Source of the DNA: Minisyncoccota bacterium
GTDB taxonomy: Bacteria; Patescibacteriota; Minisyncoccia; JAHIHE01; JAGLIN01
Direction: 5' to 3'
Length of the DNA: 64,000 nucleotides
Assembly (NCBI GenBank): GCA_041661265.1
Contig: JBAZUT010000001.1
Coordinates: 65,854 to 129,853, forward strand
Part shown: positions 1 to 64,000 of the stretch, one piece after another
Position numbering within the stretch: position 1 is the first letter of the stretch
Layout of the letters: every line of letters begins with the position of its first letter
Made by a program: the position numbers and the translations under genes
Notes under the pieces: model-generated
Told to the model about the DNA's origin: nothing
What the model saw: the letters and a program-made list of their open reading frames with translations, nothing else
Database searches by the model: none

Positions 1-3
1 AGC

Positions 4-462
4 GTGTTTTGTTTGCTTGCAATTGCTGTTATGATCACGGGATGTATCGAATCATCATCTGACAATCTTGTTCTCTCAGGACAAGCTCCGTGGGGCGGTG
101 TAGAATTAAAGAAAAACGATGACGGAAGCGTTGAGGGTCATACTGCATGGGGACATGCCAAACTGCAGCAAGACGGTTCGCGAATATTTGGATCAACCGC
201 ATGGGGAGGCGTGGATCTGAATTATAACAACGGCCGTTCGTCGGGAAAAATACCATGGGGAGGTGTGAACCTAACCATTGATAGAACCCGACTGAAAGGC
301 AGTCTGCCCTGGGGCGGATGTGATCTCAAACTTGACGGACAAAATTTGGATGGATATTTTCCTTGGGGCACTGCACATTTACGCCTTGGTGACAAATATC
401 ACTCCCTCACAGATCCCGATGTCATACTTGCCATTGCTGCGCTTGTATCAGACAAAACTTAA
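4..462 (+). CDS. Putative lipoprotein (lipobox ITGC) with about 6 tandem ~18-aa repeats carrying a PWGG(V/C)(D/E)L motif; may be 5'-truncated by the window edge (GTG start at 4)
   Basis: ORF track; signal/lipobox-like N-terminus; internal periodic WGG motifs visible in the translation. Confidence 0.4.
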   Translation: MFCLLAIAVMITGCIESSSDNLVLSGQAPWGGVELKKNDDGSVEGHTAWGHAKLQQDGSRIFGSTAWGGVDLNYNNGRSSGKIPWGGVNLTIDRTRLKGSLPWGGCDLKLDGQNLDGYFPWGTAHLRLGDKYHSLTDPDVILAIAALVSDKT

Positions 463-554
463 AATATTTACGGCATTGCGGCCGACCCGATATGTCATCG
501 AGGTTGGCTTTTTTCTTTTCCGATGGAATCCGCCGCAAAAAAGCTCAAATACAT

Positions 555-590
555 AAAAAAATAAGCGGTGATGTTTTCCGCTTTTTTTAT
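555..590. terminator. Bidirectional rho-independent terminator (A-run, AGCGG/CCGCT stem, T-run) between convergent genes
   Basis: Hairpin aagcggtgatgttttccgc followed by ttttttt; sits at the stop of the minus-strand gene 587..1774. Confidence 0.55.
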
Positions 591-1774
591 TCATTTTTAT
601 AGATTTCCATCAATACTGCCGAGATCATTCCGATCATACTCCAGTCTACCAGATTTTCACTGAGAATCTCTCTCATTGTGGATATTTCAACGTAGGTCCT
701 TTCGGAATCCGCGATTACGCCATGAGCTATCCCCTGCTGGCTTTTCAGCTCCTGAAATTCTTCTTCGGTTATTTCTACCGAGAAGAGATCAGATCTGTGA
801 ACGGACAATGTCCCTGCGAGCTGGCGAGCGCCATGTTTTCTTATCCTTGAGTGATCAATCCTGAGTCCGGTTTCTTCAAAAACCTCATCGGAAGCGACAA
901 TGGTCGGGTCCGTTTCATTTTTCGATGATCCCCCTGGAAGCTCATGGATAAATCCATCAGACGTCACTGCAGGACTTCGGAATTCTCTCACCATAATAAT
1001 CTTTGCATCCAGAATGCTTTCACCTTTTCTATACATCAAGACTGATGAAATATCCGGCCTACCCAAAATAAATTCGTTCTTTTTGTATCTGTCTTCTTTT
1101 GTGATATACATCACAACATGCAAGATCCAGATAAAAACAAAATTTTTCTTGGACCCCGGTCGGACATTATATATCTCGCGCGCACTTACCAATTCGTTTC
1201 CAGCATTCCTTTGCGATTTATACCAATTCTGAAAAGTTTTTATCTTCCATATATGCAGCGGCACATCGCATTCTCCGCCTTTTCGGAACGCGCCAGCGCC
1301 TACCATTTCCATCGCTTTTTTGATCGTATCTTCCAGAGTTTCCGCTTGCGGAACATTATAATCTTCTCCAAGGGCCCGGAGATATTTCATCTTTGGAGCG
1401 TCTTTCGGAGCGCCAAGGACGATTTTCCCGGAACTTGCATACATACCGACTTCTATATTGGTCGTATATGCCCGATTTTCTTCACTTCGCGGGATCCAGC
1501 AAAGAATGCAATCCGCCATGGAAAGTCCCTTTTTCTCCCATCTGATCTGCCCATAATAATCTCTCTGCCACTTCCCGTCTCTCGGTTCAGGAACGAACAC
1601 ATGTCCATCATATCCCATTTCTTCCAGGATCCTTAGGGCTTCGATCCTCCATGAAATGACGCCTTCTTTTCTGGGAGTCGGCCCCACGAGAAATATCATT
1701 TTTTCCGCTTCTTTCGGAAATTCTTCGTTTGCATAGACTACTTCCATATTTTTTCCTCCTTTGTCAAACAACAA
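587..1774 (-). CDS. Two-domain protein: N-terminal nucleoside 2-deoxyribosyltransferase-like (YtoQ/SLOG-type Rossmann) domain fused to a C-terminal Nudix hydrolase domain
   Basis: Nudix box GGSSKNETDPTIVASDEVFEETGL in the C-terminal half; N-terminal FLVGP...CILCW...EVGMY pattern typical of the deoxyribosyltransferase-like fold. Confidence 0.5.
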   Translation of the reverse strand: MLFDKGGKNMEVVYANEEFPKEAEKMIFLVGPTPRKEGVISWRIEALRILEEMGYDGHVFVPEPRDGKWQRDYYGQIRWEKKGLSMADCILCWIPRSEENRAYTTNIEVGMYASSGKIVLGAPKDAPKMKYLRALGEDYNVPQAETLEDTIKKAMEMVGAGAFRKGGECDVPLHIWKIKTFQNWYKSQRNAGNELVSAREIYNVRPGSKKNFVFIWILHVVMYITKEDRYKKNEFILGRPDISSVLMYRKGESILDAKIIMVREFRSPAVTSDGFIHELPGGSSKNETDPTIVASDEVFEETGLRIDHSRIRKHGARQLAGTLSVHRSDLFSVEITEEEFQELKSQQGIAHGVIADSERTYVEISTMREILSENLVDWSMIGMISAVLMEIYKNE

Positions 1775-1823
1775 CTGACGGGAAATGATATCACCGATTC
1801 ATATTTCCGTCAATATGCCGGCA

Positions 1824-1852
1824 TAAAAAATGCCTCTTGCGAGGCATTTTCA
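1824..1852 (-). terminator. Rho-independent terminator for gene 1862..2401
   Basis: aatgcctc-ttgc-gaggcatt hairpin with a T-run on the minus strand, immediately 3' of the stop. Confidence 0.6.
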
Positions 1853-1861
1853 TTTTAGGCT

Positions 1862-2401
1862 CTAGTCCGGCAGAACAGAGATCAGCTCCGCGAGGCGTGG
1901 ATGCAAAGCGAAAAATCTGTATTCCAAAAGTTTCATCACTATCATAATGTGCTTGAGTTCCGTTCCCGCATGGTCGGGATGGGTCACCAGTTCCTTCACT
2001 TCCCCGCCAAGATCATTGAGATATTCCGGAATAGATTCCGAGTTCACTTTATCCTTCAGGCCGGAGACTATCTTATCAAGCTCGTCCTTGTCGAGCCACA
2101 CGCCGCGGCAGTCAAGGCAAACATCGACCATCACCCCGGTCGAACCGTATTTGATCTTGAAGAGAGGTTTGCCGTCCCGAGGACAATCAACCAATGAGCC
2201 GTTTGCCGAAAGCTTCTTTTCATCCTCCCAAAGGTCGAAATCCAGCCAGCTCAGATTTTCATCCCTATTGTCCCGGACAACGCCGAGCTCATCCCTGTCA
2301 AACCACAATCCCCCGCAATTTTTGCACCTATCCAGCTTGATGCCGTTTATCTTTATTTCTTCCAGCGAATCACTGCTGCATTTTGGACATTTCATATTCA
2401 T
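1862..2401 (-). CDS. Tandem zinc-ribbon protein (two CxxC...CxxCxGxWxDxxEL modules, zf-TFIIB/YfgJ-like)
   Basis: CPKC...CKNCGGLWFDRDEL and CPRDG...CLDCRGVWLDKDEL motifs. Confidence 0.5.
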   Translation of the reverse strand: MNMKCPKCSSDSLEEIKINGIKLDRCKNCGGLWFDRDELGVVRDNRDENLSWLDFDLWEDEKKLSANGSLVDCPRDGKPLFKIKYGSTGVMVDVCLDCRGVWLDKDELDKIVSGLKDKVNSESIPEYLNDLGGEVKELVTHPDHAGTELKHIMIVMKLLEYRFFALHPRLAELISVLPD

Positions 2402-2415
2402 TAAATTATTTTTGA

Positions 2416-4089
2416 TTAAAATTTGCCTACATAAAGACAGATGCTTTTTACGTTCTGATCGCAGAGAGGATCTGTCAGATCCTCCAGTCTGGCACTCAAT
2501 TCAAAATTCTGTCCATCAGAAGACTTATAGGCATAATAGTATTCAGGATCCTTCGGATCGCGCGGCAGGTCCTCCCCGCCCGCCGACCTGAGACCGAGTG
2601 CCACTTCATTTTCCTCGTTAAGCTTTGACGCAACGGGGCTCACCGGAAAATTTCCATATATCTCTCTGTAGCTATACGCCATAAGAGATATTCTCCCAAG
2701 ATCATCTTTGCGCTTCAAGTCTCTTCCCGTGATCTCTTCAGCCTCGGTTGGCACCCCCTCCTTTTTTTCCTCCGGCTGCACGCTCTCGCCCGTATTTTCA
2801 TTTTTATCGTCGCCCGGAGCCGGGGTTGAAGCATTGATAAGGCCGTTCTCTTTCATAAATTCTTCGGTCATAACCTCTTTTCTGAAAGTTGAATCGATGA
2901 CCGGCGCATAATAGACCAGCGTCGTCAAAAACATGCCGGTCAGCAAAAGACCCAAGGCCACAATTATCTTTATTGTCCCCTGGTGCATCGTCCTGTAATC
3001 CTGCGGAAGATCCTTTCTTATGGCTTTAAGATTTTGATATATGTTATATTGAAAAACCAGCGCAAAGGACGTGATGCCGAGATCAACAACGCTGCTCAGG
3101 ACATTCATGAGATATGACACCGCCTGCGCAGCCACGCTGTTTTGTCCGGCGATCGATATGAGGATTCCGGCAGGAATTCCCACGGCCGCTCCAAATGCTA
3201 TCTCAATGACTATGATATAAATAAAAAGCCTGAAAGATAGGCTGATCATCCTCCAGAATATCTGAGAAGCTTTCCCCTTTATAAGCTCGTATCCATAGGA
3301 AAATGCTTCGAAAGGTTTCAGGCCGTCCAGGATCACGCTAAGCAGAGTGATGAATATCCAGATCTCAACAATATACAGAAGCGGAAGGATAAGAATGAAT
3401 CCTATAATGATGATCAGAAAAGACATTCCCCAGGCTTCGGGTTTCATGGAAAATTCTTCTCCGGAAGTGATAAATTGAATCAATGCGACAGCCGGAACCA
3501 AAAGGATTATTCCGGAATAGATAAAATTCCCGATAACGAACGCAGATAAATAATCTTTGAATTTTCCAAAAGCTCTCTTTATCGATTCGCGAACCTCGAG
3601 GTTCTGGTCCTTTATAGTCTCTATTATCGAAATTCCCAGGATCATCGACGGTATGGAAACGACAATGGATATCAGCGCAGACACAAAATACAGATGAACG
3701 ATGTTATATTTCAATATGGCCGTGGAATCAAAAAAGAAACTGAGCGGAAGGCTTATGGCAAGATCCATAACGCTTAGCGCAACGACTGCCAGCACGACAA
3801 GCGCCAAAAATTTACCGAGCCTCTCCTTGAACATGTCCAGCGACATATCAAACAGCTTTTTCCCGTTCAACAAAATGCCTTCGCTGAAAGCATCCGCCCC
3901 GGCATTGCCATCCGCAGTGACGGTGTCATTATCTTGCCGGACAGCAGAAGGAACGTTTTGACCCTGAACCACGCTTGGCGGAACGTTTTGACCCTGAACC
4001 TCGGGCTTCTTCCCGGTATTAAGAGCGTTCATATTCCCCTTCGCCTGGACCATCTTGCCATAATTTATTTTGCCGGGATCGATCTCCAT
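2416..4089 (-). CDS. Polytopic membrane protein; the soluble C-terminal module (YxYKSSDGxxFELSA..EDLTDPLC) resembles type II secretion pseudopilin / type IV pilin C-termini; contains an in-frame 30-bp tandem duplication near the N-terminus
   Basis: ORF track; many hydrophobic helices; C-terminal motif shared with gene 10679..11206. Confidence 0.5.
   Translation of the reverse strand: MEIDPGKINYGKMVQAKGNMNALNTGKKPEVQGQNVPPSVVQGQNVPSAVRQDNDTVTADGNAGADAFSEGILLNGKKLFDMSLDMFKERLGKFLALVVLAVVALSVMDLAISLPLSFFFDSTAILKYNIVHLYFVSALISIVVSIPSMILGISIIETIKDQNLEVRESIKRAFGKFKDYLSAFVIGNFIYSGIILLVPAVALIQFITSGEEFSMKPEAWGMSFLIIIIGFILILPLLYIVEIWIFITLLSVILDGLKPFEAFSYGYELIKGKASQIFWRMISLSFRLFIYIIVIEIAFGAAVGIPAGILISIAGQNSVAAQAVSYLMNVLSSVVDLGITSFALVFQYNIYQNLKAIRKDLPQDYRTMHQGTIKIIVALGLLLTGMFLTTLVYYAPVIDSTFRKEVMTEEFMKENGLINASTPAPGDDKNENTGESVQPEEKKEGVPTEAEEITGRDLKRKDDLGRISLMAYSYREIYGNFPVSPVASKLNEENEVALGLRSAGGEDLPRDPKDPEYYYAYKSSDGQNFELSARLEDLTDPLCDQNVKSICLYVGKF
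3950..4009. repeat. Perfect tandem duplication (2 x 30 bp, core ggaacgttttgaccctgaacc) inside the CDS, encoding VQGQNVPPS/VQGQNVPSA
   Basis: Direct read of the sequence. Confidence 0.7.
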
Positions 4090-4167
4090 ATTTTTATGTT
4101 ATTTTGTTTATCATAATTCTATTTATATTATAACACACTTGGGACAAATTGAGATATGCCGATCGGA

Positions 4168-5391
4168 TCAATTCCCGAAATCAAGATATTTCCTACCTTT
4201 CAATTCTTCCGGCATATATTTCTGATCCTCCTTATAGTCAAAATTTGGAGAATATTTATATCCCTTTCCATAGTCCAGTTCTTTCATGAGCTTGGTAGGC
4301 GCATTTCTGATGTGCAGCGGCACGGGAAGATTGCCGTATCTTTTCACATCGGAAACGGCTTTTCCATAGGCCGTATAAAGCTCATTGTTTTTCTTGCTCC
4401 TGGCCATATAGACGACGGCCTGAGCAAGATTCACATTACATTCGGGCATTCCGATGAAATGACAAGCCTGATAGGCGGAAACCGCCTGGTCAAGCGCAAA
4501 TGAATTCGCGATCCCGATATCCTCGGAAGCGAATCTGATAAGTCGGCGGGCTATATAAAGAGGATCTTCCCCCGCTTCAAGCATCCTTGTGAGCCAGTAT
4601 AAAGCGGCGTCTGCGTCCCCTCCTCGCATGGATTTATGCAGTGCGGAAATTATATTATAATGTTCCTCTCCATCCTTGTCATAGGCAAGAGAACGCTGAA
4701 GAGCCTCTTCGATCATGTTCTTTTCTATTTTTTTGTCGATATCGCTCGCGAATTCAAGGGCATTAAGAGCGATCCTCGCATCCCCTCCCGACATGTCGGC
4801 AAGATATTCTATGTCCTCTGTCTTGATCTCTATCTTCAACTTTCCAAGTCCCGATTCCTTGTCCTTTAGAGCGCCTGCGATAATTTTTACAATGTCTTCT
4901 TTAGACAGCTTATCGAGCACAAAAACGCGGGAACGCGAAAGAAGAGCGTTATTCACTTCAAAGCTGGGATTCTCCGTCGTAGCGCCGATCAGGATTATTG
5001 TGCCATTTTCGACATGCGGGAGAAGAGCATCCTGCTGGGACTTGTTGAACCGGTGGATCTCATCGATGAATATGATCGTCTTTTTCCCCGTTTTTTTAAG
5101 CTCTTCCGCTTTTTTCACCTCAGCGCGGAGGTCCTTCACTCCGCTCGTTGTCGCGCTCAATTTTATGAACTCCCCTTTTGTAGCTTTTGCGATGATCGAA
5201 GCCAGGGTTGTTTTTCCGGAACCAGGAGGACCCCACAGGATCATTGAGGGCACATTGTCCGTTTCTATGGCTTTTTTCAGGATCTTGCCCTCGCCCAAAA
5301 GCTTTTCCTGGCCGATAAAATCAGCCAGCGTTTTCGGACGCATTCTGTCAGCCAGAGGGATTGTGTGGACTTTATTAACCATATTTTTCAT
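4168..5391 (-). CDS. rarA: Replication-associated recombination protein A (RarA/MgsA AAA+ ATPase)
   Basis: Walker A GPPGSGKTT, DEIHRF, characteristic RarA C-terminal region. Confidence 0.85.
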   Translation of the reverse strand: MKNMVNKVHTIPLADRMRPKTLADFIGQEKLLGEGKILKKAIETDNVPSMILWGPPGSGKTTLASIIAKATKGEFIKLSATTSGVKDLRAEVKKAEELKKTGKKTIIFIDEIHRFNKSQQDALLPHVENGTIILIGATTENPSFEVNNALLSRSRVFVLDKLSKEDIVKIIAGALKDKESGLGKLKIEIKTEDIEYLADMSGGDARIALNALEFASDIDKKIEKNMIEEALQRSLAYDKDGEEHYNIISALHKSMRGGDADAALYWLTRMLEAGEDPLYIARRLIRFASEDIGIANSFALDQAVSAYQACHFIGMPECNVNLAQAVVYMARSKKNNELYTAYGKAVSDVKRYGNLPVPLHIRNAPTKLMKELDYGKGYKYSPNFDYKEDQKYMPEELKGRKYLDFGN

Positions 5392-5403
5392 CTGATAAAA
5401 TTT

Positions 5404-5420
5404 AAGGAGCTAAGCTCCTT
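5404..5420. repeat. REP-like palindrome copy a (aaggagctaagctcctt), overlapping the RAYT stop codon
   Basis: Imperfect palindrome ggagct-a-agctcc. Confidence 0.65.
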
Positions 5421-6090
5421 GTTGCGCGCTTTCTATATAATACCTCTCTAGATCTTTTCTGCTTCCGGACTCCGAGATCACCATATCGACATAATTCTCA
5501 TACTCTTTTTCATCCGCGAAATTGGACATAATGGCCTCCCTGCTGCATAGAACTCCCGCCCTGCTTCCCAAATAATCAGGATAGCTGCACCATTTATAGT
5601 TTCTTGCATCTGATAATCTATGTATGCCCGCATTGCCGTTGATGTATGCCGAAAGCCACAATAGATACTCATTGGTATCTATGAGGATGGCCTTAAACGG
5701 TCCCTGAAAAAGCGATCCGGAACGATCATTTCTCTGGTTGAAATAATTTGTAAAACTGGTGCCGATTTTGTGCATAAACATCCTGATCCCATCGTCCCCG
5801 GTCTGCTTCAATATCAAATGATAATGATTCGGATTAAGACAATAGCAGACAATTTCCACCAGCTTTGATTCCAATAAGGAGCTTAGCTCCAAATTCCGGG
5901 AGCTAAGCTCCTTATTGGATGAGTTGTTCTTAATGATAGCTCGCTGTTCATAACTCGAAAAATTATTGAACATCTTCATACTTACCATAAATTTAGCATA
6001 GTCTTCGGCATCACAAAAAACATCCCGTTTATCTACGCCACGATTATATATATGATAATATTCCCCATTTGCAAAGCTTGTTTTTCGCAT
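5410..6090 (-). CDS. REP-associated tyrosine transposase (RAYT, Y1 HUH transposase, IS200-like) carrying an in-frame insertion encoded by two REP copies
   Basis: YHIYNRG, HuH motif NPNHYHLIL, SLFQGPFKAILIDTNEYLLWLSAYI; the stop codon TAG lies inside a REP palindrome. Confidence 0.7.
   Translation of the reverse strand: MRKTSFANGEYYHIYNRGVDKRDVFCDAEDYAKFMVSMKMFNNFSSYEQRAIIKNNSSNKELSSRNLELSSLLESKLVEIVCYCLNPNHYHLILKQTGDDGIRMFMHKIGTSFTNYFNQRNDRSGSLFQGPFKAILIDTNEYLLWLSAYINGNAGIHRLSDARNYKWCSYPDYLGSRAGVLCSREAIMSNFADEKEYENYVDMVISESGSRKDLERYYIESAQQGA
5871..5918. repeat. Composite REP doublet b+c (ccaataaggagcttagctcc / aaattccg / ggagctaagctccttattgg), in frame inside the RAYT CDS
   Basis: Direct read; translated as NKELSSRNLELSSLL within the ORF. 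Confidence 0.65.
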
Positions 6091-6177
6091 ACAATGGCCC
6101 TAATTGCTCTAATTTGTCTGCATTTACATTATATCCCACCCGAAAAACAAAAACAAACTGTAAAATGCACAGTTTGA

Positions 6178-6206
6178 TCCCAATAAGGAGCTAAGCTCCT
6201 TATTGG
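6178..6206. repeat. REP copy d, full 27-bp palindrome ccaataaggagctaagctccttattgg, about 90 bp upstream of the RAYT start
   Basis: Direct read; shares the upstream flank agtttgatcc with copy b. Confidence 0.7.
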
Positions 6207-6251
6207 ACGTTGTGTTTCCGATGTCTGTTTATTCCGAAGCGAATGATCCGC

Positions 6252-6761
6252 TTATTCCCTCGGATAGACCAGAAGCATGCCTACTATAGCCAATGCCGTG
6301 AAAAGAATAAGATGACTGAAGTTTCCGTTGATAAGGAAAAGCATCAGCCCAAAGATCGCCATTGATTCCGCAAATGCGATCCGCAAGAGACCGTAATTGA
6401 TCGGACCACCAGATGAATTAAAGATTGCATTTTTTGACTCTGCTTTCGGATTCAATTTGAATATCACAACAAAATTAATTATGGAGATGATCAGAAATGC
6501 CGAGAATACTAATGAATATGTCCCGCCGTCCATGCCTATAAATCCCATAAATCTATCCTGAGACTGGACTATGGTCTCGATATCCGAACCCGCAAGCTTT
6601 GGCGCAAAAGTCTTTATCCGAGATTCACTCGGCATTTGCGCTATCAATATTGCAACGATATTGTAAACAAATATCGCAACAAAAAAAGCAAACCAGAGGA
6701 CTTTATTGTTTATCGGCTTAGGCGCATTCGCTTTTGGCGTCTGGCCATTTTGCTCTTCCAT
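6252..6761 (-). CDS. Hypothetical membrane protein (about 4 TM segments)
   Basis: ORF track, hydrophobic segments. Confidence 0.4.
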   Translation of the reverse strand: MEEQNGQTPKANAPKPINNKVLWFAFFVAIFVYNIVAILIAQMPSESRIKTFAPKLAGSDIETIVQSQDRFMGFIGMDGGTYSLVFSAFLIISIINFVVIFKLNPKAESKNAIFNSSGGPINYGLLRIAFAESMAIFGLMLFLINGNFSHLILFTALAIVGMLLVYPRE

Positions 6762-6771
6762 AAAAATAATA

Positions 6772-7080
6772 TTATTTTAAAATTACGTCCACCATAACCC
6801 GGACAATGGCATAGGAAAGCCCTGAGATCACGAGCCCCATCAGGGCATACTTTATCGCTTTTTTTGCCCCTGAGATCTCCTCGGGATTCCCGATCGATAC
6901 GATGTATTTCAGCCCTCCCCATATTATGGCAAGAACCGCCATGGAAGCCACAAAGCCCAAAATGAAATTGGTCGCATTCAGGATCACGCCGGAAAGATCG
7001 GAGGAAAGCCCTCCCGGATTCGTTGGCACGATACCGCCGGCCAGATAGAAATATTTTTCCGCCTTTATTTTATTTTTCAT
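6772..7080 (-). CDS. Small two-helix membrane protein, VirB2/TrbC-pilin-like organisation (hydrophobic helix, Gly-rich loop, AKK, hydrophobic helix)
   Basis: Sequence architecture only; weak family assignment. Confidence 0.35.
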   Translation of the reverse strand: MKNKIKAEKYFYLAGGIVPTNPGGLSSDLSGVILNATNFILGFVASMAVLAIIWGGLKYIVSIGNPEEISGAKKAIKYALMGLVISGLSYAIVRVMVDVILK

Positions 7081-7106
7081 ATACGCACAATTAACTTCCT
7101 TGCTAA

Positions 7107-7135
7107 AGACAAGCTGCGCAAAAGGCAGCTTGTCT
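7107..7135 (-). terminator. 11-bp perfect hairpin (agacaagctgc / gcagcttgtct) downstream of gene 7143..7382; weak T-tract
   Basis: Direct read. Confidence 0.35.
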
Positions 7136-7142
7136 GAATTCT

Positions 7143-7382
7143 TTATCCCTTGACTTCTTTTATCTTCTCCCTCGTCTTCTTAAGCTCTTCTTCCCTTCTA
7201 TATCTTTCTTCTCTTTTAAGAATCTCATCATCAGGTGCATGGCAATCTTCTCTTAGTTTTTGCATAGTTTTTTCATCTATTTCTTCATCGATCTCATCTT
7301 CCTCTGATCTTGCCTCGGGAGTGATCTTCTTCAAATTGCCATCTACAAAATTTTTGATCTTTTCGAACGGATTAAACCCCAT
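7143..7382 (-). CDS. Small acidic, charged protein (MGFNPFEKIKNFV...)
   Basis: ORF track. Confidence 0.35.
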   Translation of the reverse strand: MGFNPFEKIKNFVDGNLKKITPEARSEEDEIDEEIDEKTMQKLREDCHAPDDEILKREERYRREEELKKTREKIKEVKG

Positions 7383-7471
7383 ATCTCCTTTCTTCTTATG
7401 TTAATTATTTTGCCCCATCTGCCGCCAGAACGCACCCAGCCTTCTCCTTGCCGATCCTCGGCGGCTTACCG

Positions 7472-7630
7472 CTAATCCCCGTATTCCTTCTCCATTCCCC
7501 GCCTGACTCCCTTATTTTTTTTCCCCTTAGCATCCGTCTCTTCTTCCGATTTTTCTGCAGGAGTGAATTTTATCAGACCATCATCCTCAGTTTCTACAAA
7601 ATTTTCAAATGCATTGAATCCCAAACCCAT
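7472..7630 (-). CDS. Small paralog of 7143..7382 (MGLGFNAFENFVETEDDG..., about 52 aa; below the ORF-track length cutoff)
   Basis: Manual translation; shared N-terminal motif MG(L)GFN(P/A)FE(K/N)..F. Confidence 0.3.
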   Translation of the reverse strand: MGLGFNAFENFVETEDDGLIKFTPAEKSEEETDAKGKKNKGVRRGMEKEYGD

Positions 7631-7652
7631 GGTTCCTTTCTTTATGAATTGA

Positions 7653-10058
7653 TTATTTTCTCTTTTTCTTGCTTCCTAAATAAAGTATAGTTTTGAGCAC
7701 CGTATCCGGAGTGAGAGAAATACTGTCGATCCCCTCCTTCACCACGAATTCCGCAAAGTCGGGGAAATCCGAAGGAGCCTGTCCGCAAATTCCCACTTTC
7801 CTCTTTCTCTTGTGTGCGCCCTTGATGAGCTGCCTTATGAGGATCTTCACGGCTTCGTTCTTTTCGTTTGCGATCGATGCGATCGGACCTCCGTTGTCCC
7901 TGTCGATGCCCAGGGTGAGCTGAGTGAGATCATTGCTTCCGATGGAGAATCCATCAAAAACTTTCGCGAATTCATCAACCAAAATTATATTTGCCGGAAT
8001 TTCCGCCATAACATAGACCCGGAGTCCGTTCTTTCCTCTTTCAAGCCCGGCTTCTTTCATGACAGCAAGAACCTTCTTGCCTTCCTCGACGGTCCTGCAG
8101 AACGGGATCATGACAATGACATTCGTCAGGCCAAATTCCTCGCGGACCTTTTTGATCGCTTGGCATTCCATTTTGAACGCCTCTTTATATCTTGGATCGT
8201 AATATCTTGATGCGCCTCGCCATCCGATCATCGGATTTTCCTCATGCGGCTCGAAATATGTTCCACCGATAAGATTGGCGTATTCGTTTGTCTTGAAATC
8301 GGAGAACCGCACGATCACGTCATTCGGATAGAATGCCGCGCCCAGTTTTCCGATCCCCTGCGATAATTTATCGATGAAAAAATCGGTCTTGCTCTTGTAT
8401 CCCGCGGTGATCTTGTGTATCTTGTTCGCGGTCTGCTTGTCGATCCTCACTCCCTTGATCTTGCCGTCCAGGGCCATAAGCGCCAGCGGATGAGCCTTGA
8501 TGGTGTTGTTGATGATGAATTCTTCTCTCGCAAGCCCCACTCCGTCATTCGGAATGAATGACTGGGTGAACGCCTGTTCCGGTTCTGCAAGATTCATCAT
8601 AACCTTGACCTTCGGCCTCTTGAGATTTTTGAGATCCGTTTTCTTTATCTCAAAATCGATCAGGCCTTCATAGACATACCCTTCCTCGCCTTCAGCGCAG
8701 CTCACGGTCACTTCTTTTCCGGTCTTCAGGACCTCGGTTGCATTCCTGGTTCCGACCACGCACGGGATCCCCAGCTCCCTGGAAACGATCGCCGCATGGC
8801 AGGTCCTTCCGCCGGAATTCGTCACAATGGCCGCCGCGATCTTCATGATCGGCTCCCAATCCGGATCGGTCATTTCAGTCACAAGAACCTCTCCCTTATT
8901 GAAATCCTCAATACTGCTCGCATCCTTTATCGCATTTACTTTGCCTTTTCCGATCTTATAGCCGACACTCGCGCCGGAACACAAAATCCTGCTCTTTCTC
9001 TTGATCTTATATTCTTCCAGGATATTCGCATCTCTCACACTCTGCGCGGTTTCAGGACGGGCCTGAACAATGAACAACTTTCCGGTTACTCCGTCCTTTG
9101 CCCATTCCATATCCATAGCTCGATCATAATGATCTTCAATGATAGTGGCCCACTCAGCAAGCTTGATGACCTCTTCTTCTTTCAGACAGAATTTTTTTCT
9201 ATCCTCAATCGGAACCGCCACATTCTTGGTGGAAATCTTCCCTGATGTGCTGTATACAAGCTTGTATGATTTGGATCCAAGCCTTTTTTCAATAATAGGC
9301 TTGAATCCCTGTTTCAAAGTCGGCTGAAATACATAGAACTCATCGGGAGTGACTTTTCCCTGAACGATATTTTCTCCGAGACCATAGATCGCATTGATGA
9401 CCACCGCGTCTTTGAATCCCGATTCAGTATCTATGGAGAACATGACGCCGCTCACAGACTTGTCCGACCTCACCATTTTCTGCACACCGACTGAAAGAGC
9501 GATTGAGAAATGATCGAATCCCTTGTCTTCCCTGTATGAAATAGCTCTGTTCGTAAAAAGCGATGCGATGCATTGTTTTGTCGCGTAAAGGACATTATGC
9601 ACGCCTCTGATATTCAAATAGGTTTCCTGCTGTCCGGCAAATGAAGCATCGGGAAGATCTTCCGCGGTAGCGCTGGACCTGACGGCCGTATCCACATATT
9701 CGCCATATTGCTTTTCCATTTCATGATATGCATCCGCGATATCCTTGTTGAGATCTTCCGGAAGTTCGGCGGCCATGATCGTATGGCGCACTTTTTCACC
9801 CCTTTCCGCAAGATTCTTCATATTATGAGTGTCCAGATCCTTCAATATCTCCCTGATCTTCTCCATAAGCCCGGAATCTTTCATGAAATGCCTGTAGGCA
9901 TGAGCAGAAAGCGCGAATCCGTTCGGAATATTGACATTTTTCTTCGTGAGTTTCTGATACATCTCGCCCAAGCTGGCATTCTTTCCACCGACAAGACCGA
10001 CATCTTTATTCGTCACTTCCTTGTACCATAATATGTTTTTTTGTTTTCTGTTTTCCAT
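7653..10058 (-). CDS. ppsA: Phosphoenolpyruvate synthase (pyruvate, water dikinase)
   Basis: N-terminal VGGKNASLGEM, phosphohistidine domain GGRTCHAAIVSRELGIPCVVG, C-terminal PEP-utilising domain. Confidence 0.85.
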   Translation of the reverse strand: MENRKQKNILWYKEVTNKDVGLVGGKNASLGEMYQKLTKKNVNIPNGFALSAHAYRHFMKDSGLMEKIREILKDLDTHNMKNLAERGEKVRHTIMAAELPEDLNKDIADAYHEMEKQYGEYVDTAVRSSATAEDLPDASFAGQQETYLNIRGVHNVLYATKQCIASLFTNRAISYREDKGFDHFSIALSVGVQKMVRSDKSVSGVMFSIDTESGFKDAVVINAIYGLGENIVQGKVTPDEFYVFQPTLKQGFKPIIEKRLGSKSYKLVYSTSGKISTKNVAVPIEDRKKFCLKEEEVIKLAEWATIIEDHYDRAMDMEWAKDGVTGKLFIVQARPETAQSVRDANILEEYKIKRKSRILCSGASVGYKIGKGKVNAIKDASSIEDFNKGEVLVTEMTDPDWEPIMKIAAAIVTNSGGRTCHAAIVSRELGIPCVVGTRNATEVLKTGKEVTVSCAEGEEGYVYEGLIDFEIKKTDLKNLKRPKVKVMMNLAEPEQAFTQSFIPNDGVGLAREEFIINNTIKAHPLALMALDGKIKGVRIDKQTANKIHKITAGYKSKTDFFIDKLSQGIGKLGAAFYPNDVIVRFSDFKTNEYANLIGGTYFEPHEENPMIGWRGASRYYDPRYKEAFKMECQAIKKVREEFGLTNVIVMIPFCRTVEEGKKVLAVMKEAGLERGKNGLRVYVMAEIPANIILVDEFAKVFDGFSIGSNDLTQLTLGIDRDNGGPIASIANEKNEAVKILIRQLIKGAHKRKRKVGICGQAPSDFPDFAEFVVKEGIDSISLTPDTVLKTILYLGSKKKRK

Positions 10059-10159
10059 TTTATTTTATTATTGTTTAAGTGTTTTTAAAGCATATACATT
10101 ATAACATATAATCGAATACCGCAAAAGTCCGATTTTGCACTGTATTCCGATATTTTACC

Positions 10160-10666
10160 CTATCTTGATCCGACCCGTTTTGAAAGTTCCGCCACGGCTT
10201 TTTCATAATCTTCTCCGGATTCCACGTTAAGGGAAAATCTCCTGTGATCGTTTATGAAAATGATTATAGACCTGCCCAAGATATCAAAAAAATACGCCAT
10301 AACCGCCATAAGATTCTTGTCGGATATGTGATAACCCGAGATCTCCGACCACATGAAAAATTCCTTCCTCTTCTCCCGAGATCTCACAATTTCAATTCCT
10401 TTCTCGTCTATCCTATAGGACTCCAGAGGCTCCCCGCTGTTATATTTTACTTTGGCATTTATATAGTGAGTGAAAGATGCCAGAATTATAAGAGACACGA
10501 GAACAATGATCGCCAGCGGCTTGGAAAATATCAGCAAAAAAACGATTGACAGTCCTATTGTCAGCAGTGTCATGATAAACAGGAACTTCTGGTCCATCCT
10601 TCTTTTTATTCCCTTCTCGCTGATCTCCCACTTTATCTCTTTGATCTGTATGTTTTCCGATCCCAT
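10160..10666 (-). CDS. Hypothetical membrane protein
   Basis: ORF track; two TM helices. Confidence 0.4.
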   Translation of the reverse strand: MGSENIQIKEIKWEISEKGIKRRMDQKFLFIMTLLTIGLSIVFLLIFSKPLAIIVLVSLIILASFTHYINAKVKYNSGEPLESYRIDEKGIEIVRSREKRKEFFMWSEISGYHISDKNLMAVMAYFFDILGRSIIIFINDHRRFSLNVESGEDYEKAVAELSKRVGSR

Positions 10667-10678
10667 ATTTTTTTTCGC

Positions 10679-11206
10679 TTAAGGCTTCTTTACTATATAT
10701 ACACATAAATTTCCAAAGGGTTCGCATCTCGGGTCATTGGTATCTTCGAACGCCGCAGTCAGCTCATAGCTTTTTCCGTCGGATCTATAGCCGTAAAAAC
10801 GGGAACCGGAAAGGGGGTCTATATAGTTCTTTTTAAGATACCAGTCTTGGCGGAGAAGCTTATATATGTAGCTGTTTTCGTCGCTTATCTTTTCGTATCC
10901 GTTCGTTATCGGATATTCGTTCTGATTGTATTTTGCATATTCATCTATGGCATAACTGATATCGCCGAGATCTTTTACTCTTTGATTATCGCGATCGTCG
11001 GGAGTCTGGTTGGCAGTTGGAATTTCCGGTGAAACCGCCTCGGGAAGCTCTCCCGTATCTATTTCCTTCACAGGCACAACAACGCTTTCCCCTTCAGTGA
11101 TGCCCTTTTGATCGGAATAGCTTTTCCAGACAGAATATCCGCCAAAAATTATCATTGCAACGATCGCTATGATGATTATTTTTCTGTAATTGCTTTTTAT
11201 TTCCAT
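10679..11206 (-). CDS. Membrane-anchored protein with a pseudopilin-like C-terminal module (YGYRSDGKSYELTAAFEDTNDPRC), paralogous to the C-terminus of 2416..4089
   Basis: N-terminal TM anchor; shared C-terminal motif. Confidence 0.45.
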   Translation of the reverse strand: MEIKSNYRKIIIIAIVAMIIFGGYSVWKSYSDQKGITEGESVVVPVKEIDTGELPEAVSPEIPTANQTPDDRDNQRVKDLGDISYAIDEYAKYNQNEYPITNGYEKISDENSYIYKLLRQDWYLKKNYIDPLSGSRFYGYRSDGKSYELTAAFEDTNDPRCEPFGNLCVYIVKKP

Positions 11207-11282
11207 GGCTTAAATGATATTCTTAGATACGATCGGATCTTTTTATATTATACCAATAATACCGCGTTTTTGAAACATACCG

Positions 11283-12470
11283 TCAGTTTTTTCCGACAGC
11301 CTTCCTGAAGTTGTTATAGAAAAACAATAACGCGGCAACCGAAACGAAGAAAAGGTTTATGGCCATTCCATAAAAGATCGAGAGTTCGCCGGAGGCTTTT
11401 CCCACCATGACTATTATCACCGAGAATAGGAGAAGATAAAGCTGCGACTGGATGCTGATCGTCGTCGCCCTGTGACTGGAAGGCACGATCTTGTTTATTA
11501 GGCTCGTGATATAAACATACTGAGTTCCAAAATTGAAAGAAAGAAGAGCGATGAAGAACAGGATCAGCGCGAGATTCTTTGTCATAAAAGCCAAAGAACA
11601 AAATACCGTAACGAGGAGATAAAAAACAATTATTTTTTTCTGGCTGAATTTTTTTTCAAAATAGGGATAGGACATCGACCCCATCGAACTCGAAAGATTG
11701 ACCCCCACATACACAAAACTGAGATAAAGAACGGTCAGGCCTGCAAAGTCCAGCACCGGCTGATAGTAATAGAACAAGACGTCCGACGCGGCAAGCATTA
11801 GGGAAAATGTGACTATGATCAGCCAGACATTCCCTTCTTTCATCAGGAATTTCAGTCCGTCCTTCACCTGGCCAAAATGGCCGCCTATGGATTTCTGATA
11901 TGCGGGTTCTTTCAGTGTTGAAAGAACAGCGATCAAGCCCAAGCTTGAAAAAACAGCAAGGAGGAACGGGAGCTTGAGATCGATCGAATAAGCGAAAGCT
12001 CCCGCGACCGAAGCCACGATCCTGCTCCAGAAAAAGCAGACCATGATCTTGGATTGCGTTTTTTCATATTTGCTTTCCTCGCCAAGATTAAGAAGCGTAT
12101 CATAAACGATCGCAGAATCGGTTCCGGACCGGAGCGCGCTTGAAAATCCCATAAAAACCATCGAAATGAAGAAGTGTTCAAATGTTCCTCCCAAAAACAG
12201 CATCAAGGATGAAAGCGAGGAAAATGCAGTACCGATGATCAAAACATTCTTTCTGGAATATTTATCGGCCCAAACGCTCGAAGGTATCTCAAAAATGACC
12301 TGCACAAGGACCAGCGTACTTAGCAGGATACCAACCCGACCGAGAACAAGCCCGCTATGCAGCAGATACAAAATGAAAATAGGCAATGGAAACCAAAGTG
12401 CTTCGAGAAATCCCATGAGATAGAATTTCCTGATATTGGATCTCAAATTCATGCTCCAAAAATCAAACAT
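11283..12470 (-). CDS. MFS-type transporter
   Basis: About 12 predicted TM helices; typical MFS loop pattern. Confidence 0.55.
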   Translation of the reverse strand: MFDFWSMNLRSNIRKFYLMGFLEALWFPLPIFILYLLHSGLVLGRVGILLSTLVLVQVIFEIPSSVWADKYSRKNVLIIGTAFSSLSSLMLFLGGTFEHFFISMVFMGFSSALRSGTDSAIVYDTLLNLGEESKYEKTQSKIMVCFFWSRIVASVAGAFAYSIDLKLPFLLAVFSSLGLIAVLSTLKEPAYQKSIGGHFGQVKDGLKFLMKEGNVWLIIVTFSLMLAASDVLFYYYQPVLDFAGLTVLYLSFVYVGVNLSSSMGSMSYPYFEKKFSQKKIIVFYLLVTVFCSLAFMTKNLALILFFIALLSFNFGTQYVYITSLINKIVPSSHRATTISIQSQLYLLLFSVIIVMVGKASGELSIFYGMAINLFFVSVAALLFFYNNFRKAVGKN

Positions 12471-12486
12471 ATTCGATCATAACAAT

Positions 12487-12981
12487 TTATTCTGCAACCA
12501 GCGGATTTCTTCCTGCATCGATCTCCTCTTTGTCGGAAAGTCCATCACCATCCGTGTCGAATTTATAAGGATCCGTTCCGAGTTTTTTTTCTTCAGGGTC
12601 AGTGAGACCGTCGCTATCGCTGTCCAATTGCCCAGGACCGTTGGGATCATAGCCGGCCGACACCTCAACGCCATCTTCATAACCATCTCCGTCAGTATCT
12701 TTTACAAGTGGATCCGTTTTCCATGTCTTCACTTCATCAAAATCAGAAAGACCGTCGCCATCCGTATCGGCCAGATTTTTGTCGGTCCCAAGTTTTTCTT
12801 CTTCATCATCGAACAGCCCATCGCCGTCCGTGTCAACTTTTTTCGGCTCTTCTTTTTTTTCGGTGACAACCGGCGCGGGTGTATCCGCAACCTCCTCTTT
12901 CTTTCTGATCGAACACCCGGAAAAATACACCGCAATCAGAATAAGCACCGCCAGCATGGATATTTTTTTTATGTTTTTCAT
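12487..12981 (-). CDS. Lipoprotein with thrombospondin type-3-like Ca-binding repeats (DTDGDGLSD...)
   Basis: Lipobox FSGC; at least 5 DxDxDGxxDxxE repeats. Confidence 0.6.
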   Translation of the reverse strand: MKNIKKISMLAVLILIAVYFSGCSIRKKEEVADTPAPVVTEKKEEPKKVDTDGDGLFDDEEEKLGTDKNLADTDGDGLSDFDEVKTWKTDPLVKDTDGDGYEDGVEVSAGYDPNGPGQLDSDSDGLTDPEEKKLGTDPYKFDTDGDGLSDKEEIDAGRNPLVAE

Positions 12982-13002
12982 ATTTTTGATTATGATAAAT
13001 TA

Positions 13003-13974
13003 TTAACCGGCCACCTTGCTGCCCACATTTCCATATTCATCCATCTGCTTCAGGATCTCTATCCTTCTCTCGATCGGCGGATGGCTGTGAAAAAAAGATT
13101 CCCACCAAGGTCCTGATCCTTTCCTGAAAGGGCTTGAAATATAGAGATGGGCTGTCGAATAATTCCGGGTCTCAAGAGGATGGCTGTCAGCTGCGATCTT
13201 TTCCAGCGCCAGCGCAAGCCCCATCGGATATCTTGTGAAAAGCACTCCTTCCGCATCGGCCAGAAACTCCCTCTTTCTCGATATACCGTAAAAAACAAGC
13301 TCTTCTATGAATGGAATGAAGGAGAGAACCAGGGCAAGAGACATTCCTATAAGTATTATGCCATAGAACATGCTCATAATGAAAGCCTTGATCAAAGACT
13401 CCGCAGCATCTTCGGAACTCAGGAATTCTGAGAACCATTTGATCATGTTTACCACGATATCCACGATCCTCCTTATGAACCCCATAAGGAACACCAGGGA
13501 AGTTGCGAGCATGACATCATTATTCTCGATGTGCGCGATCTCATGAGCGACCACCCCCTCAAGCTCAAGATTATCCAATCTTGAAAGCGCTCCTTCGGTC
13601 AGAACCAGGACGGCATTTTCAGGCTTTTTTCCTATCGTAAAAGCATTGATCGCGATATCCGGAGTTTTGCAGATCTTCGGAACAGGGATCCCCGCGACCT
13701 TGCTCAGATTTTCGACAGTATTATAAAGGTCCTCATGATCTTTCCGGTCAAGCGCAACCGCCCTGTTTTCTTTCAATATCAGCTTATTCGAAAAAATGTA
13801 ATCGCCAAAACTCGCAGCCAGCAAGATCGCCAGCGCCAATGCGGCATAAAAGTGATTTCTCAGAAGCATGAGATCGACTATATAGGCGGCAATAGCCAGA
13901 AAGATGACAAAAACCGAAACAAATATCATCGTCTGTTTCATGTTCTCGTCTATCCTGTTATATGTTGTCGGCAT
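13003..13974 (-). CDS. htpX: M48 family zinc metalloprotease HtpX homolog
   Basis: HEIAHIENND HExxH motif, TM helices, conserved HtpX C-terminus (HPPIERRI). Confidence 0.75.
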   Translation of the reverse strand: MPTTYNRIDENMKQTMIFVSVFVIFLAIAAYIVDLMLLRNHFYAALALAILLAASFGDYIFSNKLILKENRAVALDRKDHEDLYNTVENLSKVAGIPVPKICKTPDIAINAFTIGKKPENAVLVLTEGALSRLDNLELEGVVAHEIAHIENNDVMLATSLVFLMGFIRRIVDIVVNMIKWFSEFLSSEDAAESLIKAFIMSMFYGIILIGMSLALVLSFIPFIEELVFYGISRKREFLADAEGVLFTRYPMGLALALEKIAADSHPLETRNYSTAHLYISSPFRKGSGPWWESFFHSHPPIERRIEILKQMDEYGNVGSKVAG

Positions 13975-13986
13975 GATAATAATTAT

Positions 13987-15138
13987 CTATGAAATAATAT
14001 CGATATAATTGCCATATTCCTCCTTGACCGGCACGAGTTTTTCATATGACGGAATATTCTCTATGTTCAGTTTTTTCACCAGAAAATCTTCCACATAATC
14101 GAAATATTGGTCAAGGTCGCCGATCGCCAGATCGTTCCGGGTCCCTCCGTCCTCGCGCTGTCTTACACATGAGTTATTATAGCTTATATAGAGAATAAAA
14201 TAATAGGTCTGAAAAAACATGGCGATGACGGTACTGATGATCACAAAAGGCACCGCGGCGATCCAATAGACCAGCGCCGAATTGGGATCGGAAAGGCTGA
14301 TATAGTCGCTTCCCAAAATGAATATCAGCTGGCAGAGGAAGATATAAAGCGAAAATATAAGAAGATAGAAAGCTATCGAAAAGACAAGTCCGAACATGCC
14401 CACCGACGACCATTTTTTGTTTATCAGATAACTCTTTATAGCAGCATGCTTCGGCAAACTCCGATAATATGCATAATCTATAGAAGTGTAATTCATCAAG
14501 TTTGAGACCATTGCGATCGAAAAATACTGGCTGAAACTTATGCCGGTGTCGCTTGAAAAAAGAAATCTCCTCCTCATATGCCAAAGAGTATTGTGTACAT
14601 AATACCTGATCCACAATTTCTGAAAAGTCAGATTGAGGATGCCGGAAATATCGGAAAGTTCTTCTCTGAATATCTGAGAATAGGAATGATTCGCATTCTC
14701 GTTCGACACCGATTCAAACAGCTTCTTGAAAAAGACCACGTTCAAAAAAGTTATGATCGCCGGCATCAAAATAAGAAAGAACCAGAATGGCATCGTGATC
14801 CAGATGATAATGACGGCAATGCTGAACAGAGCATATATCATCTCAAAAGAGAATATCGACGTGACACTGACTGACCATCCGGGCCCGGTCAGAATATCCA
14901 TCATTGTATCGAGATTGAAAAAAAGGAACAGGCATATGGCCGGAAGAATGATGAGAGCCAGAACAACTGACGATATATGTAAAAAATACAAAGATCTGTT
15001 CCGGCAAAACACCGCCCAGGATAATCTTATGATCTTCAGACCCAATGAAAATCCATTGCTCCTTGAAGCAATGATGGCAAAAGCAATGGCAATGGCCCCG
15101 AAAATAATACCCAGTATATCATAAAATTGTATCTGCAT
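13987..15138 (-). CDS. Hypothetical polytopic membrane protein
   Basis: ORF track. Confidence 0.4.
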   Translation of the reverse strand: MQIQFYDILGIIFGAIAIAFAIIASRSNGFSLGLKIIRLSWAVFCRNRSLYFLHISSVVLALIILPAICLFLFFNLDTMMDILTGPGWSVSVTSIFSFEMIYALFSIAVIIIWITMPFWFFLILMPAIITFLNVVFFKKLFESVSNENANHSYSQIFREELSDISGILNLTFQKLWIRYYVHNTLWHMRRRFLFSSDTGISFSQYFSIAMVSNLMNYTSIDYAYYRSLPKHAAIKSYLINKKWSSVGMFGLVFSIAFYLLIFSLYIFLCQLIFILGSDYISLSDPNSALVYWIAAVPFVIISTVIAMFFQTYYFILYISYNNSCVRQREDGGTRNDLAIGDLDQYFDYVEDFLVKKLNIENIPSYEKLVPVKEEYGNYIDIIS

Positions 15139-15179
15139 GATCCCTTTCTTTGATTATCTCATTAAACGCCGGCGACGGA

Positions 15180-16175
15180 TCAATCGACTTTAAAATTCCG
15201 CATCCAGTCGCTCCGATAATCCACGTTGAACTGCCGGAAGAACTTCACCTCGCTCACCTGCGCGCACCATTCATCCCCATACATGAAGATCGACCGGGTA
15301 ATATCCGAAAAATATTCATAATTTGTGACCGGATTGCACCTCGCGCTGAGAATGGCATAGTTTACTATATTTCCGACAAATCCCGCATCGCTCCGGAAAT
15401 TCTTCAGATGCTCGGCTTCGTGCACAAGAACCGAAGCAAAAAATATATTATCCTCGACCGAATCAAAAGGAGAAGCAAAAACACCGTTTATCTCAATGAG
15501 ATTATCCGGCATATGAGCAAGCCCGAGGAACAGACCCATATCCCTTGCGGGAAATACGAAGGATTCTGTATTGGAAACGATCTTTTCATATGCTCTCGGA
15601 TCAATGGCCCTGAGAAAATCCAGAGTGTCCGAAAGGTTCTTGATGCCGGATAAGGGTCCCTTTGCCGTTCGGAGGAGATATCCGGCCTTCTCGTCCAGAG
15701 CTGCGCTGTTCTCATAGTTCAAAATCCTCTGGTGTGTGAATGCATCGAAAAAACTATTGAAAAGCGTCAGAATGATCACGATGTTGATGGCCATGAATAT
15801 CCTCACCGCTTTTTCGAATTCAGCGATATTGGGAAATATGCGGTCATAGAATCTCACAAATCCCCCGGTTATGCTTTCCCTGGCCTCGGGAGTAAATTTG
15901 TTTTTCCTTGAAAGATAAATGAGCGAGATCCTGACCAATGAATAAAGCAGGAAAAAGCTCAGGCTGAAAACTCCGACAATGCTGGGGAAAAGCTCGAACT
16001 GAAAAACAAGAGATAACAGAAAAAAAGAGATCTTATATAGCGCTATGGACGCTGCAAAAACAAGAAGGTATATAGTGAACTCGAAAACAAACCCCCTGAA
16101 ATTATCTTTTTTCAATTTCAGAAGCTTCCACCAAATTATAGAAAGCAATGTAAGAATAATCAGATCTCCGATCAT
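15180..16175 (-). CDS. Membrane protein with an HExxH motif (VLVHEAEHL), putative zinc metalloprotease
   Basis: HExxH plus N-terminal TM helices. Confidence 0.4.
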   Translation of the reverse strand: MIGDLIILTLLSIIWWKLLKLKKDNFRGFVFEFTIYLLVFAASIALYKISFFLLSLVFQFELFPSIVGVFSLSFFLLYSLVRISLIYLSRKNKFTPEARESITGGFVRFYDRIFPNIAEFEKAVRIFMAINIVIILTLFNSFFDAFTHQRILNYENSAALDEKAGYLLRTAKGPLSGIKNLSDTLDFLRAIDPRAYEKIVSNTESFVFPARDMGLFLGLAHMPDNLIEINGVFASPFDSVEDNIFFASVLVHEAEHLKNFRSDAGFVGNIVNYAILSARCNPVTNYEYFSDITRSIFMYGDEWCAQVSEVKFFRQFNVDYRSDWMRNFKVD

Positions 16176-16184
16176 AATGCTTTT

Positions 16185-17228
16185 TTATTGCCGAAATAGC
16201 CTATTATAATTCTCCTCGTCTATGATCCTTATCTGCTCCTTCAGTTTCCTGTAGTCGTCCGGAAAAAAAACATCTGCGGGAGCAACGACCAGCGGATCGT
16301 GCCCATATTTTATCTCACTGAAATCATTATATCCGTCCGAATCCGTGTCTGCTTTGTTCGGGTCACTCGAAACGACAAATTCTACATTATTTGAAAGCCC
16401 ATCGCTGTCGTTATCCTCCCCTTTAACAATATTATCTTCTTCCGGCAAGCTTGATTCCGGCAAGGGCGCAGCATCCCCGGCATCCGTATCCATCGAAGAA
16501 GTGTCCCCGCTTTCACCGACGCTTGCATCGACAGGATCTTTTGCATCACCCGCAGGAATATTCCCGCTTTCCTCTTGTCCGCTCACTGGGGATATAGAGC
16601 CGGCGCAACTCATCCTCCTGACAAAATCAAATGCACGATCACTGTTGAATTTGTCCGCCTTGTTCGTTATAAGGATCACAATGACGCTATCCGCGCAATC
16701 TATCTTTCCTAAAAAACCCGAGATCTTATCGTTAAGGTTCTGATATCCCTCATTTTCTATCATATTGTAATTCACTTCCGCCCTGCCGTCTTCGATCTTG
16801 CCCGTTCCTCTCACCGCATAACTGTCCGCCGCATAAAATTCTATGAATATCTCGTCATTCGATTTCTTGTCTTCGCTTTTGGTTGAATCATATCTCAGAT
16901 GCGCGTCGGAGAAACCTTTTGACATCGCCAGAATATTTATTTCATTTCCGTTCTTTTCGTCCAGTATTTCAACATTTTTTGCCATGTCGTTGAACATCTT
17001 TAATTTGAAAGCGCCCTGAAAAACAAAATAATCGTCTATAAGCTCCCAGTTTCCGATCTTTTTCGCCTCCTCAAGACCTATCTTCCTCTCGTCAAGATCG
17101 CGATAGTACCAAGTCAGGCCTGCAGCGCCGGCGACAACCAAAAGCACCAGGGCTGCGAGCGATAACTTCACGGCAACTCCCCGGAAAAACTTCTTGTTAT
17201 ATGATTGTATCTGTTCGTATTGATCCAT
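16185..17228 (-). CDS. Membrane-anchored protein with C-terminal TSP3-like Ca-binding repeats
   Basis: N-terminal TM; DNDSDGLSNN...DTDSDGYNDFSE repeats. Confidence 0.5.
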   Translation of the reverse strand: MDQYEQIQSYNKKFFRGVAVKLSLAALVLLVVAGAAGLTWYYRDLDERKIGLEEAKKIGNWELIDDYFVFQGAFKLKMFNDMAKNVEILDEKNGNEINILAMSKGFSDAHLRYDSTKSEDKKSNDEIFIEFYAADSYAVRGTGKIEDGRAEVNYNMIENEGYQNLNDKISGFLGKIDCADSVIVILITNKADKFNSDRAFDFVRRMSCAGSISPVSGQEESGNIPAGDAKDPVDASVGESGDTSSMDTDAGDAAPLPESSLPEEDNIVKGEDNDSDGLSNNVEFVVSSDPNKADTDSDGYNDFSEIKYGHDPLVVAPADVFFPDDYRKLKEQIRIIDEENYNRLFRQ

Positions 17229-17245
17229 ATGAACTTAAATGAAGA

Positions 17246-18853
17246 TCATCTTAATATAGAAACAAGTCCGACAAGCATGAACAAAGCTCCGAGAACTATA
17301 TCCCACAGGCGAGGATAGCTCCTTATCACAGATCCCTGATCGTTGATCTTGTCCAAAGAAACATATTGTCCCATCCCCCTGAAGAACCAGCCTTCGGCCA
17401 TGACCGATCTGCCGATCAGACCCTTTAACTTATTCAGCGCAAAAAACAAATTCCCGAGCACGCTCAAATTCGAATTATAATCAAGATAGATCAGCCCGCC
17501 ATTATCTTCGAACATCATATCTTCCCCAAGCACCGCGCCGGCATCTCCGCGCCCGACGACTTTTCCGCTAAGTTCTACTTTTTTTCCTCTCACGGGACAG
17601 GCATAGATATCCGACATAAGCTCCCGGATCGTCGTTTTTTCGGCCGCAAGGTTCGGAAATCTGTAGATCGCTTTTATGATCATCGCCGCGCCAAGAAGCA
17701 GGAATACGAAACCGACGCTTCCGCCGCTCACAAATGCCATGAACGTCCCCACGGCCGTTCCGATCTGCGGCAAAAAACTTATGCACAATCCGAGAAAAAA
17801 ATTATGATAAAGCCTGACCTTGTCGATCGGGATCGAGTTGACGGTGTTCCTGATATTGAAAGGGCCGCTCTTTCCCATGGCAAGCGAAAGCTCATTCAGC
17901 CTTTCGATCCTTTTTCCGGTCAAAGGATGGGTCGAACCCAGTTCCAGAATAAATGCCCAGGGACTTATAAAATCATATGCCATGACCTTGCAGATCATTT
18001 CCGGAGAATCCGAGAGATTGGCGACCAGCCCCAAACTCTTCACACTGTGCACATCGATTATCCCCAAAGCCCTGGTGCTTTCCATCAGCCGGTGCGATCT
18101 CTCGTCATCCTTTTTTGCAACGATCCCATAGGCGATCCTCACAAGGGACCATGAAAGGACCTCCGGCTTTCCGGTGGTCTTTGCCGAAAATTCATCGGCA
18201 TAATATTCGCGAAGCCTGCTGAGATACATAAGTATATAGGTACCGGCAACATAGAAAGCATAGGACATGACGGCGATGAACAGATACAGAATATTTCCCC
18301 TCTTCCTCGCAGACGGGCTTTTGGTTGTCGAGAATATCACATAGAATTCATAGAGTATCTGGAGAAAAGTGCTGGCGATGGTGATCACGACAAAATCGTA
18401 ATGAACTATGTGCCCCACCTCGTGCGCAAGCACCGCCTCGCGCTCATCCTGCTTGAGATACGTGAAAAGTCCTCTTGAAAAAATCATCCTCGCATTCCAG
18501 GGAAGAGAACCGTATGTGAACGCGGTTGGGTTGTCGTCCTCGATTATCCCCACTCTCGGAAAACGGATCTTGTTGTCCTTGCAGACCTTTTCAAGAAATG
18601 CCGCCGTTTCAGGATGATTGTTGTGAAGATCCCTATATTCATAGAATTTCATATGATAGAAGATCCTGAGCATCACATCGGTGATCGACGGACCCACGAG
18701 CCACATGATGATATTAAAAAAGATCGTCGCCAAGATCAAAAAAGGGATATTTATTTCCCCGAGAATATATGCTGCAGCCAAAAAGATCGTAAATACAAAA
18801 CCGGACAAGACACTCAATGTTATCAAACTCGCTTTTTTCAGATTTTTCAGCAT
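17246..18853 (-). CDS. M48 family metalloprotease (HtpX-like core, HEVGHIVHYD) with a long C-terminal extension
   Basis: HExxH motif, TM topology. Confidence 0.65.
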   Translation of the reverse strand: MLKNLKKASLITLSVLSGFVFTIFLAAAYILGEINIPFLILATIFFNIIMWLVGPSITDVMLRIFYHMKFYEYRDLHNNHPETAAFLEKVCKDNKIRFPRVGIIEDDNPTAFTYGSLPWNARMIFSRGLFTYLKQDEREAVLAHEVGHIVHYDFVVITIASTFLQILYEFYVIFSTTKSPSARKRGNILYLFIAVMSYAFYVAGTYILMYLSRLREYYADEFSAKTTGKPEVLSWSLVRIAYGIVAKKDDERSHRLMESTRALGIIDVHSVKSLGLVANLSDSPEMICKVMAYDFISPWAFILELGSTHPLTGKRIERLNELSLAMGKSGPFNIRNTVNSIPIDKVRLYHNFFLGLCISFLPQIGTAVGTFMAFVSGGSVGFVFLLLGAAMIIKAIYRFPNLAAEKTTIRELMSDIYACPVRGKKVELSGKVVGRGDAGAVLGEDMMFEDNGGLIYLDYNSNLSVLGNLFFALNKLKGLIGRSVMAEGWFFRGMGQYVSLDKINDQGSVIRSYPRLWDIVLGALFMLVGLVSILR

Positions 18854-19095
18854 GAAGCTTAGATAAGTTAAGTTGATGAATCAAGCAACTTTCTTCTTTC
18901 CAATTCTATCCCAAACGAAAATCAAAAAATAAGATGTTATAAAACATTAAATCACCGTAAAAAAATCCTTCCCTAATCCAGCTTCATAAATTGTTTGATT
19001 GAATTTTTGCCGACCATAATTTTTAATTTTACATTGTCATTTTCCATTTTTGAGCCATAGGCTCATCAGCCTTGGGCTCGAGATTTTTTCATTTT

Positions 19096-20019
19096 TTATT
19101 TCCCTACCTCTCCGCCTTCTGCGGACCCGCCGGAGGCGGGCATCCCCATCAATGCCGCGATCCTCTCTTCGACCGGAGGATGGGTCATGAACATCTTGCT
19201 CACATTCTGGCCTTTGAATGGATTCGCGATATAGAGGTGCGCCGTGGCGCGATTCGCAACCTCGAGAGGCTCCTGATCGGCGGATATTTTCCGAAGCGCA
19301 TTGGCAAGTCCTTCCGGATAGCGTGTCAGAAGAGCTCCGTCAGCATCAGCAAGAAATTCTCTCTTTCTTGAAATTGCCAGCTGAATGAGCATCGCGAAAA
19401 AAGGAGCGATAATTGAAAGCAGGATCGCGATGATCATTATATACTCGCTGCCCTTGCCCCTGCTGTCCCTGTTTCTTCCTCCATACCAAGCCCAATGTCT
19501 GAAAGAATCCGCAAGAAGCGCAACGACTCCGACAAGCACAACGACAACAGTCGAAAGAAGGATGTCCCGGTTTCCTATATGGGAAAGTTCGTGTGCAAGC
19601 ACTCCTTCCAATTCAGACTTTTCCAATTTTTGAAGAAGTCCGGTCGTAACGGCGATCACGGCATGCTGAGGGTCCCGCCCTGTCGCAAAAGCGTTGGGCG
19701 CAGTGTCTTCAATGATATAGATCTTCGGAACCGGAAGACCGGCAGTGATGCAAAGATTTTCAACAAGATGATAAAGATCGCGCGCACTGTCGTGATCGAT
19801 CTCGTGCGCATTGCTCATCATGAGCACAAGTTTGTCGGAATACCAATAGCTTCCGACGCTCATAAGCATGCTGAAAATCACCGCAAACCAGAGGATCGCG
19901 CTGGAACCTATCGCTTCGGAAAAAACCCATCCGACTGCGATCACAAAAACAAGAAAAACAGTGATCAGGAAATAGGTGCTCCTTTTGTTGTTGTCTGCCT
20001 GTGTATATAGAGTTGGCAT
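19096..20019 (-). CDS. htpX: M48 family zinc metalloprotease HtpX homolog (paralog of 13003..13974)
   Basis: HELSHIGNRD motif; end-to-end similarity to the other HtpX. Confidence 0.75.
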   Translation of the reverse strand: MPTLYTQADNNKRSTYFLITVFLVFVIAVGWVFSEAIGSSAILWFAVIFSMLMSVGSYWYSDKLVLMMSNAHEIDHDSARDLYHLVENLCITAGLPVPKIYIIEDTAPNAFATGRDPQHAVIAVTTGLLQKLEKSELEGVLAHELSHIGNRDILLSTVVVVLVGVVALLADSFRHWAWYGGRNRDSRGKGSEYIMIIAILLSIIAPFFAMLIQLAISRKREFLADADGALLTRYPEGLANALRKISADQEPLEVANRATAHLYIANPFKGQNVSKMFMTHPPVEERIAALMGMPASGGSAEGGEVGK

Positions 20020-20089
20020 AGAGTTAACTTAACATTAAAAAACAGCTCTTTACCTTGATTATAGGGTAAATCAGAGCAAAAAGCCATCT

Positions 20090-20926
20090 TTATTCCATTT
20101 TTCCCGCACCAAGAGGATTGAATCCGTTTTTCACCTCGTTGCCATCGGAATAACCGTCGCCATCAGTGTCGGAGTCATCGGGATCGGTTTTATATTTCAA
20201 AGTTTCATCGCCATCGGAAAGCCCGTCGCCATCGCTATCCTTGATCATTTTATTTTCGAGGCAAAAATTCTTCAATTTATCATCAATAATTTCACTGCAT
20301 ATTTTCAGATCGCGCTCTACAAATGCCTTTCTGTAAAGAAATACCTCCTCGCATGTATTTAGAGCTTTTTCGGAATTCAAATTCACGCAATCTTCCGTTC
20401 TATTGTAGAGTATAAATATTTGTCCTATGCAATTCACATAATTCCCGCCATCAAGCGATTGGCATTTGCTGATCCTCCCCTCGCTACGCTTTTCCACAAT
20501 GACATTCATACATCCAATAATTTTTTCTTGGATCTGGATCTCTCCACAAATACCGCTATCCGCCCTGATAAAAGCGACGGACGCGATACATTCACTTCTA
20601 TCACCCCTTCCCAAACATGGGCCGATGGAGTTTATGCTGTGTTTTGCCGTTTCACGGAAAAATTCAATTTGCGCTTCGCTGAATTCCGGATGATCTCTCT
20701 TCAAATCCGCCAAAATATTCAAAATATCATTATCTTCGCTTATTATGTCCTCGACCTTCTTTTCTTCGGTTGTTTTTCCATTAGGATCCACTACATTCCC
20801 CGTATCTGGTTTTTTCCTCTTGAGTCCGAAAGAAAATATCAAAACAACAGCCAAGATCACTGCCAGAACCCCGACAATTATTATTTTTATTCTCTTACTG
20901 AACATAAGGATGATTATTTCCAGCAT
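20090..20926 (-). CDS. Membrane-anchored Cys-rich protein with C-terminal TSP3-like repeats (DSDGDGLSDGDE...DTDGDGYSDGNE); start adjusted to an internal Met
   Basis: ORF track 20090..20992; TM anchor; TSP3 repeats. Confidence 0.45.
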   Translation of the reverse strand: MLEIIILMFSKRIKIIIVGVLAVILAVVLIFSFGLKRKKPDTGNVVDPNGKTTEEKKVEDIISEDNDILNILADLKRDHPEFSEAQIEFFRETAKHSINSIGPCLGRGDRSECIASVAFIRADSGICGEIQIQEKIIGCMNVIVEKRSEGRISKCQSLDGGNYVNCIGQIFILYNRTEDCVNLNSEKALNTCEEVFLYRKAFVERDLKICSEIIDDKLKNFCLENKMIKDSDGDGLSDGDETLKYKTDPDDSDTDGDGYSDGNEVKNGFNPLGAGKME

Positions 20927-22458
20927 TGAAAATAGCCGGTTGTATGATTTATTCCTATGGCCCAATCTCTGGTACTTTGTCCCAATACACAATTACCCCC
21001 GCTATAACCAATGGATTCACTGAACACATATCCAGGAGGAAGCGATGAAGGACCACTGTTGGCGCCCCCACAGCACGCATCAGCTCCGCAACTTACCAAA
21101 TCGCAGCAGGCATAATCAAGAACATAGGTTGTGGCATTATTGCATTGACCATAATTACCATCGATTGGCGTTGGCGCATTAGCAGTGCACTCATTCCAGC
21201 CATTGCAAGTACAATTGCAACTTCGCTTTCCAGCAACCTCAATACCGGCGCAATGAAGAGGATAGCCTACACCAAGCACGGCCTGGCAATCCATGTCGGG
21301 AGTAACACCAGGCTCACAAACTTCAACCCCATTCACTATTCCATCACCGCAAAAAGTGGTATCCAGATTACAGCTGATCTTTCTCCAGCTGCCGTCCCCC
21401 ATCGGATCGCTGAATCCAAAAAGCACCATGACCAAATTCACAATAAGCCAGGCAACAAGAACAGCCACAAATCCAAGAACGGATTTGGAAATCACCAACT
21501 TAACAGCAGCCAATCCGCCCGATCCCCCAATGGAAGTTATGGACATCAGCATTCCGAGCACGATGAAAAGTATCGTGAATATGCCGACGATCCCGATGAG
21601 ATAATTTATTATATTATAGATCGTGGGAACAACGTGGCAAAGATTGCATGGCGCCGTTTCATTCCAGGGAGTCACGGGATCGTTCAAGACCCTTCCACAA
21701 GGAACCAAACCCCCTATTTTTCCCCGAGGCTCACAAGGTCCTGCGGTTGACGGCGGAGTTAGGGGCAAATTGCATGCACCACAAGAAACGCTACACAATT
21801 TAGGCAAAGGACAATTCGTCAGACCATCGCAAGCTTCCAAGCCTTCTATTATGCCATTTCCGCAACAAGCCGGATTTCCAAGACAATCCGAATCATCACA
21901 ATTAATAAACCCATCTCCATCATCGTCAGCCGGCAAACCTGGACTATCGTCACATATTTCAGAGGATGAACCGGTGATGTCATAAACGGCCGAATCACTC
22001 CCGGAATCTCCTCCCTGCGATGCGGTTATTGTGAAAGAAAAACTGTCTGCGGAAGTATAAGGCCCTCTGCAGGAAGTTACAGTGAATGGAATATTAACAA
22101 AACCTCCGGGAACAATTGCAGGAGTATTTAAAGGAAGAGTTTCAGTCCAGCTATCTTCTATACATGGAGCTGCTGGTAATGTTATCGTTAATGAAAAAAC
22201 TCTATCATCTACGCCGGCTACGCAAGGAGGATCATCGTCATTATTGGTCACGGTCAAAGTGTAACCCAATACGCTTTCTTCTGCTCCAAAGTTTAAAGCT
22301 GGATTAATAACAACAGTTGGATCTTCCGGCGCACACACTGCCCTTGCATTTTCAACATTTCCCAAAAAAAAGGCAAAAGCAAAAACAATGCACAACATCA
22401 ATTTGTTTCGCGCTTGAAACATGTTTATACGTTTAGGCTGATAATGAATTATCCGCAT
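20914..22458 (-). CDS. Large secreted Cys-rich protein with two myxo-type cysteine repeats (CGNGIIEGLEACDG, CGDGIVNGVEVCEPG) and an embedded pilin-like two-helix hydrophobic hairpin
   Basis: Signal peptide; Cys patterns; central segment NYLIGIVGIFTILFIV..SIGGSGG..AVKLV..VLGFVAVLVAWLIV resembles the 6772..7080 protein. Confidence 0.45.
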   Translation of the reverse strand: MRIIHYQPKRINMFQARNKLMLCIVFAFAFFLGNVENARAVCAPEDPTVVINPALNFGAEESVLGYTLTVTNNDDDPPCVAGVDDRVFSLTITLPAAPCIEDSWTETLPLNTPAIVPGGFVNIPFTVTSCRGPYTSADSFSFTITASQGGDSGSDSAVYDITGSSSEICDDSPGLPADDDGDGFINCDDSDCLGNPACCGNGIIEGLEACDGLTNCPLPKLCSVSCGACNLPLTPPSTAGPCEPRGKIGGLVPCGRVLNDPVTPWNETAPCNLCHVVPTIYNIINYLIGIVGIFTILFIVLGMLMSITSIGGSGGLAAVKLVISKSVLGFVAVLVAWLIVNLVMVLFGFSDPMGDGSWRKISCNLDTTFCGDGIVNGVEVCEPGVTPDMDCQAVLGVGYPLHCAGIEVAGKRSCNCTCNGWNECTANAPTPIDGNYGQCNNATTYVLDYACCDLVSCGADACCGGANSGPSSLPPGYVFSESIGYSGGNCVLGQSTRDWAIGINHTTGYFQCWK

Positions 22459-22488
22459 CAGGCATCAGGCAGCTAGAGATCGTGTTCA

Positions 22489-23046
22489 TTAGAAACTGAC
22501 CTTTGGAGCTTCTTTCTGAGCCGCATCTTCGATCTGGAAGAATTCGCGTTTCTTGATCGCCATCATGCCCGCAATTACGCTGTCGGGGAAAACCATGATC
22601 TTGGTGTTCAGGTCGCGGACGTTGCCGTTATAGAACCTTCTCGAAGCCTGGATCTTGTTTTCCGTGTCGGAAAGCTCCTTCTGAAGTTCCAAAAAGTTCT
22701 GGTTCGCTTTCAGCTCGGGATAGCTCTCGGAAACCGCAAACAGGCTTTTCAACGTTCCGGCAAGCATATTTTCCGCCATTCCTTTCTGCTCGGGACCTTG
22801 CGCGCTCATGGCGCTCGCCCTGGCCTGGGTCACTTTCTCGAAAACATCTTTCTCGTGAGTTGCATAACCCTTTACCGTGTTGATAAGGTTCGGGATCAGA
22901 TCATATCTTCTTTTCAACTGGACATCAATATCGCTCCATGCCTCATCTGTCCTGACCTGAAGGGTCACAAACCCATTGTATATGCCTATAGCCCAAGTGA
23001 TCAGAATGATCACGGCAATAAGCAGAATCGTTAAAATCGCATCCAT
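22489..23046 (-). CDS. lemA: LemA family protein
   Basis: N-terminal TM plus conserved LemA region (WSDIDVQLKRRYDLIPNL...). Confidence 0.7.
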   Translation of the reverse strand: MDAILTILLIAVIILITWAIGIYNGFVTLQVRTDEAWSDIDVQLKRRYDLIPNLINTVKGYATHEKDVFEKVTQARASAMSAQGPEQKGMAENMLAGTLKSLFAVSESYPELKANQNFLELQKELSDTENKIQASRRFYNGNVRDLNTKIMVFPDSVIAGMMAIKKREFFQIEDAAQKEAPKVSF

Positions 23047-23141
23047 GTTTTTTTCTTAATTGTTAATATAAAAGCTGGATTATTTTATATGGCTAATTAT
23101 AACATAAAAATATATTTTTCACAAAACGTTTCCATGCACAT

Positions 23142-23175
23142 AAAAAGAGCCCCGAACCATTCGGGACTCTTTTCT
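23142..23175 (-). terminator. Rho-independent terminator downstream of groEL
   Basis: agagccccgaa-cca-ttcgggactct hairpin flanked by A/T runs. Confidence 0.55.
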
Positions 23176-23190
23176 ATTCAAACCGAAACA

Positions 23191-24876
23191 TTACATCCCC
23201 ATTCCCATGCCGCCCATTCCACCCATGCCGCCCGGCATTCCGCCATGCGCATGTTCTTTCTTTTCCGGAAGATCGGTGATCGCTACTTCCGTAGTAAGAA
23301 GCATCGCGGAGACCGAGATGGCATTCTCAAGAGCGGACCTTGTGACCTTCACCGGGTCGATTATCCCCTCTTTCACCATGTCGTCCACCATTTTATTCGA
23401 TACTGCGTTATAGCCGAGGTTCTTCAGCTTGGAATTTCTGACGAGATTCGCCACAACAGCGCCCTCTTCTTTTCCGGCATTCTGAACGATCTGGCGAAGC
23501 GGTTCTTCAAGCGCCCGAAGAAGGATCTTGAATCCCGCATTATATTCATCCTGCAGATCCAGACTGGATGCAGCAAACTTTCCTTCATCGAATTTCTTTT
23601 TGACGGCGACACCGGCTTTCACCAGAGCGGTTCCGCCTCCCGCAACTATACCCTCTTCAACAGCGGCTTTTGTTGCAGCCAAGGCGTCTTCAACTTTGTG
23701 TTTCTTGTATGTAAGCTCGGATTCAGTCGCAGCTCCGACCTTGAGGATCGCAACTCCTCCGGCAAGCTTGGCCAATCTTTCCTTAAGCTTTTCCTTGTCA
23801 AAATCGGAATCGGAAGCTTCTATTTCTTTTCTCAGTTGCGCAACTCTCTTTTCAATATCCTTCTTATCTCCCCGTCCGTCAACGATAGTCGTATTGTCTT
23901 TCGTGGAAACGACTTTCCTCGCTTTTCCAAGCATATCCAAAGTCGCAGTTTCAAGTTTCAATCCGAGGTCCTCGGTTATAACCTTGCCTCCTGTGACAGC
24001 TGCAAGATCAGCGAGCATTTCTTTCCTTCTGTCACCGAATCCCGGAGCTTTGATCGCCAAGGCGCTGAAAGTTCCGCGGAGCTTGTTGATGATCAAAGTC
24101 GTGAGAGCTTCTCCCTCGACTTCGTCAGCAATGATGACAACATCCTTTTTCCCGGTCTGGGTTATCTTTTCCAGGATCGGAAGGATCTCGTTCAATGTGG
24201 AAATTTTCTTGTCCGTGATCAAAATATACGGATCTGCCAGTTCTGATTGCATTTTTTCCGCATTGGTGATCATATAGGGAGAAATATAGCCTTTATCGAA
24301 CTGCATTCCCTCCACTATATCGCTGGACATACCGAAAGTCTGAGATTCTTCAACGGTTATAACTCCGTCATTTCCGACTTTTTCCATAATTTCAGCAATA
24401 ATGTTCCCAATCTCAACATCTTCCGCGGAGATCGTAGCGACCTGCGCCGTCTCGGCTTTGCTCTCGATCTTCTGTGAATTCGCGCGAAGCTCGGCCACAA
24501 CTTCTTTTCCGGCTTTTTCTATTCCATGTCTGATGCCGACCGGATTCACGCCCATAGCGACATATTTCAGACCTTCAGTGATGATGGCCTGGGTCAGGAC
24601 CGCAGAAGTCGTAGTTCCGTCTCCCGCAACATCATTCGTTTTGGAAGCGACTTCCTTCACCAGTTCCGCACCGATGTTCTCAAACTTATCCTCAAGCTCG
24701 ATTTCTTTCGCGATCGAAACTCCGTCATTCGTGATGGTCGGAGCTCCATAGCCTTTGTCCAGGATCGCATTTCTTCCTTTGGGGCCCAGCGTGATCTTCA
24801 CGGCATTGGCAACCTTGTCTATTCCCGCCTTAATGGCCTGCCTTGCCGATTCGTCGAATTTTATATCTTTTGCCAT
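23191..24876 (-). CDS. groEL: Chaperonin GroEL (C-terminal GGM repeats)
   Basis: Unambiguous GroEL sequence end to end. Confidence 0.95.
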
Positions 24877-25124
24877 AATATTTTCTTTTAATTATAAATG
24901 TTTTTTCTTCAAGCGAGTTGTTGCTGCTCAGGCGCTTGGGATGAACTGACGTCTAATTTAAAAATCAAATATCAAAAATCAAAATTTAATGTAAAATTAA
25001 AATATTTTACGGATAATTTTGTCTTTTTGATCTGTCATTTTGCACTTTGATTTTTCAATTTTGCACTTTTGTGTCAAAACACCTTTCGCCGCACATCACA
25101 ATCCTGATTGGCATAATTTACTCA

Positions 25125-25421
25125 CTATTTTCCTTCAACGATCGCCATAATGTCTTCGTCCGAAACGACAAGATATTCTTTGCCGTCGATCTTGATCTCC
25201 GTCGGGCTGTATTTTGAAAAAAGCACAGTGTCACCGACTTTGACATCCATCGGGATCCGCTTTCCGGCATCGTCAATTTTTCCCGGACCGACAGCGAGAA
25301 CTTTCCCCTGTTCCGGCTTGTCCTTGTCAACCGTATCGGGAATTATGATCCCGCTTTTTGTTTTTTCTTCTTTGGAAACAGCTTCCAGGATGATCTTGTT
25401 TCCGAGAGGTTTCAGCTTCAT
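25125..25421 (-). CDS. groES: Co-chaperonin GroES (start at the internal Met MKLKPLG of ORF 25125..25460)
   Basis: Classic GroES sequence. Confidence 0.9.
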   Translation of the reverse strand: MKLKPLGNKIILEAVSKEEKTKSGIIIPDTVDKDKPEQGKVLAVGPGKIDDAGKRIPMDVKVGDTVLFSKYSPTEIKIDGKEYLVVSDEDIMAIVEGK

Positions 25422-25523
25422 ATGACTTTCCTTTCCGCACCTGCTTTTCGGCAGACGCATTAACTTGTTAATTGGGCTCTGATCAGGCTTTATTAAATTT
25501 TACCTCGAATCTTCCGAACGATT

Positions 25524-25550
25524 TTGGCACTCTCTCTGTTTGAGTGCTAA
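25524..25550 (-). promoter_or_regulatory. CIRCE element (TTGGCACTC-N9-GAGTGCTAA), HrcA operator upstream of groES
   Basis: Matches the TTAGCACTC-N9-GAGTGCTAA consensus at 17/18 positions; about 100 nt upstream of groES. Confidence 0.75.
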
Positions 25551-25554
25551 TACC

Positions 25555-25582
25555 ATTCTATTCGTTTTTCAGCGGGTGTCAA
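25555..25582 (-). promoter_or_regulatory. Sigma70-like promoter (TTGACA-16/17-TAGAAT) immediately upstream of CIRCE
   Basis: Minus-strand read: cTTGACAcccgctgaaaaacgaaTAGAATggta. Confidence 0.5.
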
Positions 25583-25642
25583 GAGGACAGCCCATTAGCT
25601 TTTTAGGTTGTAGCTTTTTAGATGTTATCGGAATTAAACCAT

Positions 25643-25672
25643 TAAAAAAAGATGCGAATAATGCATCCTAAG
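25643..25672 (-). terminator. Rho-independent terminator (gatgcattattcgcatc hairpin + T7 on the minus strand) adjacent to the displaced 3'-end repeat
   Basis: Direct read. Confidence 0.5.
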
Positions 25673-25682
25673 AAGCTATTGA

Positions 25683-25722
25683 TTCAATCCCGAATCTTTT
25701 TGTTCTGCAAATTCCGAAAGCT
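25683..25722. repeat. attB-like imperfect direct repeat: about 85% identical to the last 40 bp (including the stop) of the nucleotidyltransferase gene at 29266..29305
   Basis: Manual alignment ttca(a/g)tcccgaatcttt(t/c)tg(tt/cc)ctgcaaattc..aagc. Confidence 0.55.
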
Positions 25723-25752
25723 TTTTTCGTTCCCGATTTCAATTCGGGAATT

Positions 25753-25800
25753 TTTCTAAATTCACAAAAATATTTGCGAACTTGGAAAATTGGAAGGAGT
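25753..25800 (-). promoter_or_regulatory. Copy 1 of a roughly 45-bp motif (minus-sense TTTTCCAAGnTT-N17-20-GTAAAyTTAGAAAA)
   Basis: Three copies found by eye, all oriented with minus-strand transcription units. Confidence 0.35.
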
Positions 25801-25845
25801 GCTTGGTCGTGCGGACTTTACACTCCTGTCTTTTTTACCATGTTT

Positions 25846-26394
25846 CTATTTAAACATAGTATTCATTTGGGCGATCATATCAACCGCCCCCATTTTTTCT
25901 TCTTTGATTTTCGTCTCTTTTCCTTTTCCTTCCTTCTTATACGAAATTGTTTGTCCATTAACATCTCGTTCATCCACGAACTGAGATGCTATGTTCTGTG
26001 CCCAGCCGAACGGCGCCGAGACAAGAACCCAAGTTTCTCCGCCAGAGCCTCCGCCAGTGGAAACTTCGGAAAGTTTTCTGACTTCCGATCCAAACTCCAC
26101 ATGAAAGCTTGGCCAGCGCTTGGCTCCGCAGCCCGGACTATACTGCTCGACAAGCACCAATTCCATTTGAGGATTTTCCTCGCAGGGGATCAATACGACT
26201 CCCTCATTGGTGATAACAATGTAGATTTTATCCAAATTGCCATCCGATGCAGGAGTGCTCGCAATAAGTCCCGTATCATGACGTGTCATTCCCGACTGTG
26301 GACTGAATGGTACTTGTCCGTCAGCGACACCAATACCCTTGCTGACACTGTTTCCGCGAAGTGTCAAGGCGATATGGGGAGTTTTCATAACCAT
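25846..26394 (-). CDS. Hypothetical protein (island gene 3 of 3; no recognisable domain)
   Basis: ORF track; 10-nt overlap with the upstream gene; local GC about 50% versus about 40% elsewhere. Confidence 0.45.
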   Translation of the reverse strand: MVMKTPHIALTLRGNSVSKGIGVADGQVPFSPQSGMTRHDTGLIASTPASDGNLDKIYIVITNEGVVLIPCEENPQMELVLVEQYSPGCGAKRWPSFHVEFGSEVRKLSEVSTGGGSGGETWVLVSAPFGWAQNIASQFVDERDVNGQTISYKKEGKGKETKIKEEKMGAVDMIAQMNTMFK

Positions 26395-27110
26395 TCCCCG
26401 CCGCCATTTTCAACTATCACCAGTGCCAGTCGAGCCTTGCGTCTTTCCGGCGTTTCAACAACCCATTCTTTTCCGGTCCACATATACCACGTGGATGAGT
26501 ACTTAGAATTAAGCCGGAAAATTGCGCCCGGTGAAAGAATCGCAAGAACCTCTTCGCCATGGTTCGTCCGGCCAGCCTGCCCGAAAGCAATCGTGCCGGA
26601 AATAATCGTTTCCACTCCTTGGGCATCATGGATACCATATGACCGACAACGATCATACGACCCCACGGCGTTGATTACCGCCAGGCAACGATCCTCGTCG
26701 TTCCAGTCTCCACGAACAAGGACGATTCCCGTGTCTGTCTTCTTGGCGCGAACCTCGGAACCATTACCAATAATGGGAATAATTCCTTCGTTTCGTCCGC
26801 GACCACTTTCGCCAATAACAATGCTATCACGAGATCTTATAATCCCTGCTTTCGGGTGATATGTTTCCCACACAGTCCCCTTTTTCTCGTAGGGCGCCCA
26901 TAGCTCCCCGCACTCCTTACATGGTCCGGGATTATTCTCTCCAGGATCGATGAAAGTTATATCGCTTTTTCCTTTATTAGGACAAGGGACATCCATTTCC
27001 ATCATTACCGGATTATCTCCCGGCGAAGATATTGTGTACAATTTCATTTTATTCACCTCTTCTCTTTGTGCTCGAAAGACTAATTTTTCTATGAGCTTTA
27101 AACTCCGCAT
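26385..27110 (-). CDS. Hypothetical protein (island gene 2 of 3; possible Cys4 metal site CP..x20..CKEC)
   Basis: ORF track; ATGA start/stop overlap with the upstream gene. Confidence 0.45.
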   Translation of the reverse strand: MRSLKLIEKLVFRAQREEVNKMKLYTISSPGDNPVMMEMDVPCPNKGKSDITFIDPGENNPGPCKECGELWAPYEKKGTVWETYHPKAGIIRSRDSIVIGESGRGRNEGIIPIIGNGSEVRAKKTDTGIVLVRGDWNDEDRCLAVINAVGSYDRCRSYGIHDAQGVETIISGTIAFGQAGRTNHGEEVLAILSPGAIFRLNSKYSSTWYMWTGKEWVVETPERRKARLALVIVENGGGEWL

Positions 27111-27700
27111 TACCCGCGGCTAGGGATTTCTTCTGATGTCTCTCGCCAGACTTCAAACTCCTCAGTTGGCATCGTTTTGTAGCCATCCCAAGAAAAAATC
27201 TCGACAAGACCGGTTCCGCATCGCCGACCCGTTTCTGCAAACACATATCCTTTCGGATCTGTGAGCCGAACAACCAAATGTCCTGTGGGACAACAATGTA
27301 TATTGCCGTCCTTCTTAGACAAAATTTCGGCACCGATGGCTTCAACCCTGCTATAATTTCCACGGAATCCGCCACGCAGAGTTATGAGCATTAGCTTCTC
27401 GTCCTGTTTTTCCGAGCACGGAACAATAAGTAGTGTTCCTTTTTGTGTTTCGATCAACTTTGACGGCTGATCATCAACACTCACATTCGGACAGGAATAT
27501 CCGTCTGCCGATGGCTCTTTCCCCTTAAACTTTGGAACATAGCCGCTTGCGACTGGCTGAAATGCACTATAACGTGCTCCAGCTCCACGAAACGCCGGAA
27601 AAGGTTCAACTGACCAATTCCATGGCATAGGACGGAATGAGTTCGTCTTTTCTGAAGAATACAATATTTTTATCATTACTTTCTGCCTCCTAAATTTCAA
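27110..27700 (-). CDS. Hypothetical protein (island gene 1 of 3)
   Basis: ORF track; translationally coupled operon. Confidence 0.45.
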   Translation of the reverse strand: MKFRRQKVMIKILYSSEKTNSFRPMPWNWSVEPFPAFRGAGARYSAFQPVASGYVPKFKGKEPSADGYSCPNVSVDDQPSKLIETQKGTLLIVPCSEKQDEKLMLITLRGGFRGNYSRVEAIGAEILSKKDGNIHCCPTGHLVVRLTDPKGYVFAETGRRCGTGLVEIFSWDGYKTMPTEEFEVWRETSEEIPSRG

Positions 27701-27834
27701 TGTTCATCCTGAAACATTCTCAGGAACCCTTTTTAAAATTTTCATTTTAACAAAGAGTAACCTGTTTACCCGCCCCCAGCGGGATTGCAACCGTTTGTTT
27801 CAGGATAAACAAATTACTCTGTACTAAATAATTT

Positions 27835-27890
27835 TCTAAATTTACCTTTTTATGAAAGATAAGCTTGGAAAAAAATTGAAAAGGGGAAAA
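27835..27890 (-). promoter_or_regulatory. Copy 2 of the same motif, upstream of the three-gene island operon
   Basis: as above. Confidence 0.35.
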
Positions 27891-27896
27891 AGTTAC

Positions 27897-28412
27897 TTAT
27901 TCATCAATTGACTTAACTATTAATACAAAGCCAACGATAAATAATGCCAGTGTGAACCAGAATGCAAGCGCCCAGGCAAAGTTGTTTGGGAATCTGGAGA
28001 TTCCCGGAGGCACTGTCACAGCAGAACCCTGTTCGCCCTTGTTCGTTAAGGTTTCCCTTAACTTCATGAGCACGTTGCTCTTGTCGAGCTGTGAAGCATT
28101 TTCAGGAACTTTTTTGAGTTCCCAAAGAGATGCGTTCATGTTCTCATACCAGAACCCTACATCTTCATCCGGGGTTCTCAAAAAACTTATTATCGTGGTA
28201 TACCCATGCGTATACCCATTCACCCTCATGTTCTCAATCACGGTTTCCATTTCCTTCGTTGCGAGGTCAATGGTATTCGAATCAGCGGCTCTCTGCATAT
28301 GGCCGCCTATCTCCTGCTCAAACGTGATCTCGGCCTTATACAATAAAGTTCCAGCACATATTACAAACGTTAGGCATAATAATATGCCAAAAACAAATTT
28401 TAGTCCATTCAT
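27897..28412 (-). CDS. Hypothetical membrane protein (N- and C-terminal TM helices) preceded by an unusually long 5' leader
   Basis: ORF track. Confidence 0.4.
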   Translation of the reverse strand: MNGLKFVFGILLCLTFVICAGTLLYKAEITFEQEIGGHMQRAADSNTIDLATKEMETVIENMRVNGYTHGYTTIISFLRTPDEDVGFWYENMNASLWELKKVPENASQLDKSNVLMKLRETLTNKGEQGSAVTVPPGISRFPNNFAWALAFWFTLALFIVGFVLIVKSIDE

Positions 28413-28741
28413 ATCCTCACCTCTCCCTGTCTTGTTTTATTTTGCCTTACCGCGTATAGTCAAAAGACAAAAAACAGAGAATTTTATTTATGCGGTTAAA
28501 GCGTTTGCTGGATTGCTGGTCAACAAACACTTTGCCCGCATAAATATTATCGAGAACGTGAAGATTACCGATGAATCAGGAACATGATTTGATATTATTT
28601 TTCCCCTTTTTCAATGTGCATCGCCGCGACATAGCTTTACGCGACATCGGGCATGCTTCTCTTCGTATTTCTACGATTTGAAGACTTCTTGACCCGTGAA
28701 ACCTTTATCTCACCGGGTTAGGCCTCGAAATTTTTTCGAAG

Positions 28742-28790
28742 CTTTTCTAAGTTTACCTTAGCAAAAGATAAACTTGGAAAATCGGGGAAC
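28742..28790 (-). promoter_or_regulatory. Copy 3 of the same motif, about 330 nt upstream of gene 27897..28412
   Basis: as above. Confidence 0.35.
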
Positions 28791-29257
28791 GGATCGCTTC
28801 GTCATTCTTTCTCAGGGCAATGCCCTTCTTAATCAAAAAAGCGATCGAAAGAGAGATCCTTCCAATCGCTTTTTTAATCCATGCGATTAGTATGACATTA
28901 TTAAGTATATAGAAATATGTTAATGTTTGCTTTATTGATTATTAATCTATTACTAAGCAAGCATTCGGTTATATTCCTTTATACAACTCATTAATGACTC
29001 TCTCCTTTCATTAATCTGTATATTTAATGTTCATTTACTGTTATCTATTTTCTTATCTTGAAATTAAAGTATATCACATTTTTTGATATTTGTCAAGAGA
29101 AAGCTTAACAACAAATTAGGAAAATAGTCCTATCTCAATATACCCAAATCCACTGCCAATAAACGAGTTCCGGAACAATAAAAAAGGCTTTTAAAAAGTC
29201 TAAGGCAAACATTGACATCGGTTGTCCTAAAAAGCCAATAAGCTACAAACTGAAAAG

Positions 29258-30265
29258 CTATTTATTCAGTCCCGAATCTTTCTGCCCTGCAAATTCAGCA
29301 AGCCCCATCTTTTCCATGCGGGAGTTGAATTCCGGGATCACGAATCTTTCATGAGAATCCGGATGAAATTCGAGCTGATCATCGCCTATCGTTATCCGGC
29401 CTCCGGATTTTTTATACAACGGATCGCTCTTTATTCTTCTGCTTTGAAATTCGGAGAGTTTTTTCTCCAGCACATCCCCGATCACGTTCGACAGCATAAA
29501 ACCGGATACTGAAGAAATAAAAGAAAGCACAGCGCTTCTTTTTATGCTCCTCGAGCTCCCAAGCTCTGAACCCCTGCAATTTTCGACATAATTTCCCATC
29601 CATTCGTTTTCTATCTGAAACTCTTGAAAAAGCCTGAGGTCTTTCGGATGTTTGTATAAATTGACCAGATGTATATAGCTCTCGGCGTTATACAAGCTTT
29701 CAAAAGGTATCTTGAGAGATCTGTCGGTAATATAATGGTTAAGACAGATCATATCTTTCGTCACCTTGCCATGCCTTTTTGCAAAAAGAAGCGAAGTCAG
29801 AATGGTTATGAACGTCCTCACCGTCCATATCCTTCCGGACTTTGCCACAACGATAAGGTCTATGTCCGAGTCCCGCCTGCTGTTCCCGAGCGCAAGAGAC
29901 CCGCTTATGAAGATGCCTTTCAAAAATGGCGTGACTTGCATCAGCCAAAAGATCTTTCTGGCCTTCTTCCATTTTTGGTCCGCTATTTTTTTCCGCTCCA
30001 GCCTCCTGGCGACCATCTCATCCCGGCCTCTCTGGAAATAAAAACCGTATTTCACACCGATCCTGCTTCTCAACATCTCGCCCTCTTCCAGACACTCCAA
30101 AACATCCCCTGACGCTCCTTCGCTCTTGCTGTTTTCGTTCCCGCCTCTTCTAATCAGATATGAAAAAATCTCATTCGAAGTCAGAGGATAATCAAATATG
30201 TCATAGTATGCGATCGTGGCAAGGATCTGCCTTTGAAGCTCTTGACTTTTTTTTGATTCTAGCAT
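29258..30265 (-). CDS. Nucleotidyltransferase-domain protein (Pol-beta superfamily; GSLALGNSRRDSDIDLIVV), start taken at internal Met MLESKK
   Basis: GS-x9-DxD NTase signature; ORF track 29258..30364. Confidence 0.55.
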   Translation of the reverse strand: MLESKKSQELQRQILATIAYYDIFDYPLTSNEIFSYLIRRGGNENSKSEGASGDVLECLEEGEMLRSRIGVKYGFYFQRGRDEMVARRLERKKIADQKWKKARKIFWLMQVTPFLKGIFISGSLALGNSRRDSDIDLIVVAKSGRIWTVRTFITILTSLLFAKRHGKVTKDMICLNHYITDRSLKIPFESLYNAESYIHLVNLYKHPKDLRLFQEFQIENEWMGNYVENCRGSELGSSRSIKRSAVLSFISSVSGFMLSNVIGDVLEKKLSEFQSRRIKSDPLYKKSGGRITIGDDQLEFHPDSHERFVIPEFNSRMEKMGLAEFAGQKDSGLNK

Positions 30266-30276
30266 ATAATATTTTG

Positions 30277-30310
30277 TTAGCTTTCTTAATATAATAATAC
30301 CACAAGAAAG
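30277..30310 (-). promoter_or_regulatory. Palindromic element agctttctt-N16-aagaaagct enclosing an extended -10 (TGGTATTAT) just upstream of the NTase gene
   Basis: Second copy at 31668..31701 upstream of gene 31009..31551. Confidence 0.4.
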
Positions 30311-30353
30311 CTGCAGAAACAGCCCTTTAATAACAAATTTCGAAGCAGATAGT

Positions 30354-30845
30354 TTGATTGTCAATTTTTGGCAATCATTTTACCCTGTTTCTAAAGGCAA
30401 ATGGACAAAGGAACCGTTCCAATGGAGGAATATTATGGATGATATGGATGATGTAGGTGAATCAATAATTTTTACTGCATGTGTAGGGATATTAAGCTTT
30501 ATCGTAAGCCTAAGAATCTTTCACAAGGAAGGAGTACTTTCTTATGGAGCTATTGACGGTGCTTTAATTGTAGCGCTTCTAATAGGAATTTTCGTGGCCC
30601 TTTTTAAAAATTACGCGGTCTTCATAGGAATTAAGGAATTGAAAATAAATCCAAAGAAAAAAGTATTTACTATTGGAACGCTAGTAATCACGATGATTGC
30701 AGCGACTGCCGCTGTGTTCATTGCCCCGAAAGGCTGGTGGCCAATCTATATAGCGTACTTCTTCTTGTTAGCTATTGTTTTTTGCCTAATAAGAGGAGCA
30801 TGCCTTATGAAAGAAGAGAGATCCAATTCCCTCCCCGAAACTTAA
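30354..30845 (+). CDS. Hypothetical membrane protein (4 TM); true start probably an internal Met
   Basis: ORF track. Confidence 0.35.
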   Translation: MIVNFWQSFYPVSKGKWTKEPFQWRNIMDDMDDVGESIIFTACVGILSFIVSLRIFHKEGVLSYGAIDGALIVALLIGIFVALFKNYAVFIGIKELKINPKKKVFTIGTLVITMIAATAAVFIAPKGWWPIYIAYFFLLAIVFCLIRGACLMKEERSNSLPET

Positions 30846-31008
30846 GAAATCTTAACTTTTCTTATTTTCTGGAGAGGATTTTTTTATTGCCCGAAAATAG
30901 AGATTTTTTCGCAGCTTCATACCTTTTCAATGACAAAATTAGCATCTAATCGCCAAGCTCTCGGGAAATTAACCCACAAAAACAATACTTCATCACTTCT
31001 TCCGGATA

Positions 31009-31551
31009 TTATCCTGCATAGTCTTTTATTGCTTTCGGCGACTTATCTATTTTTTCCTTCTCCAGGTTCAAACCTTCGACCTCTATGATATTTTCACTAT
31101 CGGCTCCTTTTATTTTTACATATATTTTATTTTCACCGGGCCTATAAAGAACGTCATACCGGCCACCGCCGGTTTCAACTTTTACATCTTCCGCATCAAC
31201 AATGATGTCTCCTTCATTTTTCAGCATTTCTATTATATCCTGCACCATATTGCTTACTTCATTTCCTATCTTTTTCCCCACATAGCTTCCTTTTGGCAGA
31301 TCTTTCAAGCTTTCCCTCTGCCGCACTGTCAGCCCGGAATTTTCAACATGAAACAGAACGGAAACATCGCCTTGCCGCATTAAAAGCGCAGAGCACAAAG
31401 CGCATCCTGTTGTCGCGATGGGAGTTTCATCCCTGGATACAGCCGGTCTATTTCCCTGAAACGTTGTAATACATAATTCCTCCGGATCTTCAAACTCAGG
31501 AATTATCAATTCTTTTTTCTCTATTCCAAAATTTTGATTCTCTTTAAACAT
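31009..31551 (-). CDS. Hypothetical protein
   Basis: ORF track. Confidence 0.4.
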   Translation of the reverse strand: MFKENQNFGIEKKELIIPEFEDPEELCITTFQGNRPAVSRDETPIATTGCALCSALLMRQGDVSVLFHVENSGLTVRQRESLKDLPKGSYVGKKIGNEVSNMVQDIIEMLKNEGDIIVDAEDVKVETGGGRYDVLYRPGENKIYVKIKGADSENIIEVEGLNLEKEKIDKSPKAIKDYAG

Positions 31552-31667
31552 ATTTTTATTGAATTACCTATCACCCCAACTCGCATGCAGACAATGTCCA
31601 GTAGCAAGGAATCTGCACTTCAGGCTCTTAACTTTTTCGTAAATTTGGCATACAGTCTTTGGTTAGC

Positions 31668-31701
31668 TTTCTTAATGTAATAATACCATAAGATAGCTAA
31701 T
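31668..31701 (-). promoter_or_regulatory. Second copy of the palindromic extended -10 element
   Basis: ttagctttcttaatgtaataataccataagatagct. Confidence 0.4.
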
Positions 31702-31830
31702 AATAAAGTTCTTTTTAAATAAAATAGGAAGAGATCCCCGGAGATGGATAAATTGGGCGATAGCTTTTAGCGTCCAGTTTATCCATCTCCAGAATGATGG
31801 TGAGTATATAAAAAAACCAGAGGTATATAT

Positions 31831-32226
31831 ATGACTAAGGATATAATAGAGAGAGTAGAAGAATTGATTGAAAAAGAAATGAAAAAAAGAAAAACTATGG
31901 AAGAATCCAGATCAAAGATCCGCATCCTCTTTGAAAAACTGCCCGACAACGAAAACATAGTCCTGAAGGCCAAATCCGCAAAAAGAGTGATCTTGCTGAT
32001 AAAAAGGGCTGATGGGAAGCTTGAATTGATCGACACTACCATGTGGCTGGACCAAGACATTCCCGCACCGACATTCCAAAGGGACATCGAAGAAATCATG
32101 AAACATCTTGGAGAGAACATTGTCAGCATCAATGAATTTATGAGCCAGGATTCAGGTACGCTCGGCCTAAGCCTTCATTGGCCTGTTTTCGGTTCTGTGG
32201 ATAATTTCACAGAACTTCTGAAATGA
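31831..32226 (+). CDS. Hypothetical protein
   Basis: ORF track; RBS-like aggtatatatATG. Confidence 0.4.
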   Translation: MTKDIIERVEELIEKEMKKRKTMEESRSKIRILFEKLPDNENIVLKAKSAKRVILLIKRADGKLELIDTTMWLDQDIPAPTFQRDIEEIMKHLGENIVSINEFMSQDSGTLGLSLHWPVFGSVDNFTELLK

Positions 32227-32302
32227 TCGCTATTGTTTTTTTATTCCTATTTTTCCTTTTTTCAAACTTACCGATACCGGCAGGCTTGAAAAAGGAAGCA
32301 TA

Positions 32303-32334
32303 CAAAAAAGTTCCATGGTCATGGAACTTTTTTA
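32303..32334. terminator. Bidirectional terminator (agttccatg-gtc-catggaact with A-run before and T-run after) between convergent 31831..32226 and uvrA
   Basis: Direct read. Confidence 0.6.
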
Positions 32335-32341
32335 ATTTGAC

Positions 32342-35176
32342 CTACATCACTTCGTGCAAATATTTTCCGGTGTAACTGTTCTTTGCTTTCAGTATCTGTT
32401 TCGGAGTCCCCTGGGCAACTATGTATCCACCCTTGTCTCCGCCCTCGGGACCAAGGTCAATGACCCAGTCGGCGCACTTTATGACTTCCATATTATGTTC
32501 GATCACCAGAACTGTGTTTCCCCTGTCTACAAGCCTGTTCAGAACTCCAAGCAACTTTCTTGTATCTTCGAAGTGCAATCCCACGGTCGGCTCATCGAGA
32601 ATATAAAGAGTCTTCCCCTCTTTTGCGGGACGGGAAAGCTCGGTTGCCAGCTTTATCCTCTGCGCCTCGCCTCCGGAAAGGGTAGTCGCGCTCTGACCCA
32701 GTCTCATATATCCCAAACCGACGCTATCGAGAATCGACAGCTTTGTGAAAAGTGCCGGCGTATCCTTGAAGAATTTCAGGGCATGGCTTACGGTCATGTC
32801 GAGAACATCGGCGATGTTCACGCCTTTATATTCTATTTCCAAAGTTTCGCTATTATATCTTTTTCCGTTGCATTGTTCGCACTTGGTATAAACATCCGGC
32901 AGGAAATACATCTCGATCTTTGTGGCTCCGTCTCCCTTGCAGTTCTCGCACCTCCCGCCCTTCACATTGAAACTGAAATGCCCTGCCTTATAGTTCCTGG
33001 ATTTCCCCTCGCCGGTGGATGCGAAAAGATCCCTCACATGCGTGAATATCCCGGTATATGTCGCCGGATTGCTCCTCGGAGTGCGCCCGATCGGAGACTG
33101 GTCGATGTTTATCACCTTTGAAAGCTTTTCATATCCCAATATCTCTTTGTGTATTCCAGGCTCAGCCTGAGCTCTGTGGAATTTTTTCGAAAGCGCCTTG
33201 GAAAGGATCCCGATGATGAGGCTTGATTTTCCGGAACCGGAAACCCCCGTCACGCATACGAATTTTCCAAGAGGGATCTTTGCATCGACATTTTTCAAGT
33301 TGTGATCCGTCGCGCCTTTTATGGTGATGAAATGTCCGCTTCCGTTCCTGTATTTTTTCGGCGCTTCGATCTTCCTCCGCCCCGAAAGATAACAGCCCGT
33401 GATGCATTGTTCGCCCATTATATGCTTCAGCGAACCTTCTGCGATTATCCTTCCGCCCGCTTCGCCCGACTTGGGCCCCATGTCTATTATATGATCTGCA
33501 TTTCTTATGAAAAATTCATCGTGTTCGACGACCAGCACCGAATTCCCGAGGTCCCGGAGGTTCTTCATAGCGTCAAGAAGTTTCCCGTTGTCCCTCCTGT
33601 GAAGTCCGATCGACGGCTCATCCAGGACATATAGGATCCCCTGCAGTCTTGCGCTGAGCTGGGTGGACAGCTTGATCCTTCTTGCCTCTCCGGACGAAAT
33701 GGTCTCGGAAGATCTCATGAGCGAAAGATAATTCAGTCCGATATCGTCCAAAAAATATAATCGCTTGAGGATCTCCTCGATCAGCGGTTTTGATCCTGAA
33801 AATTTCCTGTCATGCGCCAGCGCTTTGAAAAATCCGATCTCTTCAAGCACGGTCAGCTTGGTTATTTCGCTTATGGATTTGCCGCAGATCCTGACAGCAA
33901 GCGCATTCCTGTTGAGCCTGTCTCCGAGACATTCCGGGCAGATCTTCTTTGTCATATATTTTTCAAGCTCGCTTCTGACATAGTCCGAGTTCGTTTCATA
34001 ATATTTTCCTTCAAGTATCTTCACTGCGCCCCGGAAGCTTTCATGGCCCGCGGAAACTTCCGCCCCCCTCTTCCCTTCTTCCGCTTCTTTGTCTCCGTAT
34101 AAAACGAAATCAAGGTCTTTTTTGGACATTCTGCTCACCGGTATATCGATGGGTATCTTATGCTTTTTTGAAATGTGATCCAGGGTATTGATATATTCTT
34201 CCCACTTATTGAGAAGATTCGCCCAGGGCCTGATCGCGCCCTCAGCCAGGGTCAGGGATTTGTTCGGAATTATCATTTTTGCGTCTATTTCCAGTTTGAC
34301 ACCCAGTCCCGTGCAAGACGGACATGCGCCATAGGGGTTATTGAAAGAGAACAGCCTGGGCTCAATATCCGGAAATGTCGTCCTGCAGTTCGAACAATAC
34401 AGATGGTCTGAAAAGAACAATTCCCTGCTCTCTTCTTTTTTCAAAGAGAAATAATTCACGATCACAAATCCTCCCGACATCGAAAAAGCCGTCTCAACCG
34501 AATCCAGGATGCTTTCATATGCAACTTTCTTTTCCTGCTTGTTGAATCTGTCGATGACCATATCAACCCCATGCTTGTCTTTTTCGCCCAATCCGGCCTT
34601 GTCGATCTCCGACATCTGCTTTATCTCTCCGTCAAATCTGACCCTCTGATAACCTGTTTTGGAATATTTATTGATCGCCCTTATGCAGCCGTCCTTATCC
34701 AGGTTTCCAAGCGGCGCCATAATTATGACCCGCGCATCGTCCGCAAGACCCACGATTTCGTTCACGATCTGGCCGGAGGTCTGTTTTTTCAGCTCGCCTT
34801 TGCAGCTCGAACAATGGACCTCGCCCACCGTCGAGAACATTATCCTCATGTAGTCATAGATCTCCGTCATGGTTCCAACTGTCGAACGGGGATTTCTGCT
34901 CGCGCTTCTTTCATCGATCGAGATCGAAGGAGAAAGACCCTCGATCTGATCCACATCGGGCTTATTCAGAAGATTTACGAACTGCTTCGGATAGTCCGAA
35001 ATATTTTCAAGATATCTTCTCTGGCCTTCGGCATAGATCGTATCGAATACCAATGACGACTTTCCGGAACCGGACGGACCGGTCACCACCACCAGCTTTC
35101 CTCTCGGAATATCCACGCTGATGTTTTTCAGATTGTGCACCCTCGCTCCCTTGATCGATATTTTTGCTTTGTTCAT
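32342..35176 (-). CDS. uvrA: Excinuclease ABC subunit A
   Basis: Two ABC ATPase modules, zinc fingers, end-to-end UvrA similarity. Confidence 0.95.
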
Positions 35177-35503
35177 AGATTGGATTTTTAGGATGAATTC
35201 ATAAGGCGCTTTTTTGCCTTAAATAAGCCCTTATTTTTCTTATTAAAATCGAATGAATATAACATCTAGAAGTCTATCACACTTTTGGAAAAAATCAAGG
35301 GTCTTTTGGGGGATGTTGAAAATCAAATGGATGCGATCAAATAAGCCATTCTCAAATAAAAAAAGTCGGCATCACTCAAACCGCTTTTTTCTTTCTATTT
35401 CCCAAGCGCTTCAATGCCCAAAAATATTATGACACTCTATAATAAATAAGTATGCAAATTTAAGCTATTTAACAATATTTACAAAATATACCTAAAATAT
35501 AAA

Positions 35504-35857
35504 TTATCTATTTATAATCCTCCTGTGAGCTTTTTTGGAAGAAAACAACAAAAGTAAATCCTCATATACTCGACTTGCCGAAACTTCATTATTTTTCGAG
35601 TAATTACATACAAATATACCAGCCGAAACATAATGATCTTCGGGCCAAGTATGTACAGCTACGTGAGATTCACTGATTGCAGTAATCATTGTAAAGTTAA
35701 TTTTATCAAAAAAATGATACAGGCTCCCTACTTCTGTCAGTCCACTATCCTTAATCATAGAAGAAAATAATTGTTTTATTTTTTTTGAAAGCCTTGATAT
35801 CTTATCGAAATCGCATTCATAAAAATCAGCTAAAATATGTATTCCTCTATTATTCAT
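35504..35857 (-). CDS. speH: S-adenosylmethionine decarboxylase proenzyme (SpeH/SpeD class 1)
   Basis: ESHVAVHTWPE motif; start at internal Met of ORF 35504..35908. Confidence 0.65.
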   Translation of the reverse strand: MNNRGIHILADFYECDFDKISRLSKKIKQLFSSMIKDSGLTEVGSLYHFFDKINFTMITAISESHVAVHTWPEDHYVSAGIFVCNYSKNNEVSASRVYEDLLLLFSSKKAHRRIINR

Positions 35858-35965
35858 AAAATTCAGAAAATATAAATTAACACATAGCAGAGCAAACAAA
35901 ATAATCAAAAATAAATTGGGGCTGATTGTATAATTGTTTGTATACAGATGCAGCCCAACGATCTC

Positions 35966-36487
35966 TCAGAAAACACCGCTTTCTTCTTTTAAATATTTAA
36001 GAAGTTCCTTTTTGTGGTTGAGAAGTATGTACAATTGAGGAGGATAGAAATCCTTGAACTTTTTCCTTATCTCCCAGAGCGACAATGGTTTTTTGAAAAG
36101 GTGCACAACTTCAACAGGATACGCTGAAGCCGTTTTGGAGTTATTCAACCATTCTCTCATCATAGATTCGGAGCCAGGATCTTCACTTTCCTTAATTGCA
36201 ATAACTTCTTCTATGCCTATAATTGGCGAGCCAAGCCTAATAACAGCTCCAATTTCCGCACTCGGAAACCCTATGTTTTCCTTACCCTTTCCAGTTGTTG
36301 CGTAAACAAACGCAGTAGCAGACCCGTTAAAGAACGGGCCTCGCCTGTACTCGTATTTTTTTGTTTTAGCGATGGCAAGGTCATAATAGTATTTAGGGGA
36401 TATACTAACCAAAATATAATCTTCCGGCCACTGGCTGCTTTCATCTGTACTTGCGTCAAATAACGTAGTTTGCCTTATATTTTTCAT
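35966..36487 (-). CDS. ASCH/PUA-like domain protein
   Basis: KTKKYEYRRG motif (GxKxxExR-type); tentative. Confidence 0.4.
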   Translation of the reverse strand: MKNIRQTTLFDASTDESSQWPEDYILVSISPKYYYDLAIAKTKKYEYRRGPFFNGSATAFVYATTGKGKENIGFPSAEIGAVIRLGSPIIGIEEVIAIKESEDPGSESMMREWLNNSKTASAYPVEVVHLFKKPLSLWEIRKKFKDFYPPQLYILLNHKKELLKYLKEESGVF

Positions 36488-36509
36488 ATTTCCTCCTGTG
36501 AAATAATAA

Positions 36510-37824
36510 TTACCCCATAATCTTTGCCGCTTTCAACTTATTCTCCAGCAACAAGGAAAAGTAGAGAATTGAGTAAGAATCGCGATCCATATACGCCGGA
36601 TCTTTGGACCATTCGCGTATATGATTCCACAATCTTTCCAATCCTTCTTTTCCATAGACTAACATAAAATCATCAAAATCAGCAAACCCTCGGGGTATAT
36701 GCTTATAAAGATCTCCGACATAAAGCGATTTTGACAATTTTGCTCCAAGCAAATCCGTTACCACGGGAGTATATATTCTCGCCATCTGCCTCTATTAACT
36801 TGAAATACCTTTCCATTCCATAAACGCTAACGCCCATTTTCTTTTTGATCAAATATTCTGAATTAACGAAATTTAATTCGTCTTTTAGGAAACTGGCAAA
36901 GGCTTTGGATATGCCATCCTTGCTGATAAATATTTTTCTTTGAGTATAATGTTTACGCAATTCTTTGACGGTTTTCCGGCATTACTTCTTATATTGTTAA
37001 ATTTATCATAAAGCTCGTCCATTGTCGCTGGAGATATTTTTTCAACTTTCTGCAAAAAACTCCACTGATCTTTGAATGGTTCGAAGCTGTTGACGGGATC
37101 AAGAAAAACAGTATTCCCCGACTTTCTAGCGTTTCCCTGGAACGGCAAAGCGATAAGATTTCCGAAACCTGCGCCTCCAAGATAATCTTGATTAGGGAAA
37201 AGCCTGTCGAAACTTTCCTCTTTTTCGAATTGACCGATAATTCCGGCTTCTTTCAAAATATTAAGAGCAACATTTCTGCTTTTATGCGCAGGATATCTGT
37301 CAGAAAAAAACATCCAGACATGGCCGCCATTTCCCGATTTTGACCTTTCCAGATGTGCGGATAGCCCGTTATCATTGCATTTTTTCATGAATTCTTTCGA
37401 GTTTTTCAGCCAATTCTTCCCATCGAAATCCGCAGCAATAAATAGAGATGAATTGTCGTCTAACAAAGGATATATTCCATAGATCTCATTTCCCCTCAAA
37501 TGCTGTTCGATGTGATAGTCATTGAATTCCGCGTATTTTTTGTGCTTGCAATCCTTGCATTTTCCCTTTTGAAGCTTGATACAGACGCCCGCCTTCCATT
37601 CATTCACGCAAACTGGTGCATAGCCTTTTTTTGGTCTTATCTTTATTCTCCCAATAAACAGCAAAAACATCTTTTCTTCCGATAAAAATGTTTTTGTAGA
37701 TATTGATCTTTTCTTGCGGCGTCAGGTTTTCTGTCATAATTTCTCTATTATTTCCTCTTTTTATTCTCCCCATCATATTGATTCGCATATCCAAGAAGCG
37801 AAATGACATTTTGCCACATGGCAT
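36510..37824 (-). pseudogene. Primase-polymerase (archaeo-eukaryotic primase, PrimPol) gene broken into four overlapping reading frames by about 3 frameshifts
   Basis: Fragments 37824-37600, 37670-36885, 36960-36703, 36785-36510 on one strand; PrimPol motifs FIGRKDVFAVYWE, IAADFDG (DxD), SKSGNGGHVWMFF, CKDCKHKKY zinc finger. Confidence 0.5.
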
Positions 37825-37826
37825 AA
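37799..37826 (-). promoter_or_regulatory. 29-bp repeat cgaaatgacattttgccacatggcataaa with inverted repeat TTGCCA-ca-TGGCAT, about 60 nt upstream of the PrimPol start; identical copy upstream of recQ
   Basis: Exact duplicate at about 41068..41096. Confidence 0.5.
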
Positions 37827-37837
37827 ATTTTTATTTC

Positions 37838-38854
37838 TTATTTTTTCGATTTTTTTCTCAAAAGTTTTTTGACTTCTTTGTCAAAATCGGAAATATAATT
37901 CTTATCCTGTTCTATTCTATATTTTTCATATTCCTTAAGCGCTAATTCTTCCGCAACCTCATGGCTGACTTTTCCGGCGTTAGTTAAAATTTCATACTCG
38001 CTGAATTTCAAAAAAGCATTCAGCTTAACAATCCAATCTTTCATTGTCATCGCCCTGCTGCGCGCCGCTTGCATTTCGGCATAATCCAAATACATATTTC
38101 CAATTCGATTTAAATGCTCCATTTCTTTTTTATCCAAATAATTTTTAGCGATTATTGTATCGCTCGGCATAATCTTTCCCTGCGGAGAACGCCTCCAAGA
38201 AGTTAATCCCATCTTATCTTTCTTGCTGCTCGCGCGATTTGCAATGATTTCCGCCGCGGTCTTGCCTGTTATGGCAAAATGAAGTTTATTTTGCACTGTC
38301 GCAAAAAATTCCTTGCTTTCATGAGCTTTTGGCGAATAATCAATCGCCGTAGCATAAATATCAGTGATTTTTTGATAAATCATCCGTTCACTGGTGCGAA
38401 TGTCTTTGATTTCCTCGTATAAATCATCAAAATATCGGGTACTAAAACGAGAGCCGTATTTCATCCTGTTGTTATCTAAAGCATAACCCTTGTGAATATA
38501 ATTTTTCAAAATTTCAGTTGCCCATTGGCGAAATTGCGTGCCTCGCTCGGAATTCACGCGATAACCGACGGCAATAATGGCTTCCAAAGAATACATTTTG
38601 GCTTTTCGCTGTATATCCCTGCCTCCTTCTCTTTGAACTTGTAAGAAATCCTTACAAGTTGCCGATGCGTCCAATTCGCCATCATCATAAGCGTTTTTCA
38701 AGTGCTGTGTGATATTTTGCGGAGTAGTATCAAAAAGTTCGGAAATACGCCTTTGGGAAAGCCAAATATTTTCTTCAGAATATAGAACTTCAATATTCAC
38801 CGAACCGTCCGGCGATTGATAAAAAGCGATTTGATTATCAGGTATTTTTTTCAT
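37838..38854 (-). CDS. RhuM family (virulence protein RhuM / DinD-like) protein
   Basis: AVGYRVNSERGTQFRQWATEILKNYIHKGY motif and N-terminal BroN-like region. Confidence 0.65.
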   Translation of the reverse strand: MKKIPDNQIAFYQSPDGSVNIEVLYSEENIWLSQRRISELFDTTPQNITQHLKNAYDDGELDASATCKDFLQVQREGGRDIQRKAKMYSLEAIIAVGYRVNSERGTQFRQWATEILKNYIHKGYALDNNRMKYGSRFSTRYFDDLYEEIKDIRTSERMIYQKITDIYATAIDYSPKAHESKEFFATVQNKLHFAITGKTAAEIIANRASSKKDKMGLTSWRRSPQGKIMPSDTIIAKNYLDKKEMEHLNRIGNMYLDYAEMQAARSRAMTMKDWIVKLNAFLKFSEYEILTNAGKVSHEVAEELALKEYEKYRIEQDKNYISDFDKEVKKLLRKKSKK

Positions 38855-38885
38855 GTTTTTTTAATAGTTTTATTTTACATTTTTT

Positions 38886-39149
38886 TCATTTCCCCGCATC
38901 AGTCAAATAAAATTTTCCATCAGAAGCCCGCATTTTCAGTTGGTCACATTTTGTGACGACCTCACTTCCCTCTTCTTTTAAACGATTTTTCAATGTTGTC
39001 CGGTAACTTTGAGCTTTTTTATGGTCAGTCTGACTAATTAAAACAGCTATAATATCCACTACCGAAAAATACCACACCTCTTTTTGCTCATCATAAATAC
39101 GGCGAACATTAAAATTTTCAAAAATCACCAACGAACTTTGATTTTTCAT
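38886..39149 (-). CDS. BroN / DinD-N-like domain protein (truncated RhuM/DinD-type N-terminal module)
   Basis: FENFNVRRIYDEQKEVWYFSVVDIIAVL...ASDGKFYL. Confidence 0.45.
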   Translation of the reverse strand: MKNQSSLVIFENFNVRRIYDEQKEVWYFSVVDIIAVLISQTDHKKAQSYRTTLKNRLKEEGSEVVTKCDQLKMRASDGKFYLTDAGK

Positions 39150-39153
39150 AAGA

Positions 39154-39306
39154 TTATTTTATCTTATTTATTAAATCATCAACACCGACCTCAAACGCTT
39201 TGGCGATTTTAGTTAGGGTTTCGATTGTTGAGTTCCGGTTAACGCCATTTTCAATTTTTACGACCGCATTTAGCGATAAATCGGCTTTTAAAACCAACAG
39301 TTTCAT
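39154..39306 (-). CDS. Small XRE-family helix-turn-helix DNA-binding protein (start at an internal Met)
   Basis: LSLNAVVKIENGVNRNSTIETLTKIAKAFEVGVDDL matches HTH_3. Confidence 0.5.
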   Translation of the reverse strand: MKLLVLKADLSLNAVVKIENGVNRNSTIETLTKIAKAFEVGVDDLINKIK

Positions 39307-39382
39307 TTCCTTAATCTTACCCCAAAATCCGCTTAAAATCAAACAAAAACTTACAAAAAAACTTGAAAATAGGGTTTCTAAG

Positions 39383-41014
39383 TTAACCCAAATTGATCCT
39401 CCGAATTTTTGCGATCACCAAACGGATTTTTTCATAGCTGATGCTTTCAGGCAAATGATCTTTGATGGGCTTTAATTTTTGATAGTTTTCGGCCTTGGAC
39501 ATCGCAACAAGAATTTGTCTTTCTTCTTCACGAGTGATGAACTTTTCCGGATCCAATTCTCCGCCAGCCGAATACCATTTTATCAGATGACCGAAGATCG
39601 TGCTCTTGCCCAAATTCCTCATTTTGGCGATTTGATCAAGATCGTAATCTGATTTATAAAGCTTCACTGTTTCCAAGATCGTATCCGACAAAGTCTCCGG
39701 CTGTTCGCCTTTGACTATGAAATTATCTTTGTCGAAATTTTTATCCTGCGATTCTGTGGCGCTTGGCCATTTGAAATCCAGACACACATCGCATCCTTGG
39801 CAATTGTTTCCATGATTTTTCAGGTCCGGATCGGAAAAATATTCAAGGATCATCTTTCGCCGGCATTTCTTTTTTGAAACGTAATCGAGAATCTTTTCCA
39901 AACGATCGTATTTGATGCTAAGAACACTGTTTATTTCCTGCCGGCTTTTTCCTTGAGCAAGCATTTCATCGCGGCTTTTTTGCAAGAAATAATAATGCAA
40001 TCCCGTATCCCTGCCGCTATGGAGCAAAATGCAATAAGCCTTTTCGCCATCCCGTCCCGCTCTTCCCGCCTCCTGATAATATCCCTCGAGACTGCCCGGC
40101 ATTCCAAGATGAATAACATAGCGGATATCGGCTTTGTCCACTCCCATACCAAAAGCGATCGTGGCTACAATCGCCCTGAATTTATTTTCCATAAAATCAT
40201 TTTGGATTCTGTTTCGATCTTCCGACTTCATTCCCGCATGATAAAAAGCGGAAGTTATTCCGTTTTTCTGCATAAACTCAGCCGTTTCCTCCGCTTCTTT
40301 TCTGGTGATGGTATAAAATATCCCGGCTCCATCGATCGATCTGGCAATCCTCAAAGCTTCGCTTCTCCTCTCTTTTTTGGATAAATTTTCTTTCACAAAA
40401 AATTTCAGGTTCGGCCTATCGAATCCGCGGATGAATACTTGAGGATCTTTCAGCCCGAGCCTTTGAATAATGTCATCTTTCACTTCCGGCGTTGCGGTTG
40501 CCGTAAAGGCGGCAATGATAGGACGCCTTTTTAATTTTTCAATATAATTTTTGATCTTCAGGTATTCCGGACGGAAATCATGCCCCCATTGCGAAACGCA
40601 ATGAGCTTCATCTATGGCCAAAAGATAAATATCAAGATTCGCGAACAAACCAAAGAATCCCTCGCTCGCAAGCCGTTCCGGAGCGATATACAAGATCTTG
40701 ATTCTACCGCCCTTTACCTCTTTGGTCCTCGCTTCAATTACACCAGCCTTGAGAGAACTGTTTATAAAAGAAGCTTGAATGCCGCGCGCGTTCAAGCTGT
40801 CCACCTGATCCTTCATTAGCGCAATGAGCGGAGAAACAACCACCGTCAGTTTGCCGCTCAGAATCGCAGGCAATTGATAGCAAAGCGATTTTCCTCCCCC
40901 GGTCGGCATCAGCGCCACCACATCCCGCCCCGCAACAATGCTTTCCACGATCTCTTTTTGCCCCGGACGAAACTCGGAAAAATTGAAATATTTTTTCAGA
41001 TGATCTTCAAGCAT
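39383..41014 (-). CDS. recQ: ATP-dependent DNA helicase RecQ
   Basis: PTGGGKSLCYQLPA, DEAHCVSQWGHDFRPEY, RecQ-Ct Zn motif; the N-terminal 26 aa of ORF 39383..41092 are read from the upstream operator repeat. Confidence 0.85.
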   Translation of the reverse strand: MLEDHLKKYFNFSEFRPGQKEIVESIVAGRDVVALMPTGGGKSLCYQLPAILSGKLTVVVSPLIALMKDQVDSLNARGIQASFINSSLKAGVIEARTKEVKGGRIKILYIAPERLASEGFFGLFANLDIYLLAIDEAHCVSQWGHDFRPEYLKIKNYIEKLKRRPIIAAFTATATPEVKDDIIQRLGLKDPQVFIRGFDRPNLKFFVKENLSKKERRSEALRIARSIDGAGIFYTITRKEAEETAEFMQKNGITSAFYHAGMKSEDRNRIQNDFMENKFRAIVATIAFGMGVDKADIRYVIHLGMPGSLEGYYQEAGRAGRDGEKAYCILLHSGRDTGLHYYFLQKSRDEMLAQGKSRQEINSVLSIKYDRLEKILDYVSKKKCRRKMILEYFSDPDLKNHGNNCQGCDVCLDFKWPSATESQDKNFDKDNFIVKGEQPETLSDTILETVKLYKSDYDLDQIAKMRNLGKSTIFGHLIKWYSAGGELDPEKFITREEERQILVAMSKAENYQKLKPIKDHLPESISYEKIRLVIAKIRRINLG

Positions 41015-41067
41015 AAAAAATGTTAATGTGTTTTTAGCATGATGATACGCACATTGCCATATTTTTC

Positions 41068-41096
41068 GAAATGACATTTTGCCACATGGCATAAAA
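41068..41096 (-). promoter_or_regulatory. Second exact copy of the 29-bp palindromic repeat, about 55 nt upstream of the recQ start
   Basis: Identical to 37799..37826. Confidence 0.5.
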
Positions 41097-41380
41097 CCAT
41101 TATTATTTAAGTCTATCGCAATTCACGCTTAAAATCAAATAAAAACGCTTGGGATAAGTCTAAATTTCCTAAAACATACGAAGCTAAGTAATAACAAAAC
41201 ACGGAAAAAAGTCGCATAATATCTTTTCGTTATCTTCGTGCAAAAGCAGATTTGCGCTTTCAAGATTGCGCTTTCAAGATTCATTATTCATAGCCCAATA
41301 TCAATGCAAATAAATGGACATGTGCAGATTTTTGTGATATTTTATAGATATAGTTTCGAGGAGGTTTTCCATTAATTCTA

Positions 41381-41743
41381 ATGCTTAAACATATGTTCAG
41401 CAGACTGATCATACAGATCCTGACAAATTCGGTCGCCATTTATATCGCAAGCATAATCGTTCCGGGATTCATTCTTCGCGAAAACAGCTTTATAACGCTC
41501 ATTACCGCCGGATTCATATTCGGACTGATCAATTTTTTCATCAAGCCCGTCCTGAAGCTGATCTCCACTCCGCTGATCTTCTTCACATTCGGCCTCTTTA
41601 CAATAGTGATAAATATTGGTATGCTTTTCCTGCTGGATTATTTCGTCCCCGAACTGAGGATAGAAGGCTTATCTGCCGCTTTTTGGGCAATGCTGGTCAT
41701 CAGCGCCGTGAACATCTTCATTGGGGCATTCTCGAAAAAGTAA
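41381..41743 (+). CDS. DUF360 / phage holin 4-2 family 4-TM membrane protein
   Basis: GLINFFIKPVLKLISTPLIFFTFGLFTIVIN pattern. Confidence 0.45.
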   Translation: MLKHMFSRLIIQILTNSVAIYIASIIVPGFILRENSFITLITAGFIFGLINFFIKPVLKLISTPLIFFTFGLFTIVINIGMLFLLDYFVPELRIEGLSAAFWAMLVISAVNIFIGAFSKK

Positions 41744-41862
41744 TAGTTTGGAACGTAGAAAGCGGAAGGTGGTATGTGGAAAATAAAAGTAGTATGTGGT
41801 AAGCGGTATGCATTATTCAGCGTTTTACTGGATACTGTATACTAAATACTAAATACTGAATT

Positions 41863-42084
41863 ATGGATAAAACCCTGGGAATTGCGCAGACTGTATTTGC
41901 TATACTGCTCGTTGTGGCTATATTGCTTCAGAATAGAGGCGCCGGCCTGAGCGACACGTTCGGAGGAAGCGGAAATATCTATCAGACAAAAAGAGGCTTT
42001 GACAAGTTTCTCTTCATTGCAACAATCGTTCTTGCTGTTGCATTCGTAGGCACTGCGTTCGTAAGTTTCATCAAACAATACTAA
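41863..42084 (+). CDS. secG: Preprotein translocase subunit SecG
   Basis: ILLQNRGAGLSDTFGGSG motif, two TM helices, typical size. Confidence 0.6.
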   Translation: MDKTLGIAQTVFAILLVVAILLQNRGAGLSDTFGGSGNIYQTKRGFDKFLFIATIVLAVAFVGTAFVSFIKQY

Positions 42085-42257
42085 AACCTCACAACAATTA
42101 AGGCAAAAGCCGGACAGACACATTTTTTTGTTTGGCCGACTAGTTGCCTTGTTGGCATTTTAAAAATTAAAATAATATTATTGCATTTAATATCATCCCC
42201 AGGAAAATAAAACGGCTGGTTTCAGTCCTGAGCAAAAAGGAAAAAATAGTTGTTTTT

Positions 42258-43877
42258 GTGATGCTGATCCTCATAATAGCCAGCAGCAATTATCTTGCCA
42301 TAACCTATTATCTGAATAATACAAAAGAAGCTCCCGACTATGGCGGAGAATATGTGGAAGGAATGGTCGGGCAGCCCAGATTCATAAACCCGGTTCTGGC
42401 GCAAACCAACGACATCGATTCAGACCTGTCCACTCTGATCTATTCAGGTCTCATGAAAATCGATGAAAAAGGAAATCTCGTGAACGACATAGCCGAGAGA
42501 TATGAAATAAGCGAGGACAAGCTTGTTTATACTTTTTATTTGAAAAAAGGCGTCAAGTGGCATGATGGAAAAGACCTTACGGCGGATGATGTCATTTTTA
42601 CGCTCCAAACCATCCAGAACAAGGACTTCAACAGCCCGCTCCGGACCAATTGGAAAGGGATCAGGGCGGAAAAAATAGACGATCATGCGATAAAATTCAC
42701 GCTGAAGAACGCATATTCGCCTTTCCTCAACAATCTCACGTTCGGAATACTCCCCAAACATCTTTGGGAGTTCATAGGTTCCGGAAACTTTCCGCTCGCA
42801 GAGTACAACCTGACAAAGCCGGTCGGAAGCGGCCCTTATAAATTCAAACAATTTTCAAAAGACAAGAGCGGAAGAATAAATTCCATCGAACTTGCTTCCA
42901 ATGAAAATTATTATTTCAAAGAGCCTTATATCAAAAAAGTTATCATCAAGTTCTTTCAAAATGAAGATGAGATCATTTCGGCTTTTAATCGAAGGGAGAT
43001 AAAAGGCATAAACTATATTTTGCCGTCCAGCAGAAAGAATATAGTTGATTCCGAGAACACAAATATTTACAGGCTCAACATTCCCAGATATTTTGCGATA
43101 TTTTTCAATCAGACAAAAAGCAAGCCTCTTTCAGATAAAGCCGTAAGGATCGCTCTCGCTCATGCAGTAGACAGAAAAAAGCTTGTTGACGAAGTTTATT
43201 CCGGAGAGGGGGTTATTGTGGACTCCCCTATCCCGTCGCAGATCATGGGAAGCAATCCCGACGTAAAAACCTATGAATATTCCGCCGAGGAAGCAAAAAA
43301 CATCCTGGAAAACGCGGGGTGGAAAGACGGCGACGGAGACGGGATCAGGGAAAAAGACGGCGTTAAGATCGAATTCTCCCTGATCACAACCGACTGGCAG
43401 GAGGCAAAAGAGGTTTCTCTGAAGCTTAGAGACATGTGGAAAGAGATCGGAGCTAATGTTGAGATAAAAAATCTGGACATAAACGATATACAAAACAACT
43501 ACGTGAAGCAGAGATCATATGAAGCGCTTCTGTTCGGAGAAATATTGAATTACGATCCGGACCCATTCGCCTTCTGGCACTCTTCGCAGAAAAAAGATCC
43601 GGGATTGAACTATTCACTATATGACAATCCGGAAGCGGATAAACTCCTGGAAGAAGCAAGGCAGGAAACGGATCAGAGCCTCAAAATAGAAAAATATAAA
43701 AAATTCCAGGAGCTCGTCGTTGAGGACATGCCTGCGATATTCCTATACAGCCCTTATTATCTTTATGTGCAGAACAGGTCCATTGGCGGCACGAATTTGA
43801 ACAGCATCGTCATACCTTCCAATAGATTCAACGGGATCGAGAATTGGTATGCAAAAACAAAAAGATTGTGGAAATAA
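42258..43877 (+). CDS. ABC transporter substrate-binding protein, family 5 (OppA/DppA-like)
   Basis: SBP_bac_5-like sequence throughout. Confidence 0.7.
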   Translation: MMLILIIASSNYLAITYYLNNTKEAPDYGGEYVEGMVGQPRFINPVLAQTNDIDSDLSTLIYSGLMKIDEKGNLVNDIAERYEISEDKLVYTFYLKKGVKWHDGKDLTADDVIFTLQTIQNKDFNSPLRTNWKGIRAEKIDDHAIKFTLKNAYSPFLNNLTFGILPKHLWEFIGSGNFPLAEYNLTKPVGSGPYKFKQFSKDKSGRINSIELASNENYYFKEPYIKKVIIKFFQNEDEIISAFNRREIKGINYILPSSRKNIVDSENTNIYRLNIPRYFAIFFNQTKSKPLSDKAVRIALAHAVDRKKLVDEVYSGEGVIVDSPIPSQIMGSNPDVKTYEYSAEEAKNILENAGWKDGDGDGIREKDGVKIEFSLITTDWQEAKEVSLKLRDMWKEIGANVEIKNLDINDIQNNYVKQRSYEALLFGEILNYDPDPFAFWHSSQKKDPGLNYSLYDNPEADKLLEEARQETDQSLKIEKYKKFQELVVEDMPAIFLYSPYYLYVQNRSIGGTNLNSIVIPSNRFNGIENWYAKTKRLWK

Positions 43878-43930
43878 AAAAATCTTCTTCCTGCAATTGT
43901 TTTTTCAAAACAGGAAAAAGATCCGATCTT

Positions 43931-44428
43931 TTACAAAAAAACTGAAGATATTGCAAGCAATATCAATATTATTGCTATTGCCAATACATATGCGATTTTG
44001 ACGGTTTTGGCCACAAAGGCAAACAGGAATGTGATCACAGCCAAAACTATAAGGAACCCCTCGAGAAATCCGGGCAAAGCCAGCCTGTAGCCCACAATGG
44101 CTCCCGCTATGCAGATGATCCCGAAAAATGCGAAGAAAAAATCAGCTAATCCGCTGGAGATTTCTCCGTTTTCGAGCTCGCATTGTTGTTTCAGTTCCGT
44201 GGTGGATGACATTATCAGAGCTATGGATCCGATGCCAAAGACCACCAATCCCAACGAAGCCTCTTTGAACATCACCAGAATCCCTAAAATTATCACAATT
44301 ACCGATGCCACGGTCAAATAGGCCGCCCTCCTATCGTCTTTCTTGTCAAAGACAACCTGCCAGATCGAATATAATCCGAAAATAAACACTCCCATAGCTT
44401 TCAATGCCAACGTAATTTCTTCTGTCAT
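43931..44428 (-). CDS. Hypothetical membrane protein
   Basis: ORF track. Confidence 0.4.
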   Translation of the reverse strand: MTEEITLALKAMGVFIFGLYSIWQVVFDKKDDRRAAYLTVASVIVIILGILVMFKEASLGLVVFGIGSIALIMSSTTELKQQCELENGEISSGLADFFFAFFGIICIAGAIVGYRLALPGFLEGFLIVLAVITFLFAFVAKTVKIAYVLAIAIILILLAISSVFL

Positions 44429-44527
44429 TTCATATGCACCTCATATTTGTATATTTTATCGGCCAGCCGAAGTCTAAATGAACTATTTTGTTTCGGCCAA
44501 CAGCATACATTATCATAAACAAATAAC

Positions 44528-45745
44528 ATGTCAAGCAAATACAATTTGAATCTCGATCACGCAAATATCGATCTCGTTTCCTCGAAATTCCGGGAGAAGA
44601 TCGAAAAGATAAAAAGGATCCCGACCCCGAATTTCGCAAAATATATTCCGGATATAGAAAAATTGAGAAAGCTGAGAGAAAAATACAGCGACAAAAAGAA
44701 TGTGATCGTTGAGGGAAACGGAGGCGCCATAGAAAATTTCCGAAGCATATTCACCGCCCTTTCCGCCGAAAGCAGCAAGAATGTCTACATGCTGGACACC
44801 GAAGACCCGGACTATATCTTCGACCTGATGAGATCATGCGACGCCAAAGATACCCTGGTGATCCTTACGAGCAAATCGGGAACCAGGATCCAGGTGCTCG
44901 CAAACTATTTTGCACTGAAAGAATTCCCCATTCTGATCATAACCGAGGACAACAAGGGGTCGCTGAACGAGATCAGGAAGATCAATAACCATGGCGTTTC
45001 TTTCTACCCAAGTGTTGAAATGACCGACAGGTTCACAGGCCTTACGGAATCGGCGCTCACCACCTCGGAAATCGTCGGAATCAATTCAGAGGAAATGATC
45101 AAGGGAGGAAAAGACATGCACGAGATGTGCGATCCGAAAGCGGATATAAAAGACAATATCGCCCTCCGGTTCGCGTTGACGCTTGACAGCCTGGAAAAAA
45201 TAGGATATAATGAAATGTTTTTATCGATATATTCAAAAAAACTTGCCGGGTTCTATAACCTCATCTCCCAGCTTTTTCATGAAGGCGTCTGCAAGAACGG
45301 AGTCGGACAAACGATATACGGCGGAGAGGCGCCGGAAAATCAGCACCACACATTGCAGCGATTCATCTCGGGAAGAAAGAATTCGGTAGGAGTTTTCTTG
45401 ACCATAAAGAACTTTTCTCATAAAGAGATCGGGATAAACGTAGACGATAACCTTAAAAAAGTGATATGCAGAAATATCACGATGGAAAAATTGAATAAGA
45501 TCTCGCTTGAAAGCATCATCCATGCCGAATTTCAGGGAACATGGCAGGATGTCACCGACAACAAGATCCCTGCGATCAACTTTGAGATCGACGATCTGTC
45601 GGGATATTCCGTCGGAGGATTCATGGCATTCTTTCAATATGCCGCTTTCTATTCGGCGATCTTGAGGGGCGTTAATCCATGCGATCAGCCCGGGGTTGAG
45701 AAAAGCAAGGAGAACATATTTCGTATTATAGCGGAATTTACATAA
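44528..45745 (+). CDS. pgi: Glucose-6-phosphate isomerase (short, archaeal/bacterial type)
   Basis: SKSGTR (SKSGxT-like) motif and overall SIS-domain PGI similarity. Confidence 0.55.
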   Translation: MSSKYNLNLDHANIDLVSSKFREKIEKIKRIPTPNFAKYIPDIEKLRKLREKYSDKKNVIVEGNGGAIENFRSIFTALSAESSKNVYMLDTEDPDYIFDLMRSCDAKDTLVILTSKSGTRIQVLANYFALKEFPILIITEDNKGSLNEIRKINNHGVSFYPSVEMTDRFTGLTESALTTSEIVGINSEEMIKGGKDMHEMCDPKADIKDNIALRFALTLDSLEKIGYNEMFLSIYSKKLAGFYNLISQLFHEGVCKNGVGQTIYGGEAPENQHHTLQRFISGRKNSVGVFLTIKNFSHKEIGINVDDNLKKVICRNITMEKLNKISLESIIHAEFQGTWQDVTDNKIPAINFEIDDLSGYSVGGFMAFFQYAAFYSAILRGVNPCDQPGVEKSKENIFRIIAEFT

Positions 45746-45901
45746 AATCCGTTAATGAGCTTCTTTGTGATGTTGGGCTTAGCGGGAAAAATTAAAAATG
45801 TAAAGATCAAAAATAAAAATGACAGTTTAAAATTAAAACTATTATTTTGAGATTTTGCATTGTCATTTTACATTTTGATATTTCAATTTTTCATTTATTA
45901 T

Positions 45902-45985
45902 GCCGGAGTGGTGAAATTGGCAAACACGCAGCGTTCAGGGCGCTGTGGGCGTAAGCCCTTGGAGGTTCAAGTCCTCTCTTCGGCA
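45902..45985 (+). tRNA. tRNA-Leu (anticodon CAG), long variable arm
   Basis: Manual fold: acceptor GCCGGAG/CTTCGGC, anticodon loop TTCAGGG, T-loop GGTTCAAGTCC. Confidence 0.8.
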
Positions 45986-46076
45986 CACTTTACATGGCAA
46001 TTTGCCATGCAACATCAGATGGTTTGTTTTTCTTAATCAAAAAGGGGCGAACCATATAATCAAATAACAACAATAC

Positions 46077-47774
46077 ATGATGCAAAGTAAATTAATCAGG
46101 CCCAAAGCAACAAGAAAGTTGCGGATTATTCCATTGGGAGGGCTTGAAGAAGTGGGAAGAAATATGACCCTGTTCGAGTATGGCAATGAAATTATCATAG
46201 TCGACATGGGACTTCAATTTCCGGAAGAAGATATGCCGGGAATCGATTATATAATTCCAAACATAAATTATCTGAAGGGAAAAGAGCAGAATATAAAAGG
46301 AGTGTTCATCACTCATGGCCACTATGACCATATCGGTGCGATCCCCCATCTCATGCCAAAACTGGGCAATCCCCCTCTTTTTACAGCCGCGCTGACGGCC
46401 GGAATAATAAAAAGAAGGCAGGAGGATTATCCGAACGGACAGACGCTGAACATCAAAGTCGTGAATTTCGAAAGCAGGGTCGCTCTCGGGAATTTCAAAG
46501 TGGAATTTTTCCATGTGAATCACAGCATCCCCGACACTCTCGGGATCGCGATCCATACTCCGGAAGGCCTCGTCATTCATACGGGAGATTTCAAGTTCGA
46601 CAACAGCCCGACAACCGACAAGCCAGCCGATATCGGAAGAATCGCCTATCTTGGCGCGCAGAACGTTCTGGTCCTTCTTTCCGACAGCACGGGAGCGGAA
46701 AAACCGGGATATTCGATCAGCGAATTCGAGATCCAGAAAACACTTGATGACGTTTTTTCGAAAGCCACAGGCAGAATGATCGTAGCAACTTTCTCATCTC
46801 TGGTGAGCAGAGTCCAGCAGATAATCACTCTTTCCGAGAAATACGGAAGAAGGGTCGCCATAGACGGATATAGCATGCGAACAACCGTAGAAATAGCCAA
46901 TAAACTGGGTTATCTTAAGATAAAAAAGGGAACCTTGATAAAGCCGGAGCAGATGAGCAATTATCCCGACGACAAAGTGTCTTTGATGTGCACCGGAGCG
47001 CAGGGAGAAGGAAAAGCGGTTCTGATGAGAATAGTGAACGGCGAACACAGATATGTGAGGGTCAAAAAGGACGATACTGTCATTTTCTCCTCATCCGTTG
47101 TTCCGGGAAACGAAAGGACCGTCCAGAACCTCAAAGACCAGCTCTACAGACAGGGTGCAAATGTCATCCACTATCAGATGATGGACGTTCATGCCGGAGG
47201 ACACGCACTGACCGAAGACCTGAAAATGATGATAAATCTTATAAAACCGAAATATTTCATTCCCATACACGGGAACTATTACATGTTGAGGCTTCATGCT
47301 AAGATCGCTGAAAGCGTAGGCATCCCAGCCGCAAACACTATCGTCGCGGGAAACGGAAAGGTCATAGAGTTCACAAAAAACTCGGCAATGATGACGAAAG
47401 AAAAGATCCCATCGAACTATGTCATGGTTGACGGACTCGGAGTCGGTGATGTGGGCAATGTCGTCCTCCGAGACAGGCAGCAGATGAGCAAAGACGGAAT
47501 GTTCACCATCATCGTGATCGTGGACAGCAAAACCGGAAAGGTAGTCGGAACACCGGACATAATCTCGAGAGGGTTCATATACATGAAAGGTTCCATGGAA
47601 CTGATCAATGAGACCAAGGCTAAAGTCACTGAACTCGTAAACAAAAAATCAACTGCTGAACACAATACGAACTGGGCATATGTGAAAGACAACATCAGGG
47701 ACAACATCGGACAATTCCTGTTCAACAGGACCGAAAGAAGGCCCATGGTGCTTCCGGTCGTGATCGAAGTGTAG
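46077..47774 (+). CDS. rnj: Ribonuclease J (metallo-beta-lactamase / beta-CASP)
   Basis: HGHYDH motif, beta-CASP and C-terminal domain. Confidence 0.9.
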   Translation: MMQSKLIRPKATRKLRIIPLGGLEEVGRNMTLFEYGNEIIIVDMGLQFPEEDMPGIDYIIPNINYLKGKEQNIKGVFITHGHYDHIGAIPHLMPKLGNPPLFTAALTAGIIKRRQEDYPNGQTLNIKVVNFESRVALGNFKVEFFHVNHSIPDTLGIAIHTPEGLVIHTGDFKFDNSPTTDKPADIGRIAYLGAQNVLVLLSDSTGAEKPGYSISEFEIQKTLDDVFSKATGRMIVATFSSLVSRVQQIITLSEKYGRRVAIDGYSMRTTVEIANKLGYLKIKKGTLIKPEQMSNYPDDKVSLMCTGAQGEGKAVLMRIVNGEHRYVRVKKDDTVIFSSSVVPGNERTVQNLKDQLYRQGANVIHYQMMDVHAGGHALTEDLKMMINLIKPKYFIPIHGNYYMLRLHAKIAESVGIPAANTIVAGNGKVIEFTKNSAMMTKEKIPSNYVMVDGLGVGDVGNVVLRDRQQMSKDGMFTIIVIVDSKTGKVVGTPDIISRGFIYMKGSMELINETKAKVTELVNKKSTAEHNTNWAYVKDNIRDNIGQFLFNRTERRPMVLPVVIEV

Positions 47775-47953
47775 CGACAAGCGAAACATTGACAAAGATA
47801 TATCTATTAAGTACAATGGCATGTTGCTCATTGATAGATATATCGCATAAAAGACGGGATATTGGCTTATGACTCTCAAAAGCCAGTCTTCCGTCTTTTA
47901 ATGTATAGAGATGACGGTATGTGAAACGGAGCGATCATTAAGGAGGTAGAAAT

Positions 47954-48289
47954 ATGAAGAAAATATTTATAGCGATCATGATCCTATCGCTATTATTTTC
48001 AGGGTGCATCGTACCCGAAGAAGAAACCAAGGCCAAGATGTATGCGCATGGTAAAAATGTCACCATAACCGGGAACGGATGGGAAGAAGGAATAAAGGTC
48101 CATCACTATATTTATCCGACCGATGCAGGATTCTTTTTGAATATGCCGGGACCGTGCGATGATATGGGATGCGTCGGCAAAAACATAACGGTTGACGGGA
48201 CATCAGTTTATTACGATCCTGAATATAAACGCAATGAAATGAACGTGAATCGGATCATTGTGAACGGAACATTCCGGGGATGGCTGTAA
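47954..48289 (+). CDS. Hypothetical lipoprotein (lipobox LFSGC)
   Basis: ORF track, RBS aggaggtagaaatATG. Confidence 0.4.
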   Translation: MKKIFIAIMILSLLFSGCIVPEEETKAKMYAHGKNVTITGNGWEEGIKVHHYIYPTDAGFFLNMPGPCDDMGCVGKNITVDGTSVYYDPEYKRNEMNVNRIIVNGTFRGWL

Positions 48290-48657
48290 CAAAAGACCAA
48301 CGAAGAGGTGATCTCGTGACGGGAATAATAGTCATAGAAGAACATATGGATCAAAAACAGAAAAGCGCGCTGGAAAAGATAACACCGATAGCGGAAAAAA
48401 TGGGATTTTCTTTGCAACATTTTTTCTACCACGACGGATCGAGATGGGAACTGACCAGATACGGCGACAATATCAGCGGAAAGATCTCCAGATTTTTCAA
48501 AATTGGCAGCAATAATGTGGTTCGGTATCATAAAGATACGAATACCATCGAAATAATTCTGAGGGATCCCCGCCTGGAGGAAAACGTAAAAAAACTATCC
48601 GAAATCCTGATCAGGGAAGGCTACGACGTGAAAATTATAACAGACTTCCTGAAATGA
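48280..48657 (+). CDS. Hypothetical protein
   Basis: ORF track. Confidence 0.3.
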   Translation: MAVTKDQRRGDLVTGIIVIEEHMDQKQKSALEKITPIAEKMGFSLQHFFYHDGSRWELTRYGDNISGKISRFFKIGSNNVVRYHKDTNTIEIILRDPRLEENVKKLSEILIREGYDVKIITDFLK

Positions 48658-48745
48658 AGACGAATGGAGCAAAGACTCCATTTTTTTTCAGCAATTGCGC
48701 CTCTTGGATATTTACTTTTTCCCATAATTCCTCTAGACTTGAGAT

Positions 48746-49753
48746 GTGAACATTAATCGGAAATTAGCGATAAATATGGCAAAACAACCCCAAAAAAGCA
48801 AAAGATTCGTATGTTTCGGAGGCGGAAGCGCCATGCCCAAAGTGGTGCTGGAACCCCTTCGGAAATATTCGTCCGAGATCACTTCGATAACTTCCATGGT
48901 GGATAATGGCGGATCGACGGGACAGCTCCGCGAGGATTTTGGAATTCTTCCGCCGGGAGACATAAGGCGCCATATACTGGCGCTCTCAAAAGCGCCTCAA
49001 TGGAAAAAGGATCTTCTTTCCTTCAGATTCGGACGCGAAGTCTTTGACGGCGGGCACAAAGGCCACAATTTTGCGAACGTGTTCATGGCCGGATTGGAGC
49101 ATATCACGAAAGATTATGAAAAAGTTCTCGATATTATCCATGAATTCATGGAAGTTGAAGGAAGGGCTCTGCCGGCGACCATACAAAATACGCAATTGCT
49201 TGCTATTCTTGAAAATGGAGAAATAGTCAAGGGAGAGGATGAAATAGATATCCCGAAGACGCACAATCCAAGCATCAGAATAAAAAACATCTATCTGGAT
49301 CCCGAGGTTGATGCATATGAAAAATCCCTTGAGGCGGTCGCAAAAGCAGACGTTGTCATAATAGGACCCGGGGATCTTTATTCTTCCTCGCTCCCCTGCT
49401 TTCTCATGAAAGGAATGAAAGAGGAAATTGTGAAGAGCAAGGCAAAGAAAATTTTCGTCTGCAACATAATGACAAAGCTCGGAGAAACGAACGAATTCTC
49501 GGTTTCGGATTTTTCAGACGAAGTTGAGAAATATCTCGGATGCGAACTTGACCATGTCATATACAACTCAAAGATCCCTTCCGAACAGAGGATCATGGAA
49601 TATAAGAAGAAGGAGCCGACTACGCTGAATCTCGTGAAGATAAACGGGAATCTTGATGAGAACAAGTACATCGGAAGAGATATCCTTGCGGACAAAGGAC
49701 CGCTCCATCATGACGCCGAAAAGTTGATAAAAATGATCATCGATATTTCATAA
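48746..49753 (+). CDS. YvcK/CofD-like (UPF0052, gluconeogenesis factor / 2-phospho-L-lactate transferase family) protein
   Basis: FGGGSA...VDNGGSTGQLR...GDIRR motifs. Confidence 0.7.
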   Translation: MNINRKLAINMAKQPQKSKRFVCFGGGSAMPKVVLEPLRKYSSEITSITSMVDNGGSTGQLREDFGILPPGDIRRHILALSKAPQWKKDLLSFRFGREVFDGGHKGHNFANVFMAGLEHITKDYEKVLDIIHEFMEVEGRALPATIQNTQLLAILENGEIVKGEDEIDIPKTHNPSIRIKNIYLDPEVDAYEKSLEAVAKADVVIIGPGDLYSSSLPCFLMKGMKEEIVKSKAKKIFVCNIMTKLGETNEFSVSDFSDEVEKYLGCELDHVIYNSKIPSEQRIMEYKKKEPTTLNLVKINGNLDENKYIGRDILADKGPLHHDAEKLIKMIIDIS

Positions 49754-49771
49754 ATCTAATCTTTCAAACAC

Positions 49772-51055
49772 ATGCAGGCAATAATTTTGGCAGCCGGAGA
49801 ATCCTCGAGATTCTGGCCGCTATCGGAAAAAAAACACAAATCGCTCGTAAAGATCGTGGGAAAATCATTGATCGAGTGGACGATCGAATCCTTGGGAAGA
49901 GCGAATATCAAAGATATCATAATAATCCAATCTCCCAGCGCAGAGCTTGAAAAACATCTCGGAGACGGTTCGGCTTTTGGAGCTAACATCTCCTATCGGG
50001 TGCAAAAAGAAGCCAAAGGGATGGGAAATGCGGTCATGCTTGCAGAGCCTCTCATCAAAGAAGATTCTTTTTTTGTTCTGAATCCATATGCATTCAATGC
50101 AGAGGATTTCATCGCCCTGATGTCGGCAAAACAGAAGGATTCCGGCGCGAAAATGGTACTGCTGGGAGTGAAAACCGACAAGCCTTGGAACTATGGAATG
50201 CTCGGCCTGAAGGAAGACAAGGTCGTTTCCATAATCGAAAAACCCCTCCAGGGACAGGAACCTTCGGACGTAAAAGCGACGAATATTTATCTCCTTCCTA
50301 AAGAATTCTTTGATTATTACCGCAAAGTGGAAGAGCAGACATATGCTTTTGAAGATGCGCTTTCGCTGTATATGAAAGAGAATGATGTGCGTCTCGTGAT
50401 GAGCGAGAACGACACTCCGAGCCTGAAATATCCCTGGGACCTTTTCAAGATCAATGAGATCATAATGAACACGCTGATAAAAAAGAAACGCGTTTCCAAA
50501 ACCGCCAAAGTCTCGAAAAGCGCGATCATCGAAGGACCGGTCTGGATCTGCGACAACGCCATTGTTTTTGAACATGCCGTCATCAAGGGCCCGGCCTATA
50601 TCGGAAAAGGATGCATAATCGGAAATAACGCCCTGATAAGAAAATATACGGACCTTGAGGATGGAGTCCTTGTCGGAGCGAACGCCGAAGTGACAAGAAG
50701 CATTTTCCAGCCATTGAGCCATATCCATAGCGGATTTTTTGGGGATTCCATAATCGGCAACAATGCAAGGATCGGTGCAGGTACGATCACAGCCAACGTC
50801 AGAATGGACCGTAAAGAGATACAGCCTACGGTCAAGGGAGAAAAGGTTGAAACCAAGCTTACTTCCCTGGGTGCCGTTATCGGCGACGATACTCATCTCG
50901 GAACCGCAGTGAACACCATGCCCGGAATATTGATCGGAGCGGATTCAAAGATCGGCCCGAATTCGCTCATAAGAGAGAACGTACCGAGCGAAACCGTCTG
51001 CTACACCGAATTCAAAAATATAGTGAAAAAGAACACCAAAAACAAGGAAGTATAA
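49772..51055 (+). CDS. Bifunctional sugar-1-phosphate nucleotidyltransferase / left-handed beta-helix acetyltransferase (GlmU-like)
   Basis: N-terminal AIILAAGESSRFWPL NTP-transferase motif; C-terminal hexapeptide repeats. Confidence 0.6.
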   Translation: MQAIILAAGESSRFWPLSEKKHKSLVKIVGKSLIEWTIESLGRANIKDIIIIQSPSAELEKHLGDGSAFGANISYRVQKEAKGMGNAVMLAEPLIKEDSFFVLNPYAFNAEDFIALMSAKQKDSGAKMVLLGVKTDKPWNYGMLGLKEDKVVSIIEKPLQGQEPSDVKATNIYLLPKEFFDYYRKVEEQTYAFEDALSLYMKENDVRLVMSENDTPSLKYPWDLFKINEIIMNTLIKKKRVSKTAKVSKSAIIEGPVWICDNAIVFEHAVIKGPAYIGKGCIIGNNALIRKYTDLEDGVLVGANAEVTRSIFQPLSHIHSGFFGDSIIGNNARIGAGTITANVRMDRKEIQPTVKGEKVETKLTSLGAVIGDDTHLGTAVNTMPGILIGADSKIGPNSLIRENVPSETVCYTEFKNIVKKNTKNKEV

Positions 51056-51073
51056 ACGCGAGCATCGGCCAGA

Positions 51074-51102
51074 CTTGACTTATAGAAAATTGCCTGCTAA
51101 TA
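51074..51102 (+). promoter_or_regulatory. Sigma70-like promoter TTGACT-17-TAATAT upstream of the Zn-ribbon gene leader
   Basis: Direct read. Confidence 0.4.
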
Positions 51103-51158
51103 TTGTCTTATGATAAATATTTATACAAAATCTGATTTGAATTGGTGGCCGGACAGCG

Positions 51159-51230
51159 TTTAGGCTGTTTTGGTGTTTTATTATATTTTGATATAAATAA
51201 ATTACAAAGCAGCTTAAAGGCTGTTTTTTG
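51159..51230 (+). promoter_or_regulatory. Attenuator-like leader: motif tttaggctgttttggtgtt, 30-nt spacer, hairpin aagcagc/ggctgtt plus T6, then SD and ATG
   Basis: Motif and hairpin repeated at 51835..51900. Confidence 0.4.
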
Positions 51231-51246
51231 TTATGGAGGAATATTG

Positions 51247-51477
51247 ATGAAACAAATGCTTATTGAAAAAACAAAAAAAGGCATCTCCACAAATAAAACC
51301 GGACTATCCGAATGCGAAGAATCACCTGCATGTCCCGCATGCGGTCACAGACTCCAATCTCAGGAAAATCACACTTTCTCAAAAAAAGTCATGTGGTTCT
51401 GCGATAACGACAATTGCGGGGAGAATTCATTCATGAGGATAAAAATGGGAAATAAATTCTTTCTCATAAAACCATAG
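51247..51477 (+). CDS. Small zinc-ribbon protein (CPACG...CDNDNC)
   Basis: Internal Met start with GGAGG RBS. Confidence 0.4.
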   Translation: MKQMLIEKTKKGISTNKTGLSECEESPACPACGHRLQSQENHTFSKKVMWFCDNDNCGENSFMRIKMGNKFFLIKP

Positions 51478-51490
51478 GAGGTGATGGGTC

Positions 51491-51706
51491 ATGGAATGCA
51501 TGGAAGCTCTGGAAAAAAACGGTGAGTATGAAATTGCGGACAAAAGCAATTTTTGTCCGAGATGCGGCACTGAAACAAAAGAGACAGATGAATGCTCGCC
51601 ACTCGGAAATAAACGCCTTTGCAAAAAGTGCGATCTGATATTTATCAAAGAAATATTCATCGATTGCATAAATAAAAAAGCGAAAATAAAGCTGAAAAGC
51701 ATATAG
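51491..51706 (+). CDS. Small zinc-ribbon protein (CPRCG...CKKC)
   Basis: ORF track, RBS aggaggtgatgggtc. Confidence 0.4.
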   Translation: MECMEALEKNGEYEIADKSNFCPRCGTETKETDECSPLGNKRLCKKCDLIFIKEIFIDCINKKAKIKLKSI

Positions 51707-51834
51707 GGGATGGAAAATGCATCCCCTATCCGATTTAAAACTATCCGATTCTTAGATAATAATATATTAATTGAATTTATGTTAATTAAGAAAATGAATT
51801 TAAATCTATCATCAAGCTGGCAAACCCAAAACAA

Positions 51835-51900
51835 TTTAGGCTGTTTTGGCGTTCTCTTGAAATAGTTTGAGTGCACTCCGAAGCAGCAAAAAGGCTGCTT
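51835..51900 (+). promoter_or_regulatory. Second copy of the leader motif (tttaggctgttttggcgtt) plus hairpin aagcagc-aaaaa-ggctgctt upstream of gene 51924..52799
   Basis: Direct read. Confidence 0.4.
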
Positions 51901-51923
51901 AAAAAAATCAGGAGGAAAACAAA

Positions 51924-52799
51924 ATGGAAACAAAAATAATCGGAAATTGGGAAATGAAAATTTCGTCGCACTCAGAAATATTTCCCGAAAAAGCTATCAA
52001 AGAACTGCTGAAACTCATTGAAAAATGGGCAAAGGTTTTTCCGAAAGAAAATACATGGGTTCAGAACAAATTTCGAATACCTTCTCTGTTCATAAGAATC
52101 GACTGCGTAATAAACAATGATAATCTGTTTATCTATGAAATAGAAGAAAGGCCAGCTGGAATGGGCATTTGTTCAAAGATCAATGCTGAATTCTGCGAAA
52201 GATTAAACGAAATAAAGCTGAAGTGGCCAGAGTTTAAATTGATCATTTCTCCGCTACGAGAAAAGGGAGATGATAATCTTTGGCTTATGCCTTTAGAAAA
52301 TGACCTTGACAGCTTAGTGCTAGTCAGAGCAGAGCCGAGTGAAAAAAACTTTCACATATTTCAGGAAAGATCTGTCAGTACCGTCGCGAAAAAGGGAAAT
52401 AAAAGCTATGGAGTGCACCTTGAACTCTGGAAAGAGGCCAATGATGTCAGTCAGTTGCCATGGAACAACGACTTCGTTCTTAAGCCATTAGTGGGCAGCA
52501 AATGTAAAGACGTAGTAATCTTCCTGGCTAAAAAAGATCAGGGAATTAAGGGCTATTCAACCAGAAATCAGGTTGAAAGAATGATGAGAAACAATGCTAA
52601 AATGTATATACAGCCATTCATTGCACCCATGAAATGCCCGATACCTCAATTCAAGGAATATGCCATGATGTATAGATTTTTTTTCGGATATGATCCATCG
52701 ACATCAAGATATATTCCATTGGGAGGAGCATGGATAGCACGAAAGAACTTAAAAATCCACGGCACACCAGACGCATTATCCGGACCATTGGTGTTCTAG
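51924..52799 (+). CDS. Hypothetical protein (possibly ATP-grasp-like; weak)
   Basis: ORF track, strong RBS aggagg. Confidence 0.4.
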   Translation: METKIIGNWEMKISSHSEIFPEKAIKELLKLIEKWAKVFPKENTWVQNKFRIPSLFIRIDCVINNDNLFIYEIEERPAGMGICSKINAEFCERLNEIKLKWPEFKLIISPLREKGDDNLWLMPLENDLDSLVLVRAEPSEKNFHIFQERSVSTVAKKGNKSYGVHLELWKEANDVSQLPWNNDFVLKPLVGSKCKDVVIFLAKKDQGIKGYSTRNQVERMMRNNAKMYIQPFIAPMKCPIPQFKEYAMMYRFFFGYDPSTSRYIPLGGAWIARKNLKIHGTPDALSGPLVF

Positions 52800-52913
52800 G
52801 AAGCAGCGAGATGCCAAACAAGGAATAAAAACAATATATTTTTATTCCTTGTCTCATATTTTATATTGTTAAAATTTATGTTAATATTAAATTAACTAAA
52901 CTCAGACATCAAT

Positions 52914-54020
52914 ATGCAAATGGAAATAACAGAACTTATCAAAAAACTGATAGAATTCAAGACGGTCAATGGCAAAAATGATGAATTTGCAGCCTGCATC
53001 TGCTTTATTAAGGATTATTTCAAACCCCAGATCGAGTCGGGAAAGATATACGTCGTTGAATATGAAAAGAATGGCCTGCATTCCATCGTTTTTTCAAGCC
53101 AAAAAAACATAAAACCGGACATTATTCTGAACGGACATATCGATGTTGTCAATGCGGAAGAAAAAGATTTTACACCTATTATTAAAAGCGGTAAACTTTT
53201 TGGAAGGGGCGCGGCGGATATGAAAAGCCAGATTGCGACATTGATGCATATTTTCAAAAATATTGTCGAAAGCGAAGAAAAAAAGTCCGTTGCTCTCATG
53301 CTTACCTCCGATGAGGAACTTTCAGGAGGAAACGGAGTTGGTTATCTTTTAAATGAAATCGGATACAGATGCAAAGTTGCCATAGTTCCGGATGGCGGAC
53401 ATAACTTCGAAATGATCGTCAAGGAGAAAGGCGGATTCTGGATAAAGGTTTCAGCGAGCGGAAAATCCGCGCACGGCTCAAGAACATGGCTAGGTGAAAA
53501 CGCCGTCCTGAAGCTCATGACGTTCTTTTACGAACTTGAGGAAATATTTCCGCCACTTAAAAAAACCAAAAAACTATATCAGGATGGGGTTTCAATAAAT
53601 CTCGGGGTAATGAACGGAGGAAAAAGCATAAATAGCGTTCCGGACCGCGCAGAGATGTTCCTTGATATCAGGTATTCGGAAAAAATGCACAAATCGGAGA
53701 TAATAAAAACATTGAAAAAATTAAGTAAGAAACACAAATTGAAGTTTGAAGTAACTGATGTCGTAGAAATGCTGGAAACCGACCCCCAAGATCCATATCT
53801 TAAAAAATTCAAAAATATAGCTCGCAAAACCATCTATAAACCCATTGTGATCACAAAAGCCTCGGGCGCATCGGATGCAAGATTTTTTTCAGCGAAAGGA
53901 ATCCCCGTGATCATCATGACGCCCAACTGCGGTAATAAGCATGGAAAAAACGAATGGGTGGAAATAAAAAGTATTGAAAAATTCTATGACATATTAATAC
54001 GATTCATTAACGAAATATAA
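52914..54020 (+). CDS. M20 family metallopeptidase (ArgE/DapE-like)
   Basis: HIDVV, GAADMKS, DEE..G motifs typical of M20. Confidence 0.7.
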   Translation: MQMEITELIKKLIEFKTVNGKNDEFAACICFIKDYFKPQIESGKIYVVEYEKNGLHSIVFSSQKNIKPDIILNGHIDVVNAEEKDFTPIIKSGKLFGRGAADMKSQIATLMHIFKNIVESEEKKSVALMLTSDEELSGGNGVGYLLNEIGYRCKVAIVPDGGHNFEMIVKEKGGFWIKVSASGKSAHGSRTWLGENAVLKLMTFFYELEEIFPPLKKTKKLYQDGVSINLGVMNGGKSINSVPDRAEMFLDIRYSEKMHKSEIIKTLKKLSKKHKLKFEVTDVVEMLETDPQDPYLKKFKNIARKTIYKPIVITKASGASDARFFSAKGIPVIIMTPNCGNKHGKNEWVEIKSIEKFYDILIRFINEI

Positions 54021-54024
54021 ATCT

Positions 54025-55017
54025 ATGACAAATCAAACAGGAAAGAGAGTTTTTAGCGCGATCCAGCCTTCAGGAGAGCTTCACATCGGAAACTATCTTG
54101 GAGCATTGAAGAACTTCATTAAACTGCAAAATGAATATGAATGCTTTTTTTTCATTGCCGATTATCATTCGATCACTGAAAATTACGATCCGAAAGAAAA
54201 ACCGAAACAAATCATGAACCTGGCCTTGGATATGCTTGCCGCCGGACTCGATCCGAACAAGTGTACAATTGCCATCCAATCCCAGATCTGCGAACATGCG
54301 GAGCTGGCTTGGATATTCAATACGATCACTCCGATGGCCTTTCTGGAGAGAATGACGCAATACAAGGATAAGGCGCTCGCGCAAAAACAGAACGTAAACG
54401 TCGGGTTGTTCGACTACCCCGTGCTTCAGGCTGCCGACATTTTGATCTATAAAGCGGATCTTGTCCCCGTAGGACAAGATCAGGTTCAGCATGTTGAGCT
54501 TACAAGGAATATTGCCAGGTTTTTCAATAATAAATTTGGAAAGACATTTCCGGAATCAGAGCCGATTCTGACCGAAACGCCAAAAATCATGTCTTTGATC
54601 GATCCAACAAAAAAAATGAGCAAGTCACACGGACCGAAAACTTACATAGGCATAAATGACGAACCGAAAAATATAATAGACAAAATAAAGAAAGCAACGA
54701 CGGACATGGGAACGACGGGAGAAATGACGCCCGCTTCAAAAAATTTGTTTCTCCTCATGGAGATCTTCGGGAAAAAAGAACATTATAATGAGTTCCTGGC
54801 TCAGCACAAGAACGGCACCATAAAATACAGCCAATTCAAGGAAACCCTTGGGCAGGACATCGCGGACTATTTCACTCCATTCAGGGAAAGACGGAAAGAG
54901 CTTGAAGCAAAACCGGATGAAGTGAAAAAGATCCTCGCCGAGGGAGCGGAAAAAGCAAGAAAGATCGCACATGAAACCATGAAAGAAGTAAAAGAAAAGA
55001 TCGGACTGGTTATTTAA
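54025..55017 (+). CDS. trpS: Tryptophan--tRNA ligase
   Basis: HIGNYLG (HIGH) and KMSKS motifs. Confidence 0.9.
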   Translation: MTNQTGKRVFSAIQPSGELHIGNYLGALKNFIKLQNEYECFFFIADYHSITENYDPKEKPKQIMNLALDMLAAGLDPNKCTIAIQSQICEHAELAWIFNTITPMAFLERMTQYKDKALAQKQNVNVGLFDYPVLQAADILIYKADLVPVGQDQVQHVELTRNIARFFNNKFGKTFPESEPILTETPKIMSLIDPTKKMSKSHGPKTYIGINDEPKNIIDKIKKATTDMGTTGEMTPASKNLFLLMEIFGKKEHYNEFLAQHKNGTIKYSQFKETLGQDIADYFTPFRERRKELEAKPDEVKKILAEGAEKARKIAHETMKEVKEKIGLVI

Positions 55018-55034
55018 ACATTGATAAAAAAAAG

Positions 55035-55062
55035 AGATTGCATTTTATTATGCAATCTTTTT
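55035..55062. terminator. Bidirectional terminator (agattgcat-tttatt-atgcaatct, flanked by A- and T-runs) between trpS and gene 55061..55438
   Basis: Direct read. Confidence 0.6.
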
Positions 55063-55381
55063 ATATATTTTTTCGTTCTATCTTTTTTGTTTTTTTTATT
55101 TCCTTCAACCGCTTTTTCCCTTCTTCGGTGATGATGATCGGACGCGCTCTGCCATTTTTGACCTCCCTGATCTCGCCCCGGCCTATCAACCCGCGCTGTT
55201 CTGTCCGCAGTATTATAGCTGCGACATTGTTGCCCATCTTTCCTCCAAGGATCTTCAGAAGATCAAAGTATATCACTTCACTTCCGCTTCCCCTGATCTC
55301 TTCGACCGTCAAAAGCGTATCTTCAATTCCTTTCTCCAATTCACCAGGTTCAATTTCGAGAGACAGCTCGTACATTTGCAT
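55061..55381 (-). CDS. Small winged-helix-like protein (module 1 gene; start at MQMYELS)
   Basis: ORF 55061..55438 trimmed to the internal Met preceded by AGGAGG. Confidence 0.45.
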   Translation of the reverse strand: MQMYELSLEIEPGELEKGIEDTLLTVEEIRGSGSEVIYFDLLKILGGKMGNNVAAIILRTEQRGLIGRGEIREVKNGRARPIIITEEGKKRLKEIKKTKKIERKNI

Positions 55382-55440
55382 TCCTCCTCTTCCACACTCT
55401 TTTATGATTTTTTTAAACAGGCAAAATTTTTTGCCCATAA

Positions 55441-55466
55441 AAAAATAATCCCGACTTTCGGGATTA
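55441..55466 (-). terminator. Module 1 intrinsic terminator/attenuator (aatcccg-aaagt-cgggatt plus T8 on the minus strand)
   Basis: Conserved in all three modules. Confidence 0.6.
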
Positions 55467-55547
55467 CTCTTTTATAAACGTAAAATTAAAAATATTACCG
55501 GTTTGCACGTGTTTTCTCCTGCTTCTTTTTGACATGCCGTATATCAT
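55464..55547 (-). CDS. Conserved 27-aa small ORF (MIYGMSKRSRRKHVQTGNIFNFTFIKE) ending inside the terminator stem
   Basis: Manual translation; paralogs in modules 2 and 3. Confidence 0.4.
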   Translation of the reverse strand: MIYGMSKRSRRKHVQTGNIFNFTFIKE

Positions 55548-55577
55548 TCTTTGTAATTATTTTACTCTTGATATCAA

Positions 55578-55605
55578 GGATATCACACATATACATTTAT
55601 GTCAA
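55578..55605 (-). promoter_or_regulatory. Module 1 sigma70-like promoter TTGACA-17-TATCCT
   Basis: Direct read on the minus strand. Confidence 0.5.
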
Positions 55606-55674
55606 CAGTGTGACCCGGGAACGGAAAATCCGGATCTATGCCGAAAAAGCATATCACTGCGGCATATGACCAGA

Positions 55675-55704
55675 AACGAAAAAAATAAGAGGCTTTTGCC
55701 TCTT
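55675..55704 (-). terminator. Terminator of module 2 gene (aagaggc-tttt-gcctctt plus T-run on the minus strand)
   Basis: Direct read. Confidence 0.5.
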
Positions 55705-55997
55705 TAGTACATGCCGGGGATATTCCCGGATCTTATTATTTCTTCTCCTTGCTGCGTTATGACGACTTGCCTTGCCATTATTTTCGGCGTCACTTCCGTC
55801 AATTCGCCGGTATATCCGATCAGTTTCCTCTCTTCGAGAAAATCCACCAATTCCGAGGCGTTGCCTTCCTCGATGGAAAGTTCGCTTGCGAGTAACCTAA
55901 CAAGATTGCTCCGCCACATGAATTTATTCCGCCCCATTAATCCCTTGAGCTTTTTGATCGCTATCTTTTCACAATCCTCTTTTTTATCTTTCTTCAT
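55704..55997 (-). CDS. Small winged-helix-like protein (module 2 gene; paralog of the module 1 gene)
   Basis: ORF 55704..56045 trimmed to an internal Met; C-terminal similarity to the module 1 protein. Confidence 0.4.
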   Translation of the reverse strand: MKKDKKEDCEKIAIKKLKGLMGRNKFMWRSNLVRLLASELSIEEGNASELVDFLEERKLIGYTGELTEVTPKIMARQVVITQQGEEIIRSGNIPGMY

Positions 55998-56047
55998 ACT
56001 GTACCTCCTGGCAAACTTCACACATGAACGAATGTTTTCGCTCATAA

Positions 56048-56073
56048 AAAAACAATCCCGACTATTGGGATTA
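56048..56073 (-). terminator. Module 2 intrinsic terminator/attenuator (aatccca-atagt-cgggatt plus T-run)
   Basis: Direct read. Confidence 0.55.
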
Positions 56074-56151
56074 CTTTTTTATGAATGAAAAATAAAAATA
56101 TCCGGTTTGGGAAAATCTTTTTCTGTTCCTTTTTGGCATCCCGTATATCAT
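56071..56151 (-). CDS. Conserved 26-aa small ORF (MIYGMPKRNRKRFSQTGYFYFSFIKK)
   Basis: Manual translation. Confidence 0.4.
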   Translation of the reverse strand: MIYGMPKRNRKRFSQTGYFYFSFIKK

Positions 56152-56182
56152 TCTTCAAAATTATTTTTTACTCTTAATGTAA

Positions 56183-56210
56183 AGAATACCACGTGCAGAT
56201 ATTATGTCAA
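56183..56210 (-). promoter_or_regulatory. Module 2 promoter (TTGACA-18-TATTCT with TGg extension)
   Basis: Direct read. Confidence 0.45.
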
Positions 56211-56247
56211 CAGCGCTATCCACAAAAAAGAAAGAGGGAGTTTGATA

Positions 56248-56487
56248 TTATTTTATCAACTCCCATTTTAGCAGTTCATTCCAATATTTCGGACAGGCGG
56301 ATTCGAAAGGGATCCTCAGGTCAGCTTCTTTCCTGCAGCCGGGATTGGGTGAATAGTTGCCGCAAGTCCAGCAATAACCCCCGCAAAGCACCGGAATTTG
56401 AGGACTCTCCCCCAGTGATCTCCTTGTGAAAGCCCCGTCCAAGCCGGGAATGAGAACTGCTTCTCCGGACATTTCATACATGGACAT
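56248..56487 (-). CDS. Small Cys-rich protein (MSMYEMSGE..., CGGYCWTCGNYSPNPGC), module 3 gene
   Basis: ORF track; N-terminus paralogous to the module 1 gene (MQMYELSLE). Confidence 0.4.
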   Translation of the reverse strand: MSMYEMSGEAVLIPGLDGAFTRRSLGESPQIPVLCGGYCWTCGNYSPNPGCRKEADLRIPFESACPKYWNELLKWELIK

Positions 56488-56532
56488 ATTCTTCTCCTCC
56501 TCTTCGCATCAGATAGACAATTTATGTCTATA

Positions 56533-56559
56533 AAAAAATAATCCCGACTTGCGGGATTA
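56533..56559 (-). terminator. Module 3 intrinsic terminator/attenuator (aatcccg-caagt-cgggatt plus T-run)
   Basis: Direct read. Confidence 0.55.
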
Positions 56560-56640
56560 CTTTTCTATGAAATATAAATTTGAAAATTCAAACAAAGGGC
56601 GTAGCGGCTTCTTTACCTTCTTTTTTATTCTTGTTTCCAT
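56557..56640 (-). CDS. Conserved 27-aa small ORF (METRIKKKVKKPLRPLFEFSNLYFIEK)
   Basis: Manual translation. Confidence 0.35.
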   Translation of the reverse strand: METRIKKKVKKPLRPLFEFSNLYFIEK

Positions 56641-56672
56641 TACATTCAAGCTAGTCGTTATTTCTATCCGTA

Positions 56673-56701
56673 ATTATCCTACTTTTGAAAATCAGTGTCA
56701 A
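56673..56701 (-). promoter_or_regulatory. Module 3 promoter TTGACA-17-GATAAT
   Basis: Direct read. Confidence 0.5.
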
Positions 56702-56730
56702 TAGCGGAGAATGCACATCCCAAAACAATC

Positions 56731-58008
56731 TCACTTGAACAGGATCTTCTTTACAAGCTCCTCCAATCTGAAGCCAAGATCCTTGCTCTCTTTGACCAGG
56801 ACAATCTCGGCTTGCCCGCCTGCGGGATCAATGGCCAGTTCTTTATTAAGATATCCGCGCGCCGAGATCTTTACAACAGCATTAACATCATCCAGATATG
56901 GAAATTCAAAATAGCCCCTCGTATCCGACAGTATATATTTTCCGGAATACGACACTTTTGCATCCGGAACGATCTCGTCCAGCTCATTATAGACGACCCC
57001 ATAGAAAGTTTTTGGATCATAGTATTTATTCAGAACGCCAGCTGCTTCTTTCTCTTTTCCGTCATCCCCCCAGATCGAAGTGGATCCGCCGACAGCTGTC
57101 CAATAATTAATACCTTTCAGCTTGCCCGAGTCTTTGAGGATCCAAAGCGCCCGTTCAACCCATTTCGCCTGTTCGCTTTCCGACAGATCGCCGTGAATGT
57201 CAGGAATAGGCGCGCCGAACTCACCCAGAACAACAGAACCTCCGCTCCCACTTGCAATATCCTCAACATCTTGCGCCAACTGTTCAGGAGTGCTGACATA
57301 GTGATCTATGGTCACGATTCCATCCAGGGCTTCGGTCGTTTCCTCGTCCATGACGAATCGCGCAACATCAGCGTTCATGGAAAAATAATTTGCCTGAACT
57401 TTTTTGTTTATGCTCTTGAAGGCCGACTTGGCTTCCCTATATTCGCCTATAATAAATTCCCTGAATCCCTCCACGTCCCCCGTTGAACGCGGATCCCCCG
57501 GTCCCCCATTCTCGCATTCGGGACAGCTTGAAAAAATATCCCCGTCTTCGAACAGGTCGGAGTTGAAGCGGATAAATTCCCCGGTATTTCTCAGATGCTC
57601 CTCCTTTGTGATCCTTGAATAATCAAACCACTCCTCCCATCCTGAAAAATTGCCCCTGAACCATACTTTTAATTTATATTTTCTTGCAGCGCCCACCCAG
57701 CGCTTGAGCATCGGAATGAACTCACTGTCGTAAGGAGTGGCTATGGCCACATGAGTTGAACCGATCGCGGCAATGTTCTTTACCTGATCGTCTATCACGG
57801 CATCGAAATCCTTGTCTTCCATCTTCTCACGGCTGAGATCGCGGGAATATTTCATCGTATCAACCGATTTGAAGCTCCAGAAATCCAGATCAGGCCTCGT
57901 ATAATAGACATCTGCGTGCGAAAAAACATTATAAGAATCCGCAAAGACAAGAATCGTAAAAATGATGATCGTAAAAATAAACAGTATACGAAATTTCATT
58001 TGTTTCAT
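56731..58008 (-). CDS. Secreted glycoside hydrolase, clan GH-A TIM-barrel-like (VLGEFGAP nucleophile-type motif), with a C-terminal beta-sandwich region
   Basis: Signal peptide; GEFG motif; family not assignable by eye. Confidence 0.45.
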   Translation of the reverse strand: MKQMKFRILFIFTIIIFTILVFADSYNVFSHADVYYTRPDLDFWSFKSVDTMKYSRDLSREKMEDKDFDAVIDDQVKNIAAIGSTHVAIATPYDSEFIPMLKRWVGAARKYKLKVWFRGNFSGWEEWFDYSRITKEEHLRNTGEFIRFNSDLFEDGDIFSSCPECENGGPGDPRSTGDVEGFREFIIGEYREAKSAFKSINKKVQANYFSMNADVARFVMDEETTEALDGIVTIDHYVSTPEQLAQDVEDIASGSGGSVVLGEFGAPIPDIHGDLSESEQAKWVERALWILKDSGKLKGINYWTAVGGSTSIWGDDGKEKEAAGVLNKYYDPKTFYGVVYNELDEIVPDAKVSYSGKYILSDTRGYFEFPYLDDVNAVVKISARGYLNKELAIDPAGGQAEIVLVKESKDLGFRLEELVKKILFK

Positions 58009-58058
58009 ATTAAATGATGCTAATTTAATATAACTATATTTGCGGATTTTTACAATAC

Positions 58059-59687
58059 TTACCTGTGTTCAAGTATCGGTTCTGTTATGAGATCTTTCAG
58101 ATATTCATCTTTCAATTGATATATATCGGCGAACGGATAATGATCTACAAGTTTAAAGCGCTCAAATCCGGCATTGTTTTTCATTGCTTTCCAGGTTGAG
58201 TCGTCATCGGAATTGCTTCTCATCACGATCCAGCGCGCCCATCTGTCGGGATTTATGAGCGCAGATTCATAATAAGCCCCGGCGCCTTCGTGAATGAACT
58301 TTTTCATCGGCAAGCCCGAAGAAAAAATGATCGAATCATGCGACGCAACAGAGATCAGAATGAATCCGGGTTCATCTTTTGTATTTTCACTGAGCCACCC
58401 GCTCACTTCAGTCACATTTTTCTGGCTTGAACCGAAGCGCGCATCATCAACTACCACCGCGTCTCCGTTGACAACTGAAAAAAAAGTGACCATGGCCAAG
58501 AGAGAAATAATGAGAACGCGCATCTTCGGGGCATAATGCACAATATAGCCGATAAAAATAGCGATCGAGGGCATCATCATGATCCCATAGCGTATATTAA
58601 ACCATGTTCTGCCAGAGAGTCCGTACACATAAAGAACCGAATGCCCTAAATACAGGGCAATGACATTGAATAGGAGAGGAGCAACTAAAATCATAGTTGC
58701 AAAACGAATATGCCAAGAAATATGCCTATTCGTCCACAGTGCCATTGCTCCGATCAGACCGATGATCAACGTGAAAGCATTGGAGTTATAAGCAAGTGCA
58801 TAAATATAAATTTCCGCAGATAAGAATAAATTATTTTTAGTCGCAAGAACTCCTGCGGTTTCTAGCTGCTTTTGCTGCGTATATGCAGAATATGGCCCGA
58901 AGATAAAATAAAAAGCGTCCTTGAATATAAGCAAGTTCCATATAAGCCATAGCACCACGCCAAACCCCCCCAGCGTCATGAACAAAACTACTATGCCTTC
59001 ACTTTTTGCGTATCCCCACTTTTGCCATACATAAAAGAATATCATAAGCGTCGCGAAAAAAAGCAAAAACCATCCGTCATATCGGACAAGTGTTGAGAGC
59101 ATGATCCAGAAAGATGCATAAATAAGATACAATATATTGCTCCTCTTAAACCAAAGTAAAAAATAATAAGATCCCGCAGTCATCGTTCCCAACAGCGTAA
59201 GTTCCGTCATTGCGGTTGATTGCAAATATAATATATTGATATTCGCAACAAAAATGGCCACTCCGACAAGCCTTCCCGACAGACCAACATTTAATTCTTT
59301 GAGAAAGTAATAGATCAAAACCCCCGTTCCGATAAAAGCGATCATGGAAGGCAAGGCTCCGGCAAGTCCGGAATGCCACATAAAATCATTCCATATGGTA
59401 GGTATCATCAGAATATGAGTAAGCGGCAGCCACACGCTTCCAAGTTGCGCGATGCCGGTATTCAGGCCTTCCACCACTCTTCTTCCGATATCCAAATGAG
59501 ATCGCGCATCGTTATAAGCCAACCCCAGACCATTATTATAATAATAGAGATAACCCACAACAGATATTGCGGTTAAAAATAAAATGACAAAAAAAATACA
59601 GTTTTTTATCAGATAAAGCCCAAGACCGTCCAGGGTATTTTTTTTGATAAGCAATTCCATATTATACTTTGAGACATTTATGATCAT
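58059..59687 (-). CDS. Large polytopic membrane protein, putative GT-C fold glycosyltransferase
   Basis: More than 10 TM helices, periplasmic C-terminal domain; neighbour of a GT39-like gene. Confidence 0.4.
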   Translation of the reverse strand: MIINVSKYNMELLIKKNTLDGLGLYLIKNCIFFVILFLTAISVVGYLYYYNNGLGLAYNDARSHLDIGRRVVEGLNTGIAQLGSVWLPLTHILMIPTIWNDFMWHSGLAGALPSMIAFIGTGVLIYYFLKELNVGLSGRLVGVAIFVANINILYLQSTAMTELTLLGTMTAGSYYFLLWFKRSNILYLIYASFWIMLSTLVRYDGWFLLFFATLMIFFYVWQKWGYAKSEGIVVLFMTLGGFGVVLWLIWNLLIFKDAFYFIFGPYSAYTQQKQLETAGVLATKNNLFLSAEIYIYALAYNSNAFTLIIGLIGAMALWTNRHISWHIRFATMILVAPLLFNVIALYLGHSVLYVYGLSGRTWFNIRYGIMMMPSIAIFIGYIVHYAPKMRVLIISLLAMVTFFSVVNGDAVVVDDARFGSSQKNVTEVSGWLSENTKDEPGFILISVASHDSIIFSSGLPMKKFIHEGAGAYYESALINPDRWARWIVMRSNSDDDSTWKAMKNNAGFERFKLVDHYPFADIYQLKDEYLKDLITEPILEHR

Positions 59688-61264
59688 GTTTTTATTTTAT
59701 CAGCGATCTTGATATTGCCTTCTTCCGAATACAGCCGCAGGATCAAAATCCCGGTCCCGACAGCTATCAGCGTAAAAATGATCCCGAGATATTGTCTGGC
59801 TGTGATACTGTCTCTCAAATACGTTTGAAATATAAATGATTTTGATCCGAATTTATTAAGATACTCCAGATTTCTCTCATAAGTGTATTTTTCCTCCTTA
59901 CCGCTGGTTTTCTCCAGTGCCAAAATCTCGATCTTGGGCGGAACGGCATTAGTTGTCAGAGCCCCCAGGGTGTTTATGGCGGAAGACGACATAAAAAGAA
60001 ACAGGAATATAACTATAAAAACGATATTTTTTCTGAAATGTGTCAGGCTCAGAGCCACGCCTATGCACAGAACGGCATAGGTCGGGATCAGATACCGTGA
60101 ACCGAAAGCCCATCCGCCATAGGGATCGCCCCACATTGAATAAAGCAGTATATTGAATCCTGCGATAGACAACAGGAGATTGCTGAATGAAGCTCCAGCT
60201 CGGGCATATAGAAAATAATAACCGAAAATGCCAAGAAGCACGACCGGAGTATAATTAATGATCCCTCTATCGGGGCTTATAAAATGTATATAAAATCCAT
60301 TGATCAGATTTCTGGTATCAAAAAAAGCAAATACATTTTTTTTGGAAGGCGTTCCCTGTGGCAGCTGAACATCAACCGCCTGATTGAAAACAGGATTATC
60401 CGGCAGGCCTTCACTGTTTATGGAGGTGACCCTTTGCAGAGAACCGGAAATTTGAAAATAACTTCCTTGCGAAACGCCATTGAACCACAGAAAAAAAGCG
60501 ATTGGAACGACCATTCCTATCATCGCCAGAAAACCCAGCGATCTTATTTTGATCGAAACAAATTCGGTACCCTTTTTGTCGATGCTGATGATTTTTTTCA
60601 TAAAACATATGGCGATAGGAAAAACAAAAAATATATTTGGGTTATCAACTACAAAAGACAGTCCGAACAAAAACCAAAAAATCGGCGCAGAATACCATTC
60701 TTTCCGCCTGAATAACAGATAAACGCCGAATAAAACGATAAACGTGGTGATATGATGCTGGGATAAAGTTACGCCATAGGTAAAAGCAGGAGACGCGAAA
60801 ATGAAGGAAAGCGCTCCCAGATTGGCAGCCATGGGATGCGCTCCAAGCCGAATAGCTATAGCCCTGATCAGGATCAGATTTAAAAAAGCGAACAAAGTTA
60901 TTACGGCAAAAGCGCCAAGCTGAGAGAATCCGAAATATTTACCAATTATATATCCCGGAATTATCAGAAAGGCGGTGCCGGGAGCAAACAGGGAAACATA
61001 TTGCCCCTTCTGATTGATGGCCAAGTCCGGGGTGGAAAAACCGGCAAGCGGCAAAGATAACTGCAATGACCTGTCCTCGACAACAGAGTAGGCCAATGCA
61101 AACCGGCCTCGCTCGTTCGACGATTCAAAAGGTCCTGTCTTCTCCCAATATAACGAATTAAGCTCCTGGCTCGTGGGATTTCCCCTGAGCCCGTGGATAG
61201 TCAATACCAGGATCATCGCTGAGAGCAGAATAAATGAGATTGTAAACAGATTTTCTTTTTTCAT
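59684..61264 (-). CDS. GT-C glycosyltransferase, family 39/83 (ArnT/PMT-like)
   Basis: N-terminal loop NERGRFALAYSVVED resembling the DE/ExRYA motif; polytopic topology. Confidence 0.5.
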   Translation of the reverse strand: MKKENLFTISFILLSAMILVLTIHGLRGNPTSQELNSLYWEKTGPFESSNERGRFALAYSVVEDRSLQLSLPLAGFSTPDLAINQKGQYVSLFAPGTAFLIIPGYIIGKYFGFSQLGAFAVITLFAFLNLILIRAIAIRLGAHPMAANLGALSFIFASPAFTYGVTLSQHHITTFIVLFGVYLLFRRKEWYSAPIFWFLFGLSFVVDNPNIFFVFPIAICFMKKIISIDKKGTEFVSIKIRSLGFLAMIGMVVPIAFFLWFNGVSQGSYFQISGSLQRVTSINSEGLPDNPVFNQAVDVQLPQGTPSKKNVFAFFDTRNLINGFYIHFISPDRGIINYTPVVLLGIFGYYFLYARAGASFSNLLLSIAGFNILLYSMWGDPYGGWAFGSRYLIPTYAVLCIGVALSLTHFRKNIVFIVIFLFLFMSSSAINTLGALTTNAVPPKIEILALEKTSGKEEKYTYERNLEYLNKFGSKSFIFQTYLRDSITARQYLGIIFTLIAVGTGILILRLYSEEGNIKIADKIKT

Positions 61265-61287
61265 AAACTAATGATATATAAATGGGA

Positions 61288-64000
61288 TCATGGAACTTCG
61301 GGAAAACGATTTGCATTGCTGTCTGCCGAATGATAATTTTCAGGTTTGAGAACGATGCCATCGGGGAACATGGGTCTAATCTGGCTTTTATAGAAAGAGA
61401 TCAATCTTTTCTTTTTATCCTCGAGGCCGGATATATCCAGTGAACCCAGGCTCGACACCGGGGCAAGACCAACTTTTACTTTGGCCCTCAAATTATAGGG
61501 AAAATCTTCCCAGAAAACAACCTTTGGAAAAACTTTCCGGCAAATCTCGCGGACCATGACATGATCCACATTTCCGCCAATGCCAAGGGGACAAAAGACA
61601 ACACAGTTTCCCGCTCTTTTCTTGAAATATCTCAGCTTCTTTTCGATCATTGCAAAAGTATGCGCATCGTTCTTCGAGATCTTTCCCGAGATGATATCGA
61701 ACTGATAAGTCGGATAAACATGAACCACTTCAGGTAAGAATCTTCCGATAATTTTCAAGATCGGAGATCCGTTTTTTTTCTTCCTGAATGAAGCGTCTTG
61801 AAAGCCAAGATGAATGTGCTTTGCGCCAATGGATTTGCATGCCTCCACGTCTTCTGATTTTCTGAGACAAAACAGGTCCTGGGCATTCTTATATCCTCCG
61901 CAAATTTTCAGATTTACTCCGGTCGAAAATGTATAAGGCGGCAGGGGTGCCTCGGTAAATATTGTCACGACCGTAGTTTCAGTTTTTGTTGCCAGACGCA
62001 AGAGCAACGCGCCCGAAGAAAGGATCGCGTCGTCCAAATGAGGCGATATAAAAACACATGGCGTCCTCTTGCTGATTATCTCCTCGATAATTGAGTTGAC
62101 ATCTGATCCTTTGTCCCTATAGCCCAAGACGTCATCGATGTGTTTTCCATATCTTCCCGCAATATTGTCCCAGTTATAATCTTTCAAAAATACCTTTAAT
62201 TTCTCAATGTTTATTTTCCGCTCTCCGCCTTGAACGGATAATTCCTGCATAATTTTTGCCATTGCCATTGCATCGAACGGCTCGGCCTTACATGAAAAAT
62301 CTCCAGGCAGCCATCTCAATCCTTCGATATCGAAAGAAACCACCGGAACACCGTGAGCCAAGGCCTCCAGGGCGGTCAGGGAAAAAGTTTCAAAACGGGA
62401 AGGGATGACCACGGCGATCGCTTCTCTGAATGCGTCATTTTTTTTCTGGCCGTCAACCCTGCCCAGTAATTTCACTTTTTCCGCGATTCCCAGTTCACGG
62501 ACCATTTTCACCAATCTTTCTTTCTCGCTTTGAGGTCCGCCTCCGGCGATCACCAATGAAAATTCTGTCTTTTGCGCGATCGAACTGTACGCCTCCAAAA
62601 GCAAATCCAATCCCTTCTGATCTATTTCCAGCCTTCCCATATATAGAAAATGTTTTTTTACCGGCCGGCCTTGCGCAAGATCGATTTCCACTCCGTTGGG
62701 AATGACTTCAATGAGCGCATGCGGATTTATCTCTCTTATTCTCTGCCCGCTTTCTCTTGTGGACACGATAAAATTTCTACACATTTTAACGCCCATATTC
62801 TCTATAATATGGAAAGGCAGCTTATATTTTCGGCGCATATCTTCTCCGGCGAGCATATGAACCATGCCGATGACGGGCTTTTTTGTAAAAACAGACAGGA
62901 ATGCGGTTGAGAAAGGCGGCATAAAACTTTCTACCCAAACATCAAAATCGCCTGCAATAACATAATACGGAAGCGACGCCTGGAAGATCAGCTGGCTGAG
63001 CTTTGGACCGAAAAAACTGAAGCCGGCATATTCATAGCATACGCCATCGATCCTGCGTTTTTTTGCACCGGGATAATTACCGCAAATTATTTTCACGTCA
63101 AATCTGTCGGCAAGACGTCTGGCCACTTCATGAACCACCAGCGCCCCGCCACCGTTATAATACGGATTACCGATAGAGTCATAGGATGAAATGATCATTA
63201 TCTTTTTCCTTTCTCCGACCTCTATTTTTTTTGAAGAAGAGATCGGTTCCCATCTCGCCTCTGTTCTGTCTTTGTCTATCATACATAGAATTCTCACCAG
63301 GGGGACCATTCCCAGATAAAGTACGGTCCAAAAGGGGTTTTTTATCATTCTCCTCGCCAAATAGACCGCCTTAGCCTCAAGTCCTATCGTATAATACTTT
63401 TCAACGAATTCCTTGTCATAGCTCAATTCCTGGATCCCTTTGGATTTTATGAACCGCTTATATTGCTTGAGGTAGTCGGAAAGAGTTTCGGGAAGCTTGT
63501 AATGAACGAGAGCTTTTTCCGCTGAAACAAAAGCATATTTTTTCTGTTCGCAGTAGAGGAAGGGAAAAACATCGTCCGCCGACGTTTCAGGAAATTTCAT
63601 TTCTTTATATAATGTCTTCCCGAAAGCCCTGACGCTTCCTTCCGAGAAATATAAAGGCGAGGCATATTTCGACTTTCTGAGGTCATTCCAGATCCCGACT
63701 CCCGTAAAAGCTATCTTTTGAACGAATGTCTTGGGCGGGAGCGGAAAAGCAAGGCCGGATGAATATACAGCCCTTCCCTCAATAATGGGCCTGATAAGAT
63801 CCTTTATGACATCCGGCGAAGATAATCTGATATCCGCATCCAGGATCACGACAATATCCGACCCGGCAACAGAAAAGACCTCGTTTATCCTTGCCGGCTT
63901 GCCTTTCCTTTCGGGAGAATCTATCAGCCGTATCCTTTCGTCCTTGAAAGATGCGACAATCGCGGACGTTTTGTCCGTGCTTCCGTCGGAAATGATAAAT
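61288..64000 (-). CDS. Multi-domain fusion, 5'-partial (continues past the window end): GT2 glycosyltransferase, then GT4 (group 1) glycosyltransferase, then C-terminal PIG-L/LmbE deacetylase
   Basis: In-frame read-through upstream of the GTG at 63849 (ISDGSTDKT...LDAD); GT4 E-x7-E region (RFETFSLTALEALAHGVPVV); LmbE motif ISPHLDDAILSSG. Confidence 0.6.
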   Translation of the reverse strand, partial: FIISDGSTDKTSAIVASFKDERIRLIDSPERKGKPARINEVFSVAGSDIVVILDADIRLSSPDVIKDLIRPIIEGRAVYSSGLAFPLPPKTFVQKIAFTGVGIWNDLRKSKYASPLYFSEGSVRAFGKTLYKEMKFPETSADDVFPFLYCEQKKYAFVSAEKALVHYKLPETLSDYLKQYKRFIKSKGIQELSYDKEFVEKYYTIGLEAKAVYLARRMIKNPFWTVLYLGMVPLVRILCMIDKDRTEARWEPISSSKKIEVGERKKIMIISSYDSIGNPYYNGGGALVVHEVARRLADRFDVKIICGNYPGAKKRRIDGVCYEYAGFSFFGPKLSQLIFQASLPYYVIAGDFDVWVESFMPPFSTAFLSVFTKKPVIGMVHMLAGEDMRRKYKLPFHIIENMGVKMCRNFIVSTRESGQRIREINPHALIEVIPNGVEIDLAQGRPVKKHFLYMGRLEIDQKGLDLLLEAYSSIAQKTEFSLVIAGGGPQSEKERLVKMVRELGIAEKVKLLGRVDGQKKNDAFREAIAVVIPSRFETFSLTALEALAHGVPVVSFDIEGLRWLPGDFSCKAEPFDAMAMAKIMQELSVQGGERKINIEKLKVFLKDYNWDNIAGRYGKHIDDVLGYRDKGSDVNSIIEEIISKRTPCVFISPHLDDAILSSGALLLRLATKTETTVVTIFTEAPLPPYTFSTGVNLKICGGYKNAQDLFCLRKSEDVEACKSIGAKHIHLGFQDASFRKKKNGSPILKIIGRFLPEVVHVYPTYQFDIISGKISKNDAHTFAMIEKKLRYFKKRAGNCVVFCPLGIGGNVDHVMVREICRKVFPKVVFWEDFPYNLRAKVKVGLAPVSSLGSLDISGLEDKKKRLISFYKSQIRPMFPDGIVLKPENYHSADSNANRFPEVP

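Follow-up and report, generated by a model that had tools for sequence, protein, structure and literature searches.

A RAYT-like Y1/HUH gene of Patescibacteria carries one palindrome in its flanks and in frame within its own ORF

In a 64-kb stretch of DNA from a Patescibacteria bacterium with a tiny genome (hereafter the window, meaning the whole stretch that was analysed), an intact RAYT-like gene is accompanied by one palindrome at three sites: upstream of the gene, in frame within its coding sequence and across its stop codon. We assign a probability of about 0.6 to the reading that this is a REPtron-like unit of a Patescibacteria-specific clade of RAYT-like Y1/HUH enzymes, in which the enzyme maintains its cognate hairpin at set positions, its own ORF among them. 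The palindrome positions are fixed across the family: beside the promoter, in frame in the linker between alpha1 and beta2, and at the stop codon, with one sub-clade having a further in-frame copy after the catalytic-tyrosine helix. This palindrome most likely provides the cognate ssDNA hairpin on which the enzyme acts. The in-ORF copy is ancient, is translated as a variable linker of low model confidence and does not disable the enzyme.

Results

The RAYT-like ORF (Table 1) matched Pfam PF01797 (Y1_Tnp) with 26.7 bits against a cut-off of 23 over residues 69-152; the N-terminal beta1-alpha1 part falls outside this alignment because of the long linker. The NCBIfam RAYT equivalog NF047646 (REP_Tyr_transpos) gave 27.5 bits, far under its cut-off of 80. 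Residues H89, H91, Y149, N151 and N153 were invariant across 121 homologues. An AlphaFold (AF2) model computed from 121 homologues (pLDDT 87.6, pTM 0.84) placed beta1 at residues 11-18, alpha1 at 28-40, beta2 at 78-85, the HUH strand at 89-96 and the tyrosine helix at 140-151, with low confidence limited to the linker (residues ~51-75, pLDDT 57-68). The top solved structure found with Foldseek was 4er8_A (E. coli TnpA_REP in complex with a REP hairpin; E 1.5e-6, target-normalised TM 0.68), followed by the TnpA proteins of ISDra2, IS608 and IS200, and a PDB sequence-profile search with the RAYT-like protein returned no meaningful match. The exact protein is annotated by JGI as 'REP element-mobilizing transposase RayT', and the NCBI annotation shortens it to 192 aa. 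Going by its residues and predicted fold, the gene looks intact and catalytically competent. An earlier sequence-only reading of this DNA had named a RAYT/IS200-like HUH Y1 enzyme, with which the Pfam Y1_Tnp score above cut-off, the H89-Y-H91 and Y149-x3-N153 motifs and the best structure (4er8) all agree. Inactivation of the RAYT, which it had also suggested, was ruled out by the full-length ORF, the confident fold and the presence of all invariant residues; since the catalytic residues are all intact, the gene is not dead.

Table 1. Coordinates of the RAYT-like locus in the window
Feature	Position	Strand	Details
RarA/MgsA-type AAA ATPase gene (rarA)	4168..5391	(-)	Downstream neighbour, synteny anchor outside the element; ORF list
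Shortened palindrome copy	5404..5420	(.)	AAGGAGCTAAGCTCCTT; overlaps the RAYT-like stop codon
RAYT-like Y1/HUH gene	5410..6090	(-)	226 aa, intact ORF; ORF list, Pfam, AF2, Foldseek
Catalytic tyrosine motif Y149-I-N-G-N153	5632..5646	(-)	Translation YINGN
HUH motif H89-Y90-H91	5818..5826	(-)	Translation HYH
Inverted doublet, in frame in the RAYT-like ORF	5870..5919	(.)	Encodes SNKELSSRNLELSSLLE
Doublet arms	5870-5890 and 5899-5919		21 nt each
Doublet spacer	5891-5898		8 nt, AAATTCCG (+ strand)
-10-like TATAAT	6128..6133	(-)	Within GGGATATAAT, ~37 nt before ATG; sequence inference; block conserved in all three relatives
Terminator-like hairpin	6141..6176	(-)	CAAACTGTgcattttACAGTTTG + T-run; terminator scan; between the upstream palindrome and the -10-like box
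Upstream palindrome	6180..6206	(.)	Perfect 27-mer, 13+1+13, CCAATAAGGAGCT-A-AGCTCCTTATTGG

The palindrome family sequence is CCAATAAGGAGCTWAGCTCCTTATTGG, and its 17-nt core (AAGGAGCTWAGCTCCTT) was used to search the window with up to 2 mismatches. The core matched only 3 sites in 64 kb (0.04 expected; none of 100 shuffles equalled the count), and at this setting no dispersed copies were found in the other 63 kb. With the palindrome confined to the RAYT-like locus, a high-copy REP family is therefore not shown in the window; the RAYT-like gene is also the only gene there with the palindrome in frame. A second REP-like palindrome family was not found in the 64-kb window, and an Rfam scan yielded one tRNA in the whole window and no match at the RAYT-like locus. 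The GTAG or CTAC guide tetranucleotide at the hairpin foot was absent beside all three window copies, and a flank of the form TTTGATY...GGAYG is common to the upstream and internal copies.

The upstream copy (ssDNA folding energy -12.1 kcal/mol, z -7.2) lies 90 bp from the RAYT-like start codon, between the terminator-like hairpin and the point where the upstream gene stops (6252). The arms of the internal doublet are 100% complementary, and the doublet folds as ssDNA at -24 kcal/mol (z -10.7). The copy at the gene end (stem 7-8 bp, -5.9 kcal/mol, z -1.9) is centred on the stop codon TAG at 5410-5412 (-), lies 12 bp upstream of the rarA start (5391) and was scored terminator-like by the terminator scan. 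A gene flanked by its own palindrome (6180-6206 and 5404-5420) and an in-frame doublet inside the coding sequence (5870-5919) had both been recognised by the sequence-only reading and were confirmed. Of its 27-bp copy overlapping the stop codon, the overlap stood and the full 27-mer did not, the stem there being shortened; and where it had the insert adding about 20 aa, the doublet palindrome accounts for ~16 aa of the 37-aa alpha1-beta2 linker.

Homologues of the RAYT-like protein numbered 3109 at E <= 1e-3; more than 586 loci exist, of which 79 were fetched. The organism names given by the source among 120 listed homologues all belong to Patescibacteria groups. In the aligned homologues a variable linker was found at the same position in all, with a length of 24-68 aa (81 parsed); this variability and the low pLDDT would suit a linker exposed at the surface. 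Linker DNA of 67 Patescibacteria orthologues (~40-65% aa identity) was searched for inverted repeats, with a stem score of >= 9 taken as strong. A strong linker palindrome was found in 52/67 orthologues, with arms of up to 26 bp, against 1/67 reaching this score in an equal-length control stretch of the same CDSs and an average score of ~6 in shuffled linkers. The internal palindrome is dispensable, given that 15/67 orthologues are without a strong one.

What the palindrome encodes varies with the lineage. ELSS occurs twice in the linker of 33/81 close homologues and corresponds to GAG-CTN-AGC-TCC, which is the palindrome translated in frame; in the loci inspected, the ELSS codons all keep the dyad GAGCTNAGCTCC. 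Elsewhere the linker peptides are unrelated (LGTKSP, MDIECPLWTFDVH, SDLGYPRSDL) and dyad symmetry alone is conserved, and the palindromes of different lineages (GGAGCTWAGCTCC, GGGACTAAGTCCC, ACTTGGAGGTT-C-AACCTCCAAGT, AAGGTTCGACCTT and others) differ together with the peptides that they encode. Because orthologues carry the dyad at the same linker, the internal palindrome is an ancestral linker feature and not a one-off insertion. The sequence-only reading had considered a REP invasion or a recent insertion or excision footprint, neither of which is tenable with strong linker palindromes in 52/67 orthologues and a double ELSS in 33/81; orthologue alignment, which it had named as the check on whether the insert is unique, showed that orthologues carry the same insert.

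A second in-frame copy was found right behind the catalytic-tyrosine helix in 9 RAYT-like genes, with both copies read in one and the same frame. In the singlet clade both in-ORF sites always read L-G-x-S-x-S/P-K, and this constant frame fits a putative in-situ turnover rather than re-insertion. Family-wide, the locus runs hairpin, 5' portion of the gene, hairpin, remainder of the gene, hairpin.

The flanks of the orthologues were searched with a 12-nt probe taken from each internal palindrome (up to 1 mismatch; upstream window of 150 nt). A gene's own palindrome was present within 150 nt upstream in 31/51 genes and at or after the stop in 34/52; 39/52 had it in either flank and 26 in both, and at several probe-negative loci the flanking palindromes were visibly related, if more diverged. 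The exact internal 10-nt unit recurred in a locus's own flanks at 30/47 loci versus 26/2162 (1.2%) in the flanks of other loci. Several genomes hold 2-3 family members; these same-genome paralogues are 49-74% identical at the amino acid level and each has a different palindrome, so the palindrome is matched to the gene and not to the genome. The closest pair among the 67 genes showed 87% identity. Between L022 and L037 (78% aa identity), CTTGG in the one corresponds to TTTGG in the other throughout the three copies, both arms included. The palindrome sequence follows the individual gene, which amounts to gene-specific concerted evolution; alternatively, gene conversion over short tracts, or selection acting purely on binding sites, could produce this concerted pattern.

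Two close relatives, L113 and L080, allowed the locus to be compared over a short distance (92-94% nt identity among the three, independent assemblies). The RAYT-like gene stands beside rarA in all three, and Pfam families of the rarA product were found on the L080 orthologue (87% aa identity). This adjacency is limited to L080 and L113 and was seen at 0 of the other 79 loci; rarA synteny as a sign of deep vertical descent was dropped, the adjacency being confined to the two closest relatives. The upstream palindrome is kept in L113 and missing in L080, whose upstream gene also differs, which puts this palindrome at a synteny break. The terminator-like hairpin at 6141-6176 is conserved in L113 and L080. 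At the other end, the L113 and L080 ORFs stop at a TAA immediately before the palindrome, and in the window this TAA is changed to CAA, with the ORF extended by 4 aa (QQGA) up to the palindrome's TAG. Among the window, L113 and L080, the doublet had 1/50 variable columns versus 89/631 in the rest of the CDS (one-sided Fisher p = 0.006), and its third codon positions were variable in 1/16 versus 61/211 (p = 0.037). On the sense strand, the L080 doublet contains a T-G wobble.

Stem composition was then tabulated over all copies. Non-Watson-Crick pairs numbered 2/809 in internal, 3/562 in upstream and 3/604 in downstream stems (99.6% Watson-Crick overall), and the mismatches overall comprised 2 G-T and 5 A-C, with no G-T excess. 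Internal loops measured 0-1 nt in 32/52. These Watson-Crick stems and mostly 0-1 nt loops argue for an element at the DNA level, as opposed to a hairpin selected in RNA.

The upstream hairpin ended 4-38 nt before the ATG in 42/66 genes. The upstream copy of many orthologues directly adjoins a TGnTAtAAT box ending ~6 nt before the ATG, and the left arm of the orthologue hairpin gives TTGGAA 17 nt from TATAAT, with the right arm ending in an extended -10 TG; both are resemblances to consensus. If these promoter resemblances are real, the hairpin would belong to a leaderless-type promoter and would not be part of the mRNA. The argument from promoter overlap does not apply to the window locus, because 90 bp, with the terminator in between, separate its upstream copy from the ATG; the promoter scan made no call at 6128-6133, since a -35 match is missing there.

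Extra full copies of the palindrome, kilobases from the RAYT-like gene, were found at 23/52 loci. The density of elements in the relatives was at most ~0.66 per 10 kb, a figure inflated by short probes, and many of these copies lie within ORFs. In-frame palindromes were found in Pfam-confirmed genes of relatives, namely GatB (two copies), LigA, an Elp3-like gene and a methyltransferase. The Elp3-like radical-SAM/GNAT gene carries one in two lineages, in different codons; a shared insertion site was rejected because the hairpins are ~15 residues apart, and the insertions are thus independent. In relatives the palindromes behave as mobile repeats that occasionally spread in frame to other genes. 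A metagenome scan with a 19-nt core returned at least 119 contigs, among which only L113 has the window-type outer stem together with a RAYT-like gene; the remaining contigs carry heterogeneous AAGGAGCT-type palindromes with unrelated flanks.

Discussion

RAYT genes flanked by REPs were reportedly described by Nunvar in 2010, and Ogata is said to have described Rickettsia palindromic elements (RPE) in frame inside genes in 2000. REPtrons consist of RAYT/TnpA_REP genes flanked by REP or BIME/REPIN sequences (Bertels & Rainey 2011, PMC3116915; Ton-Hoang 2012, PMC3333891; structure 4ER8, PMC3479197). The present unit is like them in its Y1/HUH enzyme with a fold nearest to TnpA_REP, in a gene flanked by copies of one palindrome that is specific to the gene or paralogue, in its REPIN-like inverted doublets and in having no recent gene duplicates. 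As expected of a single-copy RAYT gene inherited vertically, there is one copy in the window, rarA synteny is shared with L080 and L113, and paralogues are 49-74% identical. As with REPs in general, according to the consulted parts of Di Nocera 2013 (PMC3733652), a hairpin over the 3' end of the gene supplies its TAG stop.

Unlike in REPtrons, the cognate palindrome here also lies in frame within the ORF of the enzyme, at a position conserved clade-wide; no REP within a RAYT ORF is mentioned in the consulted parts of PMC3733652, PMC6006769, PMC8266576 and PMC5581495, which is absence of evidence. The palindromes here also depart from those of REPtrons in their perfect symmetry, in loops of 0-1 nt, in the absence of a GTAG foot and in their very low copy number (none elsewhere in 63 kb; at most ~0.7 per 10 kb in relatives). 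The protein, at 226 aa, differs in an N-terminal linker ~30 aa longer, in a C-terminal extension of ~60 aa and in a score below the NCBIfam RAYT equivalog cut-off. We file the unit as RAYT-like, since both the equivalog score and high-copy dispersal, the latter at least in the window, fall short of a RAYT proper.

Intragenic REPs and TAG stop codons supplied by REPs are already known, as the consulted parts of PMC3733652 record. With these and with RPE the unit shares in-frame palindromes, as singlets and dimers, that add 9-30 residues in tolerant loops of bona fide genes, although the same repeat in frame in unrelated genes was seen in relatives only. It is unlike RPE in that the host gene is the presumed mobilising enzyme, and in that the position of the insert is conserved over deep divergence with its sequence changing together with the flanking copies. 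The same parts of PMC3733652 describe CGTC repeats (including R. conorii RPE-4 and RPE-6) that lack association with a transposase gene.

The chemistry of E. coli TnpA_REP consists of cleavage at the hairpin foot and then strand transfer (PMC3479197). In a REPtron-like unit of the kind proposed here, the enzyme would act preferentially in cis and keep rewriting or homogenising the hairpins already present at these sites, cutting at their feet and transferring strands as TnpA_REP does. Homogenisation in cis would account for the joint change of copies and arms at a constant site and frame. The same activity would sometimes seed copies elsewhere, including in frame in other genes, and in many lineages the promoter-proximal copy is probably also autoregulatory. 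In the genome of the window the element may no longer be mobile, or the hairpins may serve only the gene.

Several other readings were weighed against this one. The flanking palindromes could be the left and right ends of an autonomous IS200-like insertion sequence. In that case the entire ~800-bp unit would be what transposes, with the internal copy as a spare end. The unit belongs to the same Y1/HUH superfamily as IS200, IS608 and ISDra2 (IS200/IS605), is of IS200-like size, has subterminal hairpins flanking ~0.7 kb and a promoter beside the left hairpin; the restriction of the palindrome to the RAYT-like locus in 64 kb, the synteny break at the upstream palindrome, the 2-3 family members in several genomes and a gene context that is unconserved past close relatives (rarA adjoins only in L080 and L113) would also be expected of such an element. 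We nevertheless consider it improbable. Multicopy identical or near-identical units were not found, the closest pair among 67 genes being 87% identical and same-genome paralogues being 49-74% identical with different hairpins; the place beside rarA is stable in three independent assemblies at 92-94% nt identity; both ends are one identical, perfect palindrome and not distinct, imperfect left-end and right-end hairpins; gene-free solo hairpins are dispersed in relatives, and an extra hairpin lies within the ORF; and the fold is nearer to TnpA_REP than to the TnpA of IS608 or ISDra2. The sequence-only reading had offered IS200 ends as its alternative, against which the private palindromes of these paralogues and the retention of the gene beside rarA in close relatives speak. 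It had named two findings that would weigh against its own account, orthologues carrying the insert and a palindrome occurring only here, and these are largely what was observed, the second of them in the window. Its REP/RAYT framing was right in part: flanking of the REPtron kind is borne out and high-copy dispersal is not, the palindrome being limited to the locus in the 64-kb window; its view that the in-frame copy reflects invasion, a footprint or inactivation was wrong.

Another possibility, which we judge unlikely, is that the hairpins are cis-regulatory and were selected because they benefit the gene: by binding the copies beside the promoter, in the ORF and at the stop codon, the protein would hold down transcription or translation of its own gene. 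The concerted evolution would then stem from co-evolving binding specificity and not from copying. The family-wide fixed positions, the gene-specific palindrome, a doublet more conserved than the CDS background and the upstream hairpin of many orthologues, which occupies the -35-to-spacer region of a leaderless-type promoter, would all suit it, and E. coli TnpA_REP is strongly self-limited (PMC3479197). However, the upstream copy of the window lies away from the promoter and L080 is without one, the copies in GatB, LigA and Elp3-like genes are left unexplained, and a change of specificity at 3-4 sites and in both arms is improbable by point mutation alone. Such regulation agrees with the data and could coexist with the REPtron-like explanation. 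That the palindromes act in RNA, forming mRNA stem-loops that affect stability, terminate transcription or pause ribosomes independently of the enzyme's DNA activity, seems very improbable: REPs elsewhere stabilise mRNA and terminate transcription (consulted parts of PMC3733652 and PMC6006769), the stop-codon copy was called terminator-like and the L080 doublet has its sense-strand T-G wobble, but the stems are 99.6% Watson-Crick with G-T 2 versus A-C 5, 32/52 internal loops are 0-1 nt and too short for RNA hairpins, the upstream copy in many loci lies within the promoter, before the likely transcription start, and there is no Rfam family match. We give almost no credence to a selected protein motif, with ELSS...ELSS as the object of selection and the DNA dyad as a by-product. 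Two ELSS do occur in the linker of 33/81 close homologues, but unrelated peptides (LGTKSP, MDIECPLWTFDVH, SDLGYPRSDL) stand at the same place in other lineages, the same nucleotide sequence is repeated in the non-coding flanks, and the linker is of low model confidence and varies between 24 and 68 aa.

These loci offer a compact natural test case for the matching of RAYTs to their palindromes and for the persistence of RAYT genes in single copy. Each combines one small gene, its presumed substrate repeated 3-4 times at constant positions, a substrate sequence that differs between paralogues and clear concerted evolution, and the determinants of specificity could be read from comparative data of such loci. 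The entry of in-frame palindromes into essential Patescibacteria genes, which parallels that of Rickettsia palindromic elements, matters for protein annotation and alignment. Only tentatively do we suggest that the in-ORF hairpin, rather than being a passenger that the gene tolerates, contributes to the working of the system, with the recognition site written into the ORF, promoter and stop codon of the enzyme. If this is so, the unit would be an obligately linked replicase-replicator pair with built-in feedback, in which binding or nicking of its own gene would limit expression, or the in-ORF copy would be a protected master donor renewing the genomic REPs; the in-ORF site would then account for a single-copy RAYT and its repeat staying matched over deep time.

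Palindromes around and within the RAYT-like gene

In eleven orthologous loci (L035, L041, L044, L046, L055, L057, L059, L061, L073, L075 and L076), the hairpin upstream of the RAYT-like Y1/HUH gene, CACTTGGnnnnn-n-nnnnnCCAAGTG, leads directly into a TAtAAT-like box within the last ~45 nt before the ATG, with the box ending 5-10 nt upstream of the ATG. The left arm of the hairpin supplies a TTGGAA at 17-nt spacing and the right arm supplies the TG of an extended -10, and judged by its sequence the upstream palindrome looks like a built-in leaderless promoter. In L055, both the upstream and downstream hairpins carry a nested second palindrome in their loop (ACTTAGAAAC-ggggtttcgaaacccc-GTTTCTAAGT), unlike the in-ORF copy of that locus, which has a 3-nt loop.

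Nine genes of a sub-clade contain a second in-frame copy of the locus palindrome directly after the catalytic-Tyr helix, in the context N-L-N-x-x-V-H | QLGGSASKL | ..SSW.EY; their catalytic core thus has a hairpin on either side, both in one reading frame.

Palindromes in other genes and other repeats

Locus-specific palindromes were also found in frame in Patescibacteria genes with essential or housekeeping roles. They lengthen the proteins by 9-17 residues, which is similar to the in-frame additions that Rickettsia palindromic elements make to genes.

Coordinates of palindromes and of the genes that carry them
Feature	Location
Window RAYT-like gene (-)	5410-6090
Shifted stop codon of this gene	5410-5425
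Second in-ORF copy (L072, L073, L047, L057, L064, L068, L046, L041, L028)	nt ~450-500 of gene
GatB with in-frame palindrome	L044:14464-15909
LigA with in-frame palindrome	L047:1265-3325
Elp3-like with in-frame palindrome	L031:7285-8955; L053:3-842
Methyltransferase with in-frame palindrome	L031:10720-11487
Perfect palindrome, 14-bp arms (AAAAAAGTTCCATG..CATGGAACTTTTTT)	window 32304-32333

The perfect palindrome at 32304-32333 has no relationship with the REP-like palindromes of the RAYT-like gene; it probably serves as a bidirectional terminator.

A composite repeat, TTAAGGAGGTYRGAT-TAAGGAGCTWAGCTCCTTAA, occurs many times, with several copies per 50-100 kb contig and in some cases in tandem, in L092, L096, L101, L111, L112, L122, L140, L141, L146, L148, L153, L157, L186, L187 and L196, which are mostly NPIE01... 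contigs. Screening of L081-L160 for a RAYT-like gene found none. The repeat has a AAGGAGCT core in common with the RAYT-locus palindrome and is a distinct family.

Ends and annotation of the window gene

In the closest relatives (L113 and L080), a TAA stop immediately precedes the palindrome, whereas the window has CAACAA in place of their TAATAA, and its ORF runs on for 4 aa (QQGA) to a TAG at the palindrome centre. The JGI call covers the full 226 aa; the NCBI protein, MFA6096079.1, has 192 aa, 34 fewer, from which we infer a later start codon. If so, the conserved MRK...YYHIYNRG beta1 strand would be absent from the NCBI version.

Follow-up and report, generated by a model that had tools for sequence, protein, structure and literature searches.

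A probable Campbell-type insertion with mosaic cargo in the 3' end of a nucleotidyltransferase gene of a CPR bacterium

The window analyzed here, a stretch of 64,000 nucleotides, contains at positions 25752-29227 what is probably an old insertion of ~3.5 kb, apparently no longer mobile, that arose by Campbell-type integration and carries a mosaic cargo. The components of this reading differ in strength. An insertion of this size into a nucleotidyltransferase (NTase) gene, at its 3' end, is very likely, and the single-crossover (Campbell-type) geometry of the event is likely. That the crossover was made by a site-specific integrase, since lost, is possible but more doubtful, with RecA as the alternative. 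The cargo itself is mosaic, combining the gene for a lineage-specific two-TM protein with a gene that we term A and a gene pair that we term B-C.

A displaced NTase gene end upstream of groES

The target NTase gene (29258..30265, minus strand) is intact and encodes 335 aa from a conserved ATG, within a longest ORF that extends to 30364. Its product matches the Pfam NTP_transf_2 model above the gathering score (23.2 bits, with the cut-off at 21) and displays a GS-x10-DID motif, with GSLALGNSRRDSDID fitting the G[SG]-x(9-13)-DxD pattern; the ORF is complete, and its alignment with the orthologues from two other CPR genomes (L014 and L015) extends to the very C-terminus. The gene is part of a CPR-wide uvrA-NTase-groES-groEL block, in which the NTase-groES junction is a variable slot. 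Both L014 (NTase 61%, GroEL 79% and UvrA 68% identical to the window proteins) and L015 (NTase 52% identical) have the order uvrA-NTase-groES, and in each the NTase stop is separated from groES by only ~150-170 bp, in which a terminator, promoter and CIRCE operator are found. The native downstream region of the window (25125..25582, minus strand) has the same layout, with a sigma-70-like promoter (25582-25555, minus strand) and a CIRCE-like operator (25524-25550; TTGGCACTC-N9-GAGTGCTAA) ahead of groES (25421-25125, minus strand). As the two relatives share the gene order but have this short gap, ~3.5 kb appears to have been inserted in the window; groES thus does lie close to the NTase gene where the insert is missing, the evidence for the empty site coming from these two CPR genomes only.

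The insert is flanked by a direct repeat comprising the last ~27 NTase codons and the downstream flank (~103-110 nt). The right copy (29228..29340, minus strand) is the functional NTase 3' end, with ~81 nt of coding sequence and ~30 nt downstream, whereas the left copy (25649..25751, minus strand) is a displaced, frameshifted pseudo-3' end terminating in ...LSEFAEQKDSGLNQ* and followed by an intact intrinsic terminator. In a gapped alignment (25649-25751 versus ~29228-29340), 79 of 110 positions (~72%) are identical; over an ungapped segment of 54 nt (25668-25721 versus 29250-29303), identity rises to 83%. The repeat with a 40-nt core of ~85% identity noted in the preliminary description is therefore real: it scores 62.5 bits, far beyond chance, against a mean of 24.5 (sd 1.8, maximum 31.1) in 200 dinucleotide shuffles, and the left copy is the best match within the window to the NTase 3' end. 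The minus-strand translation of this copy is NRERKKLSEFAEQKDSGLNQ*, where the NTase C-terminus has MEKMGLAEFAGQKDSGLNK*, with an in-frame stop and indels upstream of the matching C-terminal segment. The terminator proposed behind it is likewise present as a hairpin at 25669-25649 (minus strand), while folding indicates that the hairpin has been lost from the right copy. The left copy can be aligned to the end of the NTase gene and its terminator in both L014 and L015, and its terminator flank to that of L014, so that the remnant stands where the NTase gene ends in these genomes; this supports the earlier idea of a displaced native 3' end and a replacement one. The longest exact runs shared by the repeats are 12 and 10 nt, which leaves no clear crossover core, although one could have been lost through later decay.

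A ~105-nt flanking direct repeat of this kind is the signature of Campbell-type integration of a circular DNA. The proposed event would have begun with a circular DNA bearing its own last ~27 NTase codons and flank, which integrated by a single crossover. The incoming copy would have completed the NTase reading frame, moving the native 3' end, together with its terminator, to a point 3.5 kb away, where the displaced coding part would have decayed through frameshifts and a stop. The terminator survives and may now end the A-B-C transcript just before the groES promoter and CIRCE operator.

Three other origins of this arrangement have to be weighed. The first, chance similarity in AT-rich DNA or an assembly artefact, could draw on a breakpoint in the spacer (~28986-29014) that Logan contigs of two samples have in common, but it is refuted by the shuffle scores, by the in-frame conservation of the remnant at the protein level and by the concordance of the assemblies. 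Four independent assemblies, each spanning both junctions, show one and the same arrangement of the insert, with the ENA, JGI and Logan versions at 100% identity across the junctions, bar one spacer indel in a JGI contig (L061). The second is a tandem duplication of the NTase gene, the downstream copy of which was almost wholly overwritten or deleted by incoming genes with only its 3' tip left. This too would leave the 3' end directly repeated, and paralogous NTases are common. However, no NTase-derived sequence beyond the terminal ~81 nt was detected in 25600-29257 at either the protein or the DNA level, neither L014 nor L015 has a second NTase copy, and more events are needed than for a single Campbell-type integration; we consider such a history unlikely.

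In the third, the TM gene and A-B-C were ancestral at the locus and were lost by deletion in the lineages leading to L014 and L015, with no insertion at all. This finds some support in more distant CPR genomes, where other genes fill the NTase-groES slot (L017, L018 and L020), in B-C genes lying within 10 kb of uvrA (L036, L037 and L050) or near recA (L007, L036 and L037), and in the typical GC3 of the island genes. Yet it leaves unexplained the frameshifted second NTase 3' end and terminator at the very position of the NTase end in L014 and L015, and the distributions of A, B-C and the TM gene differ from one another. An ancestral block is thus highly improbable, and insertion remains our preferred explanation.

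Composition, spacer and the recombinase question

The segment had been described as a higher-GC island, a view that composition does not sustain. The GC content of A, B and C (0.46-0.48) is at the level of groEL (0.49), uvrA (0.48) and LemA (0.49), and their GC3 (0.41-0.46) falls slightly under the mean of the window genes (0.481, sd 0.074). GC2 alone is raised, which reflects the Gly/Arg/Pro/Ala-rich composition of the proteins. Relative to the window genes, the island genes therefore show no GC or codon sign of foreign origin.

The island consists, as first described, of four ORFs and an ORF-free, non-coding spacer of ~850 bp (28413..29257, minus strand; 35% GC). In the AT-rich distal half of the spacer are a sigma-70-like promoter (29096-29068) and, set between A and T runs, a strong 22-bp hairpin (28832-28878); secondary structure is unusually pronounced over the proximal 413 nt of the spacer (28413-28825; z between about -6.5 and -6.9). 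It contains no ORF longer than 38 aa and matches no Rfam family. The suggestion that it might be a decayed integrase gained no support: among the 23 six-frame stop-free fragments of at least 25 aa, the ten longest were searched for recombinases and matched no recombinase family even at E <= 10. Family profile searches also found no recombinase gene or remnant among the island ORFs or next to the insert. An imperfect palindrome occurs twice in the island, at 27832..27872 (41 nt), ~155 nt upstream of gene A, and at 28743..28781, upstream of the TM gene; it gives five matches against 0.39 expected, and it was found only in contigs of the source organism.

A mosaic cargo of conserved families

The gene for the 171-aa protein (27897..28412, minus strand) is lineage specific, its 90% cluster having four members that are all hypothetical proteins. 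Hydrophobic stretches at both the N- and the C-terminus of the translation agree with its earlier description as a two-TM protein. Gene A (27110..27676, minus strand) encodes 188 aa from the ATG at 27676, with AGGAGG ahead of it, and its family comprises 58 clusters. Outside the window, it stands by itself on DNA that resembles phages, plasmids or integrated elements, being found without B-C in seven other contexts, where its neighbors include serine recombinases with a Rep protein, ArdC-type anti-restriction genes and a Dam methylase; one family member is found in an IMG/VR contig.

Gene B (26385..27047, minus strand) encodes a 220-aa protein with a beta-sandwich and a C-terminal helix. Its full-length aligned homologues all begin with MKL/MKI-type residues, truncated P0066 being the exception in the alignment, and this places the start at 27047, behind a GAGGTG Shine-Dalgarno sequence and 62 nt from gene A. 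The 1-nt overlap of A and B reported previously depends on a 21-codon extension absent from the homologues, and the putative CP...CKEC metal site cannot be a feature of the family, as the motif falls in a 46-residue Cys-containing insertion that is unique to the B protein of the source organism and is modeled with a pLDDT below 50. Gene C (25846..26394, minus strand) encodes 180-182 aa, depending on whether it starts with the ATGA at 26388 or the ATG at 26394; either start overlaps the B stop, and a B-C overlap of 4-10 nt is conserved. C proteins share a core of ~150 aa, to which the window version adds a short helical tail in place of the tail domain T.

The B family (70 clusters) and C (~100 representatives at 50% identity) behave as a unit. 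They are adjacent and overlapping wherever the contig is long enough, in about a dozen flanking contexts, and in every locus other than the window they occur without A. The coupled three-gene operon of common origin that had been proposed is accordingly not borne out: given that A is otherwise alone and B-C is otherwise paired without it, the operon is a composite. Across loci, identity to the window proteins is 42-80% for B and C, as against 52-61% for the NTase orthologues. The lack of any recognizable domain, by comparison, held up in profile and fold searches: A, B and C have no match in Pfam, PHROGs, PADLOC or NCBIfam, and the confident AlphaFold models of B and C match no PDB structure, nor does that of C match one in BFVD.

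Clues to what the families do come from their sequences and fusions. All three proteins seem to be rich in beta structure, and invariant Gly/Arg loops (GxxGRGR, GAKRWP and GGSGG) are present. In some lineages, the B domain is fused N-terminally to C, and in others an A-like domain occupies that position in a single A+C chain; these fusion proteins are unannotated metagenomic sequences, and some of the B+C cases could be frameshift artefacts given the overlapping genes. Furthermore, the C core is fused to an HrpA-like helicase (P0239) and the tail domain of other C proteins to another (P0273), both of which match HrpA/HrpB models, and the tail domain is also fused to cold-shock-domain proteins.

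We think it reasonably probable that B and C form a physical complex, which would be a cytoplasmic heteromer; A may be an alternative partner of C, a weaker proposal. The loops and the fusions to HrpA-like DEAH helicases and cold-shock-domain proteins suggest, if weakly, that the most likely role of the cargo would be in binding or acting on RNA or nucleotides, as an accessory, possibly conflict-related module, and an RNA- or conflict-related role for A-B-C as a whole is put forward only tentatively.

A narrower alternative would have B-C as a toxin-antitoxin-like or anti-phage defense pair, with A as a phage-type counterpart engaging C. The small size of B and C, their conserved overlap, patchy distribution and many insertion contexts would suit such a pair, as would the N-terminal fusion of the A-like and B domains to C and the presence of A on phage- and plasmid-like DNA near anti-restriction genes. 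In addition, B-C lies beside genes for Csx3, SAVED, radical-SAM and HicA in L010-13 and L044, with AAA_14/DUF4143 genes also among the neighbors in L010 and L044. Such defense-type neighbors, however, are seen in only two of the ~12 contexts, with housekeeping genes in about ten others; B and C are absent from IMG/VR; the searches yielded no PADLOC, Pfam or NCBIfam match; and the conservation of the pair is unusually high for such genes. This makes a toxin-antitoxin or defense pair rather unlikely. As an outside chance, A, B, C and the tail domain could constitute an undescribed modular system of CPR bacteria and mobile elements, in which C is an effector or nucleic-acid-binding core acting alongside HrpA-like RNA helicases, with B as its chromosomal partner and phage- or plasmid-borne A as an alternative partner hijacking or neutralizing it. 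If so, this would be a new defense/counter-defense or RNA-surveillance module, and the fossil insertion in the window would have united its host-type and element-type partners.

Relation to known systems and significance

The island is ordinary in kind, with the textbook signature of a displaced gene end. In Escherichia coli, prophage e14 lies between icd and the icdC pseudo-end, the two diverged 3' coding ends forming a direct repeat (PMC13626634). As with e14 and phage 21 at icd, the element stands between an intact target gene, the 3' end of which reaches into the element, and a displaced C-terminal pseudogene fragment, the NTase gene and the 25649-25751 remnant being the counterparts of icd and icdC. 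However, e14 spans 15 kb, has its own integrase and still excises, whereas the insert described here is 3.5 kb long, has no recombinase, phage or replication gene, and is bounded by repeats that are only 72-83% identical. Contigs from four samples all carry it, with no sign of excision, no circular form and no close strain lacking the insert among them. The island also recalls integrase-less "grounded" islets in being a small accessory patch with att-like repeats at a conserved gene 3' end that is absent from relatives. Islets of that type usually retain either a compositional signature or a pseudogene of the integrase, neither of which is seen here, and the present host differs in being a CPR (Paceibacterota) bacterium; a limited literature search yielded no paper centered on integrated elements of CPR bacteria.

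For the cargo, the parallels are looser. B-C resembles toxin-antitoxin and small defense cassettes as a small, patchily distributed pair with a start/stop overlap, many chromosomal positions and, twice, SAVED, Csx3 or HicA alongside, but it is strongly conserved and matches known families in neither sequence nor fold. The likeness to HrpA/HrpB DEAH-box helicases comes through P0239, with the C core, and P0273, with the tail domain; the link is by fusion only, as the island encodes no helicase and the window C lacks the tail.

As an island, the insert is of interest for its CPR/Patescibacteria host and for pointing to the NTase-groES junction as a place where gene content varies within a block that is otherwise widely conserved. 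More useful is the cargo, which offers two or three strongly conserved, unannotated families. Their Rosetta-stone fusions, B+C, A+C, and those of C to HrpA-like helicases and cold-shock-domain proteins, are testable leads for exploring functional dark matter in ultra-small bacteria.

Insertion at the 3' end of the nucleotidyltransferase gene

The island, an insert of about 3.5 kb (25752-29227), is bounded by two copies of the 3' end of its target, a nucleotidyltransferase (NTase) gene on the minus strand (29258-30265). A repeat search of the window recovers a direct repeat of 54 nt at 83% identity (25668-25721 versus 29250-29303), which gapped alignment stretches to 25649-25751 versus approximately 29228-29340, with 79 of 110 positions identical. 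When the NTase 3' end was masked in place and then searched against every other part of the window, the 25.7-kb copy was the top match, at 62.5 bits; 200 dinucleotide-preserving shuffles gave a mean of 24.5 bits (sd 1.8) and a maximum of 31.1. Thus, the 40-nt att-like segment of the preliminary description is real. The minus-strand translation of this copy reads ...NRERKKLSEFAEQKDSGLNQ, and its counterpart in the NTase gene ...MEKMGLAEFAGQKDSGLNK. The stop codon and indels upstream of the readable C-terminal end of the remnant make it a dead gene fragment, and a terminator-like hairpin follows it on the minus strand (25669-25649), as had been claimed. The duplication covers no more of the NTase gene than its last ~81 nt; the idea of a second, decayed copy was rejected, as nothing further resembling the gene was found in 25600-29257 at either the DNA or the protein level.

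NTase relatives were sought in a scan that took a single genome from each GTDB species, and two CPR genomes proved to have an empty site. The closest, L014 (identity to the window: NTase 61%, GroEL 79%, UvrA 68%, LemA 78%, M48 peptidase 79%), has the order uvrA, NTase, a 170-bp gap, groES-groEL, LemA, a pilin-like gene, and the M48 peptidase, and the window has this same order plus 3.5 kb. In L015, a member of Moraniibacteriota with an NTase of 52% identity, groES begins ~150 bp after the NTase gene. The NTase-groES gap of both relatives contains a terminator, a promoter, and a CIRCE-like operator. The same succession precedes groES in the window: the remnant, its terminator (the flank of which aligns with that of the L014 terminator), a sigma-70-like promoter (25582-25555), and, between this promoter and groES, a CIRCE-like inverted repeat, TTGGCACTC-N9-GAGTGCTAA (25524-25550). 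With the empty layout of the two relatives and the remnant in the matching position, an ancestral NTase-groES adjacency followed by a later insertion is well supported, in keeping with the insertion at the NTase 3' end proposed previously. The CIRCE-like repeat is perfect in L014 (TTAGCACTC-N9-GAGTGCTAA) and degenerate in L015; such repeats imply HrcA-type heat-shock control in these CPR genomes. In L014, a MAG, groES and groEL form one 682-aa ORF (4317-6365; Cpn10 plus Cpn60); the two may truly be fused, or the groES stop may have been lost through a sequencing or assembly error.

More distant CPR genomes retain the order uvrA-NTase-X-groES-groEL with differing X, so that the slot is variable in general. 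X is a 529-541-aa multipass membrane protein overlapping the NTase stop in a Kerfeldbacteria and another Patescibacteria MAG (L017, 5905-7530; L018, 4103-5692), and two membrane-protein ORFs in a further genome (L020). Judged by eye, the former protein, with a PLTNWDEGIYA motif, is like ArnT/PMT-type glycosyltransferases, and its overlap with the NTase gene hints that the NTase may act together with envelope glycosylation. A second variable slot lies in the uvrA-NTase interval (30435-32226), with genes for proteins of 136 aa (plus strand), 180 aa (minus), and 131 aa (plus), each the sole member of its 90% cluster. All three are absent from L014, where 22 nt separate the uvrA stop from the NTase start; the 131-aa protein has weak matches to PADLOC PDC-S05 (best E = 2e-4).

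Exact-protein look-ups place the window in a Candidatus Paceibacterota (CPR/Patescibacteria) metagenome-assembled genome, on ENA contig ERZ27249449:k141_269461 and on an NCBI MAG with locus tags WC788_00560-00595. An assembly artefact was rejected, since the ENA, JGI, and two Logan assemblies are 100% identical over both junctions, save for one spacer indel in the JGI contig (L061). Exact look-ups of GroES and NTase returned insert-carrying contigs only, with no empty-site strain among them. Logan contigs of two samples (L003, L058, L060) begin or end at the same point of the AT-rich spacer (28986-29014), where two contigs of one sample overlap by 29 nt. Such ends point to a branch in the assembly graph, caused either by a repeat located elsewhere or by heterogeneity of the population at this position.

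Composition and noncoding sequence of the island

The island had been described as one of higher GC, yet the GC content of its genes A, B, and C (0.46-0.48) is like that of groEL (0.49), uvrA (0.48), and LemA (0.49), and their GC3 (0.41-0.46) does not exceed the gene mean of 0.481 +/- 0.074. GC2 alone is raised (0.42-0.46 versus ~0.34), an effect of amino-acid composition. Within the window, GC is lowest at 35200-38900 (30-39% GC, gene GC3 0.24-0.42), and by composition this stretch makes a stronger case for foreign DNA than the island does. It contains small genes lacking annotation, along with an AdoMet_dc-like gene and another for which a precomputed Pfam match is AEP-TOTE primase-like.

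The 845-bp noncoding spacer (28413-29257) was previously suggested to be a decayed integrase. It has no ORF longer than 38 aa, and its ten longest stop-free fragments match no recombinase family at E <= 10, which speaks against that suggestion. The island contains no tRNA, and the spacer matches no Rfam family; the sole Rfam match of the island at E <= 1, a ZMP-ZTP riboswitch inside gene C (25993-26071, minus strand), is sub-threshold (27.2 bits versus a gathering cutoff of 39, E = 0.12) and was taken as chance. The 413 nt upstream of the gene for the two-TM protein (28413-28825, minus strand) fold into five or six long hairpins with z of about -6.5 to -6.9 versus shuffles, again with no Rfam match; for 14 other intergenic regions of the window, z lies between +1.5 and -4.9. 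Further upstream (28826-29096), a sigma-70-like promoter (29096-29068, minus strand; 11/12, extended TG) is followed after ~190 nt by a 22-bp hairpin between A and T runs (28878-28832, minus strand), a pair that could represent a ~230-nt small RNA or a leftover promoter and terminator. A 41-nt imperfect palindrome, TTTTCCAAGYTTATCTTT ... AAAGGTAAAYTTAGAAAA, occurs upstream of both A (27832-27872) and the TM gene (28743-28781); its half-sites give 5 matches versus 0.39 expected. The palindrome was found in this organism's contigs only and could be a small repeat element or an operator common to both genes. A 17-nt inverted repeat around the TM gene was judged to be chance, similar pairs being numerous in the same repeat list.

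A composite cargo

Part of the cargo is the pair formed by B (26385-27047) and C (25846-26394), families of 70 and 53 clusters, respectively, at 90% identity. The two genes are adjacent and overlapping in every locus with a long enough contig (>25 contigs, about a dozen neighborhoods). These neighborhoods include NUDIX and cytidylyltransferase genes (L004); TrmB, UDG, RNase J, LexA, and RecA (L007); the end of a ribosomal-protein operon, with Csx3, SAVED, and radical-SAM genes upstream and AAA_14/DUF4143 and HicA downstream (L010-13, L044); L19 and a GT4 glycosyltransferase (L032); PPDK and SDR (L036, L037); RNase HII (L038); and GAPDH and enolase (L066). B is thus always paired with C, and their constant pairing in so many settings makes them a roaming two-gene cassette. 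In L066, a Patescibacteria contig, the pyruvate phosphate dikinase gene (12311-14666) carries an intein with a LAGLIDADG domain, as judged from precomputed Pfam matches. A 361-aa antisense ORF (25774-26859, plus strand) runs across B and C, with counterparts opposite the pair in L040 (328 aa) and L050 (291 aa); we attribute these ORFs, which can mislead gene callers, to conservation of the sense sequence.

Gene A (27110-27676) belongs to a family of 58 clusters, up to 85% identical, and outside this organism it is never seen alongside B-C. One locus (L028) is flanked by two large serine recombinases and has a Rep protein and an HTH_17 gene; others lie in long arrays of small genes that share one strand, together with Hen1/Pnkp and ArdC (L062, L063) or a Dam methylase (L064), and an IMG/VR contig (L030) has an anti-restriction gene, a replication initiator, a DnaC-like loader, and a transposase. 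With recombinases, Rep, anti-restriction genes, and a transposase as neighbors, A is associated with mobile elements. The 171-aa TM protein (27897-28412) is lineage-specific. Hence, the cargo is composite, rather than the three-gene operon described earlier. The coupling proposed for that operon holds for B and C, the sole overlap conserved across loci (ATGA at 26388, or 10 nt if C begins at ATG 26394). The 1-nt overlap of A and B does not survive: aligned full-length B homologues have MKL/MKI-type N-termini (a few have longer predicted ones), so B starts at 27047 behind GAGGTG, 62 nt from A. Likewise, the supposed CP...CKEC metal site falls in a 46-residue insertion present in this organism's B only, with pLDDT <50.

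The claim that A, B, and C lack a recognizable domain is upheld: these three and the TM protein have no match in Pfam, PHROGs, PADLOC, or NCBIfam; Pfam has nothing for any of the 34 members of the C alignment; and profiles of A, B, and C find no PDB sequence below E = 0.06. By blastn, the island matches nothing in phage and plasmid collections, and B and C were not found in IMG/VR. AlphaFold2 models from family alignments predict a beta-sandwich with a C-terminal helix and a disordered insertion for B (pLDDT 79, pTM 0.74); the C model has pLDDT 84 and pTM 0.77. All three families have invariant Gly/Arg-rich loops. Their mutual homology was rejected, as hhalign scores are insignificant (probabilities 0.3-4%); a common VLVPCxxE...LxL motif and the parallel fusions to C are only suggestive.

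The C profile, in an exhaustive HMM search, recovered 102 representatives at 50% identity, on which these fusions were mapped by hmmsearch with the A, B, and C profiles. B and C form a single chain in six proteins (P0241, P0256, P0230, P0211, P0231, P0187), and an A-like domain is joined to C in two (P0199, P0220); P0239, a 1545-aa HrpA/HrpB-like DEAH helicase, has the C core near its C-terminus. Many C proteins carry an additional tail domain (DHIV..CGR..HL..SGDPDFF.GADPN, ending ALRKAGL), which is linked to B in P0275 and also terminates an HrpA-like helicase (P0273), cold-shock-domain proteins (P0263, P0267), and Pfam-unannotated proteins of 350-750 aa. The C of the window has only a short helical tail.

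Origin and possible roles of the island

At this locus, an insertion has displaced the native 3' end of its target, left the gene itself intact, and brought in a composite cargo free of any recombinase. Thus, the repeat and the insertion put forward in the preliminary description stand, while its GC, integrase, operon, and metal-site elements do not. We infer that a circular DNA bearing ~105 nt of an NTase 3' end integrated by a single crossover, made by RecA or by an integrase that was subsequently lost; the retained terminator now serves the A-B-C transcript. The e14 element at icd/icdC (PMC13626634) has the same geometry. The event is old, because the repeat is only 72-83% identical, the remnant is frameshifted, and the composition bears no sign of recent foreign origin, having either drifted to that of the host or come from a similar donor.

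In kind, the island adds an unremarkable fossil islet to a known class, in a phylum that has received little study; its interest, a moderate one, comes from cargo families that are uncharacterized and matched no fold in the libraries searched. Drawn only from fusions and genomic context, our best guess is that B and C form a heteromer with RNA or nucleotides as its ligand or substrate. On the same basis, A may be an alternative partner of C, possibly in host-element conflict.

Follow-up and report, generated by a model that had tools for sequence, protein, structure and literature searches.

Short leader ORFs ending inside conserved terminator hairpins suggest translation-coupled attenuation at a triplicate locus of an uncultured Paceibacterota bacterium

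The described systems closest to the locus reported here are attenuators in which a leader ribosome acts directly on an intrinsic terminator. In pyrBI of Escherichia coli, the leader ORF (pyrL) runs into or through a terminator located within ~100-135 nt of the start, and a ribosome that follows closely blocks the hairpin without an antiterminator; it can catch up because the polymerase pauses at a U-rich region ahead of the terminator (PMC4824070, PMC5021804). A stop codon 5 bp before a terminator reduces termination from ~90% to under 10% in a translation-dependent manner. Within the first ~100 bp of an ORF, terminators are functional except where the ribosome has been coupled to the polymerase by pausing (PMC4824070). 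The short leader peptide of tlrB (yxjB) in Bacillus subtilis, which belongs with the antibiotic-induced leader peptides, ends beside the terminator, and polymerase pausing is needed to synchronise both machines (PMC6851288). In pil1 of Streptococcus gallolyticus, a leader-peptide stop codon within or after the terminator stem leads to translation-mediated antitermination (PMC3894217). The classical amino-acid attenuators (trp, his, phe, leu, thr, ilv) also combine a promoter-proximal short ORF, an intrinsic terminator and regulated genes; they depend on 2:3 antiterminator pairing, on tandem leader codons for the amino acid being sensed and on a terminator placed >20 nt past the leader stop (PMC4824070).

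A full-text literature search found no papers linking the Patescibacteria (CPR) with leader peptides or attenuation. To our knowledge, gene regulation in these bacteria is almost unexplored because hardly any can be grown. Three modules on the minus strand of an uncultured Paceibacterota (CPR) bacterium, at 55061-56701 of the window (the whole 64-kb stretch of DNA analysed), share the layout of the ribosome-controlled systems. Each consists, in this order, of a TTGACA promoter, an ORF of 26-27 codons, a hairpin with a run of seven T (T7), a second small hairpin, a strong Shine-Dalgarno sequence and a small gene. On the evidence of sequence comparison, the modules are probably translation-coupled transcription attenuators in which the ribosome directly occludes the terminator, as in pyrBI, tlrB and pil1.

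The tandem modules and their parts were present where the earlier note on this DNA had described them, and the 110-135 nt given for the leader agrees with a measured 129-134 nt (inferred transcription start through the last T of the T-run). Its uniform modules of about 600 bp were not recovered (454-545 bp, repeated at spacings of 486 and 607 bp), and its distance of about 55 nt between terminator and gene is corrected to 44-63 nt from T-run to start codon. In a scan of 54000-58000 for sigma-70-like sites, the module promoters took the top three places. In module 3 (M3; 56673-56701), the -35 box TTGACA (56696-56701) and the -10 box GATAAT (56673-56678) are separated by 17 nt, match at 11 of 12 positions and are nearly invariant across 7 orthologous loci. 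The promoters of M2 (56183-56210; TG-extended TATTCT) and M1 (55577-55605; TG-extended TATCCT) each match at 10 of 12 positions; the 17-nt spacer previously assigned to all three is found in M1 and M3, and that of M2 measures 16 nt. A palindrome, TGATATC-CTT-GATATCA (55569-55585), overlaps the -10 box and start region of M1. No promoter-like site was found on the minus strand between terminator and downstream gene, which makes the downstream genes dependent on read-through. Profile searches with nhmmer detected no module copies in the window beyond these three.

The terminators occupy 56530-56568 in M3 (extended 16-bp stem; core TAATCCCG/CGGGATTA at 56539-56559, T7 at 56532-56538), 56044-56082 in M2 (core AATCCC/GGGATT with a 7-nt loop at 56053-56073, T7 at 56046-56052) and 55437-55475 in M1 (core TAATCCCG/CGGGATTA at 55446-55466, T7 at 55439-55445). 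Terminator stems comprise 8-11 bp followed by T7. The pattern AATCCC-N(3-9)-GGGATT occurs three times in the window, only at the module sites, with 0.13 occurrences expected by chance. The conserved hairpin with T-run reported earlier thus stands at all three sites, except that the innermost pair of M2 is an A-C mismatch (AATCCCA...TCGGGATT). Across 18 homologous sequences, 97.9% of the cells of 16 terminator pairs were paired, compared with at most 63.5% in slid controls, and four pairs (25 cells) had changed on both sides in a compensatory manner. In some copies the whole core stem is swapped (AATCCCG/CGGGATT versus AACCTTC/GAAGGTT); the orthologous M1 stem of L001 and L002 is replaced by TAACCTT/AAGGTTA, and hairpin type tends to uniformity within a genome. 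The compensatory changes show that the intrinsic terminator is real. The hairpins also score as terminators on the plus strand and are flanked by A-runs and T-runs; they look bidirectional and may therefore have an insulating role independent of the ORF.

The second hairpin keeps its position in all modules. In M3 (56513-56531; AUAGACA-uaaau-UGUCUAU) it lies directly 3' of the T-run; its counterparts are AUGAGCGAA-aaca-UUCGUUCAU at 56024-56045 in M2 and GGGCAAAA...UUUUGCCU at 55417-55438 in M1. All cells of the M2 hairpin were paired (100%, 7 sequences), with five pairs varying only through G-U, and the M2-type second hairpin of L018 is doubly compensated. The RNAalifold consensus structure consists of the terminator and the second hairpin only. 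The leader body is the least conserved part and folds no better than shuffled sequences (z = -0.5, -0.5 and +0.1, versus -4.1, -1.7 and -2.2 with the terminator included). The covariation analysis proposed for the leaders thus confirmed the terminator and yielded no conserved structure in the leader body. RNAalifold found no antiterminator, and the best upstream pairings with the 5' arm amounted to 4-5 bp at inconsistent positions that did not follow the stem swap. Attenuation here would therefore require the ribosome itself to occlude the terminator directly. A long-range stem linking the start-codon region to the T-rich block appeared in single-sequence folds only and was discarded, as neither alignment nor shuffles supported it.

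The leader ORFs extend over 56557-56640 in M3 (27 codons and TAA; METRIKKKVKKPLRPLFEFSNLYFIEK), 56071-56151 in M2 (26 codons and TAA; MIYGMPKRNRKRFSQTGYFYFSFIKK) and 55464-55547 in M1 (27 codons and TAA; MIYGMSKRSRRKHVQTGNIFNFTFIKE), and the peptides read exactly as first quoted. In each of the three modules the core stem begins with the TAA (56557-56559, 56071-56073 and 55464-55466, respectively), in line with the claim that the stop codon lies in the 5' arm. A search of related genomes, as the earlier note had advised, recovered the same architecture in 23 modules of 12 related metagenomic genomes, and in 22 of them the core stem opens with the 3 nt of the stop codon. Leader ORFs of 27 codons were found in both modules of L018 and in L022. 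The ORF of L021 comprises 16 codons and again stops in the 5' arm; in the most distant relative (L019, L020) a 50-codon ORF reads through the terminator and stops 9 nt past the T-run. This geometry extends to relatives whose proteins match only at E = 7e-8 to 6e-4. The module family is nevertheless very narrow and confined to one narrow clade. The exact hairpin pattern had no matches in genome-contig and viral-contig collections, the profile of the Cys-rich downstream protein found no true relatives in the former, and neither protein profile did so in the latter. Six matches of a promoter/5'UTR pattern in metagenome contigs were chance matches unrelated to the module.

Among the 18 modules found first, 17 were complete and one (L011) was cut by a contig end. 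In all 17, an ATG lies exactly 26 or 27 codons before the stop. The ATG never changed, stop codons changed only from TAA to TGA (twice), and the only indel within the ORF comprises 3 nt; the M3 frame is open over 27 codons in 9 orthologs. The probability that every leaf stays free of stop codons was obtained by tree-aware simulation of the observed substitutions. These simulations replaced a column-shuffle null, which pools the A-rich half of the leader with the T-rich half and was on that account judged too lenient. The probability was 0.0035 (local placement) and 0.0003 (global placement) for the nine sequences of the A group, and 0.10 and 0.02 for the seven of the B group; in small B groups, local placement gave P = 0.1-0.36, and the within-group statistics of this narrow clade are only moderate. 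Conserved stops are present in both other frames. Leaders of the A type and the B type have the block AAAYCGGATAT(T)TTTATTTTTCA in common. A 1-nt indel places it in a different frame in each, and both types keep the ORF of 26-27 codons despite this out-of-frame change. Locally shuffled leaders contained a comparable ORF in only 2-7% of trials. Judged from these comparisons, frame, ATG and length of the leader ORF are conserved beyond chance.

The peptide itself is nearly neutral in its evolution. Its 48 synonymous and 110 nonsynonymous changes correspond to an omega of about 0.7 (the estimates span about 0.7-1), codon positions changed in a flat pattern (48/49/65), and a column-shuffle coding test detected no synonymous excess in the leader ORFs. 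The three downstream genes are under clear purifying selection (omega about 0.29, 0.32 and 0.37 for genes 1, 2 and 3; P <= 1e-9). Such a combination is expected if the act of translation matters and not its product. Synonymous changes not being favoured had been named beforehand as an outcome that speaks against the ORF; the data come close to it, which weighs against a functional peptide and not against a regulatory ORF. The sORFs lack a Shine-Dalgarno sequence, and so do 32 of the 34 long ORFs of the window. The genes of this genome are mostly without one, have A-rich upstream regions resembling those of the sORFs, and the sORF start context is typical for the genome. The missing Shine-Dalgarno was therefore rejected as an argument against translation. 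All 17 complete modules keep the same base composition, with 50% A and 12% T in the first ~13 codons and 53% T, with runs of T4-T7, in the 27 nt before the stem; this T content is reached by only 2.2% of the windows of this genome. These T-rich blocks lie at 56569-56595 (M3), 56083-56109 (M2) and 55476-55502 (M1), and constraint on them could act at the RNA or DNA level; the A-richness of the C-terminal codons follows from their pairing with the T-run. What looks like peptide conservation, and the lack of stops, may accordingly be due in part to nucleotide-level constraint.

In the proposed attenuation mechanism, transcription would start about 25 nt upstream of the short ORF, whose 26-27 codons would cross an unstructured leader, A-rich and T-poor in its first half and then T-rich, with the last four codons and the stop codon falling inside the 5' arm of the strong terminator. 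With no ribosome close behind the polymerase, the hairpin would form and transcription would end with an RNA of ~130 nt. A ribosome positioned at the last codons or the stop codon while the polymerase is on the T-run would cover the 5' arm; the hairpin would be prevented and the polymerase would continue into the small gene, itself equipped with a strong Shine-Dalgarno sequence. No antiterminator would take part. As the terminator follows only ~80 nt after the ATG, the ribosome would be in place only if the polymerase pauses. Pausing would probably take place at the T-rich block, 10-36 nt upstream of the stem, giving the ribosome time to catch up, and it could depend on UTP supply or NusG; the A-rich and then T-rich leader may synchronise polymerase and ribosome. 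Translation of the ORF, blocking of the hairpin and pausing are thus all presumed steps, and candidate signals for read-through would be translation capacity, charged tRNA, UTP and nascent-peptide arrest.

Most likely, then, the modules exercise control of an established type, for which the full-text search gave no earlier description in CPR. With pyrBI they share the ORF entering the terminator, the T-rich region ahead of it and the distance from the start, and the terminator inside the ORF of L019 resembles pyrL. The ORF otherwise stops inside the 5' arm (22 of 23 modules) and not after the terminator; orphan regulators follow instead of pyrimidine genes, sequence similarity is absent and an additional hairpin follows the T-run. 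The 9-aa peptide of tlrB carries an R-Y-R arrest motif at its C-terminus, a hairpin sequesters the Shine-Dalgarno and a resistance gene follows; in the present leaders, about 15 codons separate the K/R cluster from the stop, the second hairpin leaves the Shine-Dalgarno uncovered and there is no resistance gene downstream. While pil1 is switched by frame-changing phase variation in repeat number, the frame in our modules is fixed and conserved. In contrast to the classical attenuators, there are no antiterminator, no tandem codons, no stop-to-terminator distance >20 nt and no biosynthetic genes downstream.

The leader could also be a sensor and not a passive coupling device, which we regard as possible though not likely. 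Either a small molecule would cause the conserved C-terminal F-Y-F-S ... [FL]-I-K-K of the nascent peptide to arrest the ribosome at the stop codon, as with TnaC but with an intrinsic terminator as the target, or the A-rich and then T-rich leader would read the UTP/NTP supply, by analogy with pyrBI.

Control of the terminator by something other than the ribosome, with an incidental ORF, is unlikely. The factor could perhaps be a trans-acting protein, such as the winged-helix or Cys-rich proteins in feedback, or pausing and termination could be NTP-sensitive. The nearly unconstrained peptide, the nucleotide blocks conserved whatever the frame, the conserved A-rich then T-rich composition and the conserved second hairpin after the T-run would fit such an RNA-level attenuator, and the uniformity of hairpin type per genome could reflect a shared trans factor. 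It leaves unexplained the invariant ATG, the length of 26-27 codons kept across out-of-frame indels, the absence of stops and an ORF that in every distant relative extends to the terminator or beyond it, and the leader offers no conserved structure for recognition by a protein or ligand.

The earlier note had left open whether the layout reflects attenuation or a family of tiny basic proteins co-transcribed by read-through. The comparative evidence favours ribosome-mediated attenuation, without support for a version with antiterminator. We consider it rather improbable that the 26-27-aa basic/aromatic peptides are functional products with their own promoter and terminator, the downstream gene being expressed by leak-through that sets a high peptide-to-protein ratio; they might act in signalling or bind ribosomes or RNA. 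The ORF is conserved and has a recognisable motif (a K/R cluster, then F-Y-F-S...[FL]-I-K-K) and shows a slight synonymous excess in the A group (0.34 vs 0.24, P = 0.012). Small peptide genes beside HTH regulators are known from Gram-positive peptide signalling (Rgg/SHP). However, the near-neutral omega differs from the 0.3 of neighbouring genes, the A and B types use different frames for the central part of the peptide, and distant relatives have 16 and 50 codons. An ORF running through the terminator, as in L019, would produce non-stop mRNAs and makes no sense for a stand-alone small-protein gene. The peptides are rich in K (16%), F (12%) and R (11%) but contain no conserved run of a single residue. 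They have no hydrophobic or signal segment, which speaks against a type I toxin.

Still less probable is an unregulated architecture, in which bidirectional terminators act as insulators in a compact genome, partial read-through is fixed and the ORF persists by chance and ancestry. The flanking A-runs and T-runs, the terminator scores on both strands and the convergent position of the locus relative to trpS agree with this, and shared ancestry within a narrow clade inflates conservation. Against it stand the low combined probability of keeping ATG, frame and length, and the same geometry in relatives whose proteins match only distantly; it would also be hard to explain, without regulation, why a strong terminator separates a strong promoter from its only gene in all three modules. 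A riboswitch, another structured cis-regulatory RNA or a structured small RNA gene, which the typical layout of promoter, ~100-nt leader and terminator would suggest, is largely refuted and very improbable, given a leader body with folding z about 0 and no antiterminator, no Rfam match at the gathering threshold in the whole window and none even at E <= 10, where 54900-56900 gave only chance-level microRNA and sRNA matches.

If translation-coupled attenuation is correct, the locus would be a compact, sequence-defined case of regulatory transcription-translation coupling in CPR, a triplicate set controlling a private family of small winged-helix and Cys-rich proteins. The modules would represent a natural minimal attenuator design, with an ORF that ends inside the terminator, no antiterminator and a length fixed at 27 codons; the design lends itself directly to tests in a cell-free coupled system and could serve as a model or synthetic-biology part. 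Ordinary coupling only would be of modest interest. Sensing of UTP or of a metabolite via the nascent chain, if true, would show how these symbionts read host-derived supply: a nucleotide- and amino-acid-auxotrophic CPR symbiont would switch its private regulators by host supply, through three parallel ribosome-gated terminators.

The genes behind the terminators are predicted to encode orphans, namely MarR-like winged-helix proteins and a Cys-rich partner. Pfam, NCBIfam, PHROGs and PADLOC searches with the three proteins gave nothing above threshold. Gene 3 (56248-56502 with its Shine-Dalgarno GAGGAGGAG at 56494-56502) encodes the Cys-rich orphan of 79 aa (56248-56487), whose predicted structure was unusable (pLDDT 40.6); its N-terminus is shared with gene 1, as stated before (MYE[LM]S...PG...G). 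Gene 1 (55035-55389; Shine-Dalgarno GAGGAGG at 55383-55389) starts at ATG 55375 and encodes a protein of 104 aa with an N-domain and a predicted winged helix (MYELS..., 55061-55375, identical to P0001); its terminator (55035-55058) is shared with the convergent trpS. Gene 2 (55687-56010; Shine-Dalgarno AGGAGG at 56005-56010) encodes a predicted MarR-like winged-helix protein of 97 aa (55704-55997). The suggested paralogy of genes 1 and 2 was recovered, albeit weakly (31% identity over 54 aa, E = 4e-4). The AF2 model of gene 2 (pLDDT 72) matched mostly MarR-family proteins among its best 50 PDB matches, with TM 0.43-0.59 and E >= 8.7e-3, and the proteins of genes 1 and 2 are ~40 aa shorter than MarR. 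Gene 2, an ordinary gene of the locus, also has a terminator (55687-55704) abutting its stop codon, a point that weighs against the attenuation reading.

The module locus (55061-56701) lies on the minus strand between the convergent trpS gene (54025-55017, plus strand; Pfam tRNA-synt_1b) and the gene for a 425-aa secreted-type protein (56731-58008), which bounds it on the other side. Its three tandem modules follow each other 5' to 3' as M3, M2 and M1, upstream of gene 3, gene 2 and gene 1, respectively. All three have the same order of parts: a sigma-70-type promoter, a roughly 130-nt leader with a short open reading frame (sORF), a hairpin with a T7 run, a second small hairpin directly 3' of the T-run (hairpin 2), a strong Shine-Dalgarno sequence and the small gene. 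The promoter, leader, hairpin with T-run and small gene described in an earlier note on this DNA were all seen, and translation of the window returned the three leader peptides quoted there. In a consensus scan the module promoters were the best three sites in 54000-58000 (11, 10 and 10 of 12 matches). The pattern AATCCC-N(3-9)-GGGATT occurred three times in the 64 kb window, always at a module, with 0.13 occurrences expected. A direct-repeat finder returned a 64-nt repeat family around the hairpins (80-84% identity) and a 74-nt family common to M1 and M2; no module copies beyond the three were detected in the window. The promoter scan showed no promoter-like site on the minus strand between terminator and downstream gene, and therefore the small genes can be transcribed only via terminator read-through.

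The three downstream proteins have very few homologs, which formed 3, 5 and 3 clusters among 5.8 billion proteins, and a profile search with gene 2 found 5 representatives among 1.84 billion proteins. Eleven further genomes were obtained via the contigs of homologous proteins. Of these, L001, L002, L006/L007, L008, L009, L010 and L011 are syntenic and lie beside trpS; L018, L019/L020, L021 and L022 are more distant relatives. The earlier note had proposed a search of related genomes for the peptide and the hairpin, and the same architecture was recovered in a total of 23 modules from 12 genomes. The elements in front of each homologous small gene are the same throughout: a TTGACA promoter (spacer 16-17 nt), short ORF, T-rich block, hairpin with T-run and hairpin 2. 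Scans of genome, metagenome and viral collections added nothing.

The conserved terminator hairpin was borne out by comparison. Its 16-pair stem is 97.9% paired over 18 aligned modules, with both-side changes at four pairs, and slid controls reached at most 63.5% pairing. In several copies the core stem is exchanged as a whole, from AATCCCG/CGGGATT to AACCTTC/GAAGGTT, with additional wobble variants and an unchanged T-run, and L008 carries a U-A to C-G double change at one pair of the stem extension. Judged from this covariation, the terminator is real. On its upstream side the stem takes in the final four sense codons of the sORF, which are A-rich and pair with the T-run. In each of the window modules the TAA stop codon makes up the first three bases of the core stem and thus falls in the 5' arm, as stated in the earlier note. 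Where a long gene has a recognisable terminator (five cases), its stem starts 15-78 nt past the stop, and therefore the overlap of stop and stem is not the default of this genome; gene 2 of the locus also has a terminator abutting its stop.

Modules of one genome mostly carry the same stem type: the three window modules have AATCCCG, the two modules of L006, of L008 and of L009 have AACCTTC, and L001 and L002 are mixed. Such uniformity points to gene conversion among modules or to a common trans-acting factor.

Hairpin 2 (55417-55438, 56024-56045 and 56513-56531, minus strand) is present in every module and also in L001-L022. In the M2-type it is fully paired (100%) in seven sequences, and five pairs vary via G-U alone; this variation is strand-specific, so that it acts at the RNA level. 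L018 has compensatory changes on both sides at two neighbouring pairs (GAGCGAA/UUCGCUC to GAGCAG/CUGCUC). Hairpin 2 leaves the Shine-Dalgarno sequence uncovered and could serve as a 5' stabiliser of the processed read-through mRNA or as a pause element.

The leader ORF is kept in frame and length. The first eight genomes contributed 17 complete modules, each with its ATG exactly 26 or 27 codons before the stop, and 27 codons were found again in both modules of L018 and in L022. The sORF of L021 has 16 codons and stops within the terminator 5' arm; that of L019/L020 has 50, traverses the terminator and stops 9 nt past the T-run. Parsimony reconstruction placed 163 substitutions in three ORF alignments, none in the ATG and two in the stop codon, both TAA to TGA. 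The sole indel within the ORF is 3 nt long, and 1-2-nt indels occur in the 5' UTR and past the terminator. When the observed substitutions were randomly re-placed along the inferred tree, all leaves remained stop-free with a probability of 0.0035 (local placement) or 0.0003 (global) in the A group (9 sequences) and of 0.10 or 0.02 in the B group (7 sequences); the smaller groups alone gave 0.03-0.36. Both other frames contain conserved stops. A- and B-type leaders have the block AAAYCGGATAT(T)TTTATTTTTCA in common, and a 1-nt difference in its T-run sets their upstream parts in different frames, with the 26-27-codon ORF kept in both. Shuffling of leaders in 9-15-nt blocks yielded an ATG-started ORF of 20-34 codons ending at the sORF stop in only 2-7% of trials.

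The encoded peptide is under little constraint. Changes at codon positions 1, 2 and 3 numbered 48, 49 and 65, and 48 synonymous stood against 110 nonsynonymous changes; the synonymous share of 0.30 compared with a neutral 0.235 gives an omega of about 0.7. A small synonymous excess was seen in the extended A group only (0.34 vs 0.24, P = 0.012). The downstream genes of the same genomes have omega values of 0.29-0.37 and a strong third-position excess (P 1e-9 to 1e-19). What is conserved in these alignments is an open frame of fixed length that would bring the ribosome into the terminator, and mostly not the amino-acid sequence. The basic/aromatic leader ORF proposed earlier thus stands in frame and length, but hardly as a peptide. 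The loose pattern that remains, a K/R cluster followed by F-Y-F-S...[FL]-I-K-K, can partly be traced to constraints on the nucleotide sequence itself (A-rich half, T-rich block and stem A-tract).

Across the 17 complete modules, A makes up 50% and T 12% of the first 13 or so codons. The 27 nt before the stem contain 53% T with T4-T7 runs (17 of 17), a level reached by only 2.2% of genome windows. The sORFs have no Shine-Dalgarno sequence. The same is true of 32 of the window's 34 long ORFs; the other two have a GGAG, GAGG or AGGA motif within 20 nt of the start, and long-ORF starts are preceded by A-rich sequence similar to that before the sORFs. Exceptions in the window are the three small downstream genes with unusually strong GGAGG sites (GAGGAGGAG, AGGAGG and GAGGAGG).

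A structured leader RNA or riboswitch was rejected: an Rfam search of the module region matched no leader, RNAalifold on 7 A-type and 10 B-type leaders predicted only the terminator and hairpin 2, and the three leader bodies were no more stably folded than their dinucleotide shuffles (z = -0.52, -0.53 and +0.13). The leaders therefore contain no aptamer, and the modules fail the tests for riboswitches. The only Rfam match in the window was an 84-nt tRNA (45902-45985, plus strand, 47.9 bits). An antiterminator was likewise rejected, as upstream segments pair with the terminator 5' arm over at most 4-5 bp and do not follow the stem swap. The leader-peptide or ribosome-mediated attenuation considered in the earlier note is thus partly supported: the geometry expected for occlusion is conserved, and the classical form is not supported. 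In contrast to classical amino-acid attenuators, the modules have neither an antiterminator nor a run of regulatory codons, and their stop codon lies inside the terminator instead of more than 20 nt before it.

In E. coli, termination falls from about 90% to less than 10% when a stop codon is placed 5 bp ahead of the terminator, an effect abolished once translation is uncoupled, and terminators in the first 100 bp or so of an ORF are efficient unless pausing couples the ribosome to the polymerase (PMC4824070). Three natural systems use direct occlusion of the terminator by the ribosome: pyrBI (PMC5021804); pil1 of S. gallolyticus, provided that the stop codon of its leader is in or past the stem (PMC3894217); and tlrB of B. 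subtilis, in whose leader polymerase and ribosome are synchronised by NusG-dependent pausing (PMC6851288). Given the dependence on read-through, these experiments and these precedents, we propose with moderate confidence that each module belongs to the mechanistic class of translation-coupled attenuators. Termination about 105-110 nt from the start would be the default, and read-through would occur if a ribosome occupies the last few codons or the stop codon while the polymerase transcribes the T-run. The T-rich block is a probable pause site that would buy time for the ribosome. If the ribosome stalled further upstream, as it might under starvation at the K/R or F codons, the stem would be out of its reach; the simplest prediction is thus that the genes would be on if translation keeps pace and off if it lags. 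The mechanism could be refined by UTP sensitivity following the pyrBI logic or by arrest of the nascent chain at the stop codon.

The modules would thus work like the pyrBI, tlrB and pil1 class. By sequence they could be assigned to no described family, and no report of leader-peptide control was found in the literature on CPR bacteria. The layout appears to be a variation on this known type of control, and the sequence family itself seems not to have been described previously. It is a very narrow family whose downstream genes are orphans, and the support is entirely comparative.

No product of the three genes had an above-threshold match in Pfam, NCBIfam, PHROGs or PADLOC. Gene 2 (97 aa) was modelled as a winged helix (pLDDT 72), and the top 50 PDB matches of the model were mostly MarR-family proteins (TM 0.43-0.59). 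The weak paralogy of gene 1 (104 aa) with gene 2 is in line with the winged-helix-like paralogs noted earlier. The N-terminal extension of gene 1 resembles the N-terminus of the Cys-rich gene 3 (79 aa), in agreement with the earlier reading. Gene 3 has an invariant C-x3-C-W-T-C...C motif, and its structure prediction gave no usable fold. Two distant relatives are fusions: in P0016 (L019/L020, 3001-3420) a gene 3-like Cys-rich domain at the N-terminus is followed by a gene 2-like winged helix, and in P0014 (L022, 3001-3450) the winged helix carries a Cys-rich tail at its C-terminus. These Rosetta-stone fusions suggest that the three products act together. Gene 1 resembles the P0016 architecture without the cysteines and has the N-terminus MYE[LM]S...PG...G in common with it.

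A perfect palindrome, TGATATC-CTT-GATATCA (55569-55585), overlaps the -10 and start region of the M1 promoter, and L001 and L002 have kept it. In A-type and M2-type modules the promoter spacer is also better conserved than the leader ORF. Both could be operators for the encoded MarR-like proteins, in an autoregulatory arrangement. The 5' UTRs at 56661-56655 and 56168-56159 carry AAAUAAU (A-type) or AAAAAAUAAU (B-type), which are complementary to the terminator 3' arm and T-run (AUUAUUUUUU) and resemble the terminator's own 5' arm; this may be an A/U-rich coincidence or long-range pairing in the terminated RNA. In L009 (2096-2591) the gene 1 homolog is followed by two extra small Cys-containing ORFs (49 and 67 aa), the second with its own TTGACA promoter and no leader/terminator module. 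Intergenic repeats flank the fusion gene of L019 at 2540-2700 and 3560-3740 (GGGATTC/GGGAATGAC and GGATCCTTCGC...CTCAGGATGACAAC) and look like a repeat family unrelated to the module.
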